From: an uncultured Flavobacteriales bacterium
GTDB taxonomy: Bacteria > Bacteroidota > Bacteroidia > Flavobacteriales > BACL11
NCBI GenBank assembly: GCA_949372805.1
Contig: CASIBH010000013.1
Coordinates: forward strand, 14,342-78,341
Reading direction: 5' to 3'
Length of the DNA stretch: 64,000 bases
Part shown: positions 1 to 64,000 of the stretch, in pieces
How positions within the stretch are numbered: the stretch's first letter is position 1
Layout of the letters: each line of letters starts with the position of its first letter
Made by a program: the position numbers and the translations under genes
The notes under the pieces: generated by a model
Told to the model about the DNA's origin: nothing
Database searches by the model: none
What the model saw: the letters and a program-made list of their open reading frames with translations, nothing else

Positions 1-197
1 GGGCCAAAAGCACCAACATCTGCAAGTCCAGGAAGTATTTGTTTTGGAAATACTGCATTCTGACATGCTTCTTCAATTATTGGACTTATATCTCTTTTTA
101 CCCAATCACGAGCCGCATCCCTAATAAGCTTATGTTCATCAGATAATAATTCGTCCATAAGAAAGTAATCAGGCGCTTGAAATAGATCTTGTTTCAT
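1..197 (-). CDS. acyl-CoA dehydrogenase, glutaryl-CoA dehydrogenase-like (first 65 aa only; gene runs off the left edge)
   Basis: Not in the ORF track because it is truncated. The reverse complement from the ATG at 197..195 reads MKQDLFQAPDYFLMDELLSDEHKLIRDAARDWVKRDISPIIEEACQNAVFPKQILPGLADVGAFGP. I recall this N-terminal pattern from glutaryl-CoA dehydrogenase-type ACADs. Confidence 0.55.
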   Translation of the reverse strand, partial: MKQDLFQAPDYFLMDELLSDEHKLIRDAARDWVKRDISPIIEEACQNAVFPKQILPGLADVGAFG

Positions 198-210
198 AAT
201 AATTTTTTTA

Positions 211-218
211 CAAAAGTA
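211..218 (-). promoter_or_regulatory. Bacteroidota-type -7 box (TACTTTTG on minus strand) for the acyl-CoA dehydrogenase gene
   Basis: Plus-strand caaaagta is TACTTTTG on the minus strand and matches TAnnTTTG. It lies 13 nt upstream of the ATG at 197. Confidence 0.35.
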
Positions 219-268
219 TTGATTTTAAATATTATCTAATATGTCTTACATGATAAATATGTAAAAGT

Positions 269-276
269 TATTTTTG
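269..276 (+). promoter_or_regulatory. Bacteroidota-type -7 box (TATTTTTG) for the DUF4271-like gene
   Basis: Exact TAnnTTTG match 16 nt upstream of GTG 293 and 31 nt upstream of ATG 308. Confidence 0.35.
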
Positions 277-292
277 TAATAATTATTTTTAA

Positions 293-925
293 GTGAAAAC
301 TGAATTAATGAGCGGAGATGGGTTTTTTATTTTACTAACTATATCTTTTTTTCTAATTGGAATTTTAAGAGCATATTATTGGAATTATGCTAGTTTGTTA
401 GTTTTAGGCTCCATACAATATAGGTATGCAAGTCAGTATCTAAGGTTAGAAAATGCCCTTACTCAGAGAGTAAGTTGGATAACTTTTATGATAATGATAC
501 TTAACATTTCTTTATTTATAAATTTACAAGAGAATGTTTTTAGTCTTAATCATTTTTTTAAAATTTTACTTTACAGTATTATTTATTTTACTGTCAAGTT
601 TTTAGTTATTTTGTTTTTGGGAAATGTTTTTTTAAAGAAAGAGTTAGCCAAACTAACAGTATTTTTCTCATTTATTTCTGATAGATCTTTTGCAATTATC
701 ATTTTTCCCTTTTTAGTTTTTGTCTATTTCGTCCCTTATAATCTTGATATATATTTTATTTATATACTAATTATTCTATTCTTTATTTTTTTGTCATTTA
801 AAATATATTCAATTTATAAAATAGGAACAAATTCATTTGGTTTAATTCCTTTGTATATATTTTTGTATCTTTGTGTTCTAGAAATTTTTCCTTTTGTACT
901 AGTTGCAAAAGGATTTTTTTACTAA
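293..925 (+). CDS. polytopic membrane protein, DUF4271-like
   Basis: 210-aa ORF with several hydrophobic helices, directly upstream of a hemD-like gene, an arrangement I recall for DUF4271 in Flavobacteriia. The start is uncertain (GTG 293 or ATG 308). Confidence 0.5.
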   Translation: MKTELMSGDGFFILLTISFFLIGILRAYYWNYASLLVLGSIQYRYASQYLRLENALTQRVSWITFMIMILNISLFINLQENVFSLNHFFKILLYSIIYFTVKFLVILFLGNVFLKKELAKLTVFFSFISDRSFAIIIFPFLVFVYFVPYNLDIYFIYILIILFFIFLSFKIYSIYKIGTNSFGLIPLYIFLYLCVLEIFPFVLVAKGFFY

Positions 926-943
926 AAGAATAAAGAATATTAT

Positions 944-1702
944 ATGGAAAACAAGAAAGTTAAATCAATTTTAATTTCTCAACCAAAGCCTGAAGGTAAA
1001 TCACCCTATGATATTCTTGCAAAAAAGTTTAATGTAAAAATTGACTACAGACCTTTTATGCACGTAGATGAAATATCTACTATTGAATTTCGAGAGCAGA
1101 GAATAAGTATTTTAAATCATGATTCAGTAATTTTTACTAGTAAAAATGCTATGGATCATTATTTTGGGATGTGTGAGAAGTTAAGAATTAAAGTTCCTGA
1201 GACATTGAAATACTTTTGTGTTTCTGAAGCTATTGCTCATTATCTTCAAAACTTTATTACTTACAGAAAAAGAAAAATTTTTACTGGCGAACAGAGTCTT
1301 GCAAGTTTAATTCCTATTATGCAAAAACATGAAGGAAGTAAGTTTATATTTCCATGTTCTGATGTTTTAAAAAATAGACCAAATAAATCTTTAGAGGAAA
1401 GTGGTCTTGAGTTTACTAAAGCTCAAATGTATAAAGTAGCATGCTCAGATCTATCAGATTTAAAAGATGTTAAATATGATATATTAGTATTTTTTAGCCC
1501 TACAGGAATAAAATCTCTTGTAGAGAATTTTCCTAATTATGTTCAAGGCGATACAAGAATTGCTGTATTTGGATCAACAACAGTAAATTCTGTTAAAGAG
1601 TATAAACTAAGAGCAGATATTGAAGTTCCAAATCCAAAAGCGCCATCAATGTCAATGGCATTAGAGCAGTATATTAAGATAGCAAACAAGAGAAAAAGAT
1701 AA
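944..1702 (+). CDS. hemD: uroporphyrinogen-III synthase (HemD family)
   Basis: 252 aa. Length and recalled family features fit (ILISQPK N-terminus, VIFTSKNA and VFFSPTGIKS segments). Confidence 0.65.
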   Translation: MENKKVKSILISQPKPEGKSPYDILAKKFNVKIDYRPFMHVDEISTIEFREQRISILNHDSVIFTSKNAMDHYFGMCEKLRIKVPETLKYFCVSEAIAHYLQNFITYRKRKIFTGEQSLASLIPIMQKHEGSKFIFPCSDVLKNRPNKSLEESGLEFTKAQMYKVACSDLSDLKDVKYDILVFFSPTGIKSLVENFPNYVQGDTRIAVFGSTTVNSVKEYKLRADIEVPNPKAPSMSMALEQYIKIANKRKR

Positions 1703-1723
1703 GTTTTTTTTAAATTACTTTTT

Positions 1724-2101
1724 ATGCAAACTTTTAAAAAAACTGAAAAGTTATGTGGTAAAATAGACACTGAAAATCTGTTCTCGAATGGTGATTCTTT
1801 TTTTTTACCCCCATTTAGAATTGCGCTTATAAAAGATGATAATTTATTTAAAGAGGAACCTTTAAGATTACTAGTAATTGTTCCAAAAAAGAAAATTTCA
1901 TTAGCTGTTAATAGAAATAAAATTAAGAGGTGTATACGTGAGGCTTTTAGAAAAAATAAAAAGATATTAATCTCGAATCTTAAATTAAAAAATAAAAAGT
2001 TAGATTTTGCTTTAATTTATCAGCCGAAAAATTTAAGTTCTTGTAATACTATTGAAATAAAAGTTAAAGAAATTATTTCTCGTTTATCTGATTCATTATG
2101 A
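1724..2101 (+). CDS. rnpA: ribonuclease P protein component
   Basis: Small basic protein with a RnpA-like motif (AVNRNKIKRCIREAFR). It is followed by, and overlaps, yidD as in the conserved rnpA-yidD pair. Confidence 0.8.
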   Translation: MQTFKKTEKLCGKIDTENLFSNGDSFFLPPFRIALIKDDNLFKEEPLRLLVIVPKKKISLAVNRNKIKRCIREAFRKNKKILISNLKLKNKKLDFALIYQPKNLSSCNTIEIKVKEIISRLSDSL

Positions 2102-2319
2102 AACTTTTTTTTGCAAAAATATTTCTAGCTATTATTTTTATATATCAAAAAATGATATCTCCTATTTTGCCAGCTAGGTGTAGATATTCTCCAACATGTT
2201 CAGAATATTCTCGACAATGTTTTAAAAAATTTAATACTTTAGAATCTTTAAAGTTATCTTTGAAAAGAATTTTAAAATGTCACCCTTGGGGTGGTAGCGG
2301 TTATGACCCAATACCTTAA
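2098..2319 (+). CDS. yidD: membrane protein insertion efficiency factor YidD
   Basis: 73 aa with CRYSPTCSEY ... CHPWGGSGYDP, the hallmark YidD motifs. 4-nt ATGA overlap with rnpA. Confidence 0.9.
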   Translation: MKLFFAKIFLAIIFIYQKMISPILPARCRYSPTCSEYSRQCFKKFNTLESLKLSLKRILKCHPWGGSGYDPIP

Positions 2320-2325
2320 ATTAAT

Positions 2326-3963
2326 ATGTATAGAAAAATAAAGAAAATATTTTTAGCTTTAATTGTCTCATTATCTCTCTTTGGATTTGCAGATAGTTAT
2401 TTTGAGATTGCAAAAAACTTAGATGTTTTCACAACCCTATATAGAGAATTAAATAATTATTACGTTGATGAAACTGATCCAGGAAAGTTAATGAAAACTG
2501 GTATCGATGCTATGCTAAAATCTTTAGATCCCTACACAACATATATTCCTGAATCAGAGATTGAAGACTTTAAATTTATGACAACTGGACAATACGGAGG
2601 TATTGGCGCGGTAATAACCCAAAGAAATAGTTATGTATTTATTAGTGAGCCTTATGAAGGATTTCCTGCACAAAAAGCTGGACTTATAGCGGGAGATAAA
2701 ATTCTAAAAATCGACGGTGTTAGTGCAAAAGATAAAACTACTGAAGAGGTTAGTAAGGCTTTAAAAGGTGAGCCTAATACTGAAGTTAAGTTGTTAATTG
2801 AACGAAGAGGACAAGATTCTTTTAATGTAGTTTTTAAAAGAGAAAAAATTTCTGTAAAAAGTGTTCCTTATTCTGCATTTATAAAAGATAATATTGCCTA
2901 TCTTAAACTAAGAAGTTTTACACGTAATTGTACCAAAGACATTAAAAGAGAACTTCAAAACTTACAAAAAGATAAAAAAATAAATGGTATTGTTCTAGAC
3001 TTAAGAAATAACCCTGGAGGACTTTTAAATGAGGCAGTTAGTATGGTTAACCTTTTTGTTGAAAAAGGTGAGGAGGTAGTTAGTACAAAAGGAAAAATTA
3101 AATCTTGGGATAATATTTATAAAGCTAATAATGAGCCTTTTGACACAGAGACGCCTATTATTGTTCTTATTAATCAAGGCTCTGCTTCTGCCTCAGAAAT
3201 AGTTGCTGGTGCTCTTCAGGATTTAGATAGGGGTGTTGTTATTGGTCAGAGAAGTTTTGGTAAAGGTTTAGTGCAGCAAACCAAAAAATTAAGTTATAAC
3301 GCTCAGCTTAAGTTAACTGTAGCTAAATACTATATCCCTAGTGGCAGGTGTATTCAAGCCTTAGATTATAGCAATAGAAATAAGGACGGAAGTGTTGGGA
3401 AAATTGCTGATTCACTAATGACTGAGTTTAAGACTCGTAATGGTAGAATTGTATATGATGGTGGAGGGATTAAGCCTGATATGATAATCGAACAAGATGA
3501 GATAGGTCAAATTGTTATTGCATTATTAAGAGAAAGATTGTTTTTTGATTTCGCATCTGAATATAATTTCTTAAACTCAACTCTGGATAGTAATTATATG
3601 ATGAATGATGGTGATTTTTTGAAATTTGAAGATTTCTTAAATGACAAGGATTTTGAATACAAAACTGAAACAGAGAAGGTTATTGATAAGTTAAAAGATG
3701 TTTCAAAAGAAGAAGAATACTTTTCATCTCTTGAAAGTGATTTGAAAAATTTAGGAGATAAATTCTTGTTAGAGAAAAAAGATGATTTACAAAGAAGTAA
3801 ATCAGACATCAAAGAGATCTTAAGTGGAGAAATTTCAAGCAGATATTTCTATCAAAAAGGACGTATAAAAAGTTCAATTAATTATGATAATGAAATTAAG
3901 AAAGCAATAAAAGTTTTAGAAAGTCCTAGTCTTTATGACTCTATTTTACAAGGGTTAAATTAA
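2326..3963 (+). CDS. S41 family C-terminal processing peptidase
   Basis: Signal peptide, PDZ-like region (GLIAGDKILKIDG) and S41 catalytic region (LINQGSASASEIVAGALQD ... GQRSFGKGLVQ). Confidence 0.85.
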   Translation: MYRKIKKIFLALIVSLSLFGFADSYFEIAKNLDVFTTLYRELNNYYVDETDPGKLMKTGIDAMLKSLDPYTTYIPESEIEDFKFMTTGQYGGIGAVITQRNSYVFISEPYEGFPAQKAGLIAGDKILKIDGVSAKDKTTEEVSKALKGEPNTEVKLLIERRGQDSFNVVFKREKISVKSVPYSAFIKDNIAYLKLRSFTRNCTKDIKRELQNLQKDKKINGIVLDLRNNPGGLLNEAVSMVNLFVEKGEEVVSTKGKIKSWDNIYKANNEPFDTETPIIVLINQGSASASEIVAGALQDLDRGVVIGQRSFGKGLVQQTKKLSYNAQLKLTVAKYYIPSGRCIQALDYSNRNKDGSVGKIADSLMTEFKTRNGRIVYDGGGIKPDMIIEQDEIGQIVIALLRERLFFDFASEYNFLNSTLDSNYMMNDGDFLKFEDFLNDKDFEYKTETEKVIDKLKDVSKEEEYFSSLESDLKNLGDKFLLEKKDDLQRSKSDIKEILSGEISSRYFYQKGRIKSSINYDNEIKKAIKVLESPSLYDSILQGLN

Positions 3964-3967
3964 AACT

Positions 3968-5044
3968 TTAAATATAGATCCTTTTGATTCTTCTATTAAT
4001 TTTAGATAAAAACTCATAAGGAGTTGTCCCAATTAATTTAACAATATCTTCTACTAAGATATTTTCTCCAAATATTTCAACTAGATCACCTTCTTCAGCA
4101 CTTGTATTAGTGATATTAATGCAACAAGAATCCATACTAATATTACCTAATATCTCACACATCTGCTTATCAACAAAGAGTTTTCCAGTTCCATTTCCAA
4201 GTCTTCTGTCAAGTCCATCAGCATATCCAAAGGGGACTATTGCAATTCTCACATTCTGTTTGGCTATAAATTCTAGATTATAGCCAATAAATTCCCCTTT
4301 TTTTATTATTCTAACTTGAGAAATAACACTAATTAAACTAGTTGCTTTTTTAGTTTTTTTTGATGTTATATTTCCAAATAGTCCTATACCAATTCGTACT
4401 GCATTATATTGCATAGATGGAAAGCGAATGATGCCATTCGAATTTAGAATATGTTTATCAAAATCATTTCCGATTTTTTTATCAAGTAATTCGCAAATTT
4501 TAGAAAATTTAATAAATTGTTTTTTAGAAAAAATATCATTTAACTTATTATCACTCGAAGCTAGATGGGAGCAAACAGAGCAGACTTTAAGACTAGGGTA
4601 AAGATTTAGACACGAAATTATTTCATTAATATCTAAAAAGTCAAAACCAAATCGATTCATACCCGTATTAAACTTTAAATGGATGTTGATTTTTTGGTTG
4701 AGTTCTCCAAATTTTCGCATCAGCTTAAAGTTATATATTACTACCTCTAAATTATATTCAACAATTTGATTAATTGACTTTAATCCTGGATTAGCAATTA
4801 TAATTGGAGTATTTATATTGCTTTTCCTAAGATTTACTCCTTCTTCAAAATCAGCAACCCAAAAAGCATCTACTTTTAATAGCTCTAGTATTTCAGCAAT
4901 TTTAATATCCCCATTGCCATATGCAAATGCTTTTAAAACAGCAATTATTTTTGTGGACTTTTTTAATTTAGACCTAAAGAAAGAAACATTATTAATGATT
5001 GCTTTTTTACTAACATAGAGAATCGTTTCATGTATACTACCCAT
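3968..5044 (-). CDS. alr: alanine racemase
   Basis: PLP-lysine motif AVLKAFAYGNG. I shortened the track ORF (to 5107) to the ATG at 5044 (MGSIHETILYV...). This gives an ATGGGTAG 8-nt overlap with the tdk stop instead of a 71-nt overlap. Confidence 0.8.
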   Translation of the reverse strand: MGSIHETILYVSKKAIINNVSFFRSKLKKSTKIIAVLKAFAYGNGDIKIAEILELLKVDAFWVADFEEGVNLRKSNINTPIIIANPGLKSINQIVEYNLEVVIYNFKLMRKFGELNQKINIHLKFNTGMNRFGFDFLDINEIISCLNLYPSLKVCSVCSHLASSDNKLNDIFSKKQFIKFSKICELLDKKIGNDFDKHILNSNGIIRFPSMQYNAVRIGIGLFGNITSKKTKKATSLISVISQVRIIKKGEFIGYNLEFIAKQNVRIAIVPFGYADGLDRRLGNGTGKLFVDKQMCEILGNISMDSCCINITNTSAEEGDLVEIFGENILVEDIVKLIGTTPYEFLSKINRRIKRIYI

Positions 5045-5618
5045 TAATCTGTGTACGTTTATTAAAGCATGTTCTACATAGAGCAAGGTAATCACTTTTT
5101 TCACCAATCTGTACTAATTCTTTTTTTTTGTTTTTTCTAAATGTATGATTTGCCTCACAAGAACAATCATCACATATTGCGTGTAATTTTGTAATTTTTT
5201 CACTCAAAGCCATCATACTTGGCATAAAATTAAATGGTCTTCCTAGGAAATCCATATCAAGACCAGCTATAATTATCTTCTTTCCAGTATTTGCGACATG
5301 ACTACATACCTTTACAGCATCTTCATCAAAGAACTGAAATTCATCAATCCCAATCACATCATAGTTTTTAGATAAATTTAAAATGTCATTAGATTTTTTG
5401 ATAGAAAGTGATTCAAATTTTTTATTGTCATGAGAAACAATATTATACTTATCATATCTTGTATCAATTTCAGGTTTAAAGCAAATTACTCTTTTATCAG
5501 TTTGTTGAGCATTTATTAGTCTGAAAATAAGTTCCTTAGTTTTTCCAGAAAACATAGAGCCGCAGATTACCTCAATGCCCCCATTAGTTTTATTCTGACT
5601 ATTTTCTGATGTACTCAT
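5037..5618 (-). CDS. tdk: thymidine kinase
   Basis: P-loop GSMFSGKT plus a C-terminal zinc-ribbon cysteine pair (CDDCSCEA ... CRTCF). The length is typical of type II TK. Confidence 0.9.
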   Translation of the reverse strand: MSTSENSQNKTNGGIEVICGSMFSGKTKELIFRLINAQQTDKRVICFKPEIDTRYDKYNIVSHDNKKFESLSIKKSNDILNLSKNYDVIGIDEFQFFDEDAVKVCSHVANTGKKIIIAGLDMDFLGRPFNFMPSMMALSEKITKLHAICDDCSCEANHTFRKNKKKELVQIGEKSDYLALCRTCFNKRTQING

Positions 5619-5640
5619 AATAAATCATTTATGTTTTAGC

Positions 5641-5648
5641 TATGTTTG
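5641..5648 (+). promoter_or_regulatory. -7 box TATGTTTG for the DUF2279-like gene
   Basis: Exact TAnnTTTG match 33 nt upstream of ATG 5682, in a 63-nt divergent intergenic region. Confidence 0.4.
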
Positions 5649-5652
5649 CTAA

Positions 5653-5660
5653 CAAATGTA
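5653..5660 (-). promoter_or_regulatory. -7 box TACATTTG (minus strand) for tdk-alr
   Basis: Plus-strand caaatgta is TACATTTG on the minus strand, 34 nt upstream of the tdk ATG at 5618. Confidence 0.4.
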
Positions 5661-5681
5661 TAAAATGTACAATATATTTTT

Positions 5682-6569
5682 ATGATTATAAGATTTTTGT
5701 TATTCATTTCATTTTTAATTACGAGTAATCCTTCTACACTTTTAGCTCAAAAAGATTCTAATAGAGTTAATAAATCAAAAGTCTTACTTGTTTCTAGCTC
5801 TTTAGCTGTGGGTTTAACGGGTACATATTTATATGTTAATAACGCATGGTGGAGTGATATTGCAACTGATTTTCATTTTGACCCCGGCAATGACCAAGTT
5901 TATGCTTTAAATGTTGATAAGGCTGCTCATTTTTTAGGTGGAGTTTATGCGTCAGATTTATTTTCTCAATCTTTTTTATGGGCAGGATTAAAACCCAAGA
6001 AAGCTGCGTGGTATGGTGCTATATTCGGCTCTTCAATTCAGCTAGCTATAGAGATAAAAGATGCCTATGCGCCTTATTGGGGTTTTAGTAAGTATGATTT
6101 AGCATTGGGGTCACTTGGTTCGTTTTGGCCTGTAGCACAAAATTATTCAAAAGATTTAAAAGCGATAAATTTTAAGTTTTCATATTTTAAACACTCAAAT
6201 ATATATTGGGAGCTGGAGAGTCAAAGAGATAAAACTCCGTCTAAATTTTCTTGGTATGATGATTATCCAAACCAAACATACTGGCTTTCAGTAGACCTTG
6301 ATCATTTTAGTAATATTAATTTTATCCCTGATTGGCTAAATATAGCTTTTGGATATGGCTTAGATAACACTCAATATATAGAAGGAGGAACAAAAATGGG
6401 GGGAAGAAATGAATATTATATTGGTTTAGATTATAATATTCAAAAGCTATTAAAAAAATGGAATACTCCAATGGCAAAAAAAATTAAATATATTTTTAAA
6501 TATTTTAAATTTCCTGCTCCTACAATAAGAGTTTCTCCAGATCTAAAATTTTATCCTTTTTTTATATAA
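5682..6569 (+). CDS. DUF2279-like exported protein
   Basis: Signal peptide ending LLAQ and a DKAAHFLGG motif that I recall from DUF2279/YfiM-like proteins. Confidence 0.5.
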   Translation: MIIRFLLFISFLITSNPSTLLAQKDSNRVNKSKVLLVSSSLAVGLTGTYLYVNNAWWSDIATDFHFDPGNDQVYALNVDKAAHFLGGVYASDLFSQSFLWAGLKPKKAAWYGAIFGSSIQLAIEIKDAYAPYWGFSKYDLALGSLGSFWPVAQNYSKDLKAINFKFSYFKHSNIYWELESQRDKTPSKFSWYDDYPNQTYWLSVDLDHFSNINFIPDWLNIAFGYGLDNTQYIEGGTKMGGRNEYYIGLDYNIQKLLKKWNTPMAKKIKYIFKYFKFPAPTIRVSPDLKFYPFFI

Positions 6570-6578
6570 ATTTATAAA

Positions 6579-7250
6579 ATGAATAAATTATATATTGTTC
6601 CTACTCCAATAGGAAATTTAGATGATATTACTCTAAGAGCAATAAAAATTCTAAATACTGTTGAGCTAATTTTAGCTGAAGATACAAGAGTTAGTAAAAA
6701 ATTATTAAATCATCTTAATATTGATGCAAAATTATTCTCTTTTCATCAATTTAATGAACACAAACAGCTTAATAAAATTATTGATAAACTTCAAAATGAT
6801 TGTGCGATTGCATTAATATCTGACGCAGGAACACCTGGTATTTCTGACCCAGGTTTTTTGTTGATTCGTGAATGTTTAAGGCATGATATTGAAATAGAAT
6901 GTTTGCCGGGAGCAACTGCTTTTGTTCCAGCCCTAATAAATTCAGGCCTCCCTTCAGATCGATTTATATTTGAAGGTTTCTTACCAGTTAAGAAAGGAAG
7001 ATTAAAAAGAATAGAGTTGTTGAAGAATGAATCCAGAAGTATGATCTTCTATGAATCTCCGCATAGACTTATAAAGACATTAACTCAATTTATTGACTAC
7101 TTTGGTGGAGATAGGGAGGTTTCAGTCTCAAGAGAAATTAGTAAAATTTATGAGGAAACAAAGAGAGGTAAACTTATAGAAGTTATTGAATATTTTAGTG
7201 ATAAAAAACCAAAGGGAGAATTTGTAATTATTATATCAGGTAAAAAATGA
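6579..7250 (+). CDS. rsmI: 16S rRNA (cytidine1402-2'-O)-methyltransferase
   Basis: LYIVPTPIGNLDDITLRA N-terminus and SDAGTPGISDPG motif, typical of RsmI. Confidence 0.9.
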   Translation: MNKLYIVPTPIGNLDDITLRAIKILNTVELILAEDTRVSKKLLNHLNIDAKLFSFHQFNEHKQLNKIIDKLQNDCAIALISDAGTPGISDPGFLLIRECLRHDIEIECLPGATAFVPALINSGLPSDRFIFEGFLPVKKGRLKRIELLKNESRSMIFYESPHRLIKTLTQFIDYFGGDREVSVSREISKIYEETKRGKLIEVIEYFSDKKPKGEFVIIISGKK

Positions 7251-8926
7251 GCAAGGAATGGATAACACCAAATATTGATTTTGAAAAAGCTGTAGATTTA
7301 TCAAACTCTTTATCTGTTTCACATGATATAGCTAAATTACTTCTGCTCAGAGGTGTTTCAAATTATTCAGAAGCTGAAAATTTCTTTCGACCTAATATCA
7401 ATCAACTTCACAATCCTTTTGATATGAAAGATATGAATTTAGCGATTGAAAGAATTGAATTAGCTATTCAAAGAAATGAGAGAGTGTTAATTTATGGAGA
7501 TTATGATGTAGATGGAACTACTGCAGTATCTATGATGTTTGATTTTTTTTCAAAATATTTTTCATTTTTAGATTACTATATTCCTGACAGATATAGCGAA
7601 GGTTATGGGGTTTCTATTAAGTCAATTGACTTTGCGAAAAAAAATGAATTTACCTTAATAATTGCTCTAGATTGTGGAATCAGAGCAGTTAAGCAAATTG
7701 AATATGCTAACGATTTAAATATTGACTATATTATTTGTGATCATCATAATCCAGGAGAAATTATACCTGCGGCTAAGGCAATACTTAATCCCAAACAATT
7801 ATCATGTAATTACAAGTTTAAAGAACTTTCAGGCTGTGGTGTGGGTTTTAAATTAATTCAGGCTTTCTGTATAAAAAGAAATATAAATAGTAATAAACTA
7901 ACACCTCTTTTAGACCTATTAGCAATTTCTATTGCTGCTGATATCGTCCCTATAGTAGATGAAAATCGTATTTTAATGTTTTACGGCTTACAGCAAATTA
8001 ATCGTTCTCCTAGAGAAGGTATTAAAGCGCTTATTAATTCTGCAAAGAAAGATAAAGAGATAAAAATTTCTGATATTCTTTTTGGTATTGCTCCTTTAAT
8101 TAATGCAGCTGGAAGAATCCTTCATGGTAAGCATGCCGTCGAAGTATTAGTGGAAAAAGATGTTAGTAAGGCAACGGTTTATGCTGAGAAGATAAATGAA
8201 CACAATAGTGTTAGAAAAGGTTTAGATAAATCAATAACTGAGGAAGCGTTATTACTTGTAGATAATTCTAAGAAATCAACAGTTCTTTTTTCTGACAAAT
8301 GGCATAAAGGTGTTGTTGGTATAGTCGCTTCCAGAGTTATAGAAACCTTTTATAAACCGACAATTATTCTAGTTGAAAAAAATGGCATACTAACAGGTTC
8401 TGCCAGATCTGTACATGATTTTGATATTTATTCAGCAATTAATGAATGTGCGTATTTATGTGATAATTTCGGAGGACATAAATATGCCGCAGGTCTTACC
8501 ATTAAGAAAGAAAATATACATGAGTTTATTGACAAATTTGAACAAGTTGTATCTGAAAAAATTAAGAAAAGTCAGCTCATGCCAAGATTAAATATTGATT
8601 TAGAAGCTAAATTAGAAAAAATTGATGCTAAATTTTTTAGAATTTTAAAGCAGTTTGAGCCTTTTGGTCCTAAAAACCCTAATCCTAAATTTGTTTCAAA
8701 AGATATTTTAATTAAAGATTATAGAGCTATTGGGAAAGACAAATCACATCTTAAATGTATTGTAGATAATGGGAAGGGTTTGATAATTGAAGCAATTGGT
8801 TTTGGTTTGGCAAATAAAATAGATTATATCAACAAAACTAATGAGCTGAGTATTTGTTATAGTCTTTCTGAAAATGTCTGGAACTCAAAAGTTACTAATC
8901 AACTTATCCTTCATGATATTAAATAA
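7247..8926 (+). CDS. recJ: single-stranded-DNA-specific exonuclease RecJ
   Basis: DHH family motifs (YGDYDVDGTT, DCG, ICDHH) and DHHA1 GGHKYAAG. ATGA overlap with rsmI. Confidence 0.9.
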   Translation: MSKEWITPNIDFEKAVDLSNSLSVSHDIAKLLLLRGVSNYSEAENFFRPNINQLHNPFDMKDMNLAIERIELAIQRNERVLIYGDYDVDGTTAVSMMFDFFSKYFSFLDYYIPDRYSEGYGVSIKSIDFAKKNEFTLIIALDCGIRAVKQIEYANDLNIDYIICDHHNPGEIIPAAKAILNPKQLSCNYKFKELSGCGVGFKLIQAFCIKRNINSNKLTPLLDLLAISIAADIVPIVDENRILMFYGLQQINRSPREGIKALINSAKKDKEIKISDILFGIAPLINAAGRILHGKHAVEVLVEKDVSKATVYAEKINEHNSVRKGLDKSITEEALLLVDNSKKSTVLFSDKWHKGVVGIVASRVIETFYKPTIILVEKNGILTGSARSVHDFDIYSAINECAYLCDNFGGHKYAAGLTIKKENIHEFIDKFEQVVSEKIKKSQLMPRLNIDLEAKLEKIDAKFFRILKQFEPFGPKNPNPKFVSKDILIKDYRAIGKDKSHLKCIVDNGKGLIIEAIGFGLANKIDYINKTNELSICYSLSENVWNSKVTNQLILHDIK

Positions 8927-8935
8927 ATCTTTTTT

Positions 8936-10825
8936 TTAGCTTAGGCCTCTACCAATTTTTGATGCAATTTTTTTCTTTATCTCAATAAGATTTTTTAAAA
9001 GACTAATATCATCAATTGTTATTTCCCCAGATTTCATCTTGTTTTGAATAGCCTCAATATTAAATTCAATATGTTGAAGTTTTAAGGACAATATAGCTTT
9101 TTCAGCTGTTTTCTTTAAATTGTTTTTTTCAACGCCAGTATATATTTTATGTCTTTTTACCCAATTATCACTTATAACATGCTCATTACTTATTAAATCT
9201 ATAGTTAATTTATTTATTTCATGATTTTCATGATTTACAAAATCATTATGTTTGATTTCAGTATCTGCTAAAATTATTTTTTCTAATTTATTGAACATTA
9301 AATTATATAATTTATCTTGGATACTAATACTATCTGCCTGTAACTCTTCAATTATAAACTTACCCACAGTCATTTTTTCATTATTAAATTCTAGTTCCTC
9401 GTTGCCGTAATTTATTATAATTCTAATGATTTCTTTTTCAGAATTAATAATTTTACTGTTTTTAGATACAATAGTTTCTTTATTAGGTTTTTCCTCTACA
9501 CCTTTATTCCTAATGTTAGAATTTCCTTTTTTCCTATTTTGATCAATATCTCTTAATAGTACACTTTCTTTGACATCTAATATTTTACTGCATATTTTAC
9601 AGTACTCAGTTCTTGTAAGGTAGTCTGGAATTAAAGCAATTGATTCAATTATCTCTTTAATAATTTCAACACGTTTCATTGGATCTTTTTCACTTTCAGA
9701 AAATAGAATTGAAGTTTTATATGTTATGAAATCTTTAGAATTATTTTTTAGAAATAATTTAAAATCATCGGATGATAAAGTTTTAGAAAATGAATCAGGA
9801 TCATGCTTGTCTGGAAATGGAATTACTTTTACATTCATACCTTCTTTCAAGATCATATCAACACCTCTAAATGAAGCTTTAATGCCAGCAGAATCTCCAT
9901 CAAATAAGATAGTTATATTTTTTGTAAATCTACTTATAAGCTTTACTTGTTCAGTTGTAAGAGATGTTCCAGAAGCAGAAACAACATTTTCTATTCCTTT
10001 TTGATGCATTGCAATTACATCTGTATAGCCTTCTACAATATAACAATTATCTAATTTACTTATTTGGTTTTTAGCAAAGAAGATCCCGTATAGAACTTTA
10101 CTTTTATTGTAAATTGATGATTCTGGAGAGTTTTGATATTTCGCTTTAGCATTTTTATTTAAAGCTCTACCTCCAAAGCCTAAAATTCTTCCTGAAAAAC
10201 TATGTATAGGGAACATGACTCGATCTTTGAATCTATCTACAATTACCTTATCACTAACTTTAAATCCTAATCCTGATTTAAGAAAATATTCTTTAGAAAA
10301 TGAATTTTTTATAGTTGCATTATAGAGAGCACTTTGATTTTTAGGACTATATCCAAGTTCAAATTTCTTGATTATTTCCTCGTTAAAACCTCTTTCTCTA
10401 AAATATGATAGTCCAATATTTTGACCTTCTTCTTTTTCCCAAAGAGATTTTATGAAAAAAGTATTTGCAAATGTTGATAGAATATATAGGCTATCTTTTT
10501 CATTAGCAATTTGGGTCTGTTCAGAAGTCATTTCTTCTTCTTCAACCTCAATGTTATATTTTTTAGCTAAGTATTTTAGTGCTTCAGGATAATTGTAATG
10601 CTCTTTGTCCATTAAGAAGCTTACACTATTACCTCCTTCTCCACAACCAAAGCATTTATAAATACCTTTAGTTGGAGAGACTGTAAATGAAGGTGTTTTT
10701 TCATTGTGAAATGGGCATAGCCCCAATAAATTAACTCCTCTCTTTTTTAATGTAATAAAGTCTCCGACAACTTCCTCTATTTTGACAGTTTCAAAAATTT
10801 CATCAATTGTATGTTTTGGTATCAT
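8936..10825 (-). CDS. dnaG: DNA primase
   Basis: Zinc finger CPFHNEKTPSFTV...CFGCGEGG and TOPRIM motifs (VEGYTDV, DGDSAG). Confidence 0.9.
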   Translation of the reverse strand: MIPKHTIDEIFETVKIEEVVGDFITLKKRGVNLLGLCPFHNEKTPSFTVSPTKGIYKCFGCGEGGNSVSFLMDKEHYNYPEALKYLAKKYNIEVEEEEMTSEQTQIANEKDSLYILSTFANTFFIKSLWEKEEGQNIGLSYFRERGFNEEIIKKFELGYSPKNQSALYNATIKNSFSKEYFLKSGLGFKVSDKVIVDRFKDRVMFPIHSFSGRILGFGGRALNKNAKAKYQNSPESSIYNKSKVLYGIFFAKNQISKLDNCYIVEGYTDVIAMHQKGIENVVSASGTSLTTEQVKLISRFTKNITILFDGDSAGIKASFRGVDMILKEGMNVKVIPFPDKHDPDSFSKTLSSDDFKLFLKNNSKDFITYKTSILFSESEKDPMKRVEIIKEIIESIALIPDYLTRTEYCKICSKILDVKESVLLRDIDQNRKKGNSNIRNKGVEEKPNKETIVSKNSKIINSEKEIIRIIINYGNEELEFNNEKMTVGKFIIEELQADSISIQDKLYNLMFNKLEKIILADTEIKHNDFVNHENHEINKLTIDLISNEHVISDNWVKRHKIYTGVEKNNLKKTAEKAILSLKLQHIEFNIEAIQNKMKSGEITIDDISLLKNLIEIKKKIASKIGRGLS

Positions 10826-11796
10826 TTTTTCCTATTTACAACATAATCCATTAGTAAATGTAATGATTTTACTGCATCATTTTGCTCGAGTTTATTTAAA
10901 ATCTCTTTCCCCTTTTTATAATAGGTTTTCATTTTTTCTTCAGCATAAATTAGCCCCCCTTCATCTTTGACAATATTTATAATTTTAGTGATTTTGATTT
11001 GATTTTTACTGTCATTTTTTATGGTATTAATAATAAATTTATTGGTTTTTTTATCTACTTTATTTAAAGTATATATAAGAGGAAGAGTCATTTTTTTTTC
11101 TCTAATGTCTAAGCCTGTTGGCTTACCAATTATTGGACTTTGTGTATAGTCAAATAAATCATCCTTTATTTGGAACGCAATACCAGCATTTTCACCGAAT
11201 AATCGCATTGACTCAATATTATCTGTAGTTGTATTAATTGAGCTGGCACCGCTTTCACAACAAGCAGCAATCAATGTTGCTGTTTTCTTTCGAATTATTT
11301 CAAAATAGATTTCTTCGGTAATATTTAACCTTCTTGTTTTTTCTATTTGCAACAACTCACCTTCGCTCATTTCTTTTACAGCCCGACTTACAATTTTTAA
11401 TAATTGAAACTCTTCTTTTTCTACAGCAAGCAGTAGCCCTCTTGACAAAAGAAAATCACCAACAAGAACTGCAATCTTGTTTTTCCAAAGAGCATTTATA
11501 GAAAAAAAACCTCTTCTAAAGTTTGACTCATCAATTACATCATCATGAACTAATGTTGCAGTATGTAATAACTCGATCATTGATGCTGCATTATAGGTGC
11601 TGTCAGTAATTTTGTCAAATGATTTTGCGCATAAAAAAACAAACATTGGTCTCATTTGCTTGCCTTTTCTTTTTATAATATAGTGCATTATTTTATCAAG
11701 AAGCGAAACATTGGTTTTTAATGATTCCTTAAACTTCTCTTCAAACAAGCTCATTTCTAACTTAATTGGAGATTTTATCTTATTAATTGTAGACAT
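10822..11796 (-). CDS. polyprenyl diphosphate synthase (trans-IPPS, long-chain type)
   Basis: Two Asp-rich motifs (LVHDDVIDES and FQIKDDLFD). 4-nt overlap with dnaG. Confidence 0.85.
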   Translation of the reverse strand: MSTINKIKSPIKLEMSLFEEKFKESLKTNVSLLDKIMHYIIKRKGKQMRPMFVFLCAKSFDKITDSTYNAASMIELLHTATLVHDDVIDESNFRRGFFSINALWKNKIAVLVGDFLLSRGLLLAVEKEEFQLLKIVSRAVKEMSEGELLQIEKTRRLNITEEIYFEIIRKKTATLIAACCESGASSINTTTDNIESMRLFGENAGIAFQIKDDLFDYTQSPIIGKPTGLDIREKKMTLPLIYTLNKVDKKTNKFIINTIKNDSKNQIKITKIINIVKDEGGLIYAEEKMKTYYKKGKEILNKLEQNDAVKSLHLLMDYVVNRKK

Positions 11797-11858
11797 GATT
11801 TACTAGAAATATTTTAGGCTAATATACAAACTTTACTAGAGGCAATTTGTGGGGTTAC

Positions 11859-12899
11859 TTATTTTAATTTGTTTACTAATTGCCCACATGCCGCATTGAT
11901 ATCTTTACCTTTACTTTTTCTAAGGTTAACAATTACATTTTTACTTTCTAGAAAATTAATAAAATCATTAGTTTTTTTATTTGATGATTTTGTGTATTCT
12001 AAATCATCAACCGTGTTATATTCAATTAAATTTATTTTACATGGACTGATTTTTGAGAACTTTACAAGCTCATGTGCATCTTCAATACTATCATTAATAT
12101 TATTTAACAAGATATATTCATATGTTATTCTAGAGCCTGTTTTATCATGGAAATATCTAATAGAATCTTGTAATTTTTCTAGAGGAATAGCTCTATTTAT
12201 TGGCATCAACTCTTCTCTAGTATTGTTTTGCGCTGAATGCAAGCTAATAGCTAGATGAAATTTCACATTATCATCAGCAAGTTTAGTTATCATCTTACTA
12301 ATTCCAGCCGTTGAGACAGTAATTCTTTTTGCTGATATTGCTAGACCTTCTTCTGTGGTGATAAGGTTAATTCCTTTTAAAAGATTATCGTAATTTAATA
12401 ATGGCTCTCCCATTCCCATAAATACAATATTACTTAATGATCTCCCAAAATTTAACTGAGCTTCTTCATTTAAGATAAATACTTGATCATATATTTCGCT
12501 GTAGCTTAAGTTTCTTTCAAGCTTTAAAGTTCCAGTTGCACAGAAATTACAAGCTAAACTGCACCCTACTTGAGAAGATACACATGCGGTTAATCTTTTT
12601 TTTGATGGAATTAACACTCCTTCGACCAAATTATTATCATGTAGCTTTAGGCTATATTTTGCTGTTCCATCTATGCTTTTTTCAGCTTTATGAATTTTAA
12701 CAGCATTAATAACAAAATGTTCATTTAAAAGTCTTCTAAGTTCTTTTGATAGTGAAGTCATTTCTTCAAATGATATAGCTCTTTTTTTCCAAAGCCACTC
12801 TGATACCTGCTTAGCTCTAAATTTTGGAATTTTTCTAGCATTAAAGAATTCTGCCAACTCTTCTTTATCAATATTTCTAATGTCTCTTTTTGTATTCAT
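11859..12899 (-). CDS. rlmN: 23S rRNA/tRNA (adenine-C2)-methyltransferase RlmN (radical SAM)
   Basis: Radical-SAM cluster motif CSLACNFCATG and an N-terminus MNTKRDIRNIDKEEL like other flavobacterial RlmN. I prefer ATG 12899 over the track start at 12932, which would touch the divergent gene, but this choice is uncertain. Confidence 0.85.
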   Translation of the reverse strand: MNTKRDIRNIDKEELAEFFNARKIPKFRAKQVSEWLWKKRAISFEEMTSLSKELRRLLNEHFVINAVKIHKAEKSIDGTAKYSLKLHDNNLVEGVLIPSKKRLTACVSSQVGCSLACNFCATGTLKLERNLSYSEIYDQVFILNEEAQLNFGRSLSNIVFMGMGEPLLNYDNLLKGINLITTEEGLAISAKRITVSTAGISKMITKLADDNVKFHLAISLHSAQNNTREELMPINRAIPLEKLQDSIRYFHDKTGSRITYEYILLNNINDSIEDAHELVKFSKISPCKINLIEYNTVDDLEYTKSSNKKTNDFINFLESKNVIVNLRKSKGKDINAACGQLVNKLK

Positions 12900-12915
12900 T
12901 ATCTTTGCAAAGATA
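12900..12915. promoter_or_regulatory. perfect 16-bp palindrome TATCTTTGCAAAGATA, equal to two back-to-back TAnnTTTG -7 boxes
   Basis: Read directly. TATCTTTG occurs on both strands in the 32-nt gap between divergent rlmN and the amidohydrolase gene. The plus-strand box is 24 nt upstream of ATG 12932. Confidence 0.4.
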
Positions 12916-12931
12916 TATTTACTTTTGACCA

Positions 12932-14065
12932 ATGCGTTTTTTACAAGCTGATTATTTATTTCCTATTTATTTGCCACCAATAAAGAATGGTGTTTTGCAA
13001 ATTAATCTTGACGGTATGGTTATTGCTATACATGAAGAAAATACACTATCAGGTGTGGATATAGAAAAGTTTAGCGGTATATTATGTCCAGGATTTATTA
13101 ATGCACATTGTCACTTAGAATTAAGTCATTTATTTAATTGTATTTCGCCAAATCTTGGATTAATTAATTTCATAAAAAAAATTAGTGGCCGATCTAAAAC
13201 CTCTCAAAGTATAATCGCAAATAAAATTATAGATGCTGAAAATCAGATGATTAAAAATGGTATTGTTGGAGTTGGAGATATATGTAATACTAATGATACT
13301 TTATTCATAAAAAAGGATAAAAATATTGCTTATTATAATTTTATTGAAACATTTCAGGTCCATGAAAAAAAGTTTGAGAATACTATCAATAATAGTGTTA
13401 AAATAAGAAATCAATTTAGGTTTCATAATTTAAAAGCTACTATCGTTCCGCACTCCCCTTATAGTGTTCCCCCTGCATTAATGAAAATTATATATGAATT
13501 AATTGATGATTCAAGCGATGTTATTTCAATTCATAATCAAGAAACCAAAGATGAGAATATAATGTTTCATTCAAAAGATGGAGAAATAATTAAATGGTTA
13601 TTAAGCTTAGGTGCTTCAACAACAATTTGGGAAAACATTTCTCAATCTAAAGATGTTTTGTTGAATATTTCTAGCCAAAAACATTTATTAGTACATAATA
13701 CATTTATGAGTAAAGATGATCTAATGGACGTATATTATTGCACATGCCCAAAAGCAAATATATATATTGAAGGGACTACTCCGGACTATTCTTTTTTTAA
13801 CCTTGAAAAATTATGTGTTGGAACAGATAGCCTTGCCTCCAACTCAAGTCTTTCAATTATAGAAGAACTTTTTTGTATTCAAGAAAATTCAGATTTTGAT
13901 CTAAATTCATTATTAAAAATTGGTAGTAAAAATGGTGCTGATTGTTTAGGCTTTACATCATTAGGGACCTTTGAAAATGGAAAGGTTCCGGGAATTAATC
14001 TGCTACAAAACATAGATTTTAATATGAAAATAACAACAGAAACAACAGTAAAAAGAATTATTTAG
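12932..14065 (+). CDS. metal-dependent amidohydrolase family protein (chlorohydrolase/deaminase-like)
   Basis: HxH metal motif in PGFINAHCHLELS, and the later HN and D residues fit the amidohydrolase superfamily. The substrate cannot be read from the sequence. Confidence 0.6.
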   Translation: MRFLQADYLFPIYLPPIKNGVLQINLDGMVIAIHEENTLSGVDIEKFSGILCPGFINAHCHLELSHLFNCISPNLGLINFIKKISGRSKTSQSIIANKIIDAENQMIKNGIVGVGDICNTNDTLFIKKDKNIAYYNFIETFQVHEKKFENTINNSVKIRNQFRFHNLKATIVPHSPYSVPPALMKIIYELIDDSSDVISIHNQETKDENIMFHSKDGEIIKWLLSLGASTTIWENISQSKDVLLNISSQKHLLVHNTFMSKDDLMDVYYCTCPKANIYIEGTTPDYSFFNLEKLCVGTDSLASNSSLSIIEELFCIQENSDFDLNSLLKIGSKNGADCLGFTSLGTFENGKVPGINLLQNIDFNMKITTETTVKRII

Positions 14066-14715
14066 CTGAGCAGGTTTTCTGCAATTACAAGATCTTGCTT
14101 AGTAGTAATTTTGATATTTTGCTCTTCACCATCAAGCATAGATATTTTGCCATTATTTTTTTCAAATACTGATGCATCATCAGAAAATTTATTGGATGTT
14201 GCTGAAGAATATGCCGCAATAATTTCATTGCTAAGAAAGCACTGAGGGGTCTGTACGGACACTATAGAATCTCTATCTAAGTAGTAGTTATTATGTTTGT
14301 CAATTTTCCGTAATGATTCTTTTATTGCCATAACAGGTATAATTCCTGTGCCTGACACTACTTCTTGACATAATTTATTTATTAATAACTTTGTTATTAA
14401 TGGACGCACCCCATCATGAATTGCGACAATACAATTTTTAGTAATATTTTCTAGTCCTCGTTTAACTGATTCGTATCTATTTGAACCTCCTTGAACAAGC
14501 GTATGTTGAACAGAAAAATGAAATTTTTTACATAAATTTCTCCACTCACTAAATTGATCTATTGGAAGAACTAATATTATATTTTTGAAATCTGAGAACT
14601 TATTTATTGTATGCATTAACACAGGAAGATCTCTTAAGATTAGAAATTGCTTAGGTGTGCTAGTTTGCATCCTTAACCCTTTTCCGCCAGCTACTATTAA
14701 AGCCGTTCTATCCAT
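14062..14715 (-). CDS. ispD: 2-C-methyl-D-erythritol 4-phosphate cytidylyltransferase
   Basis: N-terminal ALIVAGGKGLRM motif; length and overall pattern fit IspD. Confidence 0.85.
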   Translation of the reverse strand: MDRTALIVAGGKGLRMQTSTPKQFLILRDLPVLMHTINKFSDFKNIILVLPIDQFSEWRNLCKKFHFSVQHTLVQGGSNRYESVKRGLENITKNCIVAIHDGVRPLITKLLINKLCQEVVSGTGIIPVMAIKESLRKIDKHNNYYLDRDSIVSVQTPQCFLSNEIIAAYSSATSNKFSDDASVFEKNNGKISMLDGEEQNIKITTKQDLVIAENLLS

Positions 14716-15771
14716 TTAGATTATTAGCATAGCATCTCCGTAAGTATGAAATTTGTATTTTTTCTTGACAGCTTCTTTATAAGCCTTCATTAGTAAATCA
14801 TATCCTGCAAAAGCTGAAACTTGCATCATTAGAGAGGATTTTGGTAAATGAAAATTAGTTAGCATACAATTTGCAATTTGAAAATTATGAGGAGGAAATA
14901 TAAATAGATTGGTCCAGCCGTCGTAAGGTATAACCATTTTTTTTGTTGAGACACTACTCTCAAGTGTCCTCATGACTGTCGTTCCTACGGCACAAATTCT
15001 TTTATTTTCCTCTTTGGCATTATTGATCTTTAATGCTGCCTCTTCATTGATTTTCATTTGTTCAGACTCCATTTTATGTTTGGATAAATCTTCAACCATT
15101 ATAGGGGCAAAAGTGCCTAAACCAACATGTAATGTTGTTTCGGAAAATTCTACACCTTTGATTTGCATTTTTAGCATTTGTTTTTTACTAAAGTGAAGCC
15201 CAGCAGTTGGTGCTGCTACTGCTCCTTCATGTTTAGCATAAATAGTTTGGTATCTTTCTGTGTCTTGGGTTGTTGGTTCTCTTTTAATAAATCTTGGAAG
15301 TGGTGTGCTTCCCAGTGAGTTTAATGTTTCTTTAAATTCTTCATGAGTACCATCATATAAAAATCTTAATGTTCTTCCTCTGGAAGTTGTATTGTCAATT
15401 ACTTCAGCTATAAGCTCATCATTTTCACCAAAAAACAATTTATTTCCAATTCTAATTTTTCTTGCAGGATCAACTAAGACATCCCAAAGCCTATTTTGCT
15501 GGTTTAGTTCTCTAAGTAAAAATACTTCAATCTTTGCGCCAGTTTTTTCTTTGTTTGCGTATAATCTTGCAGGAAACACTTTTGTATTGTTAAGACATAT
15601 CATATCACCATTTTCAAAATAGTCAATTAGATCGCCAACTTTTTTATGCTCAATATCTCCAGTTTCTTTGTTTACTACCATTAGTTTAGATTCATCTCTA
15701 CTTTTCGCTGGTGTATCTGTAACCAACTTTTCAGGTAAATCAAAGTTGAACATTGACAATTTGTATTTCAT
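14716..15771 (-). CDS. queA: S-adenosylmethionine:tRNA ribosyltransferase-isomerase
   Basis: [17 protein letters not shown]-terminus and [13 protein letters not shown] motif. The track ORF extends to 15825, but a consensus -7 box sits inside that extension, so I start at ATG 15771. Confidence 0.9.
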
Positions 15772-15794
15772 AATGATTTTATTTTTAGGATTTG

Positions 15795-15802
15795 CAAATA
15801 TA
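15795..15802 (-). promoter_or_regulatory. -7 box TATATTTG (minus strand) for queA
   Basis: Plus-strand caaatata is TATATTTG on the minus strand, 23 nt upstream of ATG 15771. Confidence 0.45.
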
Positions 15803-15831
15803 ATACATTGCAAAGGCGATGTCAATAGTTT

Positions 15832-16542
15832 TTAGCTATTTAGTTTTTTTTCAAAATCTTCGATACTTAAAGATGATTTTAAATTAAATTCTCCAATATT
15901 TGTTCTAATAAGAGAAATTAAATGCGCTCCGTTATTTAGTTTCTTGCCTAAATCATGTGCAATTGATCTAATATACGTCCCCTTACTACAATTTATTTTT
16001 AGTCTAATCCTTGGTAATTCAGCCTCTATTATTTCTATTGAATTTATTATCACCTTTCTTGACTTGATAATTATTTTTTCGCCTCTTCTGGCTTTTTTGT
16101 ATAATCTTTCACCATCAACTTTTAATGCAGAATAAATTGGAGGTATTTGCTCTATCTCACCATTAAATTCTTGCAAATTATCCTGGATTTTTTTTAGTGT
16201 TATTGATTTGGTATCATAGGTTTTATCGATTTCTGTTTCTAAATCAAATGATGGTGTTGTAGCTCCAAATAATACATCTGCCACATAGGTTTTGTCTTGG
16301 TCTTGAATTTGAGATATTTTCTTTGTGAATTTACCAGTACATATTATCATGAGCCCTGATGCTAGCGGGTCTAATGTTCCAGCATGACCAACTTTTAGCT
16401 TCTTAAATTTATATTTTATCTTTAATAGATTTCTGATTTTTTTTACTAGATCAAATGAGGACCAACCTATTGGTTTATTAAATGTTAAGATTTTACCATT
16501 TAAAAATAATTCTGATGAAATTTCACTATCAAATTCGATCAT
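15832..16542 (-). CDS. truB: tRNA pseudouridine(55) synthase
   Basis: Catalytic motif GHAGTLDPLASG. Confidence 0.9.
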   Translation of the reverse strand: MIEFDSEISSELFLNGKILTFNKPIGWSSFDLVKKIRNLLKIKYKFKKLKVGHAGTLDPLASGLMIICTGKFTKKISQIQDQDKTYVADVLFGATTPSFDLETEIDKTYDTKSITLKKIQDNLQEFNGEIEQIPPIYSALKVDGERLYKKARRGEKIIIKSRKVIINSIEIIEAELPRIRLKINCSKGTYIRSIAHDLGKKLNNGAHLISLIRTNIGEFNLKSSLSIEDFEKKLNS

Positions 16543-17334
16543 TTATATACTAGAGATAATTATTGCACATAAACCAGCGATAAAACAATAAATTGAAAAG
16601 TACTTTAGTTTGCTGTTTTTCACAATCTTAATCATCCATTTGCATGCAAAAATACCAGTTATAAATGCTGCTAAAAAACCAGCTGAAAGCTCTAATACAG
16701 CAGCATTAGCAAATAGATCGCCTCCGTCAAATAAGTCTTTTAATATTTTACCAATTATTAATGGCACAACCATTAAAAATGAAAACTTTGCAGCCTTTTC
16801 TTTATCAACCCCAAGCAAGACAGCTGTTGAGATTGTTGCGCCAGATCTTGATATTCCAGGTATTATTGCGATAGCTTGAGATAACCCTATAATAATTGCA
16901 TCTATAAAATTTACTTTTTTATTTGTTGTCTTTGCTTTATCAGCAAGAAATAAAATAGCACCAGTTAATAATAGCATTAGCCCAACAAATGAAATTTGAT
17001 TATTAAATAAGCTCTCCATTTCATCACTAAACACTAATCCAACAATTGTTGCGGGAATCATTGATAAAATAATTTTGATAGAAAACTGAAAATCTTCTTT
17101 ACATCTCTTAAAAAAAATACCCTTAAAGATATCTGTAATTTCATTTCTGAAAATTACAATTGTACTTAACGCTGTAGCAAAATGTAATACAACTGTCATT
17201 AAGAGACTTTGACTAGCCACTTGTTTGTTCCCGAGTATTGTTTTCATTATTTCTAAATGACCACTACTACTAACAGGAAGGAACTCTGTAAGTCCCTGTA
17301 TGATCCCTAATAAGATTGCGTGAAGAATCTCCAC
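16543..17334 (-). CDS. uppP: undecaprenyl-diphosphate phosphatase
   Basis: GLTEFLPVSSSGHL and PGISRSGATI motifs in a polytopic membrane protein. GTG start. Confidence 0.9.
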   Translation of the reverse strand: MEILHAILLGIIQGLTEFLPVSSSGHLEIMKTILGNKQVASQSLLMTVVLHFATALSTIVIFRNEITDIFKGIFFKRCKEDFQFSIKIILSMIPATIVGLVFSDEMESLFNNQISFVGLMLLLTGAILFLADKAKTTNKKVNFIDAIIIGLSQAIAIIPGISRSGATISTAVLLGVDKEKAAKFSFLMVVPLIIGKILKDLFDGGDLFANAAVLELSAGFLAAFITGIFACKWMIKIVKNSKLKYFSIYCFIAGLCAIIISSI

Positions 17335-17340
17335 AGAAAT

Positions 17341-17559
17341 TTATTTTTTTGGTTGGTACATAATGGCGAAAATTTCTATAACAAATCCTATAACGATTAG
17401 TATTGGAGCCAATGTAAGTCTTCTGAAATTAAATATTTCATAAGAGAATTCATTTTGATTTTCAGAGCCTCCGCCAATCATTAGTATTAGTCCGGTTGCT
17501 ATAAAAAGGACGCCTAAAATTAATAGAAGATAATTTTTTTGTTTGAATACGAATTTCAT
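17341..17559 (-). CDS. DUF3098-like small two-helix membrane protein
   Basis: 72 aa with two hydrophobic helices. It sits in the FtsX - small membrane protein - UppP arrangement I recall for Flavobacteriia. Confidence 0.5.
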   Translation of the reverse strand: MKFVFKQKNYLLLILGVLFIATGLILMIGGGSENQNEFSYEIFNFRRLTLAPILIVIGFVIEIFAIMYQPKK

Positions 17560-17564
17560 TTTTT

Positions 17565-18443
17565 TTAGTTGTAAAGTTCACTTTCTGACACATTAATAAA
17601 TTTTTTGACTGCAAAGTATGTAGATAGGCTGCTAAGTATTATTCCAATTATAAATATAAGTATAAAAACAAGACCAATGATTTTTAAATCTGTAATGTTT
17701 AGTAAGCTGGCTGTCTCTGTTTGTACTAATTGAATTGAACCCATTAGCATGAAAATAGCAAAAATTGCACTATACATTCCTTGATATATCCCGTCTAAAA
17801 TAAAAGGCTTTTGAATAAAGCTGTTTTTTGCTCCTACAAGTCTCATTGTTTTAATTAAAAATCTTTTTGAGTACACTGAAAGTCTAATTGTATTATTTAT
17901 TAATGCAAAAGCAATAAAAAATAATATGATGCAAAATGTCAGTAAAAAAAGGGATAGTTTTTTGACATTATTATTGATTTTACTTATAAGATTTTTTTGA
18001 TAATAAATCTCGTGAACTAGACTATTCTTAATTAGATTATTTGAAATTACTGAAAGACTATCATTATTTGAGTAATCAGGACTTAGTTTAACATCAATAG
18101 AAGCAAGTATTGGGTTGAAACCTAAAAAATCTACAAATTCTTCTCCAAGATCAGATTCTAATTCAGACGTTGCAACTTCTTTGGAAATAAATGAGGTTGA
18201 TTTTGTAAAAGGCATTGCATCAATTGATTTATTAAATTTCTTTATTTCAAATTGATTTGTATTTTCTTTTATCATAATAGAGAACCCAACATTCTCCTTA
18301 ATATAGTTGGAAAGTTTCTGCGCATTTATTAACACTAAAGATAATAGTCCAACAACAAATAACACAAGAGATAAGCTTATAATAACAGATGTAGAGGAAG
18401 AAATTATTTTTCTATTAAGATTTTTGTTTTTACTTTTATTCAT
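17565..18443 (-). CDS. ftsX: FtsX-like cell-division permease
   Basis: 292 aa with one N-terminal helix, a large external loop and three C-terminal helices (FtsX topology). Confidence 0.7.
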   Translation of the reverse strand: MNKSKNKNLNRKIISSSTSVIISLSLVLFVVGLLSLVLINAQKLSNYIKENVGFSIMIKENTNQFEIKKFNKSIDAMPFTKSTSFISKEVATSELESDLGEEFVDFLGFNPILASIDVKLSPDYSNNDSLSVISNNLIKNSLVHEIYYQKNLISKINNNVKKLSLFLLTFCIILFFIAFALINNTIRLSVYSKRFLIKTMRLVGAKNSFIQKPFILDGIYQGMYSAIFAIFMLMGSIQLVQTETASLLNITDLKIIGLVFILIFIIGIILSSLSTYFAVKKFINVSESELYN

Positions 18444-18491
18444 TCTAATGGCTAAAATATAAAAATACTATAAAGATTAGTTTGTATTGAT

Positions 18492-18499
18492 TAAATTTG
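18492..18499 (+). promoter_or_regulatory. -7 box TAAATTTG for leuS
   Basis: Exact TAnnTTTG match 24 nt upstream of ATG 18524. Confidence 0.4.
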
Positions 18500-18523
18500 T
18501 GTCGCATAGATTAAAAAATATTG

Positions 18524-21286
18524 ATGGATTATAATTTTACAGAAATAGAGAAAAAGTGGCAAAATCATTGGGCTAAAAATTTAACTAATCAGGTTAATGA
18601 ATTGTCAGAAAAAGAAAAATTTTATGTCCTTGATATGTTCCCATACCCATCCGGCTCTGGCCTTCATGTTGGTCACCCGCTAGGATATATTGCTTCAGAT
18701 ATATTTGCCAGATATAAAAAGCTTAAAGGTTTTAATGTTCTTCATCCAATGGGGTATGATTCATTTGGCTTGCCAACTGAGCAGTATGCTATACAGACAG
18801 GAATTCACCCTGAGCAGGCAACAGAAATTAATACTAAAAGATATAGAGCTCAATTAGACAAGATTGGCTTTGCATTTGACTGGAGTAGGGAGATTCAAAC
18901 GTCCAATCCAAATTATTACAAATGGACTCAGTGGATTTTTAAACAATTTTTTAATTCTGCATATTGCACAAAAAAAAATAAGGCAGTAGATATTAATGAG
19001 CTTATTTCTTATTTTAACGAATATGGAAATCTTAACTGTACTTACTTCTGTGGAGAAGTCAATGATTTCACAAAAGATGATTGGGCTAGCTTCTCGATGG
19101 AAGCAAGGCAGGAAATCCTCTTACTCTATAGACTTGCTTTTTTATCTGAATCCATAGTTAATTGGTGTCCTGAGCTAGGAACTGTTTTGGCTAATGATGA
19201 GGTTAAGAATGGTTGTTCCGAAAGGGGTGGTTTTCCAGTTGAACAAAAAAAAATGAAGCAATGGTCTTTAAGAATTACTGCATATGCTGATCGCTTAAAT
19301 TCTGATTTAAATAGTCTTAATTGGTCAGATTCTTTAAAGGAGATGCAAAGAAATTGGATTGGAAAATCAAAAGGACTGATATTAAATTTTAATGTTTGTA
19401 ATTCAGATTATGATATTAAGGTGTTTACAACAAGAGGTGATACTGTTTTTGGTGTAAATTTTGTTGTTTTAGCTCCAGAGCATGAGCTTGTTCAGAAAAT
19501 TACTACCAAAGATGCAAAAGTAATGGTTGAGAAATATATTAACACAACTTCCCTTAGAAGCGAAAGAGAAAGACAGTCTGAAAAGAAAGTTAGCGGCGCG
19601 TTTACAGGAGCATTTGCTTTACATCCGTTAACAGGCGAAAAAGTTGCTATATGGATTTCTGACTATGTTCTTGTTTCTTATGGAACAGGTGCTGTAATGG
19701 CAGTGCCATGTGGGGATCAAAGAGATTGGCTTTTTGCAAATCATTTTAATATTGATATAATTAATATATTTAAAGATAAAGATATAAGTAATTCTGCCTA
19801 TGAAGGTAGAGATGCAATCATCGCTAATTCAAAATTTTTAGATGGCTTGAGTTGTGATGAGGCAATAAAAAAAATAAGCTTATATGTAAAAGAAAATAAA
19901 ATAGGTGATGAAAAAATAAACTTTCGATTAAGAGATGCTGTGTTTTCAAGACAAAGATATTGGGGAGAGCCTTTTCCTGTTTTTTATAAAAACTCATTAC
20001 CTTATATATTTGATGATGAGTCAATAGTTACATTGCCAATCATTGATAAATATTTACCCACAAAAGATGGAGAACCCCCTCTGGCAAGAGCAAAAAAAGA
20101 GGATTGGAGTGTTTATGACGGTGATGCTATGGATACTAATGTTATGCCAGGATGGGCAGGCTCTTCTTGGTATTTTTTGCGTTTTATGGATCCAAACAAC
20201 AAAGAGGAATTTGTGGCTAAAGCTAAGTCGGATTATTGGGGACAGGTAGATTTATATATAGGTGGGGCAGAGCATGCTGTTGGACATCTCCTTTATTCTC
20301 GTTTTTGGACAAAGTTTTTATATGATAAAAATCTCATTTCTTTTGACGAGCCATTTAAAAAGCTTATTAATCAAGGAATGATTCTAGGTAGATCTAATTT
20401 TGTTTATAGAATAAATAACACCAACACTTTTGTTACATATGGTTTAAAAGCTAATTATGAAACCACTGCTTTACATGTAGACATTAATATGGTTAATAAT
20501 GATATTTTAGATTTAGATAAATTTAAAAAATGGAGAAAAGAATTTTCCAATGCTAAATTTATATTAGAAAACAATATTTATGAATGTGGTTTTGAAATTG
20601 AGAAAATGTCCAAATCAAAATATAACACTCAAACACCAGATGAATTAATAGATAAATTTGGAGCAGATACTTTAAGGATATATGAAATGTTTTTAGGCCC
20701 TTTAGAGCAGTTTAAGCCCTGGAGTACAAAAGGAATTAATGGCGTTCATAATTTTTTAAAAAAGTTTTGGCGGTACATCCACGATGATGACAATCTAATA
20801 AGTTTGTCTGAAGATTTAGCTTCGAAAGAGTCATTCAAAACAATACATAAAACAATTAAGAAAGTTGAAGAAGATATAGAAAGATATTCTTTTAATACTG
20901 TAGTTAGCAATCTAATGATTTGTCTTAATGAGTTAATTGAACAAAAATGTAAAGACAAGAAAATATTCACACAATTTATTATTTTACTTTCTCCTTATGC
21001 TCCACATATTTCTGAAGAGATATGGCGTCATTTAGGATATGATTATTCAATTACAAAAGCTAAATTCCCTAATTTTGATTCTTCATATTTAGTTGAGAAA
21101 GAAATAAATTATCCCATTTCTTTTAATGGAAAAATGAGATTTAAATTGCAGTTTTCTGCAGAAGAAACTAGAGAAAATATTGAAAAAATAGTTTTATCTA
21201 ATAGTAAAACTATTCATTATTTGGAAGGAAACCCCATAAAAAAAGTAATTATTGTTGCTAAAAAAATTATTAATATTGTTTTCTAA
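18524..21286 (+). CDS. leuS: leucine--tRNA ligase
   Basis: HIGH-type motif (HVGHPLGY) and KMSKS (EKMSKSKYN). I use ATG 18524 rather than the TTG one codon upstream in the track. Confidence 0.95.
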   Translation: MDYNFTEIEKKWQNHWAKNLTNQVNELSEKEKFYVLDMFPYPSGSGLHVGHPLGYIASDIFARYKKLKGFNVLHPMGYDSFGLPTEQYAIQTGIHPEQATEINTKRYRAQLDKIGFAFDWSREIQTSNPNYYKWTQWIFKQFFNSAYCTKKNKAVDINELISYFNEYGNLNCTYFCGEVNDFTKDDWASFSMEARQEILLLYRLAFLSESIVNWCPELGTVLANDEVKNGCSERGGFPVEQKKMKQWSLRITAYADRLNSDLNSLNWSDSLKEMQRNWIGKSKGLILNFNVCNSDYDIKVFTTRGDTVFGVNFVVLAPEHELVQKITTKDAKVMVEKYINTTSLRSERERQSEKKVSGAFTGAFALHPLTGEKVAIWISDYVLVSYGTGAVMAVPCGDQRDWLFANHFNIDIINIFKDKDISNSAYEGRDAIIANSKFLDGLSCDEAIKKISLYVKENKIGDEKINFRLRDAVFSRQRYWGEPFPVFYKNSLPYIFDDESIVTLPIIDKYLPTKDGEPPLARAKKEDWSVYDGDAMDTNVMPGWAGSSWYFLRFMDPNNKEEFVAKAKSDYWGQVDLYIGGAEHAVGHLLYSRFWTKFLYDKNLISFDEPFKKLINQGMILGRSNFVYRINNTNTFVTYGLKANYETTALHVDINMVNNDILDLDKFKKWRKEFSNAKFILENNIYECGFEIEKMSKSKYNTQTPDELIDKFGADTLRIYEMFLGPLEQFKPWSTKGINGVHNFLKKFWRYIHDDDNLISLSEDLASKESFKTIHKTIKKVEEDIERYSFNTVVSNLMICLNELIEQKCKDKKIFTQFIILLSPYAPHISEEIWRHLGYDYSITKAKFPNFDSSYLVEKEINYPISFNGKMRFKLQFSAEETRENIEKIVLSNSKTIHYLEGNPIKKVIIVAKKIINIVF

Positions 21287-21294
21287 TAATTAAT

Positions 21295-22107
21295 TTGAAG
21301 AAGCAAATCAAATTTTTTGTTTTTAGTAATTTCTTTGTGGCTATTTGCGTTGCAGCGCTAACTTTATCTTCTCAATTTATATTTTCAGAGTTTAATTTTC
21401 AGATTGTCTGTTTTGCATTTTTCTCAACATTTCTCTCATATAATTTTCATAGTTTTTTCTCTCGTAATCGTATTGAAGGGTTTAGATTAACAACAATATT
21501 TAATCACTTTTCTAATCCAATGATTTTACTTTTGTTAATCTCTTTTATATTTAGTTTTTTATTATTTATTAAGTTTGAAAATATTACTCAATTTATTATT
21601 ATTATACTGTCACTAATAGTATTTTTTTATCCTTTTTTTCTTCGAGAGTTACCCTTTTTGAAAATATTTTTAATTGCGATATCATGGACAACTACCTCGG
21701 TTGTTATTTTACTATTTGAAAATAATGTCATAATAGATCAAAGTGTAATGCTTGCCTTTGTTAAAAGATTTTTATTTGTTTTAGCAATTACTATTCCATT
21801 TGATTTAAGAGATTATCGTTTTGACAGTGTTAAAATGAAAACTTTTCCGCATGTTTTTGGTTATAATGCTTCAAAAAAAATTGCAATAGGATTTTTAATA
21901 GTTTATTTAGGTATTTCTATTTTTGAATTTCTACAACTCGATCTCAAATTATCTTTTCTAGTGTCTTTTGTTTTGACTTTTGTTTACTCCTCTTATTTAA
22001 TTCTTATTACCTCTGAGAAAAAAAATAAATTATTTTTCTCACTTTTTGTTGAATCGGCCTCTATTTCTATTTTGTTTTTTTTAATAATTACTTCAATCTT
22101 TTTGTAA
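21295..22107 (+). CDS. UbiA-superfamily-like polytopic membrane protein (tentative)
   Basis: About 8 hydrophobic helices and a segment DLRDYRFDSVKMKTFPHVFG that resembles the second Asp-rich motif of UbiA prenyltransferases. There is no Asp in the first ~145 residues, so the first NxxxDxxxD motif is absent. TTG start. Confidence 0.4.
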   Translation: MKKQIKFFVFSNFFVAICVAALTLSSQFIFSEFNFQIVCFAFFSTFLSYNFHSFFSRNRIEGFRLTTIFNHFSNPMILLLLISFIFSFLLFIKFENITQFIIIILSLIVFFYPFFLRELPFLKIFLIAISWTTTSVVILLFENNVIIDQSVMLAFVKRFLFVLAITIPFDLRDYRFDSVKMKTFPHVFGYNASKKIAIGFLIVYLGISIFEFLQLDLKLSFLVSFVLTFVYSSYLILITSEKKNKLFFSLFVESASISILFFLIITSIFL

Positions 22108-22146
22108 AATATCTTCTTATATTTACTGAATATTTAAATAAATCTC

Positions 22147-23244
22147 ATGTCTGACAAAACCTCTTCAGTCCATTATATTGACTATCTTGATTTAGATAAA
22201 ATTTTAGATGCTCAAAACCCTTTGAGTACAAAAAATAATAATGAAGCTCATGAAGAGATGTTGTTTATTATTATACATCAAACATATGAATTATGGTTTA
22301 AGCAAATAATTCATGAGATTAATTCAATCATGGATTTATTTAAAAAACAGCAAATTGACGAAGAGAATGTTGGTTTAATTGTTGGTAGAATAGGTCGTGT
22401 TAACAAAATCCTTGAAGTATTAGTTAAGCAATTAGATATTCTTGAGACCATGACATCTCTTGATTTTTTAGAGTTCAGAAACTATCTTTCACCAGCCTCT
22501 GGCTTCCAATCTCATCAGTTTAGAAAACTCGAAGTAATGTTAGGACTAAAAATTGATAATCGTCATCAGTTTGGTGGATGCCCTTATCATAGTCAATTTG
22601 AAGGTGATAAGAAAAAGGAAATTCTTGAAATAGAGGATAACGTTTCATTATTTGATCTTGTAGAAAAGTGGCTTGAAAGAATACCATTTTTGGAGATGAA
22701 AGATTTTAATTTTATTGAAAAATATCAGAAAGCAGTATGGGATATGGTTAGCAGTGAGATTAATGAGATAAATAGCTCGTTATTACTTAATGAAAATGAT
22801 AAGGCGATTCGTGTTAAGATGATTGAAGAAAATAGAAAATATTTTGAAAATGTGTTCAATAAAGAAAACCATCTTAAGGCTATAGATGACGGTACTACTA
22901 AGCTATCATATAAAGCAACTATGTCAGCATTATTGATAAATTTATATCGAGACCAGCCCATACTTCATCTTCCATACAGGTTTTTAAGAGAGTTAGTGGA
23001 AATGGATCATAAGATTGCATCTTGGAGATTTAGACATGTTCAAATGGTTGAGAAAATGCTTGGTCAAAAAATTGGTACCGGAGGATCTTCTGGTCAAGGA
23101 TATCTTAAAAAAACAGTTGATCAACATAGATTATTTGAAGATATTGCCAATATAGCAACACTGATGATTTCAAGAGTTTACCTTCCAGAACTTCCATCAA
23201 GTATAAAAAATGAACTAGGATATAATTTTACTAATAAAAAATAA
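22147..23244 (+). CDS. kynA: tryptophan 2,3-dioxygenase
   Basis: HEEMLFIIIHQTYELWFKQIIHE, SGFQSHQFRKLE and GTGGSSGQGYL motifs, characteristic of TDO. Confidence 0.9.
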   Translation: MSDKTSSVHYIDYLDLDKILDAQNPLSTKNNNEAHEEMLFIIIHQTYELWFKQIIHEINSIMDLFKKQQIDEENVGLIVGRIGRVNKILEVLVKQLDILETMTSLDFLEFRNYLSPASGFQSHQFRKLEVMLGLKIDNRHQFGGCPYHSQFEGDKKKEILEIEDNVSLFDLVEKWLERIPFLEMKDFNFIEKYQKAVWDMVSSEINEINSSLLLNENDKAIRVKMIEENRKYFENVFNKENHLKAIDDGTTKLSYKATMSALLINLYRDQPILHLPYRFLRELVEMDHKIASWRFRHVQMVEKMLGQKIGTGGSSGQGYLKKTVDQHRLFEDIANIATLMISRVYLPELPSSIKNELGYNFTNKK

Positions 23245-24021
23245 ATGGATTTAGGCTTAAAAAACAAGAATGCAATTGTTTGTGGAAGCACACAGGGAAT
23301 TGGAGAGGCTACTGCACAAGAATTAGCAAGACAGGGTGCAAATATTACTTTAGTTGCCAGAAATAAGGATGTTTTAAGTAATGTTTTAGAATCACTTGAT
23401 AAATCTTTGGGACAGAGTCATCGTTTTGTTTGTATTGATTTTAGTGCAGATAATTTTCTAGAAAAGATTCAAGCCTTAGATCAATCTTATGATATTTTAA
23501 TAAATAATACTGGAGGCCCTGCAGGAGGACCAATTATAGATGCCAAGCCACAAGCTTTTCTAGATGCATTTAAAATGCATTTAATAAATAACCAGCTTTT
23601 AGTTTCACATGTTGTACAGTCGATGAAAGTAAAAAATTTTGGTAGAATTATTAATGTTATTTCTACCTCTGTTAAAGCGCCAATTCAAGGTCTGGGAGTA
23701 TCCAATACTATAAGAGCTGCTGTAGCTAATTGGGCTAAAACATTATCACTTGAACTTGGCCCTTTTGGAATAACCGTTAATAATGTCCTGCCTGGTTTTA
23801 CAAATACAAATAGACTAACTTCAATTATTCAAAGAAAAGCTAATGAGCAATCTAAATCAATTGATGATGTCTCTAAGGCAATGCAAAGCTCTGTGCCAGC
23901 TAGAAGGTTTGGAGAGTCTCACGAAGTAGCAAATGCTGTAGCTTTTCTAAGTTCAGTTGGAGCGAGTTATATTAATGGAATAAATCTACCTGTTGATGGT
24001 GGTAGAACAGCAAGCTTATAA
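23245..24021 (+). CDS. atypical short-chain dehydrogenase/reductase (catalytic YxxxK replaced by SxxxR)
   Basis: Rossmann motif CGSTQGIG, NNTGG, and PG after the active-site region. By hand alignment to FabG, the canonical Y and K positions read S-N-T-I-R. No YxxxK exists in the expected region. Confidence 0.8.
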   Translation: MDLGLKNKNAIVCGSTQGIGEATAQELARQGANITLVARNKDVLSNVLESLDKSLGQSHRFVCIDFSADNFLEKIQALDQSYDILINNTGGPAGGPIIDAKPQAFLDAFKMHLINNQLLVSHVVQSMKVKNFGRIINVISTSVKAPIQGLGVSNTIRAAVANWAKTLSLELGPFGITVNNVLPGFTNTNRLTSIIQRKANEQSKSIDDVSKAMQSSVPARRFGESHEVANAVAFLSSVGASYINGINLPVDGGRTASL

Positions 24022-24024
24022 CAT

Positions 24025-25467
24025 ATGGAAAAAATATTAAATTATATTGATGGAGAAATGCGAGCACCATCTTCAAATAAATATATTAACAACTATAACC
24101 CCTCTAGTGGTCAGGTTTATTCGTTAATTGCTAATAGCAGTAAGAAAGATATTAATTCAGCAGTTGATTCTGCAAAACAAGCTTTTAATGATTGGAGTAC
24201 AAGCTCAAAAAAATTCAGACATGATGTGCTTATGAGTATTGCTGATAAAATTGAAGAAAATTTTGAAGCATTAGTAGTTGCAGAAAGTTTAGATAATGGT
24301 AAAACAGAAAGTTTAGCTCGAAGAGTTGATATACCAAGAGCTTCAGAAAATTTTCGGTTTTTTGCAACAGCTATACTACACTTTTCTTCTGAAACTCATG
24401 ATATGGATGGCAAGGCATTAAACTATACTTTAAGAGAACCAGTTGGTGTTTGTGCTTGTATTTCTCCTTGGAATTTACCTTTGTATTTACTCACTTGGAA
24501 GATCGCTCCTGCTCTTGCGGCAGGTAATACTGTGGTTGCTAAACCTTCAGAGATAACTCCTATGACTGCATACTTATTAAGTAAAATATGTATTGAAGCA
24601 GGTGTGCCCAAAGGCGTTTTAAACATTGTTCATGGATTAGGTTCTGAGATTGGTGATAATTTAACTACTCACCCTGACGTACCTATTGTTTCTTTTACTG
24701 GAGGGACATTAACTGGTCAACATATTGCAAAAGTAACCGCTCCTATGTTTAAGAAACTATCTCTTGAGCTAGGAGGTAAAAACCCAAATATTGTTTTTGA
24801 TGATGCAGATTTTGAAAAATCTGTATCAATGGCTGTTAAAGCCGGTTTTTCTAACCAAGGACAAATATGTCTATGTGGATCAAGATTATTTGTTCAGGAA
24901 ACTATTTATGAAAAATTTAAAATTGCCTTACTTGAAAAAATATCTGAGCTAGCGGTTGGGAGTCCTCTCGATAATAAAACAGATATTGGGGCTGTTGTGT
25001 CGCATGAGCATATGACAAAAATATTGTCAAAAATAGGAGAAGCTGAAGAGCTTGGTGGAAAGATTTTATGCGGAGGTAAAAGAAAAATATTGGCAGGAAA
25101 TTTAAAGGGAGGATATTATCTAGAGCCCACTGTTATAGAAGGTTTAAGCTATGATTGTAGTATAAATCAAGAAGAAATTTTTGGCCCTGTATTAAGTTTA
25201 TTACCATTTAAAAGTGAAGAAGAGGTTATCATGATGGCAAATTCTACAAAATATGGTTTATCAGCAAGTATTTTTACTAATGATATTAGTAGAGGACATA
25301 GAGTCGCTGCAAAAATAAAGGCTGGAGTTGTTTGGGTAAATACTTGGCTTTTAAGAGATCTTAGAATCCCATTTGGCGGCATGAAACAATCTGGTATTGG
25401 TAGAGAAGGAGGGTTTAAGTCTTTACAGTTTTTTACAGAGCCAAAAAATGTATGTATTAAAATATAA
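24025..25467 (+). CDS. NAD-dependent aldehyde dehydrogenase, probable 2-aminomuconate-6-semialdehyde dehydrogenase
   Basis: ALDH motifs ELGGKNP and the catalytic Cys in GQICLCGSR. The specific role is inferred from its position between kynurenine-pathway genes. Confidence 0.8.
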   Translation: MEKILNYIDGEMRAPSSNKYINNYNPSSGQVYSLIANSSKKDINSAVDSAKQAFNDWSTSSKKFRHDVLMSIADKIEENFEALVVAESLDNGKTESLARRVDIPRASENFRFFATAILHFSSETHDMDGKALNYTLREPVGVCACISPWNLPLYLLTWKIAPALAAGNTVVAKPSEITPMTAYLLSKICIEAGVPKGVLNIVHGLGSEIGDNLTTHPDVPIVSFTGGTLTGQHIAKVTAPMFKKLSLELGGKNPNIVFDDADFEKSVSMAVKAGFSNQGQICLCGSRLFVQETIYEKFKIALLEKISELAVGSPLDNKTDIGAVVSHEHMTKILSKIGEAEELGGKILCGGKRKILAGNLKGGYYLEPTVIEGLSYDCSINQEEIFGPVLSLLPFKSEEEVIMMANSTKYGLSASIFTNDISRGHRVAAKIKAGVVWVNTWLLRDLRIPFGGMKQSGIGREGGFKSLQFFTEPKNVCIKI

Positions 25468-25470
25468 AAT

Positions 25471-25887
25471 ATGAATGGTAAAAAATTTAATAGCTCAAGA
25501 GCACCTCTAGCAGTTGGTCTTTATCCACACGCCAGACAGGTAGGTGATTTATTGTTTCTATCTGGTGTAGGCCCCAGAGTTCCTGACTCCAAAGATATTC
25601 CTGGAGTTACTTTAGATGATAATGGCTTAATTGTAAATTATGATATTGCCAAGCAATGTCATTCTGTATTTACAAATATTCGATATATTTTAGAAGATGC
25701 TGGATCATCATGGAATAATATTATTGATGTTCAGGTGTTTTTAACCAATATGAAGGATGACTTCTCTACATATAATAAAATTTATGCTGAATATTTTAAG
25801 GAAAATCAACCATGTAGAACAACTATTGAGATCAAAAGTTTGCCTACGCCCATTGCAATAGAATTAAAAATTATAGCAACAATTTAA
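25471..25887 (+). CDS. RidA/YjgF family protein, probable 2-aminomuconate deaminase
   Basis: 138 aa with RidA-type sequence (LFLSGVGP ... VQVFLTNM ... CRTTIE). Known 2-aminomuconate deaminases (AmnD type) belong to this family. Confidence 0.75.
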   Translation: MNGKKFNSSRAPLAVGLYPHARQVGDLLFLSGVGPRVPDSKDIPGVTLDDNGLIVNYDIAKQCHSVFTNIRYILEDAGSSWNNIIDVQVFLTNMKDDFSTYNKIYAEYFKENQPCRTTIEIKSLPTPIAIELKIIATI

Positions 25888-25899
25888 TAAATAGAAATT

Positions 25900-26430
25900 A
25901 TGAATACAATACGAAGACCTTTTAACTTTAAAAAATGGATTGATGATAACCAAGAATTTCTAAAACCTCCTATTGGAAATAAATGTGTTTATACAGAATC
26001 AGAAGATTTTATTATCATGGTAGTAGGAGGTCCAAATGTTAGAAAAGATTATCATTATAATGAAACTGAAGAGTTTTATTATCAGATTAAAGGAGATATA
26101 GTTGTAGGGATTCAGGAAAATGGAATTGCTGTTGATATTCCTGTTAAAGAAGGAGAGATTTTTCTTCTGCCCGCCAAAGTACCACACTCACCAAAAAGAA
26201 GTGCAGGCTCTATTGGATTGGTGATTGAGGCAAAAAGAAAAACAAATGAGATGGATGGATTGATGTGGTTCTGTGAAAATTGTAATGAGTCAATACATAG
26301 TACCAAATTTAAACTTACTAATGTTGAGAAAGATTTTCAGCCAAGATTTAAAGAGTTTTATAATTCAGAAGACTTAAGAACATGTAAAAAATGTAATAGT
26401 GTAATGCAGGCTGATAAGAGGTTTTTATAA
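25900..26430 (+). CDS. nbaC: 3-hydroxyanthranilate 3,4-dioxygenase
   Basis: Cupin core (DYHYNETEEFYYQIKGD ... LLPAKVPHSPKR) plus a C-terminal rubredoxin-like CxxC...CxxC (CENCN ... CKKCN). Confidence 0.9.
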   Translation: MNTIRRPFNFKKWIDDNQEFLKPPIGNKCVYTESEDFIIMVVGGPNVRKDYHYNETEEFYYQIKGDIVVGIQENGIAVDIPVKEGEIFLLPAKVPHSPKRSAGSIGLVIEAKRKTNEMDGLMWFCENCNESIHSTKFKLTNVEKDFQPRFKEFYNSEDLRTCKKCNSVMQADKRFL

Positions 26431-27447
26431 ATGAAGAAGATATTTACAATTGATATCCACACTCATATTCTTCCTAAGAATATTCCGAATTTTAGTAAAA
26501 AATTTGGATATGGAGAATTCATTAATCTTGAACACCACAAACCTTGTTGTGCAAAAATGATGATGAATGATCAGTTTTTTAGAGAAGTAGATGAGAATTG
26601 CTGGTCCCCATCTGCTAGAATTAAAGAATGTGATCATCATAATGTTGATGTACAGGTTTTATCCACTGTTCCCGTAATGTTTTCATATTGGACTAAACCA
26701 AAAGATGGTTTAGAGATTTCTAAATTCATTAATGATGATCTTATTGAATCAGTTTCAAAGAATCCTAAAAGATTTGTTGGGCTTGGGAACCTACCTATGC
26801 AAAGTACAGATTTAGCTATTAAAGAATTAGAAAGATTAAAATCTATTGGTTTTAAAGGTATACAAATAGGCTCACATATTAATGATTTGAATTTAGATGA
26901 TCCATCTTTTTTCCCTATTTATGAAGCTTGTGAAAGTTTAGATATGGCAATTTTTGTTCATCCCTGGTGGTGGATGGCTAAAGAAAAAATGGATAAATAC
27001 TGGTTGCCATGGCTTGTTGGAATGCCAATGGAAACTTCTTTAGCAATTTGCTCTATGATTTTCAGTGGTGTATTTCAGAAATTCCCCAAATTAAGAGTAG
27101 CCTTTGCTCACGGAGGCGGTTCTTTTCCTTCTACAATTGGAAGAATTGAGCATGGATTTAATGTGAGGCCAGATCTTGTAGCAGTAGACAATAATGTAAA
27201 CCCAAGAGATTATTTAGGACAGTTTTGGTTAGATAGTCTTGTCCATGATGATAAAATGTTAGAATATATTATTGAACTTGTCGGAGAAGATAAAGTTGCA
27301 CTTGGAACTGATTATCCATTTCCGCTTGGTGAATTATCTCCGGGAAAATTAATTCATGACAGGCCTTATCCTAATAATGTAAAAGAGAAATTACTTTCCA
27401 ATAATGCTTTAGATTGGCTAAATATGAAAAAAGAAGATTTTATTTAA
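26431..27447 (+). CDS. 2-amino-3-carboxymuconate-6-semialdehyde decarboxylase (amidohydrolase_2)
   Basis: IDIHTHILP metal motif, AFAHGGGSFP and GTDYPFPLGE, as in ACMSD. Confidence 0.85.
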   Translation: MKKIFTIDIHTHILPKNIPNFSKKFGYGEFINLEHHKPCCAKMMMNDQFFREVDENCWSPSARIKECDHHNVDVQVLSTVPVMFSYWTKPKDGLEISKFINDDLIESVSKNPKRFVGLGNLPMQSTDLAIKELERLKSIGFKGIQIGSHINDLNLDDPSFFPIYEACESLDMAIFVHPWWWMAKEKMDKYWLPWLVGMPMETSLAICSMIFSGVFQKFPKLRVAFAHGGGSFPSTIGRIEHGFNVRPDLVAVDNNVNPRDYLGQFWLDSLVHDDKMLEYIIELVGEDKVALGTDYPFPLGELSPGKLIHDRPYPNNVKEKLLSNNALDWLNMKKEDFI

Positions 27448-28247
27448 TGAATGCTAATCTAACTATTGGGACTTGTGATTATTACGTTGACTTTACACTC
27501 TCAAACGATTTGTCAATTCCTTTAAATTTTAATGGAAATCAGCCTAACACCTATGGAGTAGATTTTGCAACTTCAAAGCCTTATACTGACGATCAATTTA
27601 TTGGAGATAGAAGAAAAGGTGGCCCTTGTAATTTTGAAGTATATACATTAACCCCTCACTGCAATGGAACTCATACAGAATGTATTGGACATATTACAGA
27701 AGAAAGAATATCAATTTTAAATTCACTAAGAGATGTAATGATAGCTAGCTCTTTGATCACAGTTTCTCCAAGTATTACTAATGAGTCATATGTGCCAGAC
27801 ATCAATAGTGATGATCTTGTTATTACCAAAAAAGAACTTTTTAATAAACTTGAAAATGTACCATCAGCCTTACTTAAAGGATTAATAATTAGGACTAGTC
27901 CAAATAAGAAAAACAAAAAATCTCAAGATTATATGAAATTACCTCCTGCTTTTTTTAGCCTTGAGGCTATGCAGTATATAGTAAGTAAAGGGGTAGAACA
28001 TTTATTAGTTGACACTCCTTCTGTAGATAGGTTATTTGATGATGGAAACCTTTCTGCACATAATACTTTCTGGGATACTAATAAAAAAATATATAACCCA
28101 CATACTAAACATAAAACTATCACAGAAATGATTTTTGTTGACAATAATATTTCTGATGGCAGTTATCTTTTAAATTTACAAATACCTGCATTTGTTGCAG
28201 ATGCTGCTCCAAGTCGTCCAATAATATTTAAGTTAAATGACATATAA
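27447..28247 (+). CDS. cyclase-family protein, divergent kynurenine formamidase candidate
   Basis: HCNGTHTECIGH resembles the cyclase/KynB HxGTHxDxPxH motif, with one extra residue and Glu in place of Asp. LLVDTPSVD resembles the second family motif. The start is moved to the ATG in TAATG overlapping the ACMSD stop. Confidence 0.6.
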   Translation: MNANLTIGTCDYYVDFTLSNDLSIPLNFNGNQPNTYGVDFATSKPYTDDQFIGDRRKGGPCNFEVYTLTPHCNGTHTECIGHITEERISILNSLRDVMIASSLITVSPSITNESYVPDINSDDLVITKKELFNKLENVPSALLKGLIIRTSPNKKNKKSQDYMKLPPAFFSLEAMQYIVSKGVEHLLVDTPSVDRLFDDGNLSAHNTFWDTNKKIYNPHTKHKTITEMIFVDNNISDGSYLLNLQIPAFVADAAPSRPIIFKLNDI

Positions 28248-29487
28248 CACTTCAAAAGATTTTGCTTGTCAAATGGATTCCATTGATCCTCTAAAATCAT
28301 TTCAAGATAGGTTTTATATTCCTAAACAGAAAAATGGCGAAAGACATATTTATTTATGTGGAAACTCGCTTGGTTTACAAAGTAAGAATACATCTCAATA
28401 TATTGAACAGGAATTAAAAGATTGGAAGAATTTAGGAGTAGAGGGTCACTTTCATGCTAAAAACCCTTGGCTTCCTTATCATGAGTTTTTGTCTGATAGT
28501 TACTCAAGAATCGTTGGAGCTAGAGTTAGTGAAGTTGTTGCAATGAATACTCTCTCTGTAAATTTACATTTAATGTTAGTTTCATTTTATCGTCCTGATA
28601 ATAAACGTTTTAAAATAGTAATTGAAGACGATGCTTTTCCATCAGATATTTATGCTGTTGAGTCTCATATCAAACATCATAATCTCAATCCTGAAAATAT
28701 TCTTATTAGGTTAAAACCAAGAGAGGGAGAAAGTTCTATTAGAACAGAAGATATTGAAGAAATAATTAATAATCAAGGAGATCAAATAGCACTTCTAATG
28801 CTTGGAGGAGTTAACTATTATACTGGTCAGGTTTTTGATTTTAAAAATATAACTAGATTTTGTCACAAAAAAGGAATTAAAGTAGGATTTGATTTAGCTC
28901 ATGCTGTTGGAAATATCGAATTATCACTTCATGAATGGCAAGTTGATTTTGCTGTTTGGTGTTCTTATAAATATCTTAATTCTGGCCCTGGTTCAATAGG
29001 TGGAGTTTTTGTTCATTCTAAACATCATAATAGTGAATTGCATAGGTTTGCCGGATGGTGGGGGCATAATAAGGAGGATAGATTTAAAATGCCTGATAAG
29101 TTTAATCCTATAAAATCAGCTGAAGGTTGGCAGCTAAGCAATCCTCCTATTCTTTCACTTGCCGCTATTAGAGCTTCATTATCAATCTTTGATGAAGTTG
29201 GCATGGAAGCATTAATTAAAAAATCTACGAAAATGACTTCCTATCTAGTGTTTTTACTTAAAAATATTTCATCTAATCGAATTTCTATTATTACTCCAAA
29301 AGAAAGAGGATGTCAGATTTCTATACGAGTCTCTGGAGGAGATAAAGTCTTATTTGATAAGATAACTCAAAGAGGAGTCATTGCTGACTGGAGAGAGCCT
29401 GATGTGATTAGGGTGGCTCCAGTTCCTTTGTATAATAGTTATTTGGATGTATTTAATTTTTATAAAATTTTAGAAGAGATATTATAG
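28237..29487 (+). CDS. kynU: kynureninase
   Basis: YLCGNSLGLQ and the PLP-lysine region CSYKYLNSGPG. 11-nt overlap with the upstream gene. Confidence 0.9.
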   Translation: MTYNTSKDFACQMDSIDPLKSFQDRFYIPKQKNGERHIYLCGNSLGLQSKNTSQYIEQELKDWKNLGVEGHFHAKNPWLPYHEFLSDSYSRIVGARVSEVVAMNTLSVNLHLMLVSFYRPDNKRFKIVIEDDAFPSDIYAVESHIKHHNLNPENILIRLKPREGESSIRTEDIEEIINNQGDQIALLMLGGVNYYTGQVFDFKNITRFCHKKGIKVGFDLAHAVGNIELSLHEWQVDFAVWCSYKYLNSGPGSIGGVFVHSKHHNSELHRFAGWWGHNKEDRFKMPDKFNPIKSAEGWQLSNPPILSLAAIRASLSIFDEVGMEALIKKSTKMTSYLVFLLKNISSNRISIITPKERGCQISIRVSGGDKVLFDKITQRGVIADWREPDVIRVAPVPLYNSYLDVFNFYKILEEIL

Positions 29488-29488
29488 T

Positions 29489-30823
29489 ATGAAAAAAGAT
29501 GTAATTATAGTTGGTGCTGGATTAGCGGGTTCATTATGTGCATTATATATGCTTAAAAGAGGCTTTAAGGTTAGGCTATATGAAAGAAGGGCAGATATGA
29601 GAAATACTGTTTTAATTGCAGGAAGGTCAATTAATCTTGCGCTATCAGTAAGAGGGTGGACTGCACTTGAAAGAGTTGGAGTAGATGATAATGTTAAAGA
29701 AATATCTATAGCAATGCCAAAAAGAGTTATGCATGATCTAGAGGGTAATCTTACAGATCAGTTTTATGGAAATAAAGATCAGGCAATTTATTCTGTTCCT
29801 CGGGGCGAGTTAAATGTTCTTTTAATGAATTTAGCACAAGAGAGAGGAGCGGAACTTTTTTTTAATCAAAAATGTTATGATGTAGATATGGAAAATCCGC
29901 GACTTACATTTGAAAACACTATTGATGGTAAAATTTCTAATGTTAGTTGCGATTTAATTATTGGTGCTGATGGTGCTTTCTCTGCTATTAGAACTAAGAT
30001 GATGAAGCAGGATCGTTTTCAATACTCTCAATACTATATTGAGCATGGATATAAGGAGTTGTTGATACCTGCAAATTTAGATGGTTCTCATAAAATTGAA
30101 AAGAATGCTTTACATATTTGGCCTCGAGGTAACTTTATGTTGATTGCCCTACCAAATCTTGATGGTAGCTATACTTGCACACTCTTTTCTCCTTTTGAAG
30201 GAAAAGACTCTTTTAGTGAATTAAAAACAACTAATGAGATAACTAATTTTTTTAACTCTGTATTTAAAGACTTCACCCCTTTAATTCCCGATTTGGTAGA
30301 ACAGTTTTTAAATAATCCTACAGCTTCTTTAGGAATTTTTAAGTGTTTTCCATGGAATGTAAAAGATTTTTGTGTGCTTATTGGTGATTCTGCACATGCA
30401 ACGGTACCTTTTTATGGACAAGGGATGAACGCTAGCTTTGAAGACTGTAGAGTATTAGATGATTTAATTGAGGAGTATGAAGGGGATATGCTTATGAGTT
30501 TAAATAAATTCTCTCAGTTAAGAAAGCCTAACGGAGATGGTGTTCAGGATTTATCTCTTCATAATTTTATTGTTATGAGAGATAAAACAGCAGATCCAAT
30601 ATTTTTACTACAAAAAAAAATAGAACAAAAATTTGCTCAGTTACATCCTGAAAAATGGCTTCCATTGTATAGTATGGTCTCTTTTTCAAATATTTCATAT
30701 GCAGATGCTTGGGCTATTGGAATGGAACAAGAAAAGTTAATGTCTAAAATCATGAGCTTACCTAAAATAAAAGAGACATGGGATAGTGATTTTGTTATGC
30801 AAGAAATGCTTAAAATGTGCTAA
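29489..30823 (+). CDS. kmo: kynurenine 3-monooxygenase (FAD-dependent)
   Basis: FAD motif VIIVGAGLAGS and IGDSAHATVPFYGQGMNASFEDC. Confidence 0.9.
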   Translation: MKKDVIIVGAGLAGSLCALYMLKRGFKVRLYERRADMRNTVLIAGRSINLALSVRGWTALERVGVDDNVKEISIAMPKRVMHDLEGNLTDQFYGNKDQAIYSVPRGELNVLLMNLAQERGAELFFNQKCYDVDMENPRLTFENTIDGKISNVSCDLIIGADGAFSAIRTKMMKQDRFQYSQYYIEHGYKELLIPANLDGSHKIEKNALHIWPRGNFMLIALPNLDGSYTCTLFSPFEGKDSFSELKTTNEITNFFNSVFKDFTPLIPDLVEQFLNNPTASLGIFKCFPWNVKDFCVLIGDSAHATVPFYGQGMNASFEDCRVLDDLIEEYEGDMLMSLNKFSQLRKPNGDGVQDLSLHNFIVMRDKTADPIFLLQKKIEQKFAQLHPEKWLPLYSMVSFSNISYADAWAIGMEQEKLMSKIMSLPKIKETWDSDFVMQEMLKMC

Positions 30824-31249
30824 ATGATATTTAATGATATTAAAAAAAGTTCAATCTTATTTTTTTTAATGGCTTTGCCATTTTTTGCTTACTCTGGATG
30901 CGAAGATGGAGATTGTGAAAATGGTTATGGAACGTATATATGGAGAAATGGAGATTCTGATTTAAGTTCATGGATTGTTGGGGATAAGTATATAGGTTCA
31001 TTTAAAAATGGTAAGATGCATGGCCAAGGAAAGCATGTTAGCACAAATGGTAAAATATATATTGGTAGTTACTTATTTGGGCTCCGAAGTGGTTATGGAA
31101 TTCTAAAATATAAAGATGGTTCTTCTTATACTGGATTTTTTAAGTACAATTTAATGCATGGGAAAGGAATTATAATTGATGTTAAAGGAGTAACAAAAAA
31201 TGTATTATTTGATTATAATAAGATCATTAAAACTAACTTAGATGATTAA
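30824..31249 (+). CDS. MORN-repeat lipoprotein
   Basis: Lipobox-like FAYSGC followed by about four YxGxxxxGxxHGxG MORN repeats (YIGSFKNGKMHGQG, YIGSYLFGLRSGYG, YTGFFKYNLMHGKG). Its ATG directly abuts the KMO stop (TAAATG). Confidence 0.8.
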   Translation: MIFNDIKKSSILFFLMALPFFAYSGCEDGDCENGYGTYIWRNGDSDLSSWIVGDKYIGSFKNGKMHGQGKHVSTNGKIYIGSYLFGLRSGYGILKYKDGSSYTGFFKYNLMHGKGIIIDVKGVTKNVLFDYNKIIKTNLDD

Positions 31250-31917
31250 AAAAATATCCCTTTTATTTTTAATATTTTTTCTTTTCTGTTTCTCTTTCTG
31301 CACAAATTAACGAATTAAACACTGCTTCTTCTAAATTAGATTCTTTACTAAAGAAAAAATCTGGTGAAGAATTTTTTCATGCTACTAATTTTATGATATC
31401 AATTACTAAGAAGTCTTTTTTGAAAGCTTCTATTAATGGCGGTTTTTATAATAATTCACTTATTAAAATTATTTTTCCTAAAGAGTTAACTAAGACAAAA
31501 TTAACTCTAATCAAATTAGGGCTTGAAAATAAATTGTTAAGATTTGAGAAGCAAATGAATAAAGTAGCTGAACAATCATGTGAAGAATCGGCTAATATTT
31601 TTATACAGTCTATTAGTGCCATAAAATTTGATAAGATATCTATCACTAATATAGATCAAAACTCTTCACTCACTGACTATTTAATTAATAAGAAAAGTAA
31701 AGAGCTGTATATTAGTTTATATCCATTAATTGAAAAGAAAATCTTTGAGAGTAAATTACTTGAGGAGTATAATTTTCTTATCAACAAGTATAATAAAATT
31801 CCTTTCACAAAAAAGATTAATTTTGACATTAAGGATTACATAGTTTCAAAAACCTTGGAAGGAATTTACAGTCTTATTTCTGAAGAAGAAAATAAAATTA
31901 AAAAGTCACTATTTTAA
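31242..31917 (+). pseudogene. DUF4197-like exported protein, reading frame broken between signal peptide and mature domain
   Basis: ATG 31242 opens MIKKISLLFLIFFLFCFSFCTN*, with the stop at 31308. The DUF4197-like body (track ORF 31393..31917) is open back to 31273 in the next frame as YFFFSVSLSAQINELN.... Removing one T from the T6 run at 31275..31280 gives MIKKISLLFLIFFFSVSLSAQ..., a textbook signal peptide. Confidence 0.6.
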
Positions 31918-31935
31918 TCTCAATAAATAAATTAA

Positions 31936-32691
31936 ATGTCATCTAAATTATTTTTTCTCATATTATTTGTTGTTTTTATTTCATGCAAAACGGAAGAGAA
32001 GAAACATGTTATTTTATCTAAATCATTTGAAAATTACGTTAATTGGATTTATAATGACAAATTAATAATAATTGACGCATACTCATGTGAGAACTTAGAT
32101 AGTGTTTTATTGCTTGTAGACGGAATTGTGCTGACAGGAGGAGAAGATATAAACCCGTTAATGTATAATGATAGTTCAAATCTTATTCTTTGTGAGAAAA
32201 TGGATTTTAGAAGAGATACTATTGAAAAAAAATTATTTGATTATTCTTTAAATAATAATATTCCATTTATAGGAGTGTGTCGAGGTATGCAAATGATGAA
32301 TGTTGCACATGGTGGCACATTATACGGAGATATCCCTTCAGAAATTGGTGAAGACGTTACTCATAGGAATAATGGGGAGGTAATGCACGACATAGTATTA
32401 TCTAGTACTAATCAGGTATATACAAATATGATTTTCCCTCAAAATCCTCAAACTTCATTTATTGATACGGTCTTTAACGTAAATTCTTGGCATCATCAAG
32501 GTTTAAAGAAAATTGCTCCTGGAATAAAAGTAATAGCAAAATCTCATGACGGTTTGCCAGAAGCTGTTGTTATGGACATTAATATTCATTCGTTTATGAT
32601 TGCAGTACAATTTCATCCTGAGCGATTAGGTAAGGATAATTTAATACATAGACATATTCGTTCTAATTTTTTACACGCTATTTCTAATTAG
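31936..32691 (+). CDS. peptidase C26 / class-I glutamine amidotransferase-like gamma-glutamyl hydrolase, with lipoprotein signal
   Basis: Catalytic Cys in GVCRGMQMMNVAHGG and the His/Glu pair in QFHPE. The N-terminus LFVVFISC is a lipobox. Confidence 0.8.
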   Translation: MSSKLFFLILFVVFISCKTEEKKHVILSKSFENYVNWIYNDKLIIIDAYSCENLDSVLLLVDGIVLTGGEDINPLMYNDSSNLILCEKMDFRRDTIEKKLFDYSLNNNIPFIGVCRGMQMMNVAHGGTLYGDIPSEIGEDVTHRNNGEVMHDIVLSSTNQVYTNMIFPQNPQTSFIDTVFNVNSWHHQGLKKIAPGIKVIAKSHDGLPEAVVMDINIHSFMIAVQFHPERLGKDNLIHRHIRSNFLHAISN

Positions 32692-32709
32692 TTAAAGGAT
32701 TTACTTTTC

Positions 32710-32717
32710 TATCTTTG
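32710..32717 (+). promoter_or_regulatory. -7 box TATCTTTG upstream of gpmI
   Basis: Exact TAnnTTTG match, but only 6 nt before ATG 32724, which would imply a near-leaderless mRNA. A 7/8 match (TACTTTTC) lies at 32702..32709. Confidence 0.3.
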
Positions 32718-32723
32718 CTTGTA

Positions 32724-34241
32724 ATGCTGAAAAAAAAGACTCTTCTAATGATTTTAGATGGCTGGGGCCATGGTGATAAATCAATATCTGATGTTATATT
32801 CAATTCTAAAACTCCTTTTATAGACTCCTTGTATTCAAGGTTCCCAAATTGTGAGCTATTGACTGATAGTGAAAATGTTGGGTTGCCAAACAATCAAATG
32901 GGAAATTCAGAGGTTGGACACTTAAATATTGGTGCGGGTAGAATTGTTTACCAAGATCTAGCAAAAATCAATAATGCATGCAAAACTAATTTAATTAAAG
33001 ATCAAGAGGCTTTAGTAAAATCTTTATACTACAGTAAAAATAACAATGTCCCACTACATTTAATCGGACTTGTTTCCGATGGGGGTATTCATTCACATCA
33101 AGATCATCTTTATAAATTATGTGAAATAGCTCGAGAATATGGGGTGAAAGATGTTTTTGTTCATGCTTTTACAGATGGAAGAGACTGTGATCCTAAATCA
33201 GCTGTTAAGCTTATTAAAAGATTAGAAAAGAATTTATTTGGAGCTAAAGTTGCCACTGTTTGTGGAAGGTATTATGCTATGGATAGAGATAAAAGATGGG
33301 AAAGAATTAAGTATTCGTATGATGCGATGGTACATGCAATTGGTGTGAAATCTCAAGATTATATTAAGCTAATTTCTGAATCATATGAAAAGGGAATAAC
33401 TGATGAATTTATTAAACCTATTGTTGTAGTAGATGATTTAGGCAACTCTATAGCTCAGATTAATAATAATGACGCAGTAATATGTTTTAACTTTAGGACT
33501 GATAGATGTAGACAAATTACTCATGTTTTATGTCAGAATGATATGCATGATTTTAAAATGCAAAAACTAGATTTACATTTCACCACAATGACTAACTATG
33601 ATTCAGACTTTAAAAATGTAAATATAATTTTTGAAAAGAAAAATATAAAAAATACTTTGGGAGAGGTTCTGGCAAAAAATAATCTCACTCAAACAAGAAT
33701 AGCAGAGACAGAAAAATATCCTCATGTAACGTATTTTTTCTCAGGAGGAAGAGAAGACTGCTTTGAGGGTGAGAAAAGGCTTATGATAGATTCTCCAAAA
33801 GTTGCTACATATGATTTAAAGCCAGAAATGAGTGCTGATGAGTTGACACAGTGTGTTATTGAAGAAATAGAAGACAATACTCCCCATTTTATATGTCTAA
33901 ATTACGCTAATGTTGATATGGTAGGTCATACTGGGGTATATAGCTCAATTAGTAGGGCAATTGAACACATAGATTCTTGCGCTGAACAAGTTATTAATTC
34001 TGCATTAAAGAATGATTATGTAATTATGATAATTGCAGATCATGGCAACGCAGATTATGCTATTAATACAGATGGAAGTCCTAATACAGCACATACAAAA
34101 AATCCTGTACCGTGTTTCTTGCTTAACTCGAAATCTCATCAGATATCTGATGGAGTTTTAGCAGATATTGCACCAACAATACTTCATATTATGGGTATTG
34201 AAAAACCAAAAGAAATGTCAGGAAAAATTTTAATTAAATAG
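32724..34241 (+). CDS. gpmI: 2,3-bisphosphoglycerate-independent phosphoglycerate mutase
   Basis: LMILDGWG and the phosphoserine motif MGNSEVGHLNIGAGR, plus ADHGNA near the C-terminus. I use ATG 32724 rather than the TTG at 32715. Confidence 0.95.
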   Translation: MLKKKTLLMILDGWGHGDKSISDVIFNSKTPFIDSLYSRFPNCELLTDSENVGLPNNQMGNSEVGHLNIGAGRIVYQDLAKINNACKTNLIKDQEALVKSLYYSKNNNVPLHLIGLVSDGGIHSHQDHLYKLCEIAREYGVKDVFVHAFTDGRDCDPKSAVKLIKRLEKNLFGAKVATVCGRYYAMDRDKRWERIKYSYDAMVHAIGVKSQDYIKLISESYEKGITDEFIKPIVVVDDLGNSIAQINNNDAVICFNFRTDRCRQITHVLCQNDMHDFKMQKLDLHFTTMTNYDSDFKNVNIIFEKKNIKNTLGEVLAKNNLTQTRIAETEKYPHVTYFFSGGREDCFEGEKRLMIDSPKVATYDLKPEMSADELTQCVIEEIEDNTPHFICLNYANVDMVGHTGVYSSISRAIEHIDSCAEQVINSALKNDYVIMIIADHGNADYAINTDGSPNTAHTKNPVPCFLLNSKSHQISDGVLADIAPTILHIMGIEKPKEMSGKILIK

Positions 34242-34244
34242 AAA

Positions 34245-35639
34245 ATGAAATATATAAAAACATATATCCAAGAAAATAAAGATAGATTTATTGATGAGCT
34301 TATAGAATTATTGAAAATCCCTTCTATTAGTGCTGATCCTAAATACAAACAAGAAGTGTTAAATTGTGCAGATAGTGTTGCTGATTTTCTAACAAAGGCT
34401 GGTGCAGAAAATATAGAAATTTGTAAAACAAAAGGCTATCCAATTGTATATGCAGATAAGATTATAGATGAAAAACTGCCTACTGTGTTAGTATATGGTC
34501 ATTATGATGTTCAGCCTGCAGATCCTTTAGACTTATGGCATAGCGGTCCTTTTGAGCCAGTAATTAAAAAAACAGAAATACATCCTGAAGGAGCTATTTT
34601 TGCAAGAGGAGCTTGTGATGACAAAGGGCAGTTTTTTATGCATATAAAAGCTTTTGAGTTAATGATGAATAATAATTCAATGCCTTGTAACATAAAATTT
34701 ATGATTGAAGGAGAAGAAGAGGTTGGCTCTGAAAATTTAAGTGAATTTGTAATTGAAAATAAAGAAAAACTTAAATGTGATACTATCTTAATTTCTGATA
34801 CTGGTATACTCTCTAATGATACACCCTCAATTACAACAGGCTTAAAAGGTTTAAGTTATATAGAAGTAGAAGTGACAGGGCCAAATAGAGATTTACATTC
34901 TGGTTTATATGGCGGAGCTGTGGCTAATCCAATAAATATATTATGTGAAATGATCTCTAGTATGAAAGATGAAAAAAATCATATCTCTATTCCTGGTTTT
35001 TATGATAATGTTATTGAACTTTCAAGCAAGGAAAGGGAGGAGATTGCTCGAGCTCCATTTTCATTAAATCAGTATAAAGAAGCTTTAGATTTATCTGATA
35101 TTCACGGTGAGGACGGTTATTCTACTATGGAAAGAACAGGGATAAGGCCTACTTTAGATGTTAATGGAATCTGGGGTGGTTATACAGGAGAAGGAGCCAA
35201 AACGGTTATTCCATCAAAAGCATTTGCAAAAATTTCTATGCGTTTAGTTCCAAATCAATCTGATGCAGAGATAACAAAACTGTTTACAGAATATTTTAAA
35301 AACATTGCTCCAAAGAGTGTGCAGGTTAAGGTAACACCTCATCATGGTGGTGAGCCTTATGTCTCCCCTACAGATATTATCTCATATAAAGCAGCTAGCG
35401 ACGCCATGCACACAACTTTTGGAAAAATACCAGTTCCAGTAAAAGCGGGTGGAAGTATCCCAATTGTTGCTTTATTTGAAAAAGAATTGAATGTTAAATC
35501 TATTCTTTTAGGTTTTGGTCTTGATAGCGATGCAATTCATTCACCTAATGAGCATTATGGGATTTTTAACTATTTGAAAGGAATTGAAACTATTCCTCAT
35601 TTCTTTTTAAACTTTACAAGAATGTTTAATTCTAAATAA
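34245..35639 (+). CDS. M20 family dipeptidase
   Basis: [15 protein letters not shown] and EGEEEVGS metal-binding and catalytic motifs. Confidence 0.85.
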
Positions 35640-35646
35640 TTCTAAA

Positions 35647-37746
35647 TTGAGAAACTTATTTCTGCTCATAATATGTTTGAGCTCAATTAGTTGTAATAGT
35701 CAAGATGATAAAAATTTACAGATGATTTCTAAACATAAATATACAAATGCATTAATAAATGAAACAAGTCCTTATCTATTACAACATGCTCACAATCCTG
35801 TTAATTGGTACCCTTGGAATGAACAGACATTACAATTAGCAAAAAAAACAAACAAGCTGTTATTAATAAGTATTGGGTATTCTGCATGTCACTGGTGTCA
35901 TGTGATGGAGCATGAGAGTTTTGAAGATGTAGCTATAGCTAAAGTTATGAATGATAATTTTATATGCATAAAAGTTGATCGAGAAGAACGGCCAGATATT
36001 GATCAAATTTATATGGCCGCGGTACAGCTTATGAATCAAAGAGGAGGTTGGCCGCTTAATTGTATTGCTTTGCCAGACGGTAGCCCTTTTTGGGGAGGAA
36101 CGTATTTTAGGAAAAATGATTGGCTCAAAAAAATTCAAGAAATTTCTAATATTTATCTAAATGAGCCATCAAGAGTTGTGGAGTTTTGTGAACGATTAAA
36201 TAAAGGAATTAACGAAGTTGAGAATATAATTCTAAATGAGAATAAAATTGAATTTTATTCTTCTGATTTAAAAAAGATGGTTGATAAATGGTATTTCCAA
36301 CTTGATAATAATGAAGGGGGTAGTAAGGGATCTCCAAAATTCCCTATGCCAAACGCATATTCTTTTCTGTTGAAATATGGTCATTTATCTAAAAGTCAGG
36401 AGATTTTAGATCATGTCAAAATAACATTAGACAAAATGGCTTATGGAGGCATATATGATCAAATTAGAGGTGGATTTTCTCGATATTCAGTTGATAATTT
36501 CTGGAAAGTTCCTCATTTTGAAAAGATGTTATATGATAATGCTCAATTGGTTAGCTTATATTCAAATGCATTTCTCAAGTTTAAAGACACTTTATATAAA
36601 GATATTGTTTTTGAGACATTAGATTTTATTGAGAAAGAACTAATGTCAGATGAAGGAGCTTTTTACTCTGCTCTTGATGCTGATAGTGAAGGCGTTGAGG
36701 GAAAATTTTATGTATGGACTAAATCTGAAATACAGGCTATTATTAAAGATGATATAGATATTATAAGTGATTACTATAATATTAATAAAATTGGGTTTTG
36801 GGAGCATGCTAATTATATTTTACTTAGAAAAAAATCTAAAGAGGAAATTGCTAAAAAATATGATATCACTATAAAGCAACTAGATGATAAAATTATTTTA
36901 TGGAAAGAAAAATTAAATATTTCGCGTAATAAGAGAATAAGACCTGGTCTGGATGATAAGTCTTTAACTTCATGGAATGGATTAATGCTGTCTGCATATG
37001 TTGATGCATATATGTCATTTGGAGAGGACCATCATCTAGATCTCGCTATTCAAAATGCTAATTTTTTAATTAATAAGCAGTTGTCTGAAAGTGGTAAGCT
37101 ATGGCATTCTTACAAACAGAATAAGTCAACAATTAATGGCTTTTTGGAAGATTATGCTTTAGTTGCTCAGGCATTTATTAAGCTTTATGAAGCTACTTTA
37201 GATGAAAAGTGGCTAAACTATACTAACAAAATTATACAATATTCATTAAATAATTTTTATGACAAAAACACCAAGATGTTCTATTTCACCTCCTCTATTG
37301 ACCCTAAGTTAGTTGCAAGAAAGATGGAAGTTAATGATAATGTTATTCCATCATCTAATTCTGTAATGGCTAATGCATTATATGATTTAGGGTGTTTGTT
37401 GTATAATAATGAATATAAGCAAATGGCATTAACTATAGCTAATAATATTAAGCCTGAAATGGAGAAATATATTTCTTCTTATGCAAATTATTCTAGCTTA
37501 ATGCTTAAAGAAATATATCCTTTTTATGAAGTTGCTGTTGTTGGACAAGAAGCAAAAAAGAAAATTCTAGAAATTAATAAGAGGTATTCTCCAAATAAAT
37601 TATTTGTTGGATCTATATATGAAAGCTCTTTAAAATTGCTAAAAGGAAAATTTATTGAAGGGGAGACAATGATTTATATTTGTGAAAATAGATCATGTCA
37701 ATTGCCTACATCTATTGTGGCTGAAGCTAAAAAATTACTGAAATGA
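35647..37746 (+). CDS. thioredoxin-domain (DUF255/YyaL-like) protein with six-hairpin C-terminal region, lipoprotein signal
   Basis: [15 protein letters not shown] motif. About 700 aa. N-terminus [10 protein letters not shown] is a lipobox. TTG start. Confidence 0.8.
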
Positions 37747-38216
37747 TCAAACTTTTTTTTAAAGAGAATCAAAAGTTTGATCAAAAATGGTTGTGGGCTA
37801 TTCTTTCTCTTTCAGCAATTATTCCTGTATCAATTCTTATTAATAATGAGAGCTTTAAGTTAGATGCAACTAATTTTATAGTTATATCTATGATGTTATT
37901 ACCAATGATATTAATTTATTTTACTGAGTTAAGAGTTGAGATTTCGGATGAAGGCCTTAAGTACCAGTTTTATCCATTTCACCTTAGAGTTTATGAGATA
38001 AAATCAGAAGAAATTGAGAAGTATAATGAACTAATTTATTCACCTTTGAAAGATTATGGAGGATGGGGGATTAGATATGGTTTTTCTGGAACTGCTTATA
38101 ATGTTAGTGGAAACAAAGGAGTTGAGATATTTCTAAAAAATGGAACGAAAATTCTTTTTGGAACCAAAAAACCTAATGAATTCTTTGAGGCGTTAAACCA
38201 AGCTACTCAACAATAA
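37743..38216 (+). CDS. hypothetical membrane protein (two N-terminal helices plus small soluble domain)
   Basis: ATGA overlap with the upstream gene suggests real translation coupling. I recognise no family confidently; it is possibly bacterial PH-like. Confidence 0.4.
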
Positions 38217-39471
38217 TTAAAAAGTAATTTTTTTTACCTTTCTGAATCAATATATATTTTTCATTAATTAAGATTGAGTCTGATAATTTAAAATCTGCTG
38301 ATATTTTATCTTTATTAATACTTACAGCGTTAGAATTGATCATTCTTCTGGCTTCCCCTTTACTTTGAAAAACTGAAGTTTTAACAGCTAAGAAATCTAA
38401 AATATCGTCAGATAAATTTCTTTTTGATATAGAAAATGAAGGAACTCCTTTGAAAACTGATAGAAATGTGTCTTCATCTAAAGACATTAGGTCATCGCTA
38501 GTAGATTTCCCAAATAAAATAGTAGAAGCTTTAATTGCCATGTCTAAGTCTTTTGAGCCATGAACTCTTTTTGTAATATCTTCAGCTAAGGATTTTTGTA
38601 GTAGCCTAATATTGGGAGCTGTATCATGTTCTTTTATTAGAGATGTAATTTCTTTCTCATTTTGAAGCGTAAAAATCTTAATATATTTTTTTGCATCTTC
38701 ATCTGATGAATTTAGCCAAAATTGGTAAAATTTGTAGCATGATGTTTTTGTTTTATCTAGCCAAATGTTCCCCTCTTCTGTTTTTCCAAATTTACCTCCG
38801 TCTGCTTTCTTTATCAATGGAGTTGTTACTGCAAAAGCATGCCCCCCATCTTTTCTTCTTATTAATTCTGTTCCAGTAACTATATTTCCCCATTGGTCTG
38901 AGCCACCAAGCTGTACTTTACAGTTTTTGTTTTTCCAAAGCCAATAAAAGTCATATCCTTGTACCAGTTGGTATGTAAACTCAGTAAAACTTAAGCCTGT
39001 TTCAAGTCGAGATTTAACGGAGTCTTTAGCTATCATGTAATTAATCGAAATATGTTTACCAATATCCCTAATGAAATCTAAAAAATTAAGATCTTTAAAC
39101 CAATCAAAATTATTTACTACTTCAGCTGAGTTTGCTCCACAGTCAAAATTAAGAAATTTTTTAAGTTGATTTTTAACACAGTTTAAATTATGATCAAGTG
39201 TCTTTTTGTCAAGCAGATTTCTTTCTTTTGATTTGCCAGAAGGATCCCCAACCATACCTGTTGCTCCTCCAACAAGAGCATATGGTTTATGTCCAGATCT
39301 TTGCAGGTGAACAAGTATCATGATTTGAACTAAACTACCAATATGTAATGAATCTGCTGTTGGATCAAAACCAATATATGCAGAAGTTAATTCTTTTTCA
39401 AATTGTTCTTCTGTTCCAGGCATTATATCATGAATCATGCCTCTCCATTGTAATTCTTTTACAAAATTCAT
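38203..39471 (-). CDS. tyrS: tyrosine--tRNA ligase
   Basis: HIGH-type ([10 protein letters not shown]), KMSKS-type (KFGKTEEG) and a C-terminal S4-like domain. Confidence 0.95.
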
Positions 39472-39564
39472 TAATTCTTTTTTTTCAAAGTAAGTAATAT
39501 TATTTCTCTTTATATATAGAAAATAAAAATAAATTCATCCTTAGATATATGTATCTTTACCATT

Positions 39565-40569
39565 ATGATTTTTTTAACAGGAGGAACAGGACTAGTTGGT
39601 TCACATATTTTGCTAAGACTTTCTCAGCAAGGAAAAAAGGTTTTAGCCCTAAGAAGAGATTCTAGCAGTCTTGAAGTTTGCAGAAGAGTTTTTACACAAT
39701 ACAATGCTATACATTTATTTCATAATATTTGTTGGGAAAAGGGTGATTTGAATAATATACCTATTCTTGAAAAATGTATTTCAAAATGTAATTATGTGAT
39801 ACATGCTGCAGCACTTGTGTCTTTTCATCCAGAAGATAAGGATAGATTAGTAGATGTTAATATTAATGGAACTGCAAATATTATGAATATATCTATTGAC
39901 TTTAAAATTGAAAAATGTTTATATATTAGTTCAATTGCTACTTTGGGAAGAAATTCAACATATGATATTGTAGATGAAAATTGTAATTTTAAAATATCCA
40001 ATATTGAAAGTAATTACTCTATAAGTAAATACATGGCAGAGCAAGAAGTTTGGAGAGCAAGTAATGAAGGGTTAGATGTAATTATTGTCAACCCTTCTGT
40101 TATTTTAGGACCAGGTGATTGGGAAAAAGGAAGCTCTAGAATTTTTCACTCTATCTATAATGGCTTAAGATTTTTTCCTCCTGGAAAAACAGGCTTTGTT
40201 GATGTAGATGATGTTGCAAATATTGTTGTTAAATTACTATTTCTAAAAGTTAAAAACGAGAGGTTTATATTAAATGGTGTAAATACTTCGTATGAAGCTG
40301 TTTTTAATTTAATTGCAGATAAATTTGATATGAAAAGACCAAATATCCGTGTAACACCATTTTTAAAAGAGATTGGTTGGCGAATTGAAAAGTTTAGATC
40401 TTTGATTCTTCAGAAAAAATCATTAATTACAAAAGAAACTGCTGAAAGTGGGATGAGAGAAAGTAGGTTCAGTGCAGAAAAGGTAGAAAAAACACTTAAT
40501 TATAATTTTAAGCCTATTGATGAGACAATTACAAAGTACTGTGATCTTTATCTAAAAGATTTAGGGTAG
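39565..40569 (+). CDS. NAD-dependent epimerase/dehydratase family (extended SDR)
   Basis: LTGGTGLVGSHI Rossmann motif and catalytic YSISK (YxxxK). Confidence 0.75.
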   Translation: MIFLTGGTGLVGSHILLRLSQQGKKVLALRRDSSSLEVCRRVFTQYNAIHLFHNICWEKGDLNNIPILEKCISKCNYVIHAAALVSFHPEDKDRLVDVNINGTANIMNISIDFKIEKCLYISSIATLGRNSTYDIVDENCNFKISNIESNYSISKYMAEQEVWRASNEGLDVIIVNPSVILGPGDWEKGSSRIFHSIYNGLRFFPPGKTGFVDVDDVANIVVKLLFLKVKNERFILNGVNTSYEAVFNLIADKFDMKRPNIRVTPFLKEIGWRIEKFRSLILQKKSLITKETAESGMRESRFSAEKVEKTLNYNFKPIDETITKYCDLYLKDLG

Positions 40570-40902
40570 TTTGTTTTTATCTTTAATTAATTCTTCTAAA
40601 ACATTTTCATAAATTTCATCTAATTCATTTGTTTTAGTGCTATAATGCTTTATTGATCTCTCAAAGTCATTTACTTCGACACTATAGCTTTTAAATATAG
40701 AATCATATTCAATCTTTAAAAGATTTTTTGCTGCATCAATATTTTTGTTTTTATTAATTTCATATTTAGCTTCTGCTAAATGAATTGCTTTAATTATATG
40801 AGTAAAGTTTTGTTTCCCAATAATAATTTTATCATTTTTAGATTGTTCTGTTTGGCATCCAAAAAGAAAAATAAGTATGTAAAATATATATAAATAATTC
40901 AT
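40561..40902 (-). CDS. DUF4296-like lipoprotein
   Basis: Lipobox LFGC, an HLAEA motif, and a position downstream of dihydroorotase, as I recall for DUF4296 genes in Flavobacteriia. Confidence 0.5.
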   Translation of the reverse strand: MNYLYIFYILIFLFGCQTEQSKNDKIIIGKQNFTHIIKAIHLAEAKYEINKNKNIDAAKNLLKIEYDSIFKSYSVEVNDFERSIKHYSTKTNELDEIYENVLEELIKDKNKLP

Positions 40903-40988
40903 CTTACAAATTTATAATAAATCGATTTAACATGTATAATATCTTGTAAATAAATGTCTTAACTTATCAATATTGCTAATATATATGC

Positions 40989-40996
40989 TATATTTG
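40989..40996 (+). promoter_or_regulatory. -7 box TATATTTG for the mini-lipoprotein gene
   Basis: Exact TAnnTTTG match 23 nt upstream of ATG 41020. Confidence 0.4.
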
Positions 40997-41019
40997 AATT
41001 TTAAAACAAAAAAAAAACT

Positions 41020-41247
41020 ATGAAAAATTTATTTTATTTATCACTTATCTGTGTCTTTATCGCATGTGGTGGAGGAACAGAAGAAGCTCCTGCAGAAGCA
41101 GTTCCGGCTAATGCTGCTCCAGAGGCAATTGTTGCTGACTTAGGTTGTAAAACTGAAGGAGGTAAGTGTTTAGGAGATCATTCGTGCTGTGCAGTTTCTG
41201 AAGAAACAGAAGCAACAGAAGATGCTACAGAGGAAGTTAATGACTAA
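41020..41247 (+). CDS. orphan acidic Cys-rich mini-lipoprotein (75 aa)
   Basis: Lipobox VFIAC-GGG, then an Ala/Glu/Pro-rich linker, a C-x6-C-x5-CC cluster with Asp-His (CKTEGGKCLGDHSCC) and an acidic tail. It is flanked by a consensus -7 box and a hairpin plus T-run. Confidence 0.5.
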   Translation: MKNLFYLSLICVFIACGGGTEEAPAEAVPANAAPEAIVADLGCKTEGGKCLGDHSCCAVSEETEATEDATEEVND

Positions 41248-41277
41248 GACTAGCTAAATTTCTACAAATTAAAAAAA

Positions 41278-41302
41278 GTATCCATTTGGGTGCTTTTTTT
41301 TT
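41278..41302 (+). terminator. putative intrinsic terminator after the mini-lipoprotein gene
   Basis: GUAUCC-AUUU-GGGUGC hairpin (6 bp, two of them G-U) followed by nine T residues and preceded by A7. The pairing degrades to C-A mismatches on the minus-strand transcript. Confidence 0.35.
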
Positions 41303-42632
41303 ATCTATTAAATGCTAATCTCATTCCTTTTTTTGTGCTATCAAAAATGCCATTTGAATAAACAAGGTTTCCATTTACAAATGTATGTTTAATTTCTCCT
41401 TGTAGAGATTCTCCTTCAAGGGGAGACCATTTGCATTTGTAATGAAGGTCTTCTTTTTTAACAATTATCTTTTTTGCAATATCTACAAGTACTAAATCAG
41501 CAAAGTAATTCTCTCTTATAAAACCTCTATTACTAATTTTAAAACATATAGCAGGGTTGTGACACATTTTTTCTACAATTTTTTCAATAGTAATTTTTTT
41601 ATTTTCAACAAATTTTAGCATAATGTTTAGCCCATGTTGAACAAGTGGTCCTCCTGATGGAGCGTTAAGATATTTGTTTTGTTTTTCTTCTATTGTATGA
41701 GGAGCATGATCCGTAGCTATTACGTCTATTCTATCATCTATTAATGCTTTAAATAGATTTTCCCTGTCATTTGTTGTTTTGATTGCGGGATTCCACTTTA
41801 TAAGTGTTCCTTTTGAATCATAACTACTTGAATCAAAGTAAAGATGATGAACACAAACCTCAGAAGTTATTTTTTTGTCTTTAATATCTTTTTTATTACT
41901 GAATAAAGAAAGTTCTTTTGCTGTAGATAAATGGAAAACATGAAGTCTGGTTCCGTATTTTTTTGCCAATTCAACTGCATAGCTTGATGATTTATAACAA
42001 GCTTCTTCACTTCTAATAATAGGGTGCTGATTTATAGGAATATTATCTCCAAATTTACTTATTGCTTTTTTAGTGTTGTTTTCAATAATTGTTTCATCCT
42101 CACAATGCACGGCAATTAAACATTTTGTTTTTTTAAAAATCTCATTAAGAATTTTTTTATCGTCAACAAGCATATCTCCTGTGGATGATCCCATAAATAT
42201 TTTAATAGCACCTACATTTTTTGTGTCTGTTTTTAAAACTTCCTCTAGATTATTATTAGAAACACCCATAAAAAACGTGAAATTAGCTAAAGATTTTTCA
42301 TCACCAATTTTAAATTTCTCTTCTAATAATTTTTGTGTTAAAGTTTGTGGTTTGGTATTGGGCATTTCCATAAATGATGTGACCCCACCGCTGATTGCAG
42401 CCCTACTTTCTGATGAAATATCAGCTTTATGAGTTAGTCCGGGCTCTCTAAAATGTACTTGATCATCTATTATTCCTGGCAGTAAGTGTAAGCCAGTTGC
42501 ATCTAATACTTTGTCTGCAACTATATTTATCTCATGAGATATCTCTTTTATTAAGCCATTTTCTAAATAAATATCTGATAAAAAAGTTTTTCCCTCATTA
42601 ACTATTGTTGCATTCTTTATTAAAAAACTCAT
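41301..42632 (-). CDS. pyrC: dihydroorotase (amidohydrolase, long bacterial type)
   Basis: IDDQVHFREPGLTHK, AIKIFMG (candidate carbamylated Lys), AVHCED, HVFHLST and ATDHAPH motifs. Confidence 0.85.
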   Translation of the reverse strand: MSFLIKNATIVNEGKTFLSDIYLENGLIKEISHEINIVADKVLDATGLHLLPGIIDDQVHFREPGLTHKADISSESRAAISGGVTSFMEMPNTKPQTLTQKLLEEKFKIGDEKSLANFTFFMGVSNNNLEEVLKTDTKNVGAIKIFMGSSTGDMLVDDKKILNEIFKKTKCLIAVHCEDETIIENNTKKAISKFGDNIPINQHPIIRSEEACYKSSSYAVELAKKYGTRLHVFHLSTAKELSLFSNKKDIKDKKITSEVCVHHLYFDSSSYDSKGTLIKWNPAIKTTNDRENLFKALIDDRIDVIATDHAPHTIEEKQNKYLNAPSGGPLVQHGLNIMLKFVENKKITIEKIVEKMCHNPAICFKISNRGFIRENYFADLVLVDIAKKIIVKKEDLHYKCKWSPLEGESLQGEIKHTFVNGNLVYSNGIFDSTKKGMRLAFNR

Positions 42633-42645
42633 TTTATGATAATTA

Positions 42646-43374
42646 TTATTTCCAGCTGGTGAAAAAACTGTTTATTTTCATCTGTATTACCCCAACAAAA
42701 GCCTCAAAGAATATCCCACTACTCATTTTTGAATTACCTTCTTGTCTATCTGTAAAAATAACTGGCACCTCAAAAACTTTAAACCCCAACATCCAGCTAG
42801 TAAATTTCATTTCTATTTGAAAGGCGTATCCTACAAATTGAATTTTATCAAGATTGATTTTTTCTAATACCTTTCTACTGTAGCATTTAAATCCAGCTGT
42901 CGAGTCATGAATCGGCATGCCAGTTATCATTTTTACATATTTAGAAGCAAAGTAGGACATCAGAAGTCTACTCATTGGCCAATTTACTATGTTTACTCCA
43001 TTTACATACCTTGATCCAATTGCTACATCAGAGCCTAAATTTTCACATTGGTTAAGAAGTCTTAAAAGATCTTCGGGGTTATGAGAGAAATCAGCATCCA
43101 TTTCAAATATAAATTCATATTTTTTTTGTAGAGCCCATCTAAATCCGTGAATATATGCAGTGCCAAGACCTAATTTTCCTGATCTCTTTTCAATAAATAG
43201 TTTTTTAGAATAATTTTTTTGTAAGTTTTTTACAATATCTGCTGTTCCATCTGGAGAGCCATCATCTACTATTAAAATATGAAAATCATTTTCAAGAGAA
43301 AAAACTTTGAGAATTATTCTCTCTATATTTTCTTTCTCGTTGTATGTCGGTATTATGACTAAGTTTTTGGACAT
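42646..43374 (-). CDS. GT2 polyprenol-phosphate mannosyltransferase (Dpm1-like)
   Basis: VIIPTYNE, DDGSPDGT and EMDADFSH motifs, about 240 aa. Confidence 0.85.
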   Translation of the reverse strand: MSKNLVIIPTYNEKENIERIILKVFSLENDFHILIVDDGSPDGTADIVKNLQKNYSKKLFIEKRSGKLGLGTAYIHGFRWALQKKYEFIFEMDADFSHNPEDLLRLLNQCENLGSDVAIGSRYVNGVNIVNWPMSRLLMSYFASKYVKMITGMPIHDSTAGFKCYSRKVLEKINLDKIQFVGYAFQIEMKFTSWMLGFKVFEVPVIFTDRQEGNSKMSSGIFFEAFVGVIQMKINSFFTSWK

Positions 43375-43411
43375 TTTCTAATTTATTTTACAAATTTACT
43401 AAACTATATTA

Positions 43412-45307
43412 TTAATCCTTTTGTTTGCCCGCTATTATACTTTGTACAACAAAAGGATCTAATAACGTACTTGTATCTCCTAAGTTGTTAATATCATCAC
43501 TTGCAATTTTTCTTAAAATACGTCTCATAATTTTACCAGATCTAGTTTTTGGTAAACCATCAACAAATTGAATTTTATCAACTTTTGCTATTGGCCCTAC
43601 ATGTAGAGTAATTAATTTATTAATTTCTTCACTTAATTTTTTTTTATTTTCAGGTTTTTGATGGCAAATTACATATGCATAAACTCCATTTCCTTTAATA
43701 TTGTGTGGGAAACCTACTATTGCACTTTCACAAACATTTTCATGTTCATCTATCGCGCTTTCAATCTCAGCAGTACCTAAATTATGTCCTGATACAATAA
43801 TTACATCATCAACTCTACCAGTAATTCTGAACAATCCTTTTTCATTAATAAAACACCCATCTCCACTAAAATAATATCCCTTAAAAGCTGAGAAATAAGT
43901 TTCTCTAAATCTTTTGTGATCCCCCCAAATAGTTCTTGCCATTGATGGCCAAGGGTATTTAACACATAATTTTCCAGACTTATTTTTTTCTTGAATTTCC
44001 TTCCCTTCATCATCTAATATACACGCCTGTATTCCGGGTAATGGAAGTGTTGCAAATGTTGCTTTAGCATCTGTCACTCCTGCCAAATTTGATATCATAA
44101 TCCCTCCAGTTTCGGTTTGCCACCAGGTATCAACTATTGGACATTTGTTATTTCCAATTTCTTTATCATACCAGTTCCATGCATCTTCATTAATTGGCTC
44201 TCCAACTGTTCCAAGTACTTTTAGTGAAGATAAATTGTATTTCTTCACATACTCTAAACCATGAGCCTCGAGAGCTCTAATAGCCGTAGGCGCTGTATAA
44301 AAAATATTTACTTTATTTTCTTCTACTATTCTCCAAAATCTTCCTGCATCAGGATATGTAGGAACTCCTTCAAACATTAAAGATGTAGCTCCAGCAAGTA
44401 ATGGTCCATAAATTATATAAGAATGGCCAGTAATCCATCCAATATCTGCAGTACACCAATACATATCTCCTTCATTATATTGAAAAACATTTCTGAAAGA
44501 ATATTCTGCATAGATCATATACCCTCCAGTTGTATGAACAATTCCCTTTGGTGTTCCAGTAGAGCCAGAGGTGTAAAGAATAAACAGAGCGTCTTCAGAA
44601 TCCATTTTTTCAGCATTATTAGATAATGAAACTTTATCTATTTCATCATGCCACCAAATGTCTCTATCCTTTTGCATTTTAATACTTGAATTAGTTCTTT
44701 TTAAAACAATACATAATTTAATTGTAGGCGTTGTTTTCATTGCCTCATCAGAAATATCCTTTAGAGGCGTAATCTTTTCACCTCTAAATCCTCCATCGGA
44801 AGTAATTAGTATTTTACAGTCTGCATCATTTATTCTGTCTGATAATGACTTAGCAGAAAATCCTGCAAATACAACAGAGTGAATAGCACCAATTCTTGCG
44901 CAGGCAAGTACAGCAATTGTAAGTTCAGGTACCATTGGCATGTATAAGCAAATCCTATCACCTTTTTTGACTCCATTATTCACTAACACATTTGAAAATC
45001 TACAAACTTTTTCATGAAGCTGTAAATATGTAAGATCAACTCCTACTTCATTTGGGTTATTAGGCACCCATTTTATTGCTATTTGATTTGATTTCTTTTC
45101 AAGATGTCTATCTAAACAGTTTTCAGTAATATTAAGTTTTCCGCCTTGAAACCATTTTACTTCTGGTTTCGTAAAGTCCCATTCTAAAACTTTATCCCAT
45201 TTTTTATGCCATTTAAAATTATTTGCTTTTTCACTCCAAAATTCCTCTGGAGAATCTTTTGCTTTCCTTACTTGATCATTATATTGTTGAAGTGATGTTA
45301 TTTTCAT
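43412..45307 (-). CDS. acs: acetyl-CoA synthetase
   Basis: AMP-binding motif YTSGSTGTPKG and C-terminal SGKIMRR. The length and N-terminus are typical of Acs. Confidence 0.95.
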   Translation of the reverse strand: MKITSLQQYNDQVRKAKDSPEEFWSEKANNFKWHKKWDKVLEWDFTKPEVKWFQGGKLNITENCLDRHLEKKSNQIAIKWVPNNPNEVGVDLTYLQLHEKVCRFSNVLVNNGVKKGDRICLYMPMVPELTIAVLACARIGAIHSVVFAGFSAKSLSDRINDADCKILITSDGGFRGEKITPLKDISDEAMKTTPTIKLCIVLKRTNSSIKMQKDRDIWWHDEIDKVSLSNNAEKMDSEDALFILYTSGSTGTPKGIVHTTGGYMIYAEYSFRNVFQYNEGDMYWCTADIGWITGHSYIIYGPLLAGATSLMFEGVPTYPDAGRFWRIVEENKVNIFYTAPTAIRALEAHGLEYVKKYNLSSLKVLGTVGEPINEDAWNWYDKEIGNNKCPIVDTWWQTETGGIMISNLAGVTDAKATFATLPLPGIQACILDDEGKEIQEKNKSGKLCVKYPWPSMARTIWGDHKRFRETYFSAFKGYYFSGDGCFINEKGLFRITGRVDDVIIVSGHNLGTAEIESAIDEHENVCESAIVGFPHNIKGNGVYAYVICHQKPENKKKLSEEINKLITLHVGPIAKVDKIQFVDGLPKTRSGKIMRRILRKIASDDINNLGDTSTLLDPFVVQSIIAGKQKD

Positions 45308-45329
45308 TATTCTATAATTTATGTATCAT

Positions 45330-45337
45330 CAAATATA
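45330..45337 (-). promoter_or_regulatory. -7 box TATATTTG (minus strand) for acs
   Basis: Plus-strand caaatata is TATATTTG on the minus strand, 22 nt upstream of ATG 45307. Confidence 0.4.
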
Positions 45338-45437
45338 ATATTATTAACAATATTATTTAATTGATAATAATCATGTATTTTATTCTATTTGCAATTCTAT
45401 TCTTTTTGTAAATTAGCAATAAATAAAAAAATAAATT

Positions 45438-46337
45438 ATGAAAAAATATTTACTACTCTTTAGCATGCTTTGTTCTATTTCTTATTTGATAGCACAAGAT
45501 TGTTCAGAATTGTTTTTTTCAGAATATGTTGAAGGATATGGACAAGATAAAGCTATAGAAATATACAACCCAACATTATCAACTATTGACTTAAGTATTT
45601 ATAAAGTAGAGCGTTATTCTAATGGTTCTACTAATAGTTCTGGAGGAGGAGTTACCTCTTTGTCTGGTATGCTTGCTTCAGGAGATGCTTTTGTTTTAAC
45701 AAATGGTGATACTGATACATCAGGTCAATTTGGATATTGTGATCCAGCTCTTTATATTTTAGGAGATATGCATGCAGGACCATATCCATCCCCAATGCAT
45801 ATGAATGGTGACGACGCTATAGTATTATCAAAAGATGCAAGTATTATTGATGTTATTGGAAGAGTTGGTGAACAGCCCTCATCTGGAGCTTGGACTGATG
45901 ATGCTACATCAGGTTTTCAAATGGGCGCTTGGTGGACTGCTCAACATACTTTAGTTAGAAAGAGAACTGTTTTATTTGGTGATAATGATGGGCTTGACTT
46001 ATTTAACCCTAGTCTTGAATGGGATTCATTAGTTGTTGGTTCATGGAATAATTTAGGCTCTCATACTTGTGATTGTATAGACGGCTCTGTTGATATTAAT
46101 GACTTCAAGGAGGTTTCTTATGCGATATATCCCAATCCAGCTAATATTGGAGAAGATATTATGATTGTTGCTAATTCTAATGTTAAAAATATTGAAATTT
46201 TTGATATTTCAGGGAAAAAAGTCTTAACAACAAATTCCAAGAAAATTAATACTGAGAAATTTTCAATTGGTACTTATATCACACTAATTCATCTAAATAA
46301 TGGAGGAGTGATTGAAAATAAGATAATTATTCAGTAA
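45438..46337 (+). CDS. secreted lamin-tail-domain (LTD) protein with T9SS C-terminal sorting domain
   Basis: Signal peptide ending LIAQ. The LTD-like start LFFSEYVEGYGQDKAIEIYNPT..IDLS.YKV resembles the LTD modules of ExeM/NucH-type nucleases. The C-terminus (YPNPANIGEDIMIV ... KIIIQ) looks like a T9SS CTD. Confidence 0.7.
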   Translation: MKKYLLLFSMLCSISYLIAQDCSELFFSEYVEGYGQDKAIEIYNPTLSTIDLSIYKVERYSNGSTNSSGGGVTSLSGMLASGDAFVLTNGDTDTSGQFGYCDPALYILGDMHAGPYPSPMHMNGDDAIVLSKDASIIDVIGRVGEQPSSGAWTDDATSGFQMGAWWTAQHTLVRKRTVLFGDNDGLDLFNPSLEWDSLVVGSWNNLGSHTCDCIDGSVDINDFKEVSYAIYPNPANIGEDIMIVANSNVKNIEIFDISGKKVLTTNSKKINTEKFSIGTYITLIHLNNGGVIENKIIIQ

Positions 46338-46390
46338 ATAATTTAATTTTATAATGCTAATGTTGGATTAGTATTTTTTTAAAAATAAAT

Positions 46391-49141
46391 ATGAAAAAAT
46401 ATTTTTTTATATTATTAGTTTTTAGTTCTGGTTTTGTTCTAAAAGCTCAAACAACTTTAACTGGTAAAATATCTGATGCTAGCAATGGCGAGCCTTTAAT
46501 TGGTGCAACAATAATATATGGTAAGGGAATGGGGACAGCCACAGATTACGATGGTAATTACTCTTTTTTAATTCCTCAAGGAGAGAGAAAAATAGAAGTT
46601 TCTTATGTGGGATATAAGGCAATAAGTAAAATAATATTAGTTACTAAGGAATTACAAATCCTAGATTTCAAATTAAAGACAACTTTGTTAAATGAAGTAC
46701 AAGTTGTTGCTGATATTGCTATAGATCGAGAAACTCCTGTAGCTTTTTCAACAATTCCCATGAAAAAAATTAGTGAGGAATTAGCTTCGCAGGATATCCC
46801 CATGATACTTAATTCAACTCCTGGAGTTTATGCAACACAAACTGGAGGGGGAGATGGTGATGCTAGAATTACAATTAGAGGATTTAATCAGCGAAATGTA
46901 GCTGTAATGATTGACGGGATACCAGTTAATGATATGGAAAATGGTTGGGTATACTGGTCCAATTGGTTTGGTCTGGATGCTGTAACTTCTAATATACAAA
47001 TTCAAAGAGGTTTAGGGGCTTCAAAAATTGCTATTCCTTCAGTTGGTGGTACAATGAATATTTTAACTAAGGGAACTGGAAATAAAAAAGGAGGAACTAT
47101 TAAGCAATCTATAGGTTCATTTGGTAAGTTAAGGACTTCTTTAGGCTATAATTCTGGAAAATTAAATAACGGATGGGGATATACTTTAGCCAGTTCTTAT
47201 AAGAATGGTAATGGCTATGTTGATGAAACCTGGAGTGAGGGTTTTTTCTATTATGCTAAAATTCAGAAAGAATTAGGTAATCATGTTTTAAGCTTTTCAG
47301 TAATGGGAGCTCCTCAAAAGCATGGTCAGAGAGCATATAAAAGTGATATAGCGACTTACGATACTACTCTTGCTCGTTCATTAGGAGATAGTTCTGATTT
47401 CTCTAATAGAATTGTAAATAGAGGTTCTAGCTATAACAAGTATTGGGGTAATTTAGATAGATGGACTCTAGATGCCAATGGAGATACTGTTCATGCTAAA
47501 GAAGTTCTCAATACAAGAATGAATTATTATCATAAACCACAATTTTCATTAAGAGATTTTTGGACTATTAATGATAATTTTTATATTTCGAATATTCTTT
47601 ATTCTTCTTTAGGAAATGGAGGTGGTACAAGAACTGAAAATATTGGACAAGTTGATGGGCAAGTTGATTTACAAACTACATATAATGCAAATGTAGGGGC
47701 AGGTCCTTTTGGCCCAATTATTGATAGTGAATTTTCTGATACAGAGTATAAAACAGGTAGCTATTTAAAGTCTTCAATAAATAATCATTTTTGGTATGGT
47801 GGTTTATCTACTTTAAATTATCTCTTAAATGAAGAGGTATCCATTTCAGGGGGTGTTGATCTAAGATACTATAAAGGTCAGCACTATAGTGAGGTGTACG
47901 ACCTACTTGGGGCAGACTATACTATTTCAACTGATAATCAAAATCAATCTTCATCAGTTAAAAGAGTAGGCGATATCATTGATTATCATAATGATGGTAT
48001 TGTAAAATGGAGTGGTCTATTTTCTCAAGCAGAGTATAGTAATGGAATGTTAAGTGCATTTTTAAATATTTCAGGCTCTAATTCAGCGTATAAACGTATT
48101 GATTATTTTCGTAAAAAAGATTTGATTTTATCTGACACTACAATCCTAGAGGCTTTAGGAAATACAGATACGTTAACTTACAATGGTAATAATTATACAT
48201 TTAACTCCTCTGAAGCACAATTTGCTACAACTAATTGGAAATGGATTAGAGGGTATACCATAAAAACTGGCGCAAACCTTAATCTAGATGAATATAATAA
48301 TGTGTTTTTCAATACAGGATATATTTCAAAAGCACCAAGATTTAGTAATATCTATACTAATAATAATACTTTACAAGAGTATATTAGAAATGAAAATGTT
48401 AAGGCAATTGAAGGGGGGTATTCATTTAGGTCTTCATTCTTTTCTTCAAACTTAAATGCATATTATACAATTTGGGAAAACAAACCTGCAAATATTTCGA
48501 AAACTATTGGAGGCATAAGATATTCTGATGTTGTACCTATGAATGCTTTGCACAAAGGAATAGAGTTGGATTGTTCTTATAAAATTAATAAGAAAATAGG
48601 AGTTGAAGGATTGCTTTCCTTAGGTGATTGGACCTGGACTTCTGGTGGAGAGGCAATCATATTAGATAATTCTAATAATTCGCCTTCTTATGAGCTAGGC
48701 AATACTGATTTCGACACCCTTGTCTATAATGCAAATGGTGTTCATGTTGGAGATGCTGCACAGACACAATATGGATTAAGTTTAAGGTACGAACCAACTT
48801 TTAATTCATATATCAAATTAAGAGGGACGTATTTTTCAGACTACTATTCTGATTTTGATGCATCAACATTAAATGGTGAAAATTCAGGCAGAGAAAGCTG
48901 GGTTATTCCTGCATACCAATTAATAGATTTGCACTGTGGGTATAAATTTAAACTTTCCAATAATCATAATTTAGATATTAAATTGAGCGTACTTAATTTA
49001 CTTGACAAGATATATATATCAGATGCAAATAATAATGATGGATATGCGACAAATCCAAGCTATGATTTTGATGCTAAATCTGCTAGTGTCTTTTTTGGCT
49101 TAGGAAGGAGAATGAGTTTGTCATTAAGACTAAGATTTTAA
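46391..49141 (+). CDS. TonB-dependent outer-membrane receptor (CarboxypepD_reg-like N-domain, plug, barrel); no SusD partner
   Basis: Signal peptide, then TLTGKISDASNGEPLIGATI...VSYVGY (carboxypeptidase-regulatory-like domain) and plug motifs (ITIRGF, VMIDGIPVND). The beta-barrel terminus is ...LSLRLRF. Confidence 0.9.
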   Translation: MKKYFFILLVFSSGFVLKAQTTLTGKISDASNGEPLIGATIIYGKGMGTATDYDGNYSFLIPQGERKIEVSYVGYKAISKIILVTKELQILDFKLKTTLLNEVQVVADIAIDRETPVAFSTIPMKKISEELASQDIPMILNSTPGVYATQTGGGDGDARITIRGFNQRNVAVMIDGIPVNDMENGWVYWSNWFGLDAVTSNIQIQRGLGASKIAIPSVGGTMNILTKGTGNKKGGTIKQSIGSFGKLRTSLGYNSGKLNNGWGYTLASSYKNGNGYVDETWSEGFFYYAKIQKELGNHVLSFSVMGAPQKHGQRAYKSDIATYDTTLARSLGDSSDFSNRIVNRGSSYNKYWGNLDRWTLDANGDTVHAKEVLNTRMNYYHKPQFSLRDFWTINDNFYISNILYSSLGNGGGTRTENIGQVDGQVDLQTTYNANVGAGPFGPIIDSEFSDTEYKTGSYLKSSINNHFWYGGLSTLNYLLNEEVSISGGVDLRYYKGQHYSEVYDLLGADYTISTDNQNQSSSVKRVGDIIDYHNDGIVKWSGLFSQAEYSNGMLSAFLNISGSNSAYKRIDYFRKKDLILSDTTILEALGNTDTLTYNGNNYTFNSSEAQFATTNWKWIRGYTIKTGANLNLDEYNNVFFNTGYISKAPRFSNIYTNNNTLQEYIRNENVKAIEGGYSFRSSFFSSNLNAYYTIWENKPANISKTIGGIRYSDVVPMNALHKGIELDCSYKINKKIGVEGLLSLGDWTWTSGGEAIILDNSNNSPSYELGNTDFDTLVYNANGVHVGDAAQTQYGLSLRYEPTFNSYIKLRGTYFSDYYSDFDASTLNGENSGRESWVIPAYQLIDLHCGYKFKLSNNHNLDIKLSVLNLLDKIYISDANNNDGYATNPSYDFDAKSASVFFGLGRRMSLSLRLRF

Positions 49142-49158
49142 TAAAAAAAATAAAATAA

Positions 49159-51300
49159 ATGAAAAAAATAATATTTGTAGCCTTACTCGCCTTTTCAACA
49201 ATGTCTGTCTATTCACAAGCTACCTTACCTTCCGCGTGGAGTTTCTCCAATGTTAATCTTCCTGCTGGCTGGACTGAATCAGGAACTAATTTTTATACTG
49301 CCTCAGGAAATACACCTCCGGCTATGAAATTTGATGGTACGGGTGATTATTTAATTATTAATATTAATAGTAACCCTGGGGATTTAACTTATTATCTTAC
49401 AGGAAATGGTTTTTCTGGTGGAACTTTTACTGTAGAAGAATCAGATTTTGGAAATGTTTGGTCAACTTTAAATACGCATAATTCACCTCCAAATGCAAGC
49501 TATACAATGTTTACAGATGTTCCACAATCTTCAACTCGATTTATTCGATTTATATATACAAATAAAGTTTCTGGTAATATTGGATTAGATGATGTAAGTA
49601 TTGATATTGGAGCGGCTACTCCAATTCAGGAAATTAATGTAATGCAGTCAGGAAACCCTTTGGTTTCAGGAAGCACTTATATTACTAACTCGCCAGTATC
49701 TACGCTTAACTCTGCAACATTCCTTATTGAAAATCTTGGCACTTTAGATACACTGAATATTACTTCTGCTACAATTTCTGGAGTAAATTCATCTGATTTT
49801 TCTGTGGTTTCTTTTCCAGCAAATGTTATTGCTAATGATTCAGATAGCTTAATATTAAACTTTACTCCTTCATCTTCTGGCACAAGAATAGCAGTTTTAA
49901 ATATTGCCAGTAATGATCTTGATGAGCCTAATTATATTATAAATTTATATGGAATTGGAGGAAATTTAGCCTCAGAGCCAATTCAGCAAGCTTCAAATTT
50001 TGTTTTCACAAATCTTAAAACATTTACTTTTAATACTTCATTTAATGCTACTGATTCAGTTGATGGATATCTCGTTTTAAGAAAAAAAGGTTCAGCACCT
50101 ACTGCATTTCCTTTAGATGGAACTATCTATCAAAGAGGTGATATTATTGGAGATGCTCAAGTAGTCTACAGTAGTAACGTAACAACTGTAACCCCTAATA
50201 ATATTGTAGCAGGTACAGATTATTATTTTGCTGTTTTTAGTTATAATGGCCCAAGTAATTTTAGAAATTATCTTATAAATACTCCGTTATCTGCAAATAT
50301 TACTACACCTAATTCAATGCTATCATCTAGCTTCTACAGTAATTTAAGTACTTCATCTTCTTCTTTTATGAATGATTTACATGCTTTAACTAATCCTCAT
50401 CAAACTCAATACTATAGTTATTATGATGATCTCATGATTGCTTTTTTTGAATCTAGAGATACAACATTAGACAGAAGAGTTGTTACTTGCGTATATAGTG
50501 GTGAAAATAAGATTTATAATGAACCTTTTGATTTTTCTGCAACTGGCTATAGCCGTGAGCATACTTATTGTCATAGCTGGATGCCAACTAATCCTGCACA
50601 AAATCTTCCTGAATATAGTGACTTTCATCATCTTTTCCCATCTAATTTAAATTCTGCAAATATTCTACGTAGTAATAATCCTTTAGGTGAAGTTACTAAT
50701 GTGACATCTTCTTTTTTAGGTTGTAAATCTGGAACCAATAATAACGGTCAAGTTGTTTTTGAACCAAGAGATGAACATAAAGGTGATGCCGCAAGAGCTA
50801 TTATGTATGAGGCAATTTGTTATAACTCAATTAATGGAAATAGTTGGGCTTTACCTAGCTATCAAGATCAAATGATTTTGAAAAACTGGCATTTTCAAGA
50901 TCCTCCAGATAATTGGGAAATTGCAAGAAATGACTTTATCGATTCTATTCAAAATAATAGAAATCCGTTTGTTGATAGTATGAACTACGTATGCTTTATT
51001 GACTTTTCTAATATGTCGTATGATCCTTCTGCTTGTATTCCTTCATCAAATCAAGAGTTGTTAAATCTAGGTTTTGTTACTTATCCAAATCCATGTATTG
51101 ATCAATTAAATATTTATGTTGATGCTACAACTATATCATCATATCAAATAATAGATAATTTAGGCAATATTGTTTTAAGTAATGATGTCAATAATAAAAA
51201 AACAGTAAAAGTGAACACTTCAAAACTTTCTAGTGGATTATACTCTGTCAATGTTGTAACTCCAATTGGTAAAGTTCAGAAAAATATTATTATCCAGTAA
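49159..51300 (+). CDS. multidomain secreted endonuclease I (Vvn/EndA family) with T9SS C-terminal sorting domain
   Basis: Endonuclease I motifs REHTYCHSWMP, DFHHLFPSNLNSANILRSNNPLGEV and EPRDEHKGDAARAIMYE. They are preceded by beta-sandwich modules (a choice-of-anchor-D-like stretch and an FN3-like stretch) and followed by YPNPCIDQLNIYV ... KNIIIQ. Confidence 0.8.
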   Translation: MKKIIFVALLAFSTMSVYSQATLPSAWSFSNVNLPAGWTESGTNFYTASGNTPPAMKFDGTGDYLIININSNPGDLTYYLTGNGFSGGTFTVEESDFGNVWSTLNTHNSPPNASYTMFTDVPQSSTRFIRFIYTNKVSGNIGLDDVSIDIGAATPIQEINVMQSGNPLVSGSTYITNSPVSTLNSATFLIENLGTLDTLNITSATISGVNSSDFSVVSFPANVIANDSDSLILNFTPSSSGTRIAVLNIASNDLDEPNYIINLYGIGGNLASEPIQQASNFVFTNLKTFTFNTSFNATDSVDGYLVLRKKGSAPTAFPLDGTIYQRGDIIGDAQVVYSSNVTTVTPNNIVAGTDYYFAVFSYNGPSNFRNYLINTPLSANITTPNSMLSSSFYSNLSTSSSSFMNDLHALTNPHQTQYYSYYDDLMIAFFESRDTTLDRRVVTCVYSGENKIYNEPFDFSATGYSREHTYCHSWMPTNPAQNLPEYSDFHHLFPSNLNSANILRSNNPLGEVTNVTSSFLGCKSGTNNNGQVVFEPRDEHKGDAARAIMYEAICYNSINGNSWALPSYQDQMILKNWHFQDPPDNWEIARNDFIDSIQNNRNPFVDSMNYVCFIDFSNMSYDPSACIPSSNQELLNLGFVTYPNPCIDQLNIYVDATTISSYQIIDNLGNIVLSNDVNNKKTVKVNTSKLSSGLYSVNVVTPIGKVQKNIIIQ

Positions 51301-51332
51301 ACTTATTCATTACATAAATTGGTAGTAAATAT

Positions 51333-52973
51333 TTATGCCTTTTTAAATATTTTTTCAACTTTCTGTGCAAAATACATTAGGTAAAGAAAGCAAAATACTG
51401 TTACCCAATAAGATTCATGTATACCGATGATATCAGCAAGTTTTCCTTGAATTGGAGGTATAATTGCTCCTCCAAGAATCATCATAACTAAAAAAGCAGA
51501 GCCTTGAGAAGTATATTTTCCCAATCCTTTTATACTTAATGAAAATATAGAAGGCCACATTATAGAGCAAAATAATCCTCCACTTAGAAATGCGAAAATT
51601 GCAACTGTTCCTGTTGTAAATAATCCAACAAGCATTGCTAGAACTCCTAAAAGACCAAATGTTTTTAGTGTTAGTGCTGGCTTGTCTTTGCCAATAAAAA
51701 ATCCTCCAATTTGTATTGCAACACAAATTGCAAAAGCAAAAAGATGTTTCACTTCAAAGCCAGAAATAGCATTAACAGATAAAACAACCCCAAAAGCTAT
51801 ATATGGCACCAATATATAAAGCCATTTTTTTAAAGAAACAGATGGATTAAAAACAGTAATTGCTCCTGTCCATCTTCCAATCATAAGCCCTCCCCAATAC
51901 ATGGATATATATGGAGCAATTTCAGTATCGTTTAATGCTCCAAAAGCTGTAGTTTTTAATAGCTCACCAAGATTACTTTGAATAGAAACTTCTACTCCAA
52001 CATATGTAAAAATTGCTAACATCCCAAGTACAAGTTGTGGGTATTGCATAGCACCCCAACCCTCAGACTTTTTCTTTGCTAAAAAGTTAGAAAATAACAA
52101 TCCCCCAACAACAACAAATAGTCCTAGCAGTGATAGATTTAGTATCATTGAATCAGATGCTTCACTTAAAGATTGACCATCTTCTAGACCAACGTACTGA
52201 TTAAATACTTGATAGAAAATTAAAATCAATAGTATTGTAATTGAGATAAGTGATGTCATAGCTTTTGAAGCACCAAGAAAGCTTGAGTCTTCTTTTCCTT
52301 CAGGAAGTTTCTTTGAGAAATGAAATAGTGCTGCTGCTGCAATAAATAATATACCAACAGCTATATATAAATATTGGACAACTGTAAGAGTTATATTTTT
52401 TTCAGAAATTTCTTTTACTAAATCAATTTCTGCACTTGCAGCTGTTCCGAATAATGCTAAAGAGACAACAATTGGTCCAATAGCTGTACCGAAAGAATTA
52501 ACTCCCCCTGCTAAATTTAATCTATGTGATCCTTTTGATGGTTCCCCTAGTGAAATAGCAAATGGGTTGGCAGCTGTTTGTTGTAGAGAAAAGCCAAGCC
52601 CAACGATAAAAAGAGCTCCTAAAATATATGTAAAAGCAGAAGAATCTCCAGGGCTAGCTCCATTTACTGCTAAAACCATAGCGCCTGCACCAACTGCAGA
52701 CAGCATTAACCCTTTAACTATACTACTTTTAAATCCCCAAGAGTTCATGATATCAGTATTCCTAACACTAGAAAATATAAAAAGCATTAAAGCTCCAATA
52801 TAATAAGCTCCGTAAAATGCAAAATCAATTAATTGGCTTTGAAATTGATCCAGACTAAAATAGGTCTTACAAAAAGGAATGAAAACACCATTACTTGCCG
52901 CTATAAAACCCCAAAAAAAGAATACTGTAACTAAAGTAAGTAGTGCTTGTTTATAATTTTTATTATCGCTCAT
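51333..52973 (-). CDS. sugar MFS transporter (FucP/GluP/NagP-like)
   Basis: 546 aa with about 12 helices. The N-terminal region [19 protein letters not shown] and the [13 protein letters not shown] motif resemble glucose/galactose/fucose:H+ symporters. Confidence 0.75.
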
Positions 52974-52978
52974 TTTTT

Positions 52979-55873
52979 TTATTTAATTGTTAATTCATCA
53001 ACAAATAACCATGTTTTTCCTCCAGCACCAAGATGCCATTCTGGACATGTTCCATAGTTTTCTGCTGATATCTTTATATATCTTGCAGTATTTTTTTTAA
53101 ATTCTAGATGAAACTCTTCTTGAAAACTACCTTCTATTGTATCAGGAAAAATACTTTTTATTTCACCCAAATAATTATATTTCTCACCATCTGTAGAAGT
53201 CCAATATTTAACAGTCTTTGGATAAAAAATCCATGATCGAATATCTTGATGACATCCCAAAGATATAGATTTAATTTCTTTAATTTTATTTAGATCAACT
53301 ACAAGTTCTAAATTTTCTCTATATCCCTGCCAATTTCCTGTTCGATAATTTGAACCTCCTCTTAGTTGATCAATTAACGTTTTATTACCTGCAGCTGCAT
53401 ATTGATTAGCATAATTACTATTAATTGTGATGCTTTTGCTATTGTCAATTTTAAAATATTTACTTGAAACGTTTTTACTCTTTTTATTATTTTTAAAGGA
53501 ATAAGCATGAATTTCTGCATCTTTTTGTAAAAGAATTGGATCAATATATTCTTTAAACTTAGATTCGTTGATTGAGAAGAATATTTTTGCACTATCAACT
53601 GTTGAAAGAGAAATTGAAATATCTTTAGCAAAAGTTTGACTCTCAGCAATAAAAAATGGCACAGGAACAATAATATTTTTTTCTATTTTAGAAATAGGTA
53701 TTTCATTTTCGCCCCAATCACTTGGATTATTGCCCATTTCAAATATTATTTTCCCTCCATCTATAATAGATTTATGATTTAAATAGCTTGAGTTAAATGC
53801 TTCTCCGTTTAATGAGGCGCTTTGAATGTAAATATTATTATCACTTAGATTTAAAGCAGTTATTTCAAATTTATTCCCATTCTCTAAATTAATTATTGCG
53901 TTATTAAAAAATGGAGTTCCAATTGTATAATAATCAAGACCTGGAGTGACAGGGTAAAAACCTAAACTACTCAAAACATACCATGATGACATTTGACCAC
54001 AATCTTCATTTCCAGATAATCCATCGGGAAGATTAGAATATTGTTCATTCATTATTTTTGCAGCATATTTTTGAGTTTTTGAAGCTTTTCCTATATAGTT
54101 ATATAAATAAGCCATATGATGACTAGGTTCATTTCCGTGAGCATATTGGCCAATTAAGCCAGTAACATCTGGCTGATGTCTTCCTGAAGTTGTACTTTCA
54201 GCTTCAAACATTCTATCAAGATGTTTTTCATACAACTTATTGCCACCTTTTAAAATAATATGCCCTGTAATATCTTGAGGTACAAAAAGTGAATATTGCC
54301 ATGCATTTGCTTCAGTGTAATTAAAGTTAACCTCTTCTGGTTTAAATGGTCCAAACCATGAGTATTCATTTTTACCTCTAAAAAAACCAGTTTTTGGATC
54401 ATATAAGTTTTTATAGTATTGTGCTCTCTCATAGAATCTTTTCGCGATCTTCTCTTCTCCAAGAGAATCCGCCATTATTGCAATACACCAATCGTCATAT
54501 GCATATTCTAAATTTTTTGAAACTGATTCAGGTTCATCGCTTGCTTTAATATATCCATTTTCTTTATATGCTTTTAGGCCATGAGTATTACTTTCTGCTG
54601 ATTTCACCATTGCTTCAAGTGCTAGCTTTACATCATAATCTCTAATTCCTTTCATATATGCATCTACTATTACTGGAATTGCATGATAACCGATCATGCA
54701 ATCTGTATAATTTGCGGCTAACTCCCAGATTGGCAGCTTTCCTCCATCTTTATATTGCCTTAGAAGTGTTCTTATAAATTGATTTGTCCTTTCAGTTTCT
54801 AAAATTGTAAATAGTGGGTGAGTTGCTCTAAAGGTATCCCACAAAGAAAATACTGTATAATGTTTATCTGAAGAATTATGTTTTTTAAAATCCATTCCGA
54901 GATAATTGCCGTTTATATCGTTATAAGTATTTGGAGCAAGAAATGAATGATAAAGAGCTGAATAGAATATTTCCTTTTTTTCGTCTGACTGTGTAGTAAT
55001 TTCTACCTTTTTTAGTTGATTATTCCAAGTCTTTTGCGCATTATCTTTACACTCAACAAAACTTAAGTCGCTTATTTCTTGTAAATTTTCTAAAGCTCCT
55101 ATACTATCTACAGCTGAGATAGCAATTTTTGTTATTAATGGTTGGTCTATTTTTCCAAAGCTAAGTCCTAAAATATTTTTATCATCATTAAGAATAAATT
55201 TTTTGAAAGGTTGAGAAAATTTTATTATAAAATGAATTCTTTGATCTCTTGCCCACTCGCTAGAAAATCTAAAACCTGAGATTGTTAAACTATCAATAAT
55301 ATTTATCTTATATTTTAATAGTTTGTCTCTATGTTGTAGATCTAAAATAATATTTGCTGAATCATTTGAGTTAAATGTATACTTATGTATTCCACTTCTA
55401 AGAGCTGTTGTCAACTCAACATTAATATTGTAATCCTGTAATAATACTTGGTAATAGCCTGGGCTAGATGTTTCATTTAAGTGTGAAAATTTTGAACTAT
55501 AGCCTAATTGATTAATTGTATTTTTATTTGAGTTTTTAGATTCTTTGACTCCATTAGTTAACTTTATTTTTCCACTTGTAGGCATTAATAGAATGTCTCC
55601 ATAATCTGATATTCCGGTTCCGCTTAAGTGTGTGTGTGAGAAACCATAAATAATAGAGTCAGAAAAATGATAACCTCCACATCCGTCCCAGCCTTCAAGT
55701 CTAGTGTCTGGACTTAGTTGCATCATTCCAAATGGAAGTGTAGCCCCAGGGTAGGTATGTCCATGACCGCCTGTACCTATAAAAGTATTTACATAATCTA
55801 TGGGTTCTTTTTTAATATTATCACATGCACAAGTGATAATAGCTATTAAAATTAGTAAATTTAATTTTTTCAT
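52979..55873 (-). CDS. GH92 alpha-mannosidase lipoprotein with C-terminal discoidin-like domain
   Basis: [30 protein letters not shown] is the GH92 N-terminal signature. Lipobox ITCAC. The last ~165 aa are homologous to the GH20 C-terminus. Confidence 0.9.
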
Positions 55874-58050
55874 TTTATTATTATTTCGTCAATAAATATC
55901 CAGCAATCTGATCCTGCTGCTGGATGTTTTTCTGGTAATTTTCCAAAGTTTTTTGCAATTAATTTAATAAATCTTGCACTTTGTTTTTTATTGAATTTAA
56001 ACTCTTTTTTAAACTTTCCTTCTTGCATCGGATTTGAATTAAAGTTTTTTTGATCATATATAATAAAATCTTTTCCATTACTAGAAATCATTATTTCAAT
56101 TTTCTTTGGTATTATAATCCAAGATAAGTTATACTGAAAGAATGAAGTTTTGATTTCTGAGAACTCAAGTTCTTCCTCTAAGTCTATAATTACTTCAACA
56201 TCCTTCGCAAAAAATCCTTGCCACTGACCATCTCTAAAGTTGGATAAATCCCCAAATATTCCATTAGATAGACTATTGTTTCCATTGGCTGGATAATTTT
56301 TATCATATGCAGTTAAATAATTTATCTTTTTTCCTAGTGCTAGGTGCTTATTTAATTTGATTTCTTTTGAAGCTGGATTATCTCTAATAGAATTTACTTC
56401 TTTTACATTTATTATTGCACTCTTATTTATTATAATTGGTCTTGTATACTTTTGCCAGTTATTATCATCAATTTTATATTTTAAATCCATCTTTTTATAA
56501 GATTTAAATATTTCTACGCGAAAATTATTGTTAATTATTTTAATATCATAATCAATAGGAGTTTTCTCATATCCATATTTTACTCCAAATAAATCTAACT
56601 TAGGATAGTGGTTTCTAACTCTACTTTGAAAATCTTTAAAATCTTTATTATTTTCACTCCAGAGAACTTCAGCCATAGCTAATATCCGTGGAAATACTTT
56701 TGAATCAATAGATTCTTGAGGAGCATGTTCACTCCACATATTGCATTCTCCACCAATTATATGTTTACTTTCTTTTTCTGTCAAACCTTTTGGTATTGGT
56801 TCAAAAGAATAGACTTTTTCTAGATTAATTGCCTGTAAATCATAATCAAAATAGCAATGTGATGTAGGTGACATAATTACATCGTGATTTTTTTGAGCCG
56901 CTAATATTCCACCGTCTATTCCTCTCCAAGATTGAATTGTAGCGGAAGGGGCTATTCCACCCTCAATTATTTCATCCCATCCAATTATTCTTTTTCCATT
57001 TTTTGAGATAAATTTTTCAATTCTTTTGATAAAATAAGATTGTAATTCATGCTCATCTTTTAGTTTTTCATCTCTTATCCTTTTCTGGCATTTAATACAT
57101 TCTCTCCACCTGTATTTAGGCGCTTCATCTCCTCCAATATGAATATATTGGGATGGGAAGATTTCCATAACTTCAGTAAGAACATTTTCAAGAAAAGTAT
57201 ACACACTATCATTACCTGCACAGTAAATATCCTTAAAGACACCCCAATCATTCTCAACTTCTAAGGAGTCTCCTGTACATGAAAGATATGGATATGAGGC
57301 TATAGCAGCTACAGAATGACCAGGAAGCTCAATTTCAGGTATAATCTCAATATGTTGTTTTTTTGCATATTCGATGATTTCTATTAAATCATCTTTAGAA
57401 TAAAATCCACCATATTTTTCTCCATTTTTATTTATTCTCCATGCTCCTATATCGGTTAGCTTAGGGTACTTTTCTATAGCTATTCTCCATCCTTGGTCCT
57501 CTGTTAAATGTAAATGAAGAATATTCATTTTATGAAATGCGAGTAAATCTATATAGCGTTTTATAAAATCTTTATCCATAAAATGTCTACAGCAGTCAAG
57601 TAGCATCCCTCTCCATTTAAACCTTGGAAAATCATGAATTTCTAAACATTGAATTTCTAAATTTTCAGTATTTTTTTTATAGTTGATTGGAAATAATTGC
57701 CTTAGACTTTGTATCGCGTGCATGCACCCCTTTCCATTTGAAGCTTCAATGGTAATTGTATTTTTTGAAATATTTAAATAATATTCTTCATCTTCTAGAA
57801 AAATATTCTGCTTTAATACGATATAGTTTTTACTTCCTGTTAAATCTAATGAGATTATATTTTTTAAAAAGTTTAGTTCATTAATAAACAAACTATCAAA
57901 CTTAATTCCGGTATTATTATTTAAACTAAATACCCCAGATTCTAATATCATCTTCTGAGGTTTTGGAATAATAGTTAAGTTATCACCCTTTTTTTTTTCA
58001 TTTAAACATGAACTAAAGAAAAATAAAATTAGAATGAGTAATCTGATCAT
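55870..58050 (-). CDS. GH20 beta-N-acetylhexosaminidase lipoprotein with C-terminal discoidin-like domain
   Basis: HLHLTEDQGWR and HIGGDE catalytic motifs. Lipobox FFSSC. ATGA overlap with GH92. Confidence 0.9.
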   Translation of the reverse strand: MIRLLILILFFFSSCLNEKKKGDNLTIIPKPQKMILESGVFSLNNNTGIKFDSLFINELNFLKNIISLDLTGSKNYIVLKQNIFLEDEEYYLNISKNTITIEASNGKGCMHAIQSLRQLFPINYKKNTENLEIQCLEIHDFPRFKWRGMLLDCCRHFMDKDFIKRYIDLLAFHKMNILHLHLTEDQGWRIAIEKYPKLTDIGAWRINKNGEKYGGFYSKDDLIEIIEYAKKQHIEIIPEIELPGHSVAAIASYPYLSCTGDSLEVENDWGVFKDIYCAGNDSVYTFLENVLTEVMEIFPSQYIHIGGDEAPKYRWRECIKCQKRIRDEKLKDEHELQSYFIKRIEKFISKNGKRIIGWDEIIEGGIAPSATIQSWRGIDGGILAAQKNHDVIMSPTSHCYFDYDLQAINLEKVYSFEPIPKGLTEKESKHIIGGECNMWSEHAPQESIDSKVFPRILAMAEVLWSENNKDFKDFQSRVRNHYPKLDLFGVKYGYEKTPIDYDIKIINNNFRVEIFKSYKKMDLKYKIDDNNWQKYTRPIIINKSAIINVKEVNSIRDNPASKEIKLNKHLALGKKINYLTAYDKNYPANGNNSLSNGIFGDLSNFRDGQWQGFFAKDVEVIIDLEEELEFSEIKTSFFQYNLSWIIIPKKIEIMISSNGKDFIIYDQKNFNSNPMQEGKFKKEFKFNKKQSARFIKLIAKNFGKLPEKHPAAGSDCWIFIDEIIIK

Positions 58051-59027
58051 TTAATAAAAGATGATGAGTCAATCATTTTATTTTGACTATTTTGATATAG
58101 TGCATAATTAAAACCTTTTTGAACAGCGTAAGCGCCATGCTCCCCTTTTTTGTTTATTGCTAGGTAGCCAATTTGCATGTCTTTATAATTTTGGTTTTTT
58201 ACAATTCTAGAGATACCTTCTTCGCACGCCTCTTGAGGACTTGCTCCTTGCCTCATGAGCTCTACTATTAAAAATGATCCAAGTGTTTTCATAACAGCTT
58301 CCCCAACCCCTGTGGCACAACATCCGCCAATTTCATTATCAACAAACATACCAGCTCCAATAATTGGAGAATCTCCAACCCTCCCATGCATTTTCCATGC
58401 AAGACCTGATGTTGTACATGCTCCAGAAATATTATTTTTTTGATCAATAGCAAGCAGACCAATTGTATCATGATTCTCAACATTTATTATTGGCTTATAT
58501 TTAGAGTCTTTTAACCACTCTTCCCACTTCTCTCTCGCTTTATTTGTAAGTAAATCTTCTTTATGAAATCCGTTTTTTAATGCAAATTGTAAAGCGCCTT
58601 CACCAGAAAGCATTACATGAGGAGTTTTATCCATTACTTTTCTTGCTACAGAAATAGGATGTTTGATATTCTGAAGAAAACTTACGGAACCACAGTTACC
58701 AGTGTGATCCATAATACATGCATCTAAAGTGACATTTCCATCTCTATCTGGCCAGCCGCCATATCCAACACTTGTACATTCTGGATCTGCTTCTGCCACG
58801 CATACAGCAGCCTCAACGGCATCAATTGCATGAAAACCTTTGTTGATTAATTTATATGCTTCAGCATTTGCAGCTAATCCATGTTGCCAAGTAGAAATAA
58901 TTATTGGTAATCCCTTTTGAGAGTAAAGATTTTGTTTTTGTATTTTAGAGGAAGCTATTTTTGGTGTAATGATTGCACCTAGAGCTCCAATTGATGTTTT
59001 TTTAATAAAACTTCTTCGATCTGACAT
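58047..59027 (-). CDS. N4-(beta-N-acetylglucosaminyl)-L-asparaginase (glycosylasparaginase, Ntn hydrolase), Tat signal
   Basis: Twin-arginine motif SDRRSFIKK and the autoprocessing site HDTIGLLA (Thr nucleophile). Overall it resembles the characterised Elizabethkingia (Flavobacterium) enzyme. Confidence 0.9.
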   Translation of the reverse strand: MSDRRSFIKKTSIGALGAIITPKIASSKIQKQNLYSQKGLPIIISTWQHGLAANAEAYKLINKGFHAIDAVEAAVCVAEADPECTSVGYGGWPDRDGNVTLDACIMDHTGNCGSVSFLQNIKHPISVARKVMDKTPHVMLSGEGALQFALKNGFHKEDLLTNKAREKWEEWLKDSKYKPIINVENHDTIGLLAIDQKNNISGACTTSGLAWKMHGRVGDSPIIGAGMFVDNEIGGCCATGVGEAVMKTLGSFLIVELMRQGASPQEACEEGISRIVKNQNYKDMQIGYLAINKKGEHGAYAVQKGFNYALYQNSQNKMIDSSSFIK

Positions 59028-59029
59028 AG

Positions 59030-61456
59030 TTATTTATTTAAATCATAAAGAGACCAAATTAACAAATTTTCTCTATTAGATAAATTTCCTGTAAAGTTAA
59101 TAGTGTATTCAAAATTTGGTAATAATGTCAAATAGTTAGATTCAAATTTTATTCCTTGTAGTTCAAAGTAAACTTGAAATGCTGGTTTATCCACTGAGAT
59201 TGTTATTTGATTCTTTGACCAATCTATATTGTATGTTGGTTTAAGAAATTTTATATCCTTCACTTTTGATGTAAATATTGTTTTAGTAGAAATTTTTTGT
59301 TTTTTTAAATGGGCAATTATGAATTCATTTTGTCTATTATTTTGATAATTATTAATTATTTTATGACTTCCAAATTTTTTTAGATTAACATTTATTTTTT
59401 TAGTTTCTTTAGTTTTTACTCCATTTAAGTTATAACTATTAATAAATAAAGTATCTGTTATTTGCTGTTTTTTGTTAGACATGATCCAAATAGAATAATT
59501 TTCAGTATTGTTTTTAGAAATTGAAAGAGCAATTGGTGAAAATACATCTCTAGCAACATAGTGAAGAGCTTTCCAGTTCCCATAATAATCAATACTACTC
59601 CAGGAGGCTACAGGCCAACAATCATTTAATTGCCAATAGAGTGTTCCCATACAATATGGTTGAGACCTTCTGTGTGCTTCCAGACCTATTCTCATTCCTT
59701 CTGCTTGTAAAATTTGACTAGCATATATAAATTTATGAAAATCGGTAGGCTGATTATATTCTCTATTCATATATTCTTGAATTAGAGAATTTCCTCTTGG
59801 ATGTTTCTGATGAGAAAGCATAACTTTTGAATCTAAAAGCCAGTCTTTTTCGCTACTAAATTTTTTAATAGTAGATAGTTCAGGAAAAGATTGAAAACCA
59901 AACTCACTCATAAAACGAGGAACTTTTTTTTCGAATGTTGAGAATGGTTGAGAATCATGCCAAACTCCCCAATAGTGCACATCTCCTTCAAGATGATGAT
60001 TTTTATCCCCTCTTCCAAGTTTAGGAGAACTCTCCCAATATGGAACATCAGTTAATTTTTTTACCTCAGATGGGAGAATCTGATTAAATAGTTTTTTGTA
60101 GCCAAGGCTAATCTTATTTATTTCATTTTTCGATCGTGAATTTTGCCACCCCCAATTTTGCCAAGCTTCAGCAATTTCATTATTTCCACACCACAGTACT
60201 ATTGAACTATAATTTCTTAATCTTTTGATATTGTCCATTGCCTCTAGCCTCACATTTTCTAAAAAACTTTCATTGTCTGGGTACATTGCGCAAGCAAACA
60301 TGAAATCTTGCCAAACTAAGATTCCTAATGAGTCACATAATTTATAAAGAATATCCTCTTCATAAATTCCTCCACCCCAAACTCTAATCATATTCATATT
60401 TGCTGAAATAACTTCTTCAAGAATCTTCTGGTATCTTTCTTTACTAACATTATTTTGAAAGTTATCTTGTGGTATATAATTTGCCCCTTTCATAAAAATT
60501 GGCTCACCATTTATTTCAAAAAAGAAATTTTCTCCAATAGAATCTTTCGATGTGTTCAGCTTGATAGTTCTAAGGCCAATTTTTTTGTTTATACTGCTAA
60601 TTATCTTATTATTTTTCTTTAATAAAGTTTTAATATCATATAACTTTTGCTTTCCGTATCCATTAGGCCACCAAAGTTCCGGTTGTAATATCGAGTAATT
60701 TAATTCTATGTTTTGTAAACCCTTCTTTAGTTGTAGATCATATGACTGATTATTTATTACTATTTGGTATGATGACTTTTCAAGCACATCAATCTCAAAA
60801 TTAAACTTAAGTTGTGCGATTGAGTCTAAAATTTCTGTTTGTTCTATATACAGATCTTTTATTTCTGAATTTTTATGAGCTTTTATTTCGATTGGCCTCC
60901 AAATTCCTGAAACTTTAATTTTTGGACCCCAATCCCATCCATAGTGAAAGCCTGCTTTTCGTGTATGAACTTTACTGCCTCCAGGAAGCTTATATCCTAA
61001 CTCTTTTTCTTTTACCACTTCTTGTTCAGAGGCATTTTTAAAATTTATAACCAAAGTATTTTTTTCTTTCAATACATTTTTTAAAGGAATTACCCATTTT
61101 CTAAACATATTATCAGCTCTTAAAATAATCGAGTCATTTAAAATTACTTCTGCATATGTATCTAAGCCATGAAATGTGATCGAATGCTTATTAGCTGATA
61201 GAAAATTATTATTTAATGAGAAATTAGTTTTATAAATCCAGTCTTTATCACTAACCCACTGAACAGAATCTTCATTAGTTCCATAGAAAGGGTCTGGAAT
61301 TAAGTTGTGAAAAAGTAAATCAGAAAAATTGTTTCCAGGAACATTTGCTTTTCTCCACACATTTTCATTCTCAAAGGTCCAATTATCTAATGTGATAATC
61401 TTATTGTCAGAGCTGCAATTACTAAAAAAAATAAATATAAAAAAGTAGAGTTGCAA
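59030..61456 (-). CDS. GH2 beta-mannosidase lipoprotein
   Basis: N-terminal pattern WTFENE..WRKANVPGNNFSDLL..LIPDPFYG, WCGNNE, and FMSEFGFQSFP. About 800 aa. TTG start 2 nt after the cutC stop. Confidence 0.85.
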   Translation of the reverse strand: MQLYFFIFIFFSNCSSDNKIITLDNWTFENENVWRKANVPGNNFSDLLFHNLIPDPFYGTNEDSVQWVSDKDWIYKTNFSLNNNFLSANKHSITFHGLDTYAEVILNDSIILRADNMFRKWVIPLKNVLKEKNTLVINFKNASEQEVVKEKELGYKLPGGSKVHTRKAGFHYGWDWGPKIKVSGIWRPIEIKAHKNSEIKDLYIEQTEILDSIAQLKFNFEIDVLEKSSYQIVINNQSYDLQLKKGLQNIELNYSILQPELWWPNGYGKQKLYDIKTLLKKNNKIISSINKKIGLRTIKLNTSKDSIGENFFFEINGEPIFMKGANYIPQDNFQNNVSKERYQKILEEVISANMNMIRVWGGGIYEEDILYKLCDSLGILVWQDFMFACAMYPDNESFLENVRLEAMDNIKRLRNYSSIVLWCGNNEIAEAWQNWGWQNSRSKNEINKISLGYKKLFNQILPSEVKKLTDVPYWESSPKLGRGDKNHHLEGDVHYWGVWHDSQPFSTFEKKVPRFMSEFGFQSFPELSTIKKFSSEKDWLLDSKVMLSHQKHPRGNSLIQEYMNREYNQPTDFHKFIYASQILQAEGMRIGLEAHRRSQPYCMGTLYWQLNDCWPVASWSSIDYYGNWKALHYVARDVFSPIALSISKNNTENYSIWIMSNKKQQITDTLFINSYNLNGVKTKETKKINVNLKKFGSHKIINNYQNNRQNEFIIAHLKKQKISTKTIFTSKVKDIKFLKPTYNIDWSKNQITISVDKPAFQVYFELQGIKFESNYLTLLPNFEYTINFTGNLSNRENLLIWSLYDLNK

Positions 61457-61458
61457 TC

Positions 61459-62145
61459 TTATAAAGATTTAACTTTTTGAACAGCCATTTTAACGTTTTC
61501 ATATTTTGTTTCTAATTGTCCATTTTGTACTAGCTCTTTTCCTGAAAGATGAAACTCTCTAATTCCTATCTTATAAAGTGATTCGATATTATTATGATTA
61601 ACACCTCCTCCAGCAATTATATTAATCCTGTTTTTTGCTAATTTAACTATTTGTTTAAGATTTTCTATCCCATCAATTACATTTTCTTTTTGACCAGATG
61701 TTAGTATATAATCACATTTACAAGATATTATATCCTCTAATGCTTGTGGCATATTTAATACGCAATCAAATGCTCTATGAAATGTTACTTTCATAGGTTT
61801 GGCGGCTAACACCATAAGCTTTGTTTGTTCTTTGTTTACGGATAAGTTAGGATTTAATGCTCCAATTACAATCCCATCACATTTTAAATTTTTGCAGAAT
61901 TGTATATCTATTAAAATTTGTTGAAACTCTAATTTAGTATATTGAAATTGGTTAGCTTTTGGAAGAATTAGGATATGAATTTTTATATCTGATAATTCTC
62001 TAAGTTTGATTATTTCACTATTTGAAGGAGTAATGCCTCCCTGCTCTAAATTTTGACATAGTTCAATTCTTGAAGCTCCTGCTTTTATACCATTTAGTGC
62101 TGATTGAATTGAATTTGCACAGCACTCTAAATTAGTTATAGGCAT
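61459..62145 (-). CDS. cutC: CutC family TIM-barrel protein (biochemical function unknown)
   Basis: 228 aa with RIELC and VTFHRAFD motifs characteristic of the CutC family. No signal peptide. Confidence 0.85.
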   Translation of the reverse strand: MPITNLECCANSIQSALNGIKAGASRIELCQNLEQGGITPSNSEIIKLRELSDIKIHILILPKANQFQYTKLEFQQILIDIQFCKNLKCDGIVIGALNPNLSVNKEQTKLMVLAAKPMKVTFHRAFDCVLNMPQALEDIISCKCDYILTSGQKENVIDGIENLKQIVKLAKNRINIIAGGGVNHNNIESLYKIGIREFHLSGKELVQNGQLETKYENVKMAVQKVKSL

Positions 62146-62165
62146 TTGTTGAATTTACAGATTTT

Positions 62166-63500
62166 TTACATCTTAAAATCTTCCATGAATTTTGTTGTAT
62201 AATTTCCATCTAAGAAATCTGGATGTTTCATCAGTTTCTGATGAAATGGTATTGTTGTTTTTACTCCTTCGATTACAAATTCATCTAAAGCTCTTGTCAT
62301 TTTAGCAATTGCCTCCACTCTTGTTTGTGCTACTGTAATAACTTTTGCAATCATTGAGTCATAGTATGGAGGTATTGTGTAATTTGCATATACATGAGTA
62401 TCAATTCTTACTCCATGACCTCCAGGAGCATGAAAGTTTGTGATTAAACCTGGGCATGGTCTAAAGTCTTTTTCAGGATCTTCTGCGTTAATTCTACACT
62501 CAATTGCATGAAGTTGTGGAAAATAATTTTTACCAGATATCTTAGTTCCTGCCGCAACTTTAATTTGCTCTTTAATAAGATCAAAATCAACTACCTCCTC
62601 TGTTATAGGATGTTCAACTTGAATACGTGTATTCATTTCCATAAAATAGAAATCTCTATGTTTATCAACAAGAAATTCAACTGTACCAACACCTTCGTAT
62701 TTAACTGCTTCTGCAGCTTTTATTGCTGCTTCTCCCATTTTTTTTCTCAGCTTATCGGTCATAAATGGAGAGGGAGTTTCTTCAGCTAATTTTTGATGTC
62801 TTCTTTGTATTGAACAATCTCTTTCCGAGAGATGTGCAGCTTTTCCTGTATTATCACCAATTATTTGTATTTCAATATGTCGAGGATCTTCAATAAACTT
62901 TTCCATATACATACCATCATTACCAAATGCAGCCTTAGACTCGGTTCTCGCACTATCCCAAGATTCTTCAAGATTTTCTTCTTCCCAAACTAATCTCATT
63001 CCTTTTCCTCCTCCTCCTGCTGTTGCTTTTAACATAACTGGATAGCCAATTTCAAGTGCAATTTTCTTACAATTGTTAAAATCTTTAATTATTCCTTTCG
63101 ATCCAGGGATAGTTGGCACACCAGCTTTTTTCATTGTTTCTTTAGCTGATGCCTTGTCTCCCATTCCATCAATCATACTTGGAGAGGCTCCAATAAATTT
63201 AATATCATTTTCAGAACAAATTTTTGAAAAATTTGAGTTTTCCGCTAAAAATCCATATCCAGGATGAATTGCATCTGCATTAGTTATTTCGGCAGCAGCT
63301 ATAATATTTGGAATATGTAGGTATGATTCAGCACTGGAAGCAGGACCTATACATACTGCTTCGTCAGCAAATCTAACATGTAAGCTATCTTTATCAGCTT
63401 TAGAGTAGACTGCAACTGTAAGAATACCCATTTCTTTACAGGTTCTAATTACACGTAATGCAATTTCTCCTCTATTAGCTATAAGAATTTTATTAAACAT
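62166..63500 (-). CDS. accC: acetyl-CoA carboxylase biotin carboxylase subunit
   Basis: [20 protein letters not shown]-terminus and the ATP-grasp glycine loop GGGGKGMR. 444 aa. Confidence 0.95.
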
Positions 63501-63523
63501 ATTATTTAATATTTAAAAGTAAA

Positions 63524-64000
63524 TTATGAAGGGTCCACTAAAAATAGTGGCTGGTCAAATTCAATTGGAGATGCATCATCAACTAGTATTTTAACAATTT
63601 TTCCTGAAATTTCAGATTCAATTTCATTAAATAGCTTCATTGCTTCAACGATACATATGACATCTCCCTCATTTATTTGATCTCCAACACTTGCAAATGG
63701 TGGCTTGTCAGGCGATGCACTTCTATAGAAGGTTCCAATCATAGAAGATTTTATTTCTATAAGATGGCTGTCTTCATGCTCATCAGAATCTGATTTTATA
63801 ATCGCTTCTGAAGATATATTTTCTGTTGTAGGTATTGGTGTTGTAACTGAATGAACAGGAACTTGTTGAATAATATTTACAGGCTCTTCAGCTTCTCCTC
63901 TTTTCTTTTTTGCAGGAGATTTAATTGATATTTTAATATTATCAATTTCTAAATCAACTTCTGTAGCTCCAGACTTTGCTACAAATTTTATTAATTCTTG
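63524..64000 (-). CDS. accB: acetyl-CoA carboxylase biotin carboxyl carrier protein (5' end beyond the right edge)
   Basis: Biotinylation motif VEAMKLFNEIE. The frame stays open from the track Met (63742) up to base 64000 (QELIKFVAKSGATEVDLEIDNIKISIK...), so the gene is truncated by the window. Confidence 0.85.
   Translation of the reverse strand, partial: QELIKFVAKSGATEVDLEIDNIKISIKSPAKKKRGEAEEPVNIIQQVPVHSVTTPIPTTENISSEAIIKSDSDEHEDSHLIEIKSSMIGTFYRSASPDKPPFASVGDQINEGDVICIVEAMKLFNEIESEISGKIVKILVDDASPIEFDQPLFLVDPS

Follow-up and report, generated by a model that had tools for sequence, protein, structure and literature searches.

To our knowledge, maps of tryptophan metabolism have for decades shown a route from 2-aminomuconate to 2-oxoadipate to which no genes were attached. 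The classical bacterial lower pathway (amn/nba/Burkholderia type) comprises 2-aminomuconate deaminase, 4-oxalocrotonate decarboxylase (4-OD), 2-oxopent-4-enoate hydratase, aldolase, and acetaldehyde dehydrogenase. In a June 2026 preprint, the animal 2-aminomuconate reductase (AMR) was assigned to ASPDH, with L-2-aminohex-3-enedioate as the product; fungi were described as using a deaminase, the later steps being called unknown, and reductase and deaminase were reported to be mutually exclusive in eukaryotes (bioRxiv 10.64898/2026.06.05.730449). The original prediction for the locus studied here had treated the animal gene as unassigned, and on this point it has been overtaken by the ASPDH assignment. 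An SDR also occurs in Aspergillus 3-HAA clusters (PMC7842363), and fungal HAAO/ACMSD/AMSDH/AMD clusters have syntenic SDRs such as ATEG_10008. In the literature searched, we found no prior assignment of a 2-aminomuconate/oxalocrotonate-to-2-oxoadipate reductase to a gene of the kind studied here. NADPH-dependent conjugate C=C reduction of dihydro-4-hydroxyphenylpyruvate is catalysed by AerF of Microcystis aeruginosa (PDB 6jh7/6jha/6jhb; Choi biosynthesis) and by BacG/YwfH of Bacillus subtilis (3u49/3u4c; bacilysin biosynthesis), with BacG turning H2HPP into H4HPP (PMC9147277).

The kynurenine operon and its atypical SDR gene

Ten genes with gaps of at most 12 nt form an operon on the forward strand of the window, that is, the whole 64-kb stretch of DNA that was analysed. 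It opens with tryptophan 2,3-dioxygenase (TDO, kynA; 22147..23244; Pfam Trp_dioxygenase 1.3e-97), followed by an atypical SDR (23245..24021, 258 aa, ATG start), which is the candidate 2-oxohex-3-enedioate reductase. Next are a 2-aminomuconate-6-semialdehyde dehydrogenase (AMSDH; 24025..25467; Pfam Aldedh 4e-166), whose best PDB matches are both AMSDH entries (7bzv and 4i1w, E ~1e-127), and a RidA/YjgF-family 2-aminomuconate deaminase of the AMD type (25471..25887; Pfam Ribonuc_L-PSP 1.1e-26), for which the 2-aminomuconate deaminase 6izh is the top PDB match (E 5.8e-24), above generic RidA proteins. These genes are followed by 3-hydroxyanthranilate 3,4-dioxygenase (HAAO; 25900..26430; NCBIfam NF009763 261 bits, cut-off 220; Pfam 3-HAO 1.5e-58), ACMS decarboxylase of the animal-like type (ACMSD; 26431..27447; Pfam Amidohydro_2 1.2e-42; best PDB matches human ACMSD 2wm1 and 4ofc, E ~4e-130), a cyclase-family kynurenine formamidase (27414..28247; Pfam Cyclase 8.9e-13 and a weak TIGR03035 arylformamidase match), kynureninase (28237..29487; TIGR01814 459 bits, cut-off 246), and FAD-dependent kynurenine 3-monooxygenase (KMO; 29489..30823; Pfam FAD_binding_3 8e-24), whose orthologues cluster with kynureninase in 34 of the 80 loci described below. 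The start of the formamidase gene is ambiguous (TTG at 27414 or in-frame ATG at 27447). A MORN-repeat protein (30824..31249; Pfam MORN 5.5e-20) begins directly after the KMO stop and may be co-transcribed with the operon. Scanning the operon for sigma-70 promoters and for terminators yielded no excess of sites over shuffled sequence, with models that do not cover Bacteroidota promoters.

Pfam and best PDB matches agree with the original prediction that the operon encodes ACMSD, an ALDH, and a RidA-type deaminase. As all steps up to 2-oxohex-3-enedioate have genes, the SDR is the sole conserved member of the operon without a step. The predicted lack of decarboxylase, hydratase, and aldolase genes was likewise borne out, and for the entire window: Pfam searches of ORFs of at least 100 aa detected no FAA_hydrolase (4-OD/hydratase), HMGL-type aldolase, acylating acetaldehyde dehydrogenase, or tautomerase in the 64 kb, and phmmer searches with E. 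coli MhpD/E/F against its six-frame ORFs returned no match. A glutaryl-CoA-dehydrogenase-like gene had also been proposed at 197..1. This gene does encode an acyl-CoA dehydrogenase (Pfam 9.5e-07), but only as a 65-aa N-terminal fragment with weak GCDH/ACX4 matches (E ~1e-4); it lies at the window edge, 22 kb from the operon with housekeeping genes between, and its link to the operon is weak.

The SDR gene directly abuts TDO, whose stop codon TAA ends at 23244 (0-nt gap, SDR ATG at 23245), and its own stop, ending at 24021, is separated by 3 nt from the ALDH ATG at 24025, so that the predicted position between kynA and the ALDH gene is exact. Pfam searches matched adh_short_C2 (7.5e-38) and adh_short (6.2e-32), plus Sacchrp_dh_NADP weakly, and no other families. 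The protein has the glycine motif of the classical SDR Rossmann fold, G14-S-T-Q-G-I-G20 (G14xxxGxG20), and carries L36-V-A-R-N40, in which R39-N40 is an NADPH signature; both elements had been noted in the original prediction. Further motifs are N88-x-x-G91-P92, S140-T-S-V-K144-A-P146, and P183-G-x-T-x-T188-x-R190. Alignments place S153-N-T-I-R157 at the YxxxK site, as predicted, with Ser153 at the Tyr position and Arg157 at the Lys position. The catalytic tetrad Asn-Ser-Tyr-Lys is therefore incomplete, Ser140 being retained and Tyr and Lys being replaced. No YxxxK occurs anywhere in the 258 aa, which contain just two Tyr (Y82 and Y242), neither within such a motif. The label of FabG (3-oxoacyl-ACP reductase) given by JGI was rejected because the scores are below curated cut-offs (NF009466, 135 bits against 222; TIGR01830, 126 against 298; NF004198, 118 against 296) and because the Tyr and Lys are missing.

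The S-N-x-x-R clade and its gene neighbourhoods

Profile assignment had been suggested as a check on the atypical motif, and it gave the two adh_short families. The best PDB matches of the SDR (E 5e-47, TM 0.95; NADP(H)-bound entries 5va8, 5idy, and 5vps) fall within a clade that has S-N-x-x-R in place of YxxxK. This S-N-x-x-R clade is large, with 559 clusters at 50% identity (E ≤ 1e-30), and we take it to be CDD cd05344 'BKR_like_SDR_like', of which APE0912 (2z1n) is presumably a named member. Among 122 representatives at 50% identity, the Ser is kept in 117, the Asn in 109, the Arg in 115, and R39 in 111. Three motifs, namely S-N-x-x-R, S-x-x-x-K-x-P following strand 5, and T-x-R within the substrate loop, are all present in the query and in at least 90% of 121 full-length representatives; the clade structures in the PDB, namely 5va8, 5vps, 5idx/5idy (Burkholderia), 2z1n (APE0912), and 1o5i (TM1169), have S-N-x-x-R, K-x-P, and T-x-R as in the query. 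The predicted use of NADPH fits both the conserved R39 (111/122) and the nearest structures. The SxxxR motif that had been singled out is thus real, but it is a clade signature rather than a peculiarity of this gene, and since most of the clade is without kynurenine linkage, the motif alone tells nothing about tryptophan. Distant members occur in other settings, for example beside DHDPS-family or RraA-like genes. The kynurenine-linked subclade, whose members are at least approximately 48% identical to the query, has conserved residues of its own, namely H59, H112, N116, T141, G151, V152, N247, P249, and R254. A 428-aa SDR (P0136) was considered as a fusion and rejected, as the additional 170 aa at its N-terminus have no match and are probably due to over-calling of the ORF in high-GC DNA.

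Gene neighbourhoods were surveyed in 80 genomes with the closest relatives of the SDR (54-68% identity), using a closer 18-sequence alignment (A2), the 51-sequence alignment A1 being too diverse. The sample covered Flavobacteriales, Cytophagales, Saprospirales, Chitinophagales, one gammaproteobacterium, and Planctomycetota-labelled MAGs. Kynurenine genes lay within 10 kb of the SDR in 58 of the 80 loci and within 400 bp in 50, with a median gap of 55 bp to the nearest one. The immediate neighbours were AMSDH (31), HAAO (26), ACMSD (13), TDO (2), and RidA (1), and the local order and orientation of the linked genes took at least 10 different forms. Since linked loci often come from related Flavobacteriaceae, they should not be counted as independent events. 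Even so, these data support the view that the SDR truly belongs to kynurenine lower-pathway clusters and is conserved in them. The association that the original prediction had asked about exists among close relatives; most of the wider clade is unlinked. In 22 of the 80 loci the 10 kb around the SDR contain no kynurenine gene, and RidA falls within that distance in just 31, so the pairing of deaminase and reductase is not obligatory. Ten loci have a divergent HAAO/SDR pair alone, with other lower-pathway genes absent nearby, and a 48%-identical SDR from a 73% GC organism adjoins formamidase, kynureninase, and QPRT. No further family recurs with the SDR across the 80 loci beyond lineage-specific synteny, to which we ascribe the recurrent neighbours O-methyltransferase, NIF3, peptidase S51, TatA, MsrA, DUF6702, DUF1697, M20 peptidase, PhyH, and esterase.

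The predicted anti-correlation with 4-oxalocrotonate decarboxylase genes was recovered at the level of clusters. Within the loci, as distinct from whole genomes, an MhpD-like 4-OD/hydratase gene was present in 1 of 80 and MhpE- or MhpF-like genes in none; in the Mesonia locus L009, the SDR and an FAA_hydrolase gene occur together. In a small reverse sample of four non-Bacteroidota HAAO+ACMSD clusters, which also have RidA and ALDH genes (Rhodococcus, Bacillus, Caballeronia, and Polaromonas), decarboxylase-route genes were present in 4/4 and the SDR clade in 0/4. An SDR after ACMSD in Caballeronia is unrelated to the clade at E<1e-8, and the SDR next to HAAO/ASPDH on a plasmid of Ensifer has YxxxK and is of the classical type.

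Proposed reaction and alternative explanations

We propose, with about even confidence, that the SDR is a dedicated enzyme acting after 2-aminomuconate deaminase and catalysing the NADPH-dependent reduction of 2-oxohex-3-enedioate to 2-oxoadipate in a Bacteroidota-type lower kynurenine pathway. In such a pathway, TDO, formamidase, KMO, kynureninase, HAAO, ACMSD, and AMSDH would convert tryptophan to 2-aminomuconate, from which the RidA-type deaminase would form ammonia and 2-oxohex-3-enedioate, that is, 4-oxalocrotonate in its keto form. The SDR would then deliver a hydride from NADPH to this alpha,beta-unsaturated 2-oxo acid at C4, protonation of the enolate at C3 would yield 2-oxoadipate, and general metabolism would take the product to glutaryl-CoA. 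Arg157, together with Ser153/Asn154, Lys144, and Arg190, may hold and polarise either the 2-oxo-carboxylate or the carboxylate at the distal end. Lack of the Tyr/Lys pair is more in keeping with conjugate C=C reduction than with reduction of a carbonyl, and ene-reduction by an SDR gains plausibility from the nearest characterised homologues, AerF and BacG/YwfH, which likewise have no catalytic Tyr and use NADPH to reduce the C=C of conjugated 2-oxo acids. For the reduction of the opened-ring intermediate to 2-oxoadipate, which still has no gene, the SDR is the leading candidate, an assignment that is supported but unproven. The idea that RidA followed by the SDR makes up the 2-oxoadipate step is partly supported by the linkage in 58/80 loci, the absent decarboxylase route, and the ene-reductase homologues, while its extension to the animal gene is not.

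The order of the two steps cannot be read from gene content, and the SDR could instead precede RidA as an analogue of ASPDH/AMR, reducing 2-aminomuconate (enamine/imine) so that RidA would hydrolyse 2-iminoadipate or 2-aminohex-2-enedioate to 2-oxoadipate, or so that the product would be an amino acid (2-aminohex-3-enedioate or 2-aminoadipate). Direct NAD(P)H reduction of 2-aminomuconate has a precedent (bioRxiv 10.64898/2026.06.05.730449), and the many loci with SDR and AMSDH but without RidA within 10 kb would fit an enzyme taking 2-aminomuconate directly. RidA proteins classically hydrolyse 2-imino acids; however, the RidA of the window is closer to the dedicated deaminase 6izh than to generic RidA, and the fungal AMD of the 6izh type does not hydrolyse 2-iminopropanoate. 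Moreover, reductase and deaminase, mutually exclusive in eukaryotes, share one operon here, and AerF and BacG work on 2-oxo acids rather than on amino or imino acids. We consider this order unlikely. An accessory role is distinctly less probable still, in which the SDR would lie off the main line and reduce, for instance, a by-product of the pathway such as a reactive aldehyde or a quinone-imine (2-hydroxymuconate semialdehyde or oxidised 3-hydroxyanthranilate), or the 2-oxo group of 2-oxoadipate or 4-oxalocrotonate to a 2-hydroxy acid. Kynurenine-pathway intermediates are notoriously unstable, and the ten loci with only a divergent HAAO/SDR pair would suit such a role, as would the 48%-identical member, which is accompanied by upper-pathway and NAD genes (KFA, KYNU, and QPRT) and not by ACMSD/AMSDH. 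Nevertheless, carbonyl reduction normally requires the catalytic Tyr, which is missing clade-wide, AMSDH is the commonest immediate neighbour, and without the SDR step the clusters would have no outlet for 4-oxalocrotonate.

It is very improbable that the SDR is a generic FabG-like enzyme, placed in the operon by historical accident and maintained there through Bacteroidota synteny. The labels '3-oxoacyl-ACP reductase' and 'SDR family oxidoreductase' given by JGI and NCBI would agree with this, and related Flavobacteriaceae contribute a large part of the linkage, with distant clade members unlinked to kynurenine. On the other hand, the FabG models score far under their cut-offs and the catalytic Tyr and Lys are gone, and the linkage outlasts extensive rearrangement, strand inversion, and transfer between orders and phyla. 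By a rough estimate, chance adjacency (approximately 8 pathway genes in a genome of approximately 3000 genes) would be well under 1%, against 50/80 observed.

Returning to the deaminase-then-reductase reading, we regard it as evenly poised whether Bacteroidota and scattered other bacteria break down tryptophan/3-hydroxyanthranilate through a third lower branch, as yet undescribed, in which a RidA-type deaminase and then a Tyr-less SDR ene-reductase lead directly to 2-oxoadipate. If so, the SDR gene would be the first for a 2-oxohex-3-enedioate (4-oxalocrotonate) reductase in any organism, would give the large S-N-x-x-R clade its first physiological function, and would serve as a template for finding the missing post-deaminase step in fungi. 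A large family of mis- or unannotated 'FabG-like' proteins, several of them with orphan crystal structures, would also gain a reaction class in the conjugate reduction of unsaturated 2-oxo acids. An operon with deaminase and reductase and without the decarboxylase route provides a directly testable candidate for the step from deaminase to 2-oxoadipate.

Comparison with known reductases and pathways

AerF and BacG/YwfH are the only functionally characterised close homologues of the SDR, with AerF (6jh7) homologous over the full length (35% identity, E 1e-45). In Foldseek searches with an alignment-based AF2 model of the SDR (pLDDT 97.2, against 40.7 for single-sequence AlphaFold2), AerF ranked third and YwfH ninth (TM 0.91-0.93); all matches had the SDR fold, and the nearest structures were all NADP(H) complexes. 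Both enzymes, like the SDR, lack the Tyr and Lys of YxxxK. They share with it K-x-P behind the catalytic Ser, R-N as NADPH signature, and the PGxxxTxR loop, and the substrate class, an unsaturated 2-oxo acid with the C=C conjugated to the keto group, is known for them and proposed for the SDR. They differ in having Asn at position 157, with K-S-G-V-V-N and T-N-S-M-M-N in place of S-N-x-x-R, and in acting in secondary metabolism on cyclic mono-carboxylates, whereas the SDR lies in a catabolic operon and would take a linear dicarboxylate. Given the Asn at 157 and the cyclic substrates, the analogy is one of chemistry class only. The AerF and BacG genes sit beside genes for a prephenate decarboxylase (AerD/BacA) and a cupin isomerase (AerE/BacB); neither was found in the window or the 80 loci, where kynurenine genes occur instead.

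ASPDH/AMR resembles the proposed SDR in being NAD(P)H-dependent, in following AMSDH, and in steering carbon from the decarboxylase route to the 2-oxoadipate/glutaryl-CoA end. It has, however, the aspartate dehydrogenase fold, takes 2-aminomuconate itself as substrate, and has no deaminase alongside, whereas the SDR shares an operon with one. The SDR is not homologous to ASPDH, judging from its SDR Pfam families and SDR-only structural matches, so it would be a bacterial solution and not the animal gene. Maleylacetate reductase (EC 1.3.1.32) also uses NAD(P)H to reduce the C=C of an oxo-hexenedioate formed by aromatic ring cleavage, giving an oxoadipate. This enzyme is not homologous to the SDR either, having the iron-containing alcohol dehydrogenase fold, and converts 4-oxohex-2-enedioate to 3-oxoadipate.

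With the classical bacterial lower pathway, the operon has HAAO, ACMSD, AMSDH, and the RidA-type deaminase in common, and hence the intermediate 4-oxalocrotonate/2-oxohex-3-enedioate would be common too. In place of the decarboxylase, hydratase, and aldolase genes the operon has the SDR, and 2-oxoadipate, in place of pyruvate and acetyl-CoA, is the predicted end product, so that in abundant marine Flavobacteriales tryptophan carbon is predicted to reach glutaryl-CoA.

A tyrosine-less reductase gene in the kynurenine operon

The ORF at 23245-24021 (+) encodes a short-chain reductase (SDR) of 258 aa (Pfam adh_short_C2, 7.5e-38; adh_short, 6.2e-32) and belongs to a block of ten same-strand genes separated by gaps of ≤12 nt. 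As originally predicted, it lies between tryptophan 2,3-dioxygenase (TDO), whose TAA directly abuts its ATG, and 2-aminomuconate-6-semialdehyde dehydrogenase (AMSDH), whose ATG follows 3 nt after its stop, and S153-N-T-I-R157 occupies the YxxxK site of classical SDRs. The protein retains the glycine motif G14-S-T-Q-G-I-G20 as well as L-V-A-R39-N40, and its only tyrosines, Y82 and Y242, lie outside any YxxxK. A FabG identity was rejected, as every FabG model scored far under its cut-off. The third gene, encoding the aldehyde dehydrogenase, has 2-aminomuconate-6-semialdehyde dehydrogenases as its best solved relatives (E about 1e-127), and the fourth product, a RidA-family protein, best matches 2-aminomuconate deaminase 6izh (5.8e-24), above generic RidA proteins. 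These are followed by 3-hydroxyanthranilate 3,4-dioxygenase (HAAO), ACMS decarboxylase (ACMSD, 26431-27447; best match human ACMSD, 437 bits), a cyclase-family formamidase, kynureninase (KYNU) and kynurenine 3-monooxygenase (KMO); TDO, HAAO, the formamidase, KYNU and KMO were assigned by Pfam and family models. The tenth gene (30824-31249), beginning right after the KMO stop codon, encodes a 141-aa MORN-repeat protein that may be an operon member, with no apparent pathway role.

As listed, the formamidase ORF starts with TTG and overlaps ACMSD by 34 nt (27414-27447); the more likely start is an ATG at 27447, which is in frame and overlaps the stop codon of ACMSD. The window ACMSD is much nearer to the human than to the Pseudomonas enzyme (248 bits). 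In most Flavobacteriaceae and in L002, a relative's locus with an otherwise syntenic operon, the position of ACMSD is taken by a highly divergent Amidohydro_2 protein (13198-14220 in L002). Matched to the window ACMSD, such proteins reach only 62-92 bits, compared with about 500 bits in other loci, and RidA is split likewise (about 85 versus 215-250 bits). Two ACMSD types thus seem to have replaced one another at a fixed position in the operon.

Linkage of SDR relatives to kynurenine genes

A GTDB scan with one genome per species yielded at least 599 SDR relatives, and the best 80 (54-68% identity) were taken with 10-kb flanks and queried with the window's own operon proteins. Their sources were members of the Flavobacteriales, Cytophagales, Saprospirales and Chitinophagales, one gammaproteobacterium (Pleionea) and a small number of MAGs bearing the labels of other phyla. 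In 58/80 loci the SDR had one or more kynurenine genes within 10 kb, and in 50/80 within 400 bp; the median distance to the nearest was 55 bp. Immediate neighbours were lower-pathway genes (AMSDH 31, HAAO 26, ACMSD 13, TDO 2, RidA 1), in at least ten different arrangements, including KYNU-KMO-RidA-ALDH-SDR-HAAO-ACMSD (ALDH being AMSDH) in Flavobacteriaceae, TDO-SDR-ALDH-RidA-HAAO in relatives of the window, divergently oriented HAAO and SDR genes, sometimes accompanied by ALDH, in Cytophagales and Saprospiraceae, SDR-ALDH-RidA-HAAO-ACMSD-KYNU-KMO in one locus (L035), and SDR-ALDH in Pleionea. The 22 unlinked loci share with the linked ones the residues specific to the subclade (H59, H112, N116, T141, G151, V152, N247 and P249), and by sequence their SDRs look like orthologues in genomes with dispersed pathway genes. 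When all neighbours of the best 80 were clustered and recurrent non-pathway families annotated, no other family travelled with the SDR; the recurrent ones were explained by lineage synteny only. That the SDR is a dedicated kynurenine-pathway enzyme is much more secure than its specific reaction.

Six Flavobacteriaceae clusters (L006, at 6364-6882, and L011, L015, L022, L069 and L077) carry a DUF1697 gene between KMO and RidA. Outside the best 80, a 48%-identical SDR from a 73% GC organism (L097; GCA_046484665.1, JAWOIN010000103.1, 2870-10401) adjoins a formamidase, a kynureninase and a QPRT-domain protein. An Amidohydro_3 protein and an isochorismatase-family protein are also present, a context flavoured by NAD biosynthesis rather than the ACMSD/AMSDH branch.

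The window SDR is identical to proteins from marine Flavobacteriales MAGs and matched 559 clusters at E≤1e-30 among 1.84 billion 50%-identity representatives. In an alignment with 121 full-length representatives (identity down to 35%), S153 was conserved in 117/122, N154 in 109, R157 in 115, S140 in 117, K144 in 80 (plus 12 Arg), P146 in 117, G91-P92 in 119 and 118, T188 in 120, R190 in 111 and R39 in 111. S-N-x-x-R marks a whole clade rather than the window gene alone, and is common to the nearest solved structures, all annotated without function: 5va8, 5vps and 5idx (Burkholderia), 2z1n (APE0912) and 1o5i (TM1169). Representatives of 45-46% identity occupy unrelated gene contexts, and more distant members on alphaproteobacterial plasmids adjoin DHDPS-family or RraA-like genes. 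The motif alone is therefore uninformative on tryptophan, and the predicted tie between SxxxR and kynurenine genes holds for the close subclade but not for the motif as such. DHDPS-family and RraA-like proteins are both families of 2-oxo-acid enzymes, which hints that the whole clade may act on 2-oxo acids. Distant SDRs of the S-N-x-x-R type (36-39% identity) occur on a Martelella plasmid (L081, 6075-7777) and on Rhizobium leguminosarum pR132504 (L082, 7001-8512), either in translational coupling with a DHDPS-family protein or with an RraA-like protein following.

Distribution of the 4-oxalocrotonate route

Pfam searches of all ORFs ≥100 aa in the 64-kb window found no 4-oxalocrotonate decarboxylase/hydratase, aldolase, acylating dehydrogenase or tautomerase, and phmmer with E. 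coli MhpD, MhpE and MhpF found no homologue among its six-frame ORFs, bearing out the original prediction. Across the 80 SDR loci (1.39 Mb), MhpE-like and MhpF-like genes numbered zero, and an MhpD-like FAA_hydrolase gene occurred once, in Mesonia (L009, 5799-6584). Conversely, an HAAO-guided search of plasmids and chromids of other phyla gave four HAAO+ACMSD+RidA+ALDH loci (Rhodococcus, Bacillus, Caballeronia and Polaromonas); all four carried FAA_hydrolase genes, three also an aldolase and acetaldehyde dehydrogenase, and none an S-N-x-x-R SDR. The anticipated anti-correlation was thus seen, as a pattern of mutual exclusivity in a small sample that compares loci rather than whole genomes. The L009 gene (Mesonia aestuariivivens; E 3e-31) lies between KMO and RidA in a kynurenine cluster also holding the SDR, which could be hybrid or transitional. 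The acyl-CoA dehydrogenase proposed to act downstream is real as a fragment (197..1) but weakly diagnostic, lying 22 kb from the operon beyond housekeeping genes.

Candidate reaction and known relatives

The operon supplies a gene for each step from tryptophan to 2-oxohex-3-enedioate; the SDR is the sole conserved member left over, and nothing else in the cluster takes this compound further. Over its full length the SDR is 35% identical (E 1e-45) to AerF of Microcystis (PDB 6jh7/6jha/6jhb; 2020 work, as cited in PMC10143770). YwfH/BacG (PDB 3u49/3u4c) is the NADPH-dependent reductase converting H2HPP to H4HPP in bacilysin biosynthesis (PMC9147277). Since their YxxxK sites read K-S-G-V-V-N (AerF) and T-N-S-M-M-N (BacG), both have lost the Tyr and Lys, as has the window SDR, and all three share K-x-P after the catalytic serine, an R-N cofactor signature and a PGxxxTxR loop. 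A structure model of the SDR (pLDDT 97.2) matched best the Burkholderia proteins, AerF and YwfH, all NADP(H) complexes. Among the close relatives only AerF and BacG are characterised, and both reduce 2-oxo acids at a conjugated C=C, so the SDR appears suited to reducing 2-oxohex-3-enedioate to 2-oxoadipate by matching chemistry. The NADPH hydride would go to C4 and the enolate would then be protonated at C3, with Arg157, Ser153/Asn154, Lys144 and Arg190 proposed to hold the carboxylates and enolate.

The SDR could instead reduce 2-aminomuconate first, leaving RidA to hydrolyse the reduced imine. Sequence cannot fix the order, and the many SDR+AMSDH loci without RidA keep this one alive; it is opposed by the AMD (2-aminomuconate deaminase) type of the window RidA, by how specialised such deaminases are and by the fact that AerF and BacG act on 2-oxo acids. 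Less likely are an accessory or detoxifying function and a reduction of the 2-oxo group, because carbonyl-reducing SDRs rely on a tyrosine that this clade lacks and because the gene most often found next to the SDR is that of AMSDH. Co-location by chance is very unlikely, given that the linkage outlasts many rearrangements.

Literature searches found no published gene for the post-deaminase step, for which, on the preferred reading, the SDR is a candidate. The original prediction held the animal activity to be gene-less, a view overtaken by a June 2026 preprint in which human ASPDH reduces 2-aminomuconate to L-2-aminohex-3-enedioate, fungi use a bacterial-type deaminase in its place, and the steps onward to 2-oxoadipate are still to be found in both animals and fungi (10.64898/2026.06.05.730449). 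The window SDR is unrelated to metazoan ASPDH and is thus not 'the animal gene'. On alphaproteobacterial replicons, a DHDPS-family gene and a homologue of 'aspartate dehydrogenase' accompany HAAO, and ACMSD, AMSDH and RidA are missing from the vicinity (Ensifer adhaerens NZ_CP083351.1, L084, 8985-12157; Ruegeria sp. AD91A NZ_CP031947.1, L085, 8009-10531; Chelatococcus sp. CO-6 NZ_CP012399.1, L091, 8993-17188). Given the recent report of human ASPDH as a 2-aminomuconate reductase, this gene set may represent another bacterial route from 3-hydroxyanthranilate, as yet undescribed. On the preferred reading, the window SDR would be an AerF/BacG-like, Tyr-less ene-reductase recruited to catabolism and defining a third bacterial lower branch, its specific reaction standing at roughly an even chance.

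Follow-up and report, generated by a model that had tools for sequence, protein, structure and literature searches.

Three co-oriented genes at positions 45438 to 51300 of the window (the whole 64,000 nt stretch of DNA that was analysed, from an uncultured Flavobacteriales bacterium) are judged, with a probability of roughly 60%, to form one operon encoding an outer-membrane system that harvests extracellular DNA and that is a T9SS-dependent relative of the ddb loci known from gut Bacteroidales. The ocean holds much organic phosphorus and nitrogen in the form of dissolved and particulate extracellular DNA, which Bacteroidota are known to consume. To our knowledge, the outer-membrane route of this consumption has been defined only in two gut and pathogen models, and the locus provides a concrete candidate for such a route.

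The initial annotation had described a lamin-tail domain (LTD) protein with a T9SS tail, a TonB-dependent receptor without an adjacent SusD and an endonuclease I protein with a T9SS tail, and this was confirmed by open reading frames and domain scans. All on the forward strand, the genes encode a T9SS-secreted LTD accessory protein of 299 aa (gene 1, 45438..46337), a SusD-less TonB-dependent transporter of the DdbC-like family of 916 aa (gene 2, 46391..49141) and a T9SS-secreted modular nuclease of 713 aa (gene 3, 49159..51300), with intergenic gaps of 53 nt between genes 1 and 2 and 17 nt between genes 2 and 3. No SusD Pfam family was found in the 14 flanking genes scanned. A promoter-like element on the forward strand, TTTGTAAATTAGC (45405..45417), is located roughly 20 nt 5' of the LTD start codon and is kept in 9 of 12 aligned marine-clade upstream regions. 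It is similar to the Bacteroidota -7 box (TAnnTTTG), which suggests that it could act as a promoter. RNA folding placed a forward-strand hairpin followed by a T-run between the LTD and transporter genes (46353..46380). At -8.3 kcal/mol (z = -1.39) its energy alone is not significant, and compared with the window and L001 its stem carries compensatory changes in related loci L002, L004 and L006. Partial termination or stabilisation of the mRNA are possible roles of the hairpin. No terminator-like site was found within the three-gene locus, and a sigma-70 promoter and terminator scan returned nothing above background, the sigma-70 model not being applicable to Bacteroidota. The comparison of upstream regions identified no Pho-type regulatory site and Rfam and tRNA scans gave no matches.

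The LTD of gene 1 (PF00932, aa 21-142) scored 49.8 bits against a cutoff of 34.3, and the sorting tail was matched by both Por_Secre_tail (PF18962, 34.8 bits, cutoff 27) and TIGR04183 (33.2 bits, cutoff 23). The protein begins with a signal peptide (aa 1-19, predicted cleavage after ..IA and before Q) and continues past the LTD with a conserved extension (aa 143-229) that contains H209-x-C211-x-C213, followed by a type-A T9SS C-terminal domain (CTD) at aa 230-299. With both a Sec signal and a C-terminal sorting domain present, it belongs to the T9SS type-A cargo. A PDB profile search with the LTD family matched the T9SS tail alone and the single-sequence structure model of the protein reached a pLDDT of 29.6.

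Gene 2 comprises a signal peptide (aa 1-19), a CarboxypepD_reg N-terminal extension (aa 22-105), a TonB-box-like LNEVQVVAD (aa 100-108), a plug (aa 113-211) and a barrel that extends to aa 916. Pfam returned CarbopepD_reg_2 and Plug and no match for the barrel, which is therefore divergent. No SusC/RagA model was returned by the NCBIfam scan. The family profile matched solved SusC homologs over positions 3-182 only, at no more than 83 bits, and generic solved TonB-dependent transporters (TBDTs) over the N-terminal extension and plug only. The family comprises 586 representative clusters at E<=1e-30, relatives of the transporter are encoded in at least 598 species genomes, and the transporter is the best conserved member of the triplet (67-100% identity in the marine clade).

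The window transporter aligned end-to-end with TBDTs of P. vulgatus (P0436, KAB3842681.1; 34% identity, 450 bits) and P. massiliensis (34% identity, 445 bits). The loci of these two species have the order TBDT-DUF5017-EEP nuclease and span about 5.5 kb, and thus correspond to the published size of the Pv-type ddb locus (PMC12478041). The bridge to the ddb transporters ran through a Phocaeicola record in a plasmid collection, and the Pv-type DdbC identity rests on species, locus content and size, the published DdbC accessions (WP_005843284.1 and others) being absent among the cluster members listed. Against these Pv-type candidates the window transporter is DdbC-homologous. According to the initial annotation, TonB-dependent uptake of DNA breakdown products was not known to have been described. 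This is outdated, as the ddbABCDEF TonB-dependent DNA-utilisation loci of B. thetaiotaomicron (Sharan et al., PNAS 2025, PMC12478041) and the TBDT/DUF5689 pair of R. anatipestifer, a pair of natural-transformation genes (Huang et al. 2021, PMC8459023), have been published, and the window transporter is a full-length homolog of a gut ddb-type transporter. What appears to be new is a T9SS-dependent version with transporter relatives in these 598 or more species, a universal LTD partner and interchangeable catalytic and binding modules.

Gene 3 encodes, on the forward strand, a signal peptide (aa 1-19, predicted cleavage after ..S and before Q), an N1 beta-sandwich (aa 19-152, 49213-49614), an Ig-like choice-of-anchor-D/ASH module (aa 153-270), an fn3-like module (aa 271-400), an Endonuclease I domain (aa 416-612, 50404-50994) and a type-A CTD (aa 638-713). 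Endonuclease_1 (PF04231) was matched at 95.3 bits against a curated cutoff of 25, over profile positions 39-233 of 235, and the tail at 38.2 bits by Por_Secre_tail and 28.9 bits by TIGR04183 (cutoffs 27 and 23); the Sec signal and sorting domain place the protein among T9SS type-A cargo. The Endonuclease I (EndoI) motifs are complete, namely SREH 465-468, DFHHLFP 488-494, N501, EPRDEHKGDAAR 535-546 (EPRD..KG..AR) and NRNPF 600. N501 aligns to the Mg-ligand Asn of Vvn (structures 1OUP/1OUO). By profile score and catalytic motifs alike, gene 3 is an Endonuclease I whose nuclease activity is predicted from the motif set, and the locus, like ddb-type loci, encodes a secreted nuclease (EndoI motifs, Sec signal and T9SS CTD). 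An adjacent DUF5689 (DdbD) partner is missing from the window: none of the three window proteins gave a DUF5689 signal at a threshold as loose as E<=10, and an HMM search of the downstream protein found neither DUF5689 nor DUF5017. DUF5689 is the one module for which DNA binding has been argued in print, and its absence counts against the DNA-harvesting reading. N1 takes the DUF5689 slot of type-B relatives and the two modules are not homologous (HHalign probability 0.1%). The possibility that N1 is a cryptic DUF5689 or DUF5017 was rejected at HHalign probabilities of 0.1-0.3%, with no HMM matches. The AlphaFold model of N1 is jelly-roll-like at low confidence (pLDDT 59), and Foldseek returned generic jelly-roll matches only (CBM6, CBM4, MAM, gingipain adhesin) at E ~1e-3, too weak for ligand assignment. 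Charge was rejected as an indicator of DNA binding; it is uninformative because all modules, catalytic domains included, are acidic.

A synteny survey confirmed that the triplet proposed in the initial annotation is conserved. Practically all of the roughly 85 independent loci that encode a homologous transporter show the three-gene layout, and chance is therefore not an adequate explanation for it. In 75 of 75 loci from across Bacteroidota the upstream partner matched PF00932 together with Por_Secre_tail, and SusD was found in none of the 75. The downstream census took in 57 complete partners, all of which contain a nuclease domain (35 Endonuclease_1, 22 PLDc_2) and 56 of which contain a T9SS tail. 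Members of the close marine clade (TBDR identity of 60% or more) carry EndoI in some cases and PLD in others as the catalytic domain, and this non-homologous replacement shows that a secreted nuclease is the function selected at the downstream position. DUF5689 is fused to the nuclease in sister loci (36 bits against a cutoff of 28.6) and was counted in 38 of the 57 downstream partners by a local HMM and in 28 by Pfam. A Persicobacter homolog (L091) had no nuclease or LTD context.

The survey also bears on the reading in which the transporter is the importer of the convergent N-glycan degradation operon (51.3-62.1 kb) and the nuclease and LTD genes are unrelated neighbours. The window contains no SusC/D pair for that operon (MFS, GH92, GH20, glycosylasparaginase, GH2, CutC), which speaks for such a role. 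However, loci L004 and L005 of close relatives hold the LTD-TBDT-nuclease triplet without the operon, the nuclease gene there abutting accC, and of the roughly 85 loci only 4 distinct ones contain GH92 homologs. The operon is moreover convergent with the triplet and not co-transcribed with it, and it was found in a subset of the marine clade only. The transporter as importer for the N-glycan operon was thus refuted by synteny, the covariation that would have spoken against DNA as the substrate did not occur, and the reading as a whole is scarcely credible.

A link to 5'-nucleotidases, looked for in the flanks, was found in relatives of the locus. A split 5'-nucleotidase follows the triplet directly in 14 loci and is physically linked in 14-16. 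One half of this enzyme has a lipoprotein signal and the other a Tat signal, and neither has a CTD, from which a periplasmic location follows. Extra nuclease genes of the EndoI, PLD, EEP and S1-P1 types occur in other loci. Next to the window triplet there is no 5'-nucleotidase, phosphatase or nucleoside transporter. Conservation of the triplet, the linked 5'-nucleotidases and the outcome of the N-glycan comparison lend good support to the earlier proposal of a locus resembling a polysaccharide utilisation locus (PUL) and aimed at nucleic acid.

In other bacteria, Endonuclease I enzymes remodel the biofilm or eDNA matrix, free cells from DNA traps or serve competition. By analogy, the nuclease and LTD protein could act extracellularly only, with the transporter co-transcribed without importing DNA products. 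The strict co-occurrence of the triplet at phylum scale, with the transporter best conserved, is however hard to explain without functional coupling. The periplasmic 5'-nucleotidase linked in relatives implies that phosphorylated products reach the periplasm, and the whole ddb locus is needed for DNA-derived nucleobase production (PMC12478041). A purely extracellular role is accordingly regarded as improbable.

The harvesting of DNA is further suggested by comparison with the ddb loci. Both have a SusD-less TBDT with a CarboxypepD_reg extension whose gene is co-transcribed with those of secreted nucleases and of a surface partner other than SusD, and both follow a PUL-like compartment logic; sister loci of the window contain DUF5689, the DdbD domain. 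The accessory proteins of window-type loci are T9SS cargo with sorting domains whereas those of ddb are lipoproteins, and where the gut loci examined encode EEP or Endonuclease_NS nucleases, the window-type loci encode Endonuclease I or PLD. In T9SS-type relatives nuclease and binding module form one protein, whereas ddb has a separate DdbD. Furthermore, the LTD protein is always upstream in window-type loci and was seen in none of the gut loci examined, and the window carries N1 where DUF5689/DUF5017 would stand.

The closest flavobacterial precedent, RA0C_RS04915/RA0C_RS04920 of Riemerella, likewise belongs to the Flavobacteriales and, compared by description, has a TBDT that is recognised chiefly through a carboxypeptidase-regulatory-like domain. 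A gene for a surface protein comes next, and a nuclease gene is adjacent. Its published phenotype is however transformation and not nutrition, which counts against the DNA-feeding reading. The Riemerella partner is a DUF5689+DUF5017 'choice-of-anchor J' protein that is missing from the window, so that of this pair only the TBDT is represented there. Homologs at ~34-35% identity are reported in marine Flavobacteriaceae (PMC8459023). If the locus served natural transformation, the transporter, assisted by DNA-binding surface proteins, would take long DNA across the outer membrane into the periplasm, followed by ComEC-dependent import and recombination, a route that has been proposed for the R. 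anatipestifer homologs, and the nuclease would trim or nick the incoming DNA. Transformation in R. anatipestifer requires both RA0C_RS04915 (CarboxypepD_reg TBDT) and RA0C_RS04920 (DUF5689+DUF5017), and a nuclease gene adjoins them (PMC8459023; PMC12478041). TonB is described as affecting transformation in the same species (PMC8383284), and nuclease-fused DUF5689 is present in 38 of 57 related loci. On the other hand, non-specific secreted EndoI or PLD enzymes, three or four of them in some loci, would destroy transforming DNA, and the periplasmic 5'-nucleotidase to which 14 loci are joined is a catabolic step. Neither comEC, dprA nor comF was among the best 25 of 68 recurring co-oriented flanking families, no competence gene was found among the window genes scanned, and the window is without DUF5689 and DUF5017. 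Transformation as the function of the locus therefore appears unlikely on this comparative evidence.

The feeding system proposed here resembles a SusC/SusD PUL in bringing together a surface hydrolase, a surface accessory protein, a TonB importer and periplasmic finishing enzymes, and in sharing an N-terminal extension and plug. It differs from the canonical form in that there is neither an adjacent SusD lipoprotein nor a SusC/RagA match for the transporter, the operon contains no CAZymes and the putative substrate is nucleic acid. EndA1/EndA2 of F. johnsoniae (Fjoh_4721/4723) combine fn3, LTD and Endonuclease_1 modules and are outer-membrane/exoproteome nucleases linked to phosphorus scavenging (Lidbury et al. 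2021, PMC8115612). In these, however, LTD and nuclease form one protein and the genes were described as 'orphan', with no transporter link reported (PMC8115612), whereas in the window the LTD is a protein of its own and the nuclease shares an operon with a TBDT. The LTD is tied to extracellular DNA degradation in ExeM/NucH of Shewanella as well, although its role is undefined even in ExeM (PMC6085458), and Vvn/EndA have the same catalytic motif set as the window EndoI. ExeM/NucH and Vvn/EndA are gammaproteobacterial, use other secretion routes and have no dedicated TonB-dependent importer, and compared with Vvn the window EndoI is divergent, scoring ~31 bits against the Vvn sequence, and is one of the five modules of a T9SS protein.

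In the proposed mechanism, the LTD protein and nuclease would be exported by Sec and would then cross the outer membrane via T9SS by means of their C-terminal sorting domains, to be surface-anchored or released as expected from their family. The Vvn/EndA-type EndoI domain would cut DNA non-specifically to oligo- and mononucleotides, with the three N-terminal beta-sandwich modules positioning the substrate or docking the enzyme and N1 standing in for the DUF5689 DNA-binding module of relatives. The LTD protein is a putative SusD/SusE-like surface partner of the transporter or the nuclease, a role suggested by strict co-occurrence only and the weakest step of the scheme. Phosphorylated breakdown products would be brought into the periplasm by the TonB-dependent transporter, as its homology to ddb-type TBDTs and the linked periplasmic 5'-nucleotidase in relatives suggest, and periplasmic 5'-nucleotidases/phosphatases encoded elsewhere in the genome would free phosphate and nucleosides for uptake. 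Most likely, this kit lets marine Flavobacteria feed on environmental DNA, as it does hundreds of further Bacteroidota species; in the oligotrophic ocean phosphorus is probably the main gain, in addition to nitrogen and carbon. Depletion of DNA requires ddbABCDEF (PMC12478041), the LTD+EndoI nucleases of F. johnsoniae are induced by phosphate depletion (PMC8115612) and DNA carbon is assimilated by marine Bacteroidota (PMC8289736).

The concept of the 2025 DNA-utilisation locus is hereby extended from lipoprotein-based gut systems to T9SS-based environmental ones, and a universal uncharacterised LTD partner protein is identified. The modular nuclease design (EndoI or PLD; DUF5689 or N1) could serve as a genomic marker of DNA foraging. 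The locus also has a bearing on the possible carriage of nucleic acid by TonB-dependent transporters, a matter of interest for the unusual competence system of Flavobacteriia. A bolder and rather doubtful reading is that the LTD protein and the N-terminal module of the nuclease are T9SS-delivered lids or docking partners, a new non-lipoprotein class of TBDT partner that is anchored through a secretion system, and that the transporter passes DNA oligomers or even long ss/ds DNA across the outer membrane. If this were true, abundant uncultured marine Flavobacteriales would be major consumers of dissolved-DNA phosphorus and potentially competent by a pilus-independent route.

F. johnsoniae may have a member of the transporter family in Fjoh_3841, a Pi-induced orphan TBDT whose only annotation is pf13620. 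The window-type locus is densely sampled in ocean metagenomes.

Three co-oriented genes on the forward strand make up the locus. They encode a lamin-tail domain (LTD) protein of 299 aa (gene 1, 45438–46337), a TonB-dependent transporter of 916 aa (gene 2, 46391–49141) and a nuclease of 713 aa (gene 3, 49159–51300), with spacers of 53 and 17 nt, exactly as claimed in the initial annotation. The domain assignments made there were likewise borne out. Gene 1 matched LTD PF00932 at 49.8 bits (cutoff 34.3) and ends in a type-A T9SS sorting domain. The transporter is composed of a CarboxypepD_reg-like N-terminal extension and a Plug domain with a TonB-box-like LNEVQVVAD between them; no barrel family match was recognised and no SusD was found nearby. 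In gene 3, three beta modules precede an Endonuclease_1 domain (95.3 bits, profile positions 39–233 of 235) and a C-terminal T9SS sorting domain (CTD). No element of the endonuclease I signature is missing (SREH 465–468, DFHHLFP 488–494, N501, EPRDEHKGDAAR 535–546, NRNPF 600), and N501 aligns with the Mg-binding Asn of Vvn. All three proteins carry Sec signal peptides cleaved between A/S and Q. The window has a G+C content of ~30%, and many ocean-metagenome sequences carrying a Flavobacteriales label are almost identical to the triplet proteins.

Close relatives of the transporter number in the thousands, the best 120 being 67–100% identical, and an exhaustive search gave 586 representative clusters (E<=1e-30), whose full-length alignments extend to identities as low as ~32%. 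Where close relatives lie on long contigs, the transporter was always accompanied by the LTD gene and a ~710-aa T9SS gene. In a survey that took one genome for each species, a relative was detected in at least 598 genomes, and the best 80 loci were retained. These span 39–77% identity and MAGs of Flavobacteriales, Crocinitomicaceae, Saprospiraceae, Chitinophagales-type, Bacteroidales, Lentimicrobiaceae and Prolixibacteraceae. Nearly everywhere the gene maps showed a 300–360-aa protein, the transporter and a 710–830-aa protein in this order with short spacers. In a Pfam census the upstream partner carried both LTD and Por_Secre_tail in 75/75 loci, while 56 of the 57 complete downstream partners carried Por_Secre_tail. 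Each of these 57 had exactly one catalytic type, either Endonuclease_1 (35) or PLD (PLDc_2, 22), and DUF5689 was present in 28 by Pfam and 38 by a local HMM. As a module the triplet is ancient and spans the phylum, and the conservation anticipated in the initial annotation was found, with LTD upstream in every locus and a nuclease domain downstream in 57/57. An abundant transporter subfamily (cluster P0245, 827 aa; Schleiferiaceae/Flavobacteriales MAGs) aligned only from query residue 100 onward and therefore lacks the CarboxypepD_reg extension. The family also reaches MAGs labelled Gemmatimonas and Marinimicrobia. Typical Bacteroidota LTD-transporter loci in L010, L054, L063 and L082 are labelled Thalassomonas, Comamonadaceae, Parcubacteria and Sphingomonadales, which are probably MAG binning or labelling errors.

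Four nuclease architectures occupy the one gene 3 position: DUF5689-(fn3)-PLD-CTD (type A, 22 loci), DUF5689-Ig-fn3-EndoI-CTD (type B, 12 loci), N1-Ig-fn3-EndoI-CTD (type C, 19 loci, including the window) and EndoI-DUF5689-CTD (type D, 4 loci). In the transporter tree the type C clade of the window is sister to type A loci. Compared with one of these, L004, the window nuclease has only the sorting tail in common; the LTD proteins are 47% and the transporters 68% identical. The nucleases of three further loci (L067, L069 and L086) are 60–63% identical to that of the window whereas their LTD proteins are only 41–44% and their transporters 43% identical, which suggests that the nuclease gene may have been exchanged between loci as a cassette. 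That one nuclease fold replaces another at a fixed position beside a conserved transporter strongly supports nucleic-acid cleavage as the selected function. The N-terminal beta module of the window nuclease, N1 (aa 19–152), sits exactly where DUF5689 does in type B. No kinship of N1 was detectable with DUF5689 (HHalign 0.1%) or with DUF5017, and its weak all-beta AlphaFold model (pLDDT 59) matched only generic CBM/MAM-type jelly rolls. In L044 (5040–7934) and L066 (5936–9004) a second LTD is fused ahead of DUF5689-PLD. Extra T9SS nuclease genes are stacked beyond the core triplet in L019 (10701–17912) and L025 (10736–16269), the kinds seen in relatives being EndoI-CTD, EndoI-EEP-CTD and PLD-CTD.

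The initial annotation had considered that the transporter might instead belong with the convergent N-glycan degradation operon on the reverse strand (51333–62145; MFS sugar transporter, GH92, GH20, glycosylasparaginase, GH2 beta-mannosidase-like, CutC), in which no SusC/D pair was found. This did not hold. In L004 and L005, whose transporter is 68% identical to that of the window, the triplet is kept and the operon is missing, and gene 3 abuts the biotin carboxylase gene accC, the counterpart of window 62166–63500. GH92 homologs were found in only four distinct loci, of the marine clade in every case. The transporter thus co-varies with the genes for the LTD protein and the nuclease and not with the glycan operon, which is itself a presence/absence polymorphism. 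On its other side the triplet adjoins a GT2 glycosyltransferase and amidohydrolase gene pair (41301–43374, reverse strand). In distant loci of Bacteroidales type (L018 13319–15474, also L022, L031 and L040) the same pair is again next to the triplet, there on the opposite side and in the same orientation, which suggests an ancient conserved chromosomal neighbourhood. A forward-strand cluster at 22147–31249, including aldehyde dehydrogenase, kynureninase and FAD monooxygenase, is consistent with kynurenine/tryptophan degradation or an NAD pathway unrelated to the triplet.

The functional idea of the initial annotation, DNA utilisation, is well supported and the observation behind it real; its remark of knowing no description of TonB-dependent uptake of DNA products has been superseded. 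The ddbABCDEF operon of B. thetaiotaomicron, described earlier as BT3560-3563 (PMC8851478), encodes the transporter DdbC, its DUF5689 partner DdbD and three nucleases; both DNA depletion and nucleobase production depend on this operon (PMC12478041). Natural transformation in R. anatipestifer requires RA0C_RS04915 and RA0C_RS04920 (PMC8459023). Both systems pair a SusD-less transporter of similar appearance with nucleases, and theirs were the only works on DUF5689 in the searchable literature. A protein search of a plasmid collection returned a 909-aa Phocaeicola massiliensis transporter with 34% identity to that of the window over the whole length, its gene being followed by one for a DUF5017 protein. 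Close homologs of this transporter include proteins of P. vulgatus and B. uniformis. The P. vulgatus-type locus (TBDT-DUF5017-EEP nuclease, ~5.5 kb) fits the Pv-type ddb locus as published (5.77 kb), and the B. uniformis-type locus reads TBDT-unknown-Endonuclease_NS. With the named P. vulgatus protein the window transporter scored 450 bits, with BtuB-type models ~45 bits, and the family profile matched solved TBDTs in the N-terminal extension and plug only (<=114 bits). Since the Phocaeicola alignments are full-length and those to solved TBDTs N-terminal only, the window transporter is placed, by way of the Phocaeicola proteins, in a putative DdbC-like family. In contrast to the window, partners in the gut ddb-type loci examined are lipoproteins, and no LTD gene was seen there. 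The window locus is accordingly not categorically new but a T9SS-dependent, LTD-associated, modular relative of transporter systems for DNA utilisation and DNA uptake that were described recently. This form occurs very widely among environmental Bacteroidota and appears to be undescribed; the literature search returned no paper joining 'lamin tail domain', 'TonB-dependent' and 'nuclease'. The P. massiliensis TBDT-DUF5017 pair (L090/L092) lies on a 21-kb 'circular plasmid' (OY726028.1, 'plasmid 54') that also encodes the housekeeping-type panB, ABC-F ATPase, HtrA-like protease, riboflavin synthase and acyl-CoA synthetase, and is likely a chromosomal contig that was deposited under the label of a plasmid.

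A total of 75 further co-oriented genes flanking triplet loci were ranked by family. The commonest were 5_nucleotid_C/NadN_C (12) and Metallophos (11), followed by extra Endonuclease_1 (6), S1-P1 nuclease (2), PLDc_2 (2) and DUF5017 (2). Both halves of a split 5'-nucleotidase directly follow the nuclease gene in 14 loci, co-oriented and nearly abutting, and lie just upstream on the opposite strand in two more. In the window itself no nucleotidase or phosphatase adjoins the triplet. One half of the split enzyme carries a lipoprotein signal, the other a twin-arginine signal and neither a T9SS tail, so the enzyme is predicted to be periplasmic; its linkage to the triplet implies passage of phosphorylated products through the outer membrane. 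By the logic of polysaccharide utilisation loci, depolymerisation would occur at the surface, followed by TonB-dependent import and finishing in the periplasm. In some loci of Bacteroidales type three successive nuclease genes follow the transporter, and competence genes were absent from the top 25 recurring families. In agreement, phosphate depletion induces LTD+EndoI nucleases in F. johnsoniae (PMC8115612), and carbon from DNA is assimilated by marine Bacteroidota, whose gene sets include extracellular nucleases and periplasmic nucleotidases (PMC8289736). Based on the nucleotidase linkage, the stacked nucleases, the lack of competence genes among those top 25 families and this literature, we favour nutrient acquisition from DNA, at a probability of roughly 0.6, over natural transformation. 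The latter, kept alive by the Riemerella phenotype and compatible with a nutritional role, seems unlikely to be what the triplet serves. Phosphate depletion also strongly induces Fjoh_3841 (log2FC 7.7), an F. johnsoniae 'orphan' TBDT annotated with pf13620 only (PMC8115612), which has an equally sparse annotation to the window transporter family and may be a member of it.

Strict co-occurrence hints that the LTD protein may act as a partner within the triplet; even for ExeM no defined role of the LTD is on record (PMC6085458). Net charge held no information on DNA binding, all modules being acidic. Outside the Pfam LTD core, His209 is invariant in the partner family (75/75) and three cysteines are conserved, C22 (71/75), C211 (72/75) and C213 (71/75), a pattern that could reflect a metal site, or a disulfide and a free thiol. 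No regulator site was found at the window locus; a conserved -7-box-like element lies upstream of the LTD gene. The 53-nt spacer contains a forward-strand hairpin with a T-run (46353–46380). By energy alone this is not significant (z = -1.39), yet its stem shows compensatory changes, GCTAAT/ATTAGC in the window and L001 against GCTGATG/CATCAGC in L002, L004 and L006. The hairpin may be a partial terminator that keeps the LTD protein in excess of the transporter.

Follow-up and report, generated by a model that had tools for sequence, protein, structure and literature searches.

Across bacterial phyla, many genes of the CutC family lie beside genes for enzymes that cleave the bond between asparagine and the sugar of N-glycans, and we consider it moderately probable that cutC encodes a cytoplasmic TIM-barrel enzyme for the breakdown of the Asn-linked N-glycan core, not a protein for copper handling. 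The gene under study resides on a stretch of 64,000 nucleotides from an uncultured Flavobacteriales bacterium, the whole of which is referred to here as the window. To our knowledge, CutC proteins, found from bacteria to humans, have four crystal structures and no known function, and the one phenotype ascribed to them was withdrawn in 2014. A search of the literature on CutC in combination with glycosylasparaginase, PNGase, hexosaminidase, TIM barrel and GlcNAc yielded no functional proposal.

The CutC protein and its genetic environment

On one strand of the window the genes follow each other in the order accB, accC, cutC, GH2 beta-mannosidase, glycosylasparaginase (AGA), GH20, GH92 and MFS. 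The relevant features are:

63524..64000 (-), accB, biotin carboxyl carrier protein (Pfam Biotin_lipoyl), intact, its frame reaching the window end, 164 aa in relatives
62166..63500 (-), accC, biotin carboxylase (Pfam Biotin_carb_N, CPSase_L_D2, Biotin_carb_C)
62146..62165 (-), accC-cutC spacer of 20 nt, too short for a promoter
61459..62145 (-), cutC, TIM-barrel protein of the CutC family (PF03932), 228 aa, no signal peptide (ORF and Pfam)
61948..61965 (-), codons 61-66 of cutC, for L-P-K-A-N-Q instead of the R-P-R-G-G-D of the family
61500..61502 (-), ATG that served as the ancestral start of the beta-mannosidase gene, 44 nt inside cutC (alignment A3 and gene calls of relatives)
61448..61448 (-), insertion of one base (C on the minus strand), shifting the frame of the GH2 gene within its signal-peptide region
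59030..61456 (-), GH2 beta-mannosidase, 808 aa from TTG (Pfam Glyco_hydro_2_N2, Glyco_hydro_2, Ig_mannosidase)
58047..59027 (-), AGA with twin-arginine export signal (MSDRRSFIKK...; Pfam Asparaginase_2, E 1.5e-69)
55870..58050 (-), GH20 beta-N-acetylhexosaminidase with lipoprotein signal (Pfam Glyco_hydro_20, E 3.5e-115)
52979..55873 (-), GH92 alpha-mannosidase with lipoprotein signal (Pfam Glyco_hydro_92, E 1.3e-171)
51333..52973 (-), sugar permease of the MFS (type glucose/galactose/fucose/GlcNAc), with which the array ends (Pfam MFS_1)

The cutC reading frame is intact and real, and its product matched PF03932 with an E value of 4.3e-57 at 198 of 202 profile positions (profile span 3-201), scoring 193.3 bits against a gathering cut-off of 23.3. 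With the NCBIfam equivalog model for E. coli CutC, NF008603, it reached 160.8 bits and stayed below the cut-off of 311. Human CUTC (3iwp, 1.8e-38) was the best sequence match in the PDB; further matches were the proteins from Shigella (1twd), B. anthracis (4r9x) and S. agalactiae (2bdq). An AF2 model (pLDDT 97.6) gave Foldseek TM scores of 0.92-0.95 against 3iwp, 1twd and 1x7i, with a superimposable (beta/alpha)8 barrel. A preliminary description, made from the sequence alone, had called CutC the only cytoplasmic non-transport protein of the cluster. We agree, as export signals were present on GH2, GH20, GH92 and AGA and absent from CutC.

Downstream of cutC, the intergenic gaps between the GH2, Asparaginase_2, GH20, GH92 and MFS genes range from -4 to +5 nt. 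The GH2 protein matches the solved beta-mannosidase 2je8 (E 5.8e-194), and the Asparaginase_2 protein is closer to Flavobacterium glycosylasparaginase (3ljq/1p4k, E about 1e-119) than to isoaspartyl peptidases (1e-38). The N-termini of GH2, GH20 and GH92, read from the translations, are of the lipoprotein type. For the MFS permease, the NCBIfam models gluP (185 bits), fucP and NagP (111 bits) all scored below their cut-offs; in Chitinophaga and Flavobacteriaceae, AGA-CutC loci contain homologues of this permease. In the combination of its activities the array resembles the sequential, exo-acting breakdown of N-glycan cores known from lysosomes and from Bacteroidota loci, in which alpha-mannosidase, beta-mannosidase and beta-hexosaminidase act before AGA cleaves GlcNAc-Asn. 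As judged from their sequences, the exported GH92, GH2 and GH20 enzymes and the Tat-exported AGA should together be able to reduce glyco-asparagine to mannose, GlcNAc and aspartate, and the GlcNAc would first be released as GlcNAc-amine. With its close AGA, its co-encoded mannosidases and hexosaminidase and a CutC that recurs in other genomes, the array is classed here as a predicted N-glycan core catabolic cluster. Unlike Bacteroidota N-glycan loci, it has no SusC/SusD pair of a canonical polysaccharide utilization locus (no SusD-like gene is found beside the array) and no endo-glycosidase, and it sits directly behind genes for fatty-acid synthesis. In addition, it contains CutC, a protein not known to have an assigned step in any described pathway. 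A TonB-dependent receptor is encoded nearby (46391-49141, +), between genes for an LTD protein and an endonuclease I protein.

The boundaries of cutC

It had been noted earlier that cutC ends 2 nt before a TTG start of the mannosidase gene. The TTG is indeed present at 61456-61454, but the 2-nt gap exists because the window carries one extra base at 61448. This base is the only indel over 5543 nt in comparison with contig L087 (99.55% identity). Fourteen related contigs, twelve of them near-identical and two more distant, do not have it, and in an alignment of eight relatives it is absent from all. It is either an error of the assembly or a mutation private to this sequence. In the twelve near-identical contigs (L087-L092, L099-L104) and in L085 and L086 the mannosidase comprises 823 aa. 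Translation in the relatives begins at the ATG that corresponds to window position 61502, and the protein starts with a normal lipoprotein signal, MKTLKWLFKKLNLYKIATYFFIFIFFSNC; in the window this ATG is out of frame owing to the insertion. In conspecific strains cutC accordingly overlaps the mannosidase start by 44 nt, and cutC would be co-transcribed with the glycosidase genes.

On its other side, cutC had been taken for the first gene of the operon. This placement is doubtful, as only 20 nt separate cutC from the stop of accC on the same strand (the distance is 6-8 nt in relatives) and the interval offered neither a promoter motif nor a terminator-like site. Several scans were run. No terminator-like site was found between accC and cutC on this strand by a scan that is ill-suited to Bacteroidota, and no Bacteroidota -7 box (TAnnTTTG) was detected within 1.2 kb upstream of cutC by a motif scan, which is weak evidence. 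The Bacteroidota motif TTTG-N17-23-TAnnTTTG was not found near cutC, the overall counts of this motif and of the -7 box being at chance, and the sigma-70 promoter and terminator scans, likewise ill-suited to Bacteroidota, returned 76 sites where 71 were expected, i.e., the chance level. Read-through from accBC into cutC is probable.

The short gap to accC and the lack of a detected promoter motif upstream of cutC could also mean that cutC is functionally tied to the fatty-acid genes (fabH, accB, accC) and that the glycan genes merely follow. However, cutC overlaps the mannosidase start, and accC lies next to cutC in this marine clade only: among 80 other species loci, the best 80 of more than 600 pattern matches, none had the two genes adjacent, and the two remotely AccC-like matches were ~5.6 and ~7.6 kb away from CutC. 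A functional tie to fatty-acid synthesis is thus extremely improbable, and the option, also raised in the preliminary description, that cutC belongs to the accBC transcript only is likewise not supported by these loci.

CutC is linked to Asn-GlcNAc amidases in other genomes

The neighbourhood sample consisted of species-representative loci, the best 80 of more than 600 pattern matches to the window CutC; it is biased towards Bacteroidota and its loci are not phylogenetically independent. The genome scan was based on a 20-sequence alignment (A2), the 76-sequence alignment A1 being too diverse. Within this sample of best matches, an AGA gene was located at most 10 kb from cutC in 23 of 80 loci and was its immediate neighbour in 20, upstream on the same strand in 18 (often at a distance of just 1-20 nt) and divergently oriented in two. 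Chance would produce such adjacency in about 0.5-2% of loci. In a Pfam census of immediate neighbours in the same best 80 loci, Asparaginase_2 accounted for 20 of 79 upstream genes, while GH20 was counted ten times, GH2 mannosidase seven times and PNGase F domains twice. Altogether, 39 of these 80 loci had AGA, PNGase, GH20, GH2 or GH92 genes within 10 kb. Beyond the loci with AGA, PNGase F or PNGase A was found near CutC in three: in Winogradskyella (L034) the gene for a full PNGase F overlaps the cutC stop, in Ignavibacteria (L019) the gene 4 nt downstream has a product with the C-terminal domain of PNGase F, and in Acidobacteria (L053) PNGase A follows two genes downstream. Genes for two divergent CutC proteins that were picked regardless of context (P0168, P0248) also directly follow Asparaginase_2 genes. 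Genes for ROK kinases, NagB-PIG-L proteins and DeoR regulators recur in the vicinity as well.

The linkage extends over Bacteroidota, Xanthomonadales, Ignavibacteria and Acidobacteria. In a neighbour-joining tree, which is star-like at depth, lacks support values and was used qualitatively, amidase-linked CutC proteins fell into at least seven lineages with differing gene orders. The association with glycosylasparaginase, GH2 and GH20 outside this genome is thus clearly positive. The coupling to the mannosidase and its companions that had been proposed for the window recurs, with the qualification that an Asn-GlcNAc amidase (AGA, PNGase F or PNGase A), and not the mannosidase, is the tightest partner. 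No glycan genes were present near cutC in roughly half of the loci sampled, among them all those of the Bacteroides/Prevotella-type Bacteroidales, or in E. coli, and the role of the family may therefore be broader. Fusions of CutC to GNAT domains (two), an ADP-ribosylglycohydrolase, an FkbO/RidA-like domain and a cytidylyltransferase were also observed; the contexts of two of these were uninformative and the fusions serve as leads only.

Co-location of cutC and an asparaginase gene is already in print for Xanthomonas, where cutC (XAC3091) and the asparaginase gene (XAC3092) lie beside the nix N-glycan cluster (PMC6718126, PMC5700972). Although it belongs to a different phylum, the nix region resembles the window in that cutC adjoins Asparaginase_2 close to GH2 beta-mannosidase, GH20, a GH92-type mannosidase and other N-glycan hydrolases, and the same pair was present in our two Xanthomonadales loci (L046, L054). 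In the nix papers cutC figures as a gene for copper resistance, and no functional connection is made (PMC6718126, PMC5700972), and the asparaginase of X. campestris has been reported to lie outside the GlcNAc regulon (PMC4173781).

In principle, CutC could serve the amidase itself, by assisting AGA in folding, self-cleavage or Tat export or by protecting the cytoplasm from premature activity. Twin-arginine signals are carried by 28 of 29 AGA proteins encoded beside CutC, which would hence fold in the cytoplasm before export; the two genes are often separated by just 1-20 nt, and E. coli cutC adjoins torYZ, TorZ being a Tat substrate. On the other hand, humans and bacteria free of AGA have a conserved CutC as well, the pattern of its conserved residues is the one expected of an active site in an enzyme, and PNGase F, GH20 or GH2 are its neighbours at loci that have no AGA in the vicinity. 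Moreover, the Tat chaperones that we know of have folds unrelated to CutC. We consider a helper function rather improbable. That CutC acts on aspartate is a minor possibility. A type I asparaginase, a YbdL-like aminotransferase and a YafV-like amidase among its neighbours are in line with this idea, but the PNGases beside CutC release no free aspartate, and CutC is present in organisms without these partners.

Possible substrates of CutC

We return to CutC as an enzyme of N-glycan core breakdown. Residues E7, R26, E28, C30, H123, R124, D127, S150, G151 and H199, all retained in the window protein, are invariant and, together with the invariant G179 and G181, sit at the C-terminal ends of the beta-strands. 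The nearest folds outside the family, as identified by Foldseek, are the phosphosugar-binding barrels MJ1099, PLP synthase Pdx1, PdxJ, TrpF and ThiE (TM 0.64-0.79, E 1e-7 to 3e-10). The glycine-rich loops of CutC after beta6 and beta7 are located where these barrels hold phosphate. Sequence identity is 10-17% and the catalytic residues differ; the likeness of the model to these proteins suggests a substrate class and not membership. Because of the invariant polar residues on the catalytic face, the phosphosugar-type folds and the absence of a signal peptide, we infer a cytoplasmic enzyme, in keeping with the earlier proposal of a cytoplasmic step on an imported product. Such an enzyme would act, after import, on a small anionic, probably phosphorylated, sugar-derived compound that stems from Asn-GlcNAc cleavage, candidates being GlcNAc, its 1-amine or the 6-phosphate of these. 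Since AGA and the PNGases are exported and CutC is cytoplasmic, a putative transport step would be needed to connect them.

AGA, PNGase F and PNGase A have a common product, a sugar with an amine on the anomeric carbon (GlcNAc-1-NH2 or a glycan ending in it), and this amine is thought to hydrolyse slowly near neutral or alkaline pH, for example in seawater or cytosol. One specific and quite speculative version of the proposal, which we deem unlikely in this exact form, is that CutC hydrolyses GlcNAc-1-amine or its 6-phosphate to GlcNAc or GlcNAc-6-phosphate and ammonia, perhaps after import and 6-phosphorylation.

The copper annotation

The copper phenotype of E. coli cutC is due to the sRNA MicL and not to the CutC protein (PMC4102768), and the preliminary description was correct on this point. 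MicL is annotated inside E. coli cutC, whose further neighbours are yecM and torYZ, a context that differs from the N-glycan genes around cutC in the window. The RefSeq name of the E. coli protein is now merely 'PF03932 family protein'. An Rfam search of positions 51000-64000 at E values up to 1 gave no match to MicL; the sole RNA match in this region, to mir-103 at E 0.52, was rejected as spurious.

The annotation as a copper(I)-binding or copper-homeostasis protein, which would render the glycan neighbourhood incidental, has history on its side, and binding of Cu(I) has been reported for human CUTC and bacterial CutC. In addition, C30 is invariant and a potential partner, Cys9, is present in the window protein. 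However, 24 of 151 aligned CutC proteins have a different residue in place of Cys9, which is alanine in both proteins from Xanthomonadales. On neither side of cutC did the 25 most frequent Pfam families among immediate neighbours (in the best 80 of more than 600 loci) include a copper-related one, and the association with amidases is far beyond chance. Together with the reassignment of the E. coli phenotype and the loss of the copper name in RefSeq, this makes a copper function very improbable, in agreement with the earlier suggestion that CutC does not handle copper.

The CutC of the window is an unusual variant

The window protein shares its fold and nearly all invariant residues with the CutC family (1twd, 1x7i, 3iwp, 4r9x, 2bdq). 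It does not have the full set, which includes an RPRxGDF loop after beta3: the family reads RPRGGDF where the window protein reads LPKANQF (R61 to Leu, R63 to Lys, G65 to Asn, D66 to Gln), and its C-terminus is about 20 aa shorter in the alignment. Two near-invariant arginines are thereby lost from the beta3 loop, which lies on the catalytic face. R61 is kept in 80 of 80 species loci and R63 in 78 (best 80 of more than 600 pattern matches); of the 149 sequences in which these positions are occupied, 147 have both, and Leu and Lys occur in the window protein and P0121 only. Among about 230 CutC proteins, the combination R61L and R63K is restricted to the marine clade of the window. Because these otherwise invariant arginines are absent, the window CutC is a poor representative of its family, and its substrate binding is probably changed or weakened.

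Of the proteins encoded in the cluster, CutC also evolves fastest (57-62% identity to relatives, compared with 64-88% for its neighbours). Its dN/dS was about 0.19 in comparison with L085 and 0.13 with L086, for which the GH2 gene gave 0.10-0.12; these closer relatives were taken because saturation of dS rendered the values against L001 and L002 unusable. These ratios suggest that cutC in the window is still under purifying selection.

It is conceivable that the CutC of the marine clade is a decaying or re-purposed relic, in which loss of Arg61 and Arg63 ended the ancestral activity while the reading frame was kept mainly because start and translation of the mannosidase gene lie embedded in its 3' end. 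The clade-specific exchanges, the C-terminal deletion, the fast evolution and the 44-nt overlap with the GH2 start in conspecifics agree with such a scenario. Nevertheless, every other invariant residue is retained, the GH2 gene has a similar dN/dS, the fold is modelled with confidence, and the frame is unbroken in all relatives examined, including L001, which retains cutC although GH2 is absent. Overall, we judge a relic to be unlikely.

Implications

The cross-phylum link to enzymes acting on the Asn-sugar bond narrows the likely substrates of CutC to GlcNAc, GlcNAc-1-amine and their phosphates. Should CutC prove to be an enzyme of N-glycan core breakdown, N-glycan catabolism would comprise one more step, a candidate role would emerge for human CUTC, and the label 'copper homeostasis' would have to be corrected in thousands of annotations. 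As human CUTC is the closest solved relative, it might, if the glycosylamine is the substrate, act downstream of cytosolic NGLY1. With regard to marine carbon cycling, the array indicates that streamlined flavobacteria may carry a compact kit for glyco-asparagines.

CutC is the only soluble cytoplasmic protein of an N-glycan cluster

On the minus strand of the window, the region from 51.3 to 64.0 kb is occupied by an unbroken same-strand array that runs from accB through the gene for an MFS permease, with intergenic gaps of -4 to +23 nt.

Genes of the minus-strand array in the window
63524 to beyond the window end, minus strand: accB
62166-63500, minus strand: accC
61459-62145, minus strand: cutC (Pfam PF03932)
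59030-61456, minus strand: GH2 gene, beta-mannosidase by PDB match
58047-59027, minus strand: Asparaginase_2 gene (glycosylasparaginase, AGA)
55870-58050, minus strand: GH20 gene
52979-55873, minus strand: GH92 gene
51333-52973, minus strand: MFS permease gene

The cutC ORF matches PF03932 over nearly the whole profile (E 4.3e-57). The solved structures closest to it are those of human CUTC (3iwp, E 1.8e-38) and of the CutC proteins from Shigella, B. anthracis and S. agalactiae, and an AlphaFold model computed with 76 homologues as input (mean pLDDT 97.6) superimposes on solved CutC structures with TM scores of 0.92-0.95. It is a genuine CutC-family gene. Matches in the structure database confirmed the neighbours named in the preliminary description: AGA resembles a solved Flavobacterium glycosylasparaginase (E about 1e-119, versus 1e-38 for isoaspartyl peptidases), and the GH2 protein resembles solved beta-mannosidases (E 6e-194). 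N-termini, read from the translations, are of the lipoprotein type for GH2, GH20 and GH92; that of AGA is a twin-arginine signal (MSDRRSFIKK), while CutC lacks a signal peptide. CutC is thus the sole soluble cytoplasmic protein of the set, as had been proposed. Gene and cluster are real.

One relative with a 57% identical CutC (L001:5724-7458) has no GH2 mannosidase; there, CutC lies directly 5' of AGA in an otherwise identical array. Convergent with the MFS gene, a three-gene set on the plus strand of the window (45438-51300) resembles an extracellular DNA-scavenging module: its middle gene encodes a TonB-dependent receptor, flanked by genes for two proteins that each have a T9SS sorting domain, a lamin-tail-domain protein and an endonuclease I.

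The native mannosidase start lies within cutC

The window and a related Tara contig (L087) are 99.55% identical across 5543 nt, the sole indel being one additional base at 61448 in the window (C on the minus strand). This base is missing from eight aligned relatives, is private to the window compared with 14 related contigs and frameshifts the signal-peptide region of the GH2 gene (59030-61502). Gene calls from 12 near-identical contigs, which come from independent samples, give a mannosidase of 823 aa that starts at an ATG 44 nt within cutC and has a normal lipoprotein signal, MKTLKWLFKKLNLYKIATYFFIFIFFSNC; two relatives whose CutC is 87% and 78% identical also use an internal ATG. In the window, the frame from the ATG at 61502 meets a stop after 26 codons, and only the TTG at 61456 is left, with a resulting signal peptide that has no charged N-region. 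The insertion reflects a private mutation or, alternatively, an error in the assembly. The 2-nt gap between cutC and a TTG start noted previously is literally present, but it is not the native arrangement. As the native genes overlap, coupling between cutC and the mannosidase gene is tighter, not looser.

Glycosylasparaginase recurs next to CutC

One genome per GTDB species was scanned for the CutC motif [ML]x[VFI]TFHRA[FS]D. From more than 600 pattern hits, the 80 best loci were kept with 10-kb flanks; they were picked by their match to the window CutC, and Bacteroidota are over-represented. ORFs were called simply and searched with the window proteins, neighbour families being assigned by phmmer or Pfam thresholds. 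All neighbours were clustered, and the nearest gene on either side of CutC was surveyed in a Pfam census.

The association with AGA, GH2 and GH20 extends beyond the genome of the window. In 23 of these best 80 loci, an AGA homologue resides no more than 10 kb from CutC, and in 20 it is the immediate neighbour: 18 times upstream of CutC in the same orientation, often separated from it by 1-20 nt, and twice divergent. GH20 is an immediate neighbour in ten loci and GH2 beta-mannosidase in seven. By chance, a family with one to three copies per genome would fall within 10 kb in about 0.5-2% of cases and, once in the flank, would be adjacent in about 12%; the values observed for AGA are far above both, although nominal P values overstate the link because of phylogenetic non-independence among the loci. 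What argues for an independent association is the range of taxa and of gene orders.

Gene orders around CutC
Sphingobacteriaceae: AGA then CutC in 9/9 loci
Chitinophaga: MFS, ROK kinase, AGA, CutC, phosphodiesterase, GH20, NagB-PIG-L
Polaribacter, Tenacibaculum, Winogradskyella: GH20, CutC, GH2, with AGA and GH92 on the opposite strand
Psychroserpens: GH20, CutC, GH2; no AGA or GH92 within the flank
Maribacter flavus, Spongiivirga: AGA and CutC divergent
Rufibacter, Puia, Sediminibacterium: AGA then CutC
Xanthomonadales (Pseudoxanthomonas and a Rhodanobacteraceae genome; L046, L054): AGA then CutC

In a rough neighbour-joining tree without support values, CutCs linked to AGA or glycan genes are scattered over at least seven positions, and the human and Shigella proteins fall among them, so the glycan-linked CutCs do not form a subfamily of their own. 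Two more divergent CutCs, chosen blind to context, both directly follow an Asparaginase_2 gene. In the same rough tree, the CutCs of the two Xanthomonadales pairs group with a Sphingobacteriales CutC (Olivibacter, L024), suggesting joint transfer of the two genes between phyla.

The AGAs next to CutC (loci L001-L096 and window 58047-59027) carry a twin-arginine signal, RRxF[IL]K, in 28 of 29 cases and are therefore exported in the folded state. In AGA-CutC loci, the genes shortly after CutC repeatedly encode phosphoesterases, which belong to three unrelated families.

Phosphoesterase families downstream of CutC
Phosphodiest: L010, L031, L033
Exo_endo_phos: L010, L021, L031, L033, L061
Metallophos: L034, L040, L059

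Other amidases and neighbours

Asparagine-glycan amidases of families unrelated to AGA are also found beside CutC. In Winogradskyella, a full-length PNGase F with a lipoprotein signal (L034:10674-11867; both Pfam domains at E about 1e-50) overlaps the CutC stop, and in an Ignavibacteria genome a gene whose product carries the C-terminal domain of PNGase F begins 4 nt past CutC (L019:10772-12442). An acidobacterial locus has the order CutC, DeoR-type regulator, PNGase A (PF12222, E 2e-53; L053:2233-4185). With PNGase loci counted, N-glycan genes lie within 10 kb of CutC in 39 of the 80 loci. CutC travels with Asn-GlcNAc amidases.

Among the sampled Bacteroidales loci, no AGA was found in the 10-kb flanks. 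Here, GH20 is a neighbour in Proteiniphilum and Dysgonomonadaceae, and a lipoprotein of about 870 aa that combines a transglutaminase core with a Big_1 domain recurs in eight loci (L011, L015, L044, L058, L066, L069, L073, L081), mostly as immediate neighbour of CutC. In L073 its ORF begins within the CutC ORF. Eukaryotic PNGase also belongs to the transglutaminase-core family of Pfam, a parallel we regard as a lead only. A cytoplasmic type I L-asparaginase is encoded just upstream of CutC in three Bacteroidales (L012:6779-7888, L049:2664-3731, L072:8973-10004), and Pedobacter-type loci have genes for a YbdL-like aminotransferase and a YafV-like omega-amidase ahead of AGA-CutC. Together, these neighbours hint at an asparagine/aspartate theme beside the sugar theme. 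No copper-related family occurs among the 25 commonest immediate-neighbour families on either side of CutC in the 80-locus Pfam census.

About half of the 80 loci have no glycan genes around CutC, and neither has E. coli K-12 (L105, 1958441-1959846), where, in contrast to the window, cutC lies 13 nt after yecM and before torYZ, with micL inside cutC. The role of the family may thus exceed N-glycans.

A first place for cutC in the operon is not supported

The proposal that cutC opens the operon was not supported. On the same strand, accC stops 20 nt before cutC (6-8 nt in relatives), a scan found no terminator-like site between the two genes, and a motif scan found no Bacteroidota-type -7 box within 1.2 kb upstream of cutC. 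Transcripts may extend into cutC from the fab/acc genes or begin at an unrecognised promoter. That cutC instead belongs to accBC is unsupported, since accC adjoins cutC only in the marine clade (the window CutC and marine relatives with CutC identity down to 57%). The 80 other loci contain only two AccC-like matches, which lie about 5.6 and 7.6 kb away; in no locus is AccC adjacent to CutC.

Conserved residues and the window variant

Thirteen residues are invariant in 80 diverse CutCs (E7, R26, E28, C30, R61, H123, R124, D127, S150, G151, G179, G181, H199). According to alignment and model, all are placed at the C-terminal ends of the barrel beta-strands, as in TIM-barrel enzymes. Beta6 and beta7 are each followed by a Gly-rich loop, and four arginines are conserved in CutC. 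Outside the family, the most similar folds are those of MJ1099, the PLP synthase Pdx1, PdxJ, TrpF and ThiE, all of which hold a phosphorylated substrate. CutC fusions (P0136, P0212, P0142, P0173, P0233) join GNAT acetyltransferase (two different proteins), ADP-ribosylglycohydrolase, FkbO/RidA-like and cytidylyltransferase-like domains; the contexts of two fusion loci (L093, L098) were uninformative.

At codons 61-66 (window 61948-61965), only the marine clade has LPKANQF in place of a loop, RPRGGDF, that is otherwise invariant in the family. R61 is kept in 80/80 loci, and R61 and R63 in 147 of the 149 sequences with a residue there; only the window CutC and its closest representative, P0121, differ at both. 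The C-terminus of the window-clade protein is about 20 residues shorter, and CutC is the fastest-evolving protein of the cluster (57-62% identity to relatives versus 64-88% for its neighbours). Nevertheless, purifying selection still acts on window cutC: comparison with two closer relatives gives dN/dS of about 0.19 and 0.13, values like those of the GH2 gene, and cutC is kept in L001, where GH2 is lost. Judging from these substitutions, the window CutC is a variant with probably altered or weakened substrate binding and, given the lost arginines, a poor choice for a first biochemical test of the family.

Proposed function and relation to published work

cutC is co-encoded with exported enzymes and, in conspecifics, translationally overlapped with the mannosidase. 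Exported GH92, GH2, GH20 and AGA can take a glyco-asparagine down to monosaccharides and aspartate, and a sugar permease is encoded beside the glycosidases. CutC would meet its substrate after import. We think that it acts on a sugar derivative that is small, anionic and probably phosphorylated; phosphate-holding nearest folds, Gly-rich loops, arginines and the ROK kinases, NagB-PIG-L proteins and DeoR regulators that recur near CutC all point in this direction. AGA, PNGase F and PNGase A have one common product, a glycosylamine. CutC might hydrolyse GlcNAc-1-amine or its 6-phosphate, a specific assignment that we consider improbable.

The copper phenotype of E. coli cutC has been reassigned to the MicL sRNA (PMC4102768), and the RefSeq product name is now "PF03932 family protein CutC", with 'copper homeostasis' dropped. 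According to two comparative-genomics papers on Xanthomonadaceae, the nix N-glycan cluster is accompanied by cutC (XAC3091) and an asparaginase gene (XAC3092); in both, cutC is regarded as a copper gene (PMC6718126, PMC5700972). This arrangement resembles AGA-CutC in the two other Xanthomonadales (L046, L054). A published proposal of a glycan-related CutC function was not found in the literature covered, which is incomplete.

The cluster is not a new kind of system. The central idea of the preliminary description, a cytoplasmic step on an imported product, withstood a test able to refute it and was sharpened, the Asn-GlcNAc amidase emerging as the more precise partner. The mechanism is one that we infer; the link between CutC and these amidases is a good and cheap-to-test lead on a long-standing orphan family.
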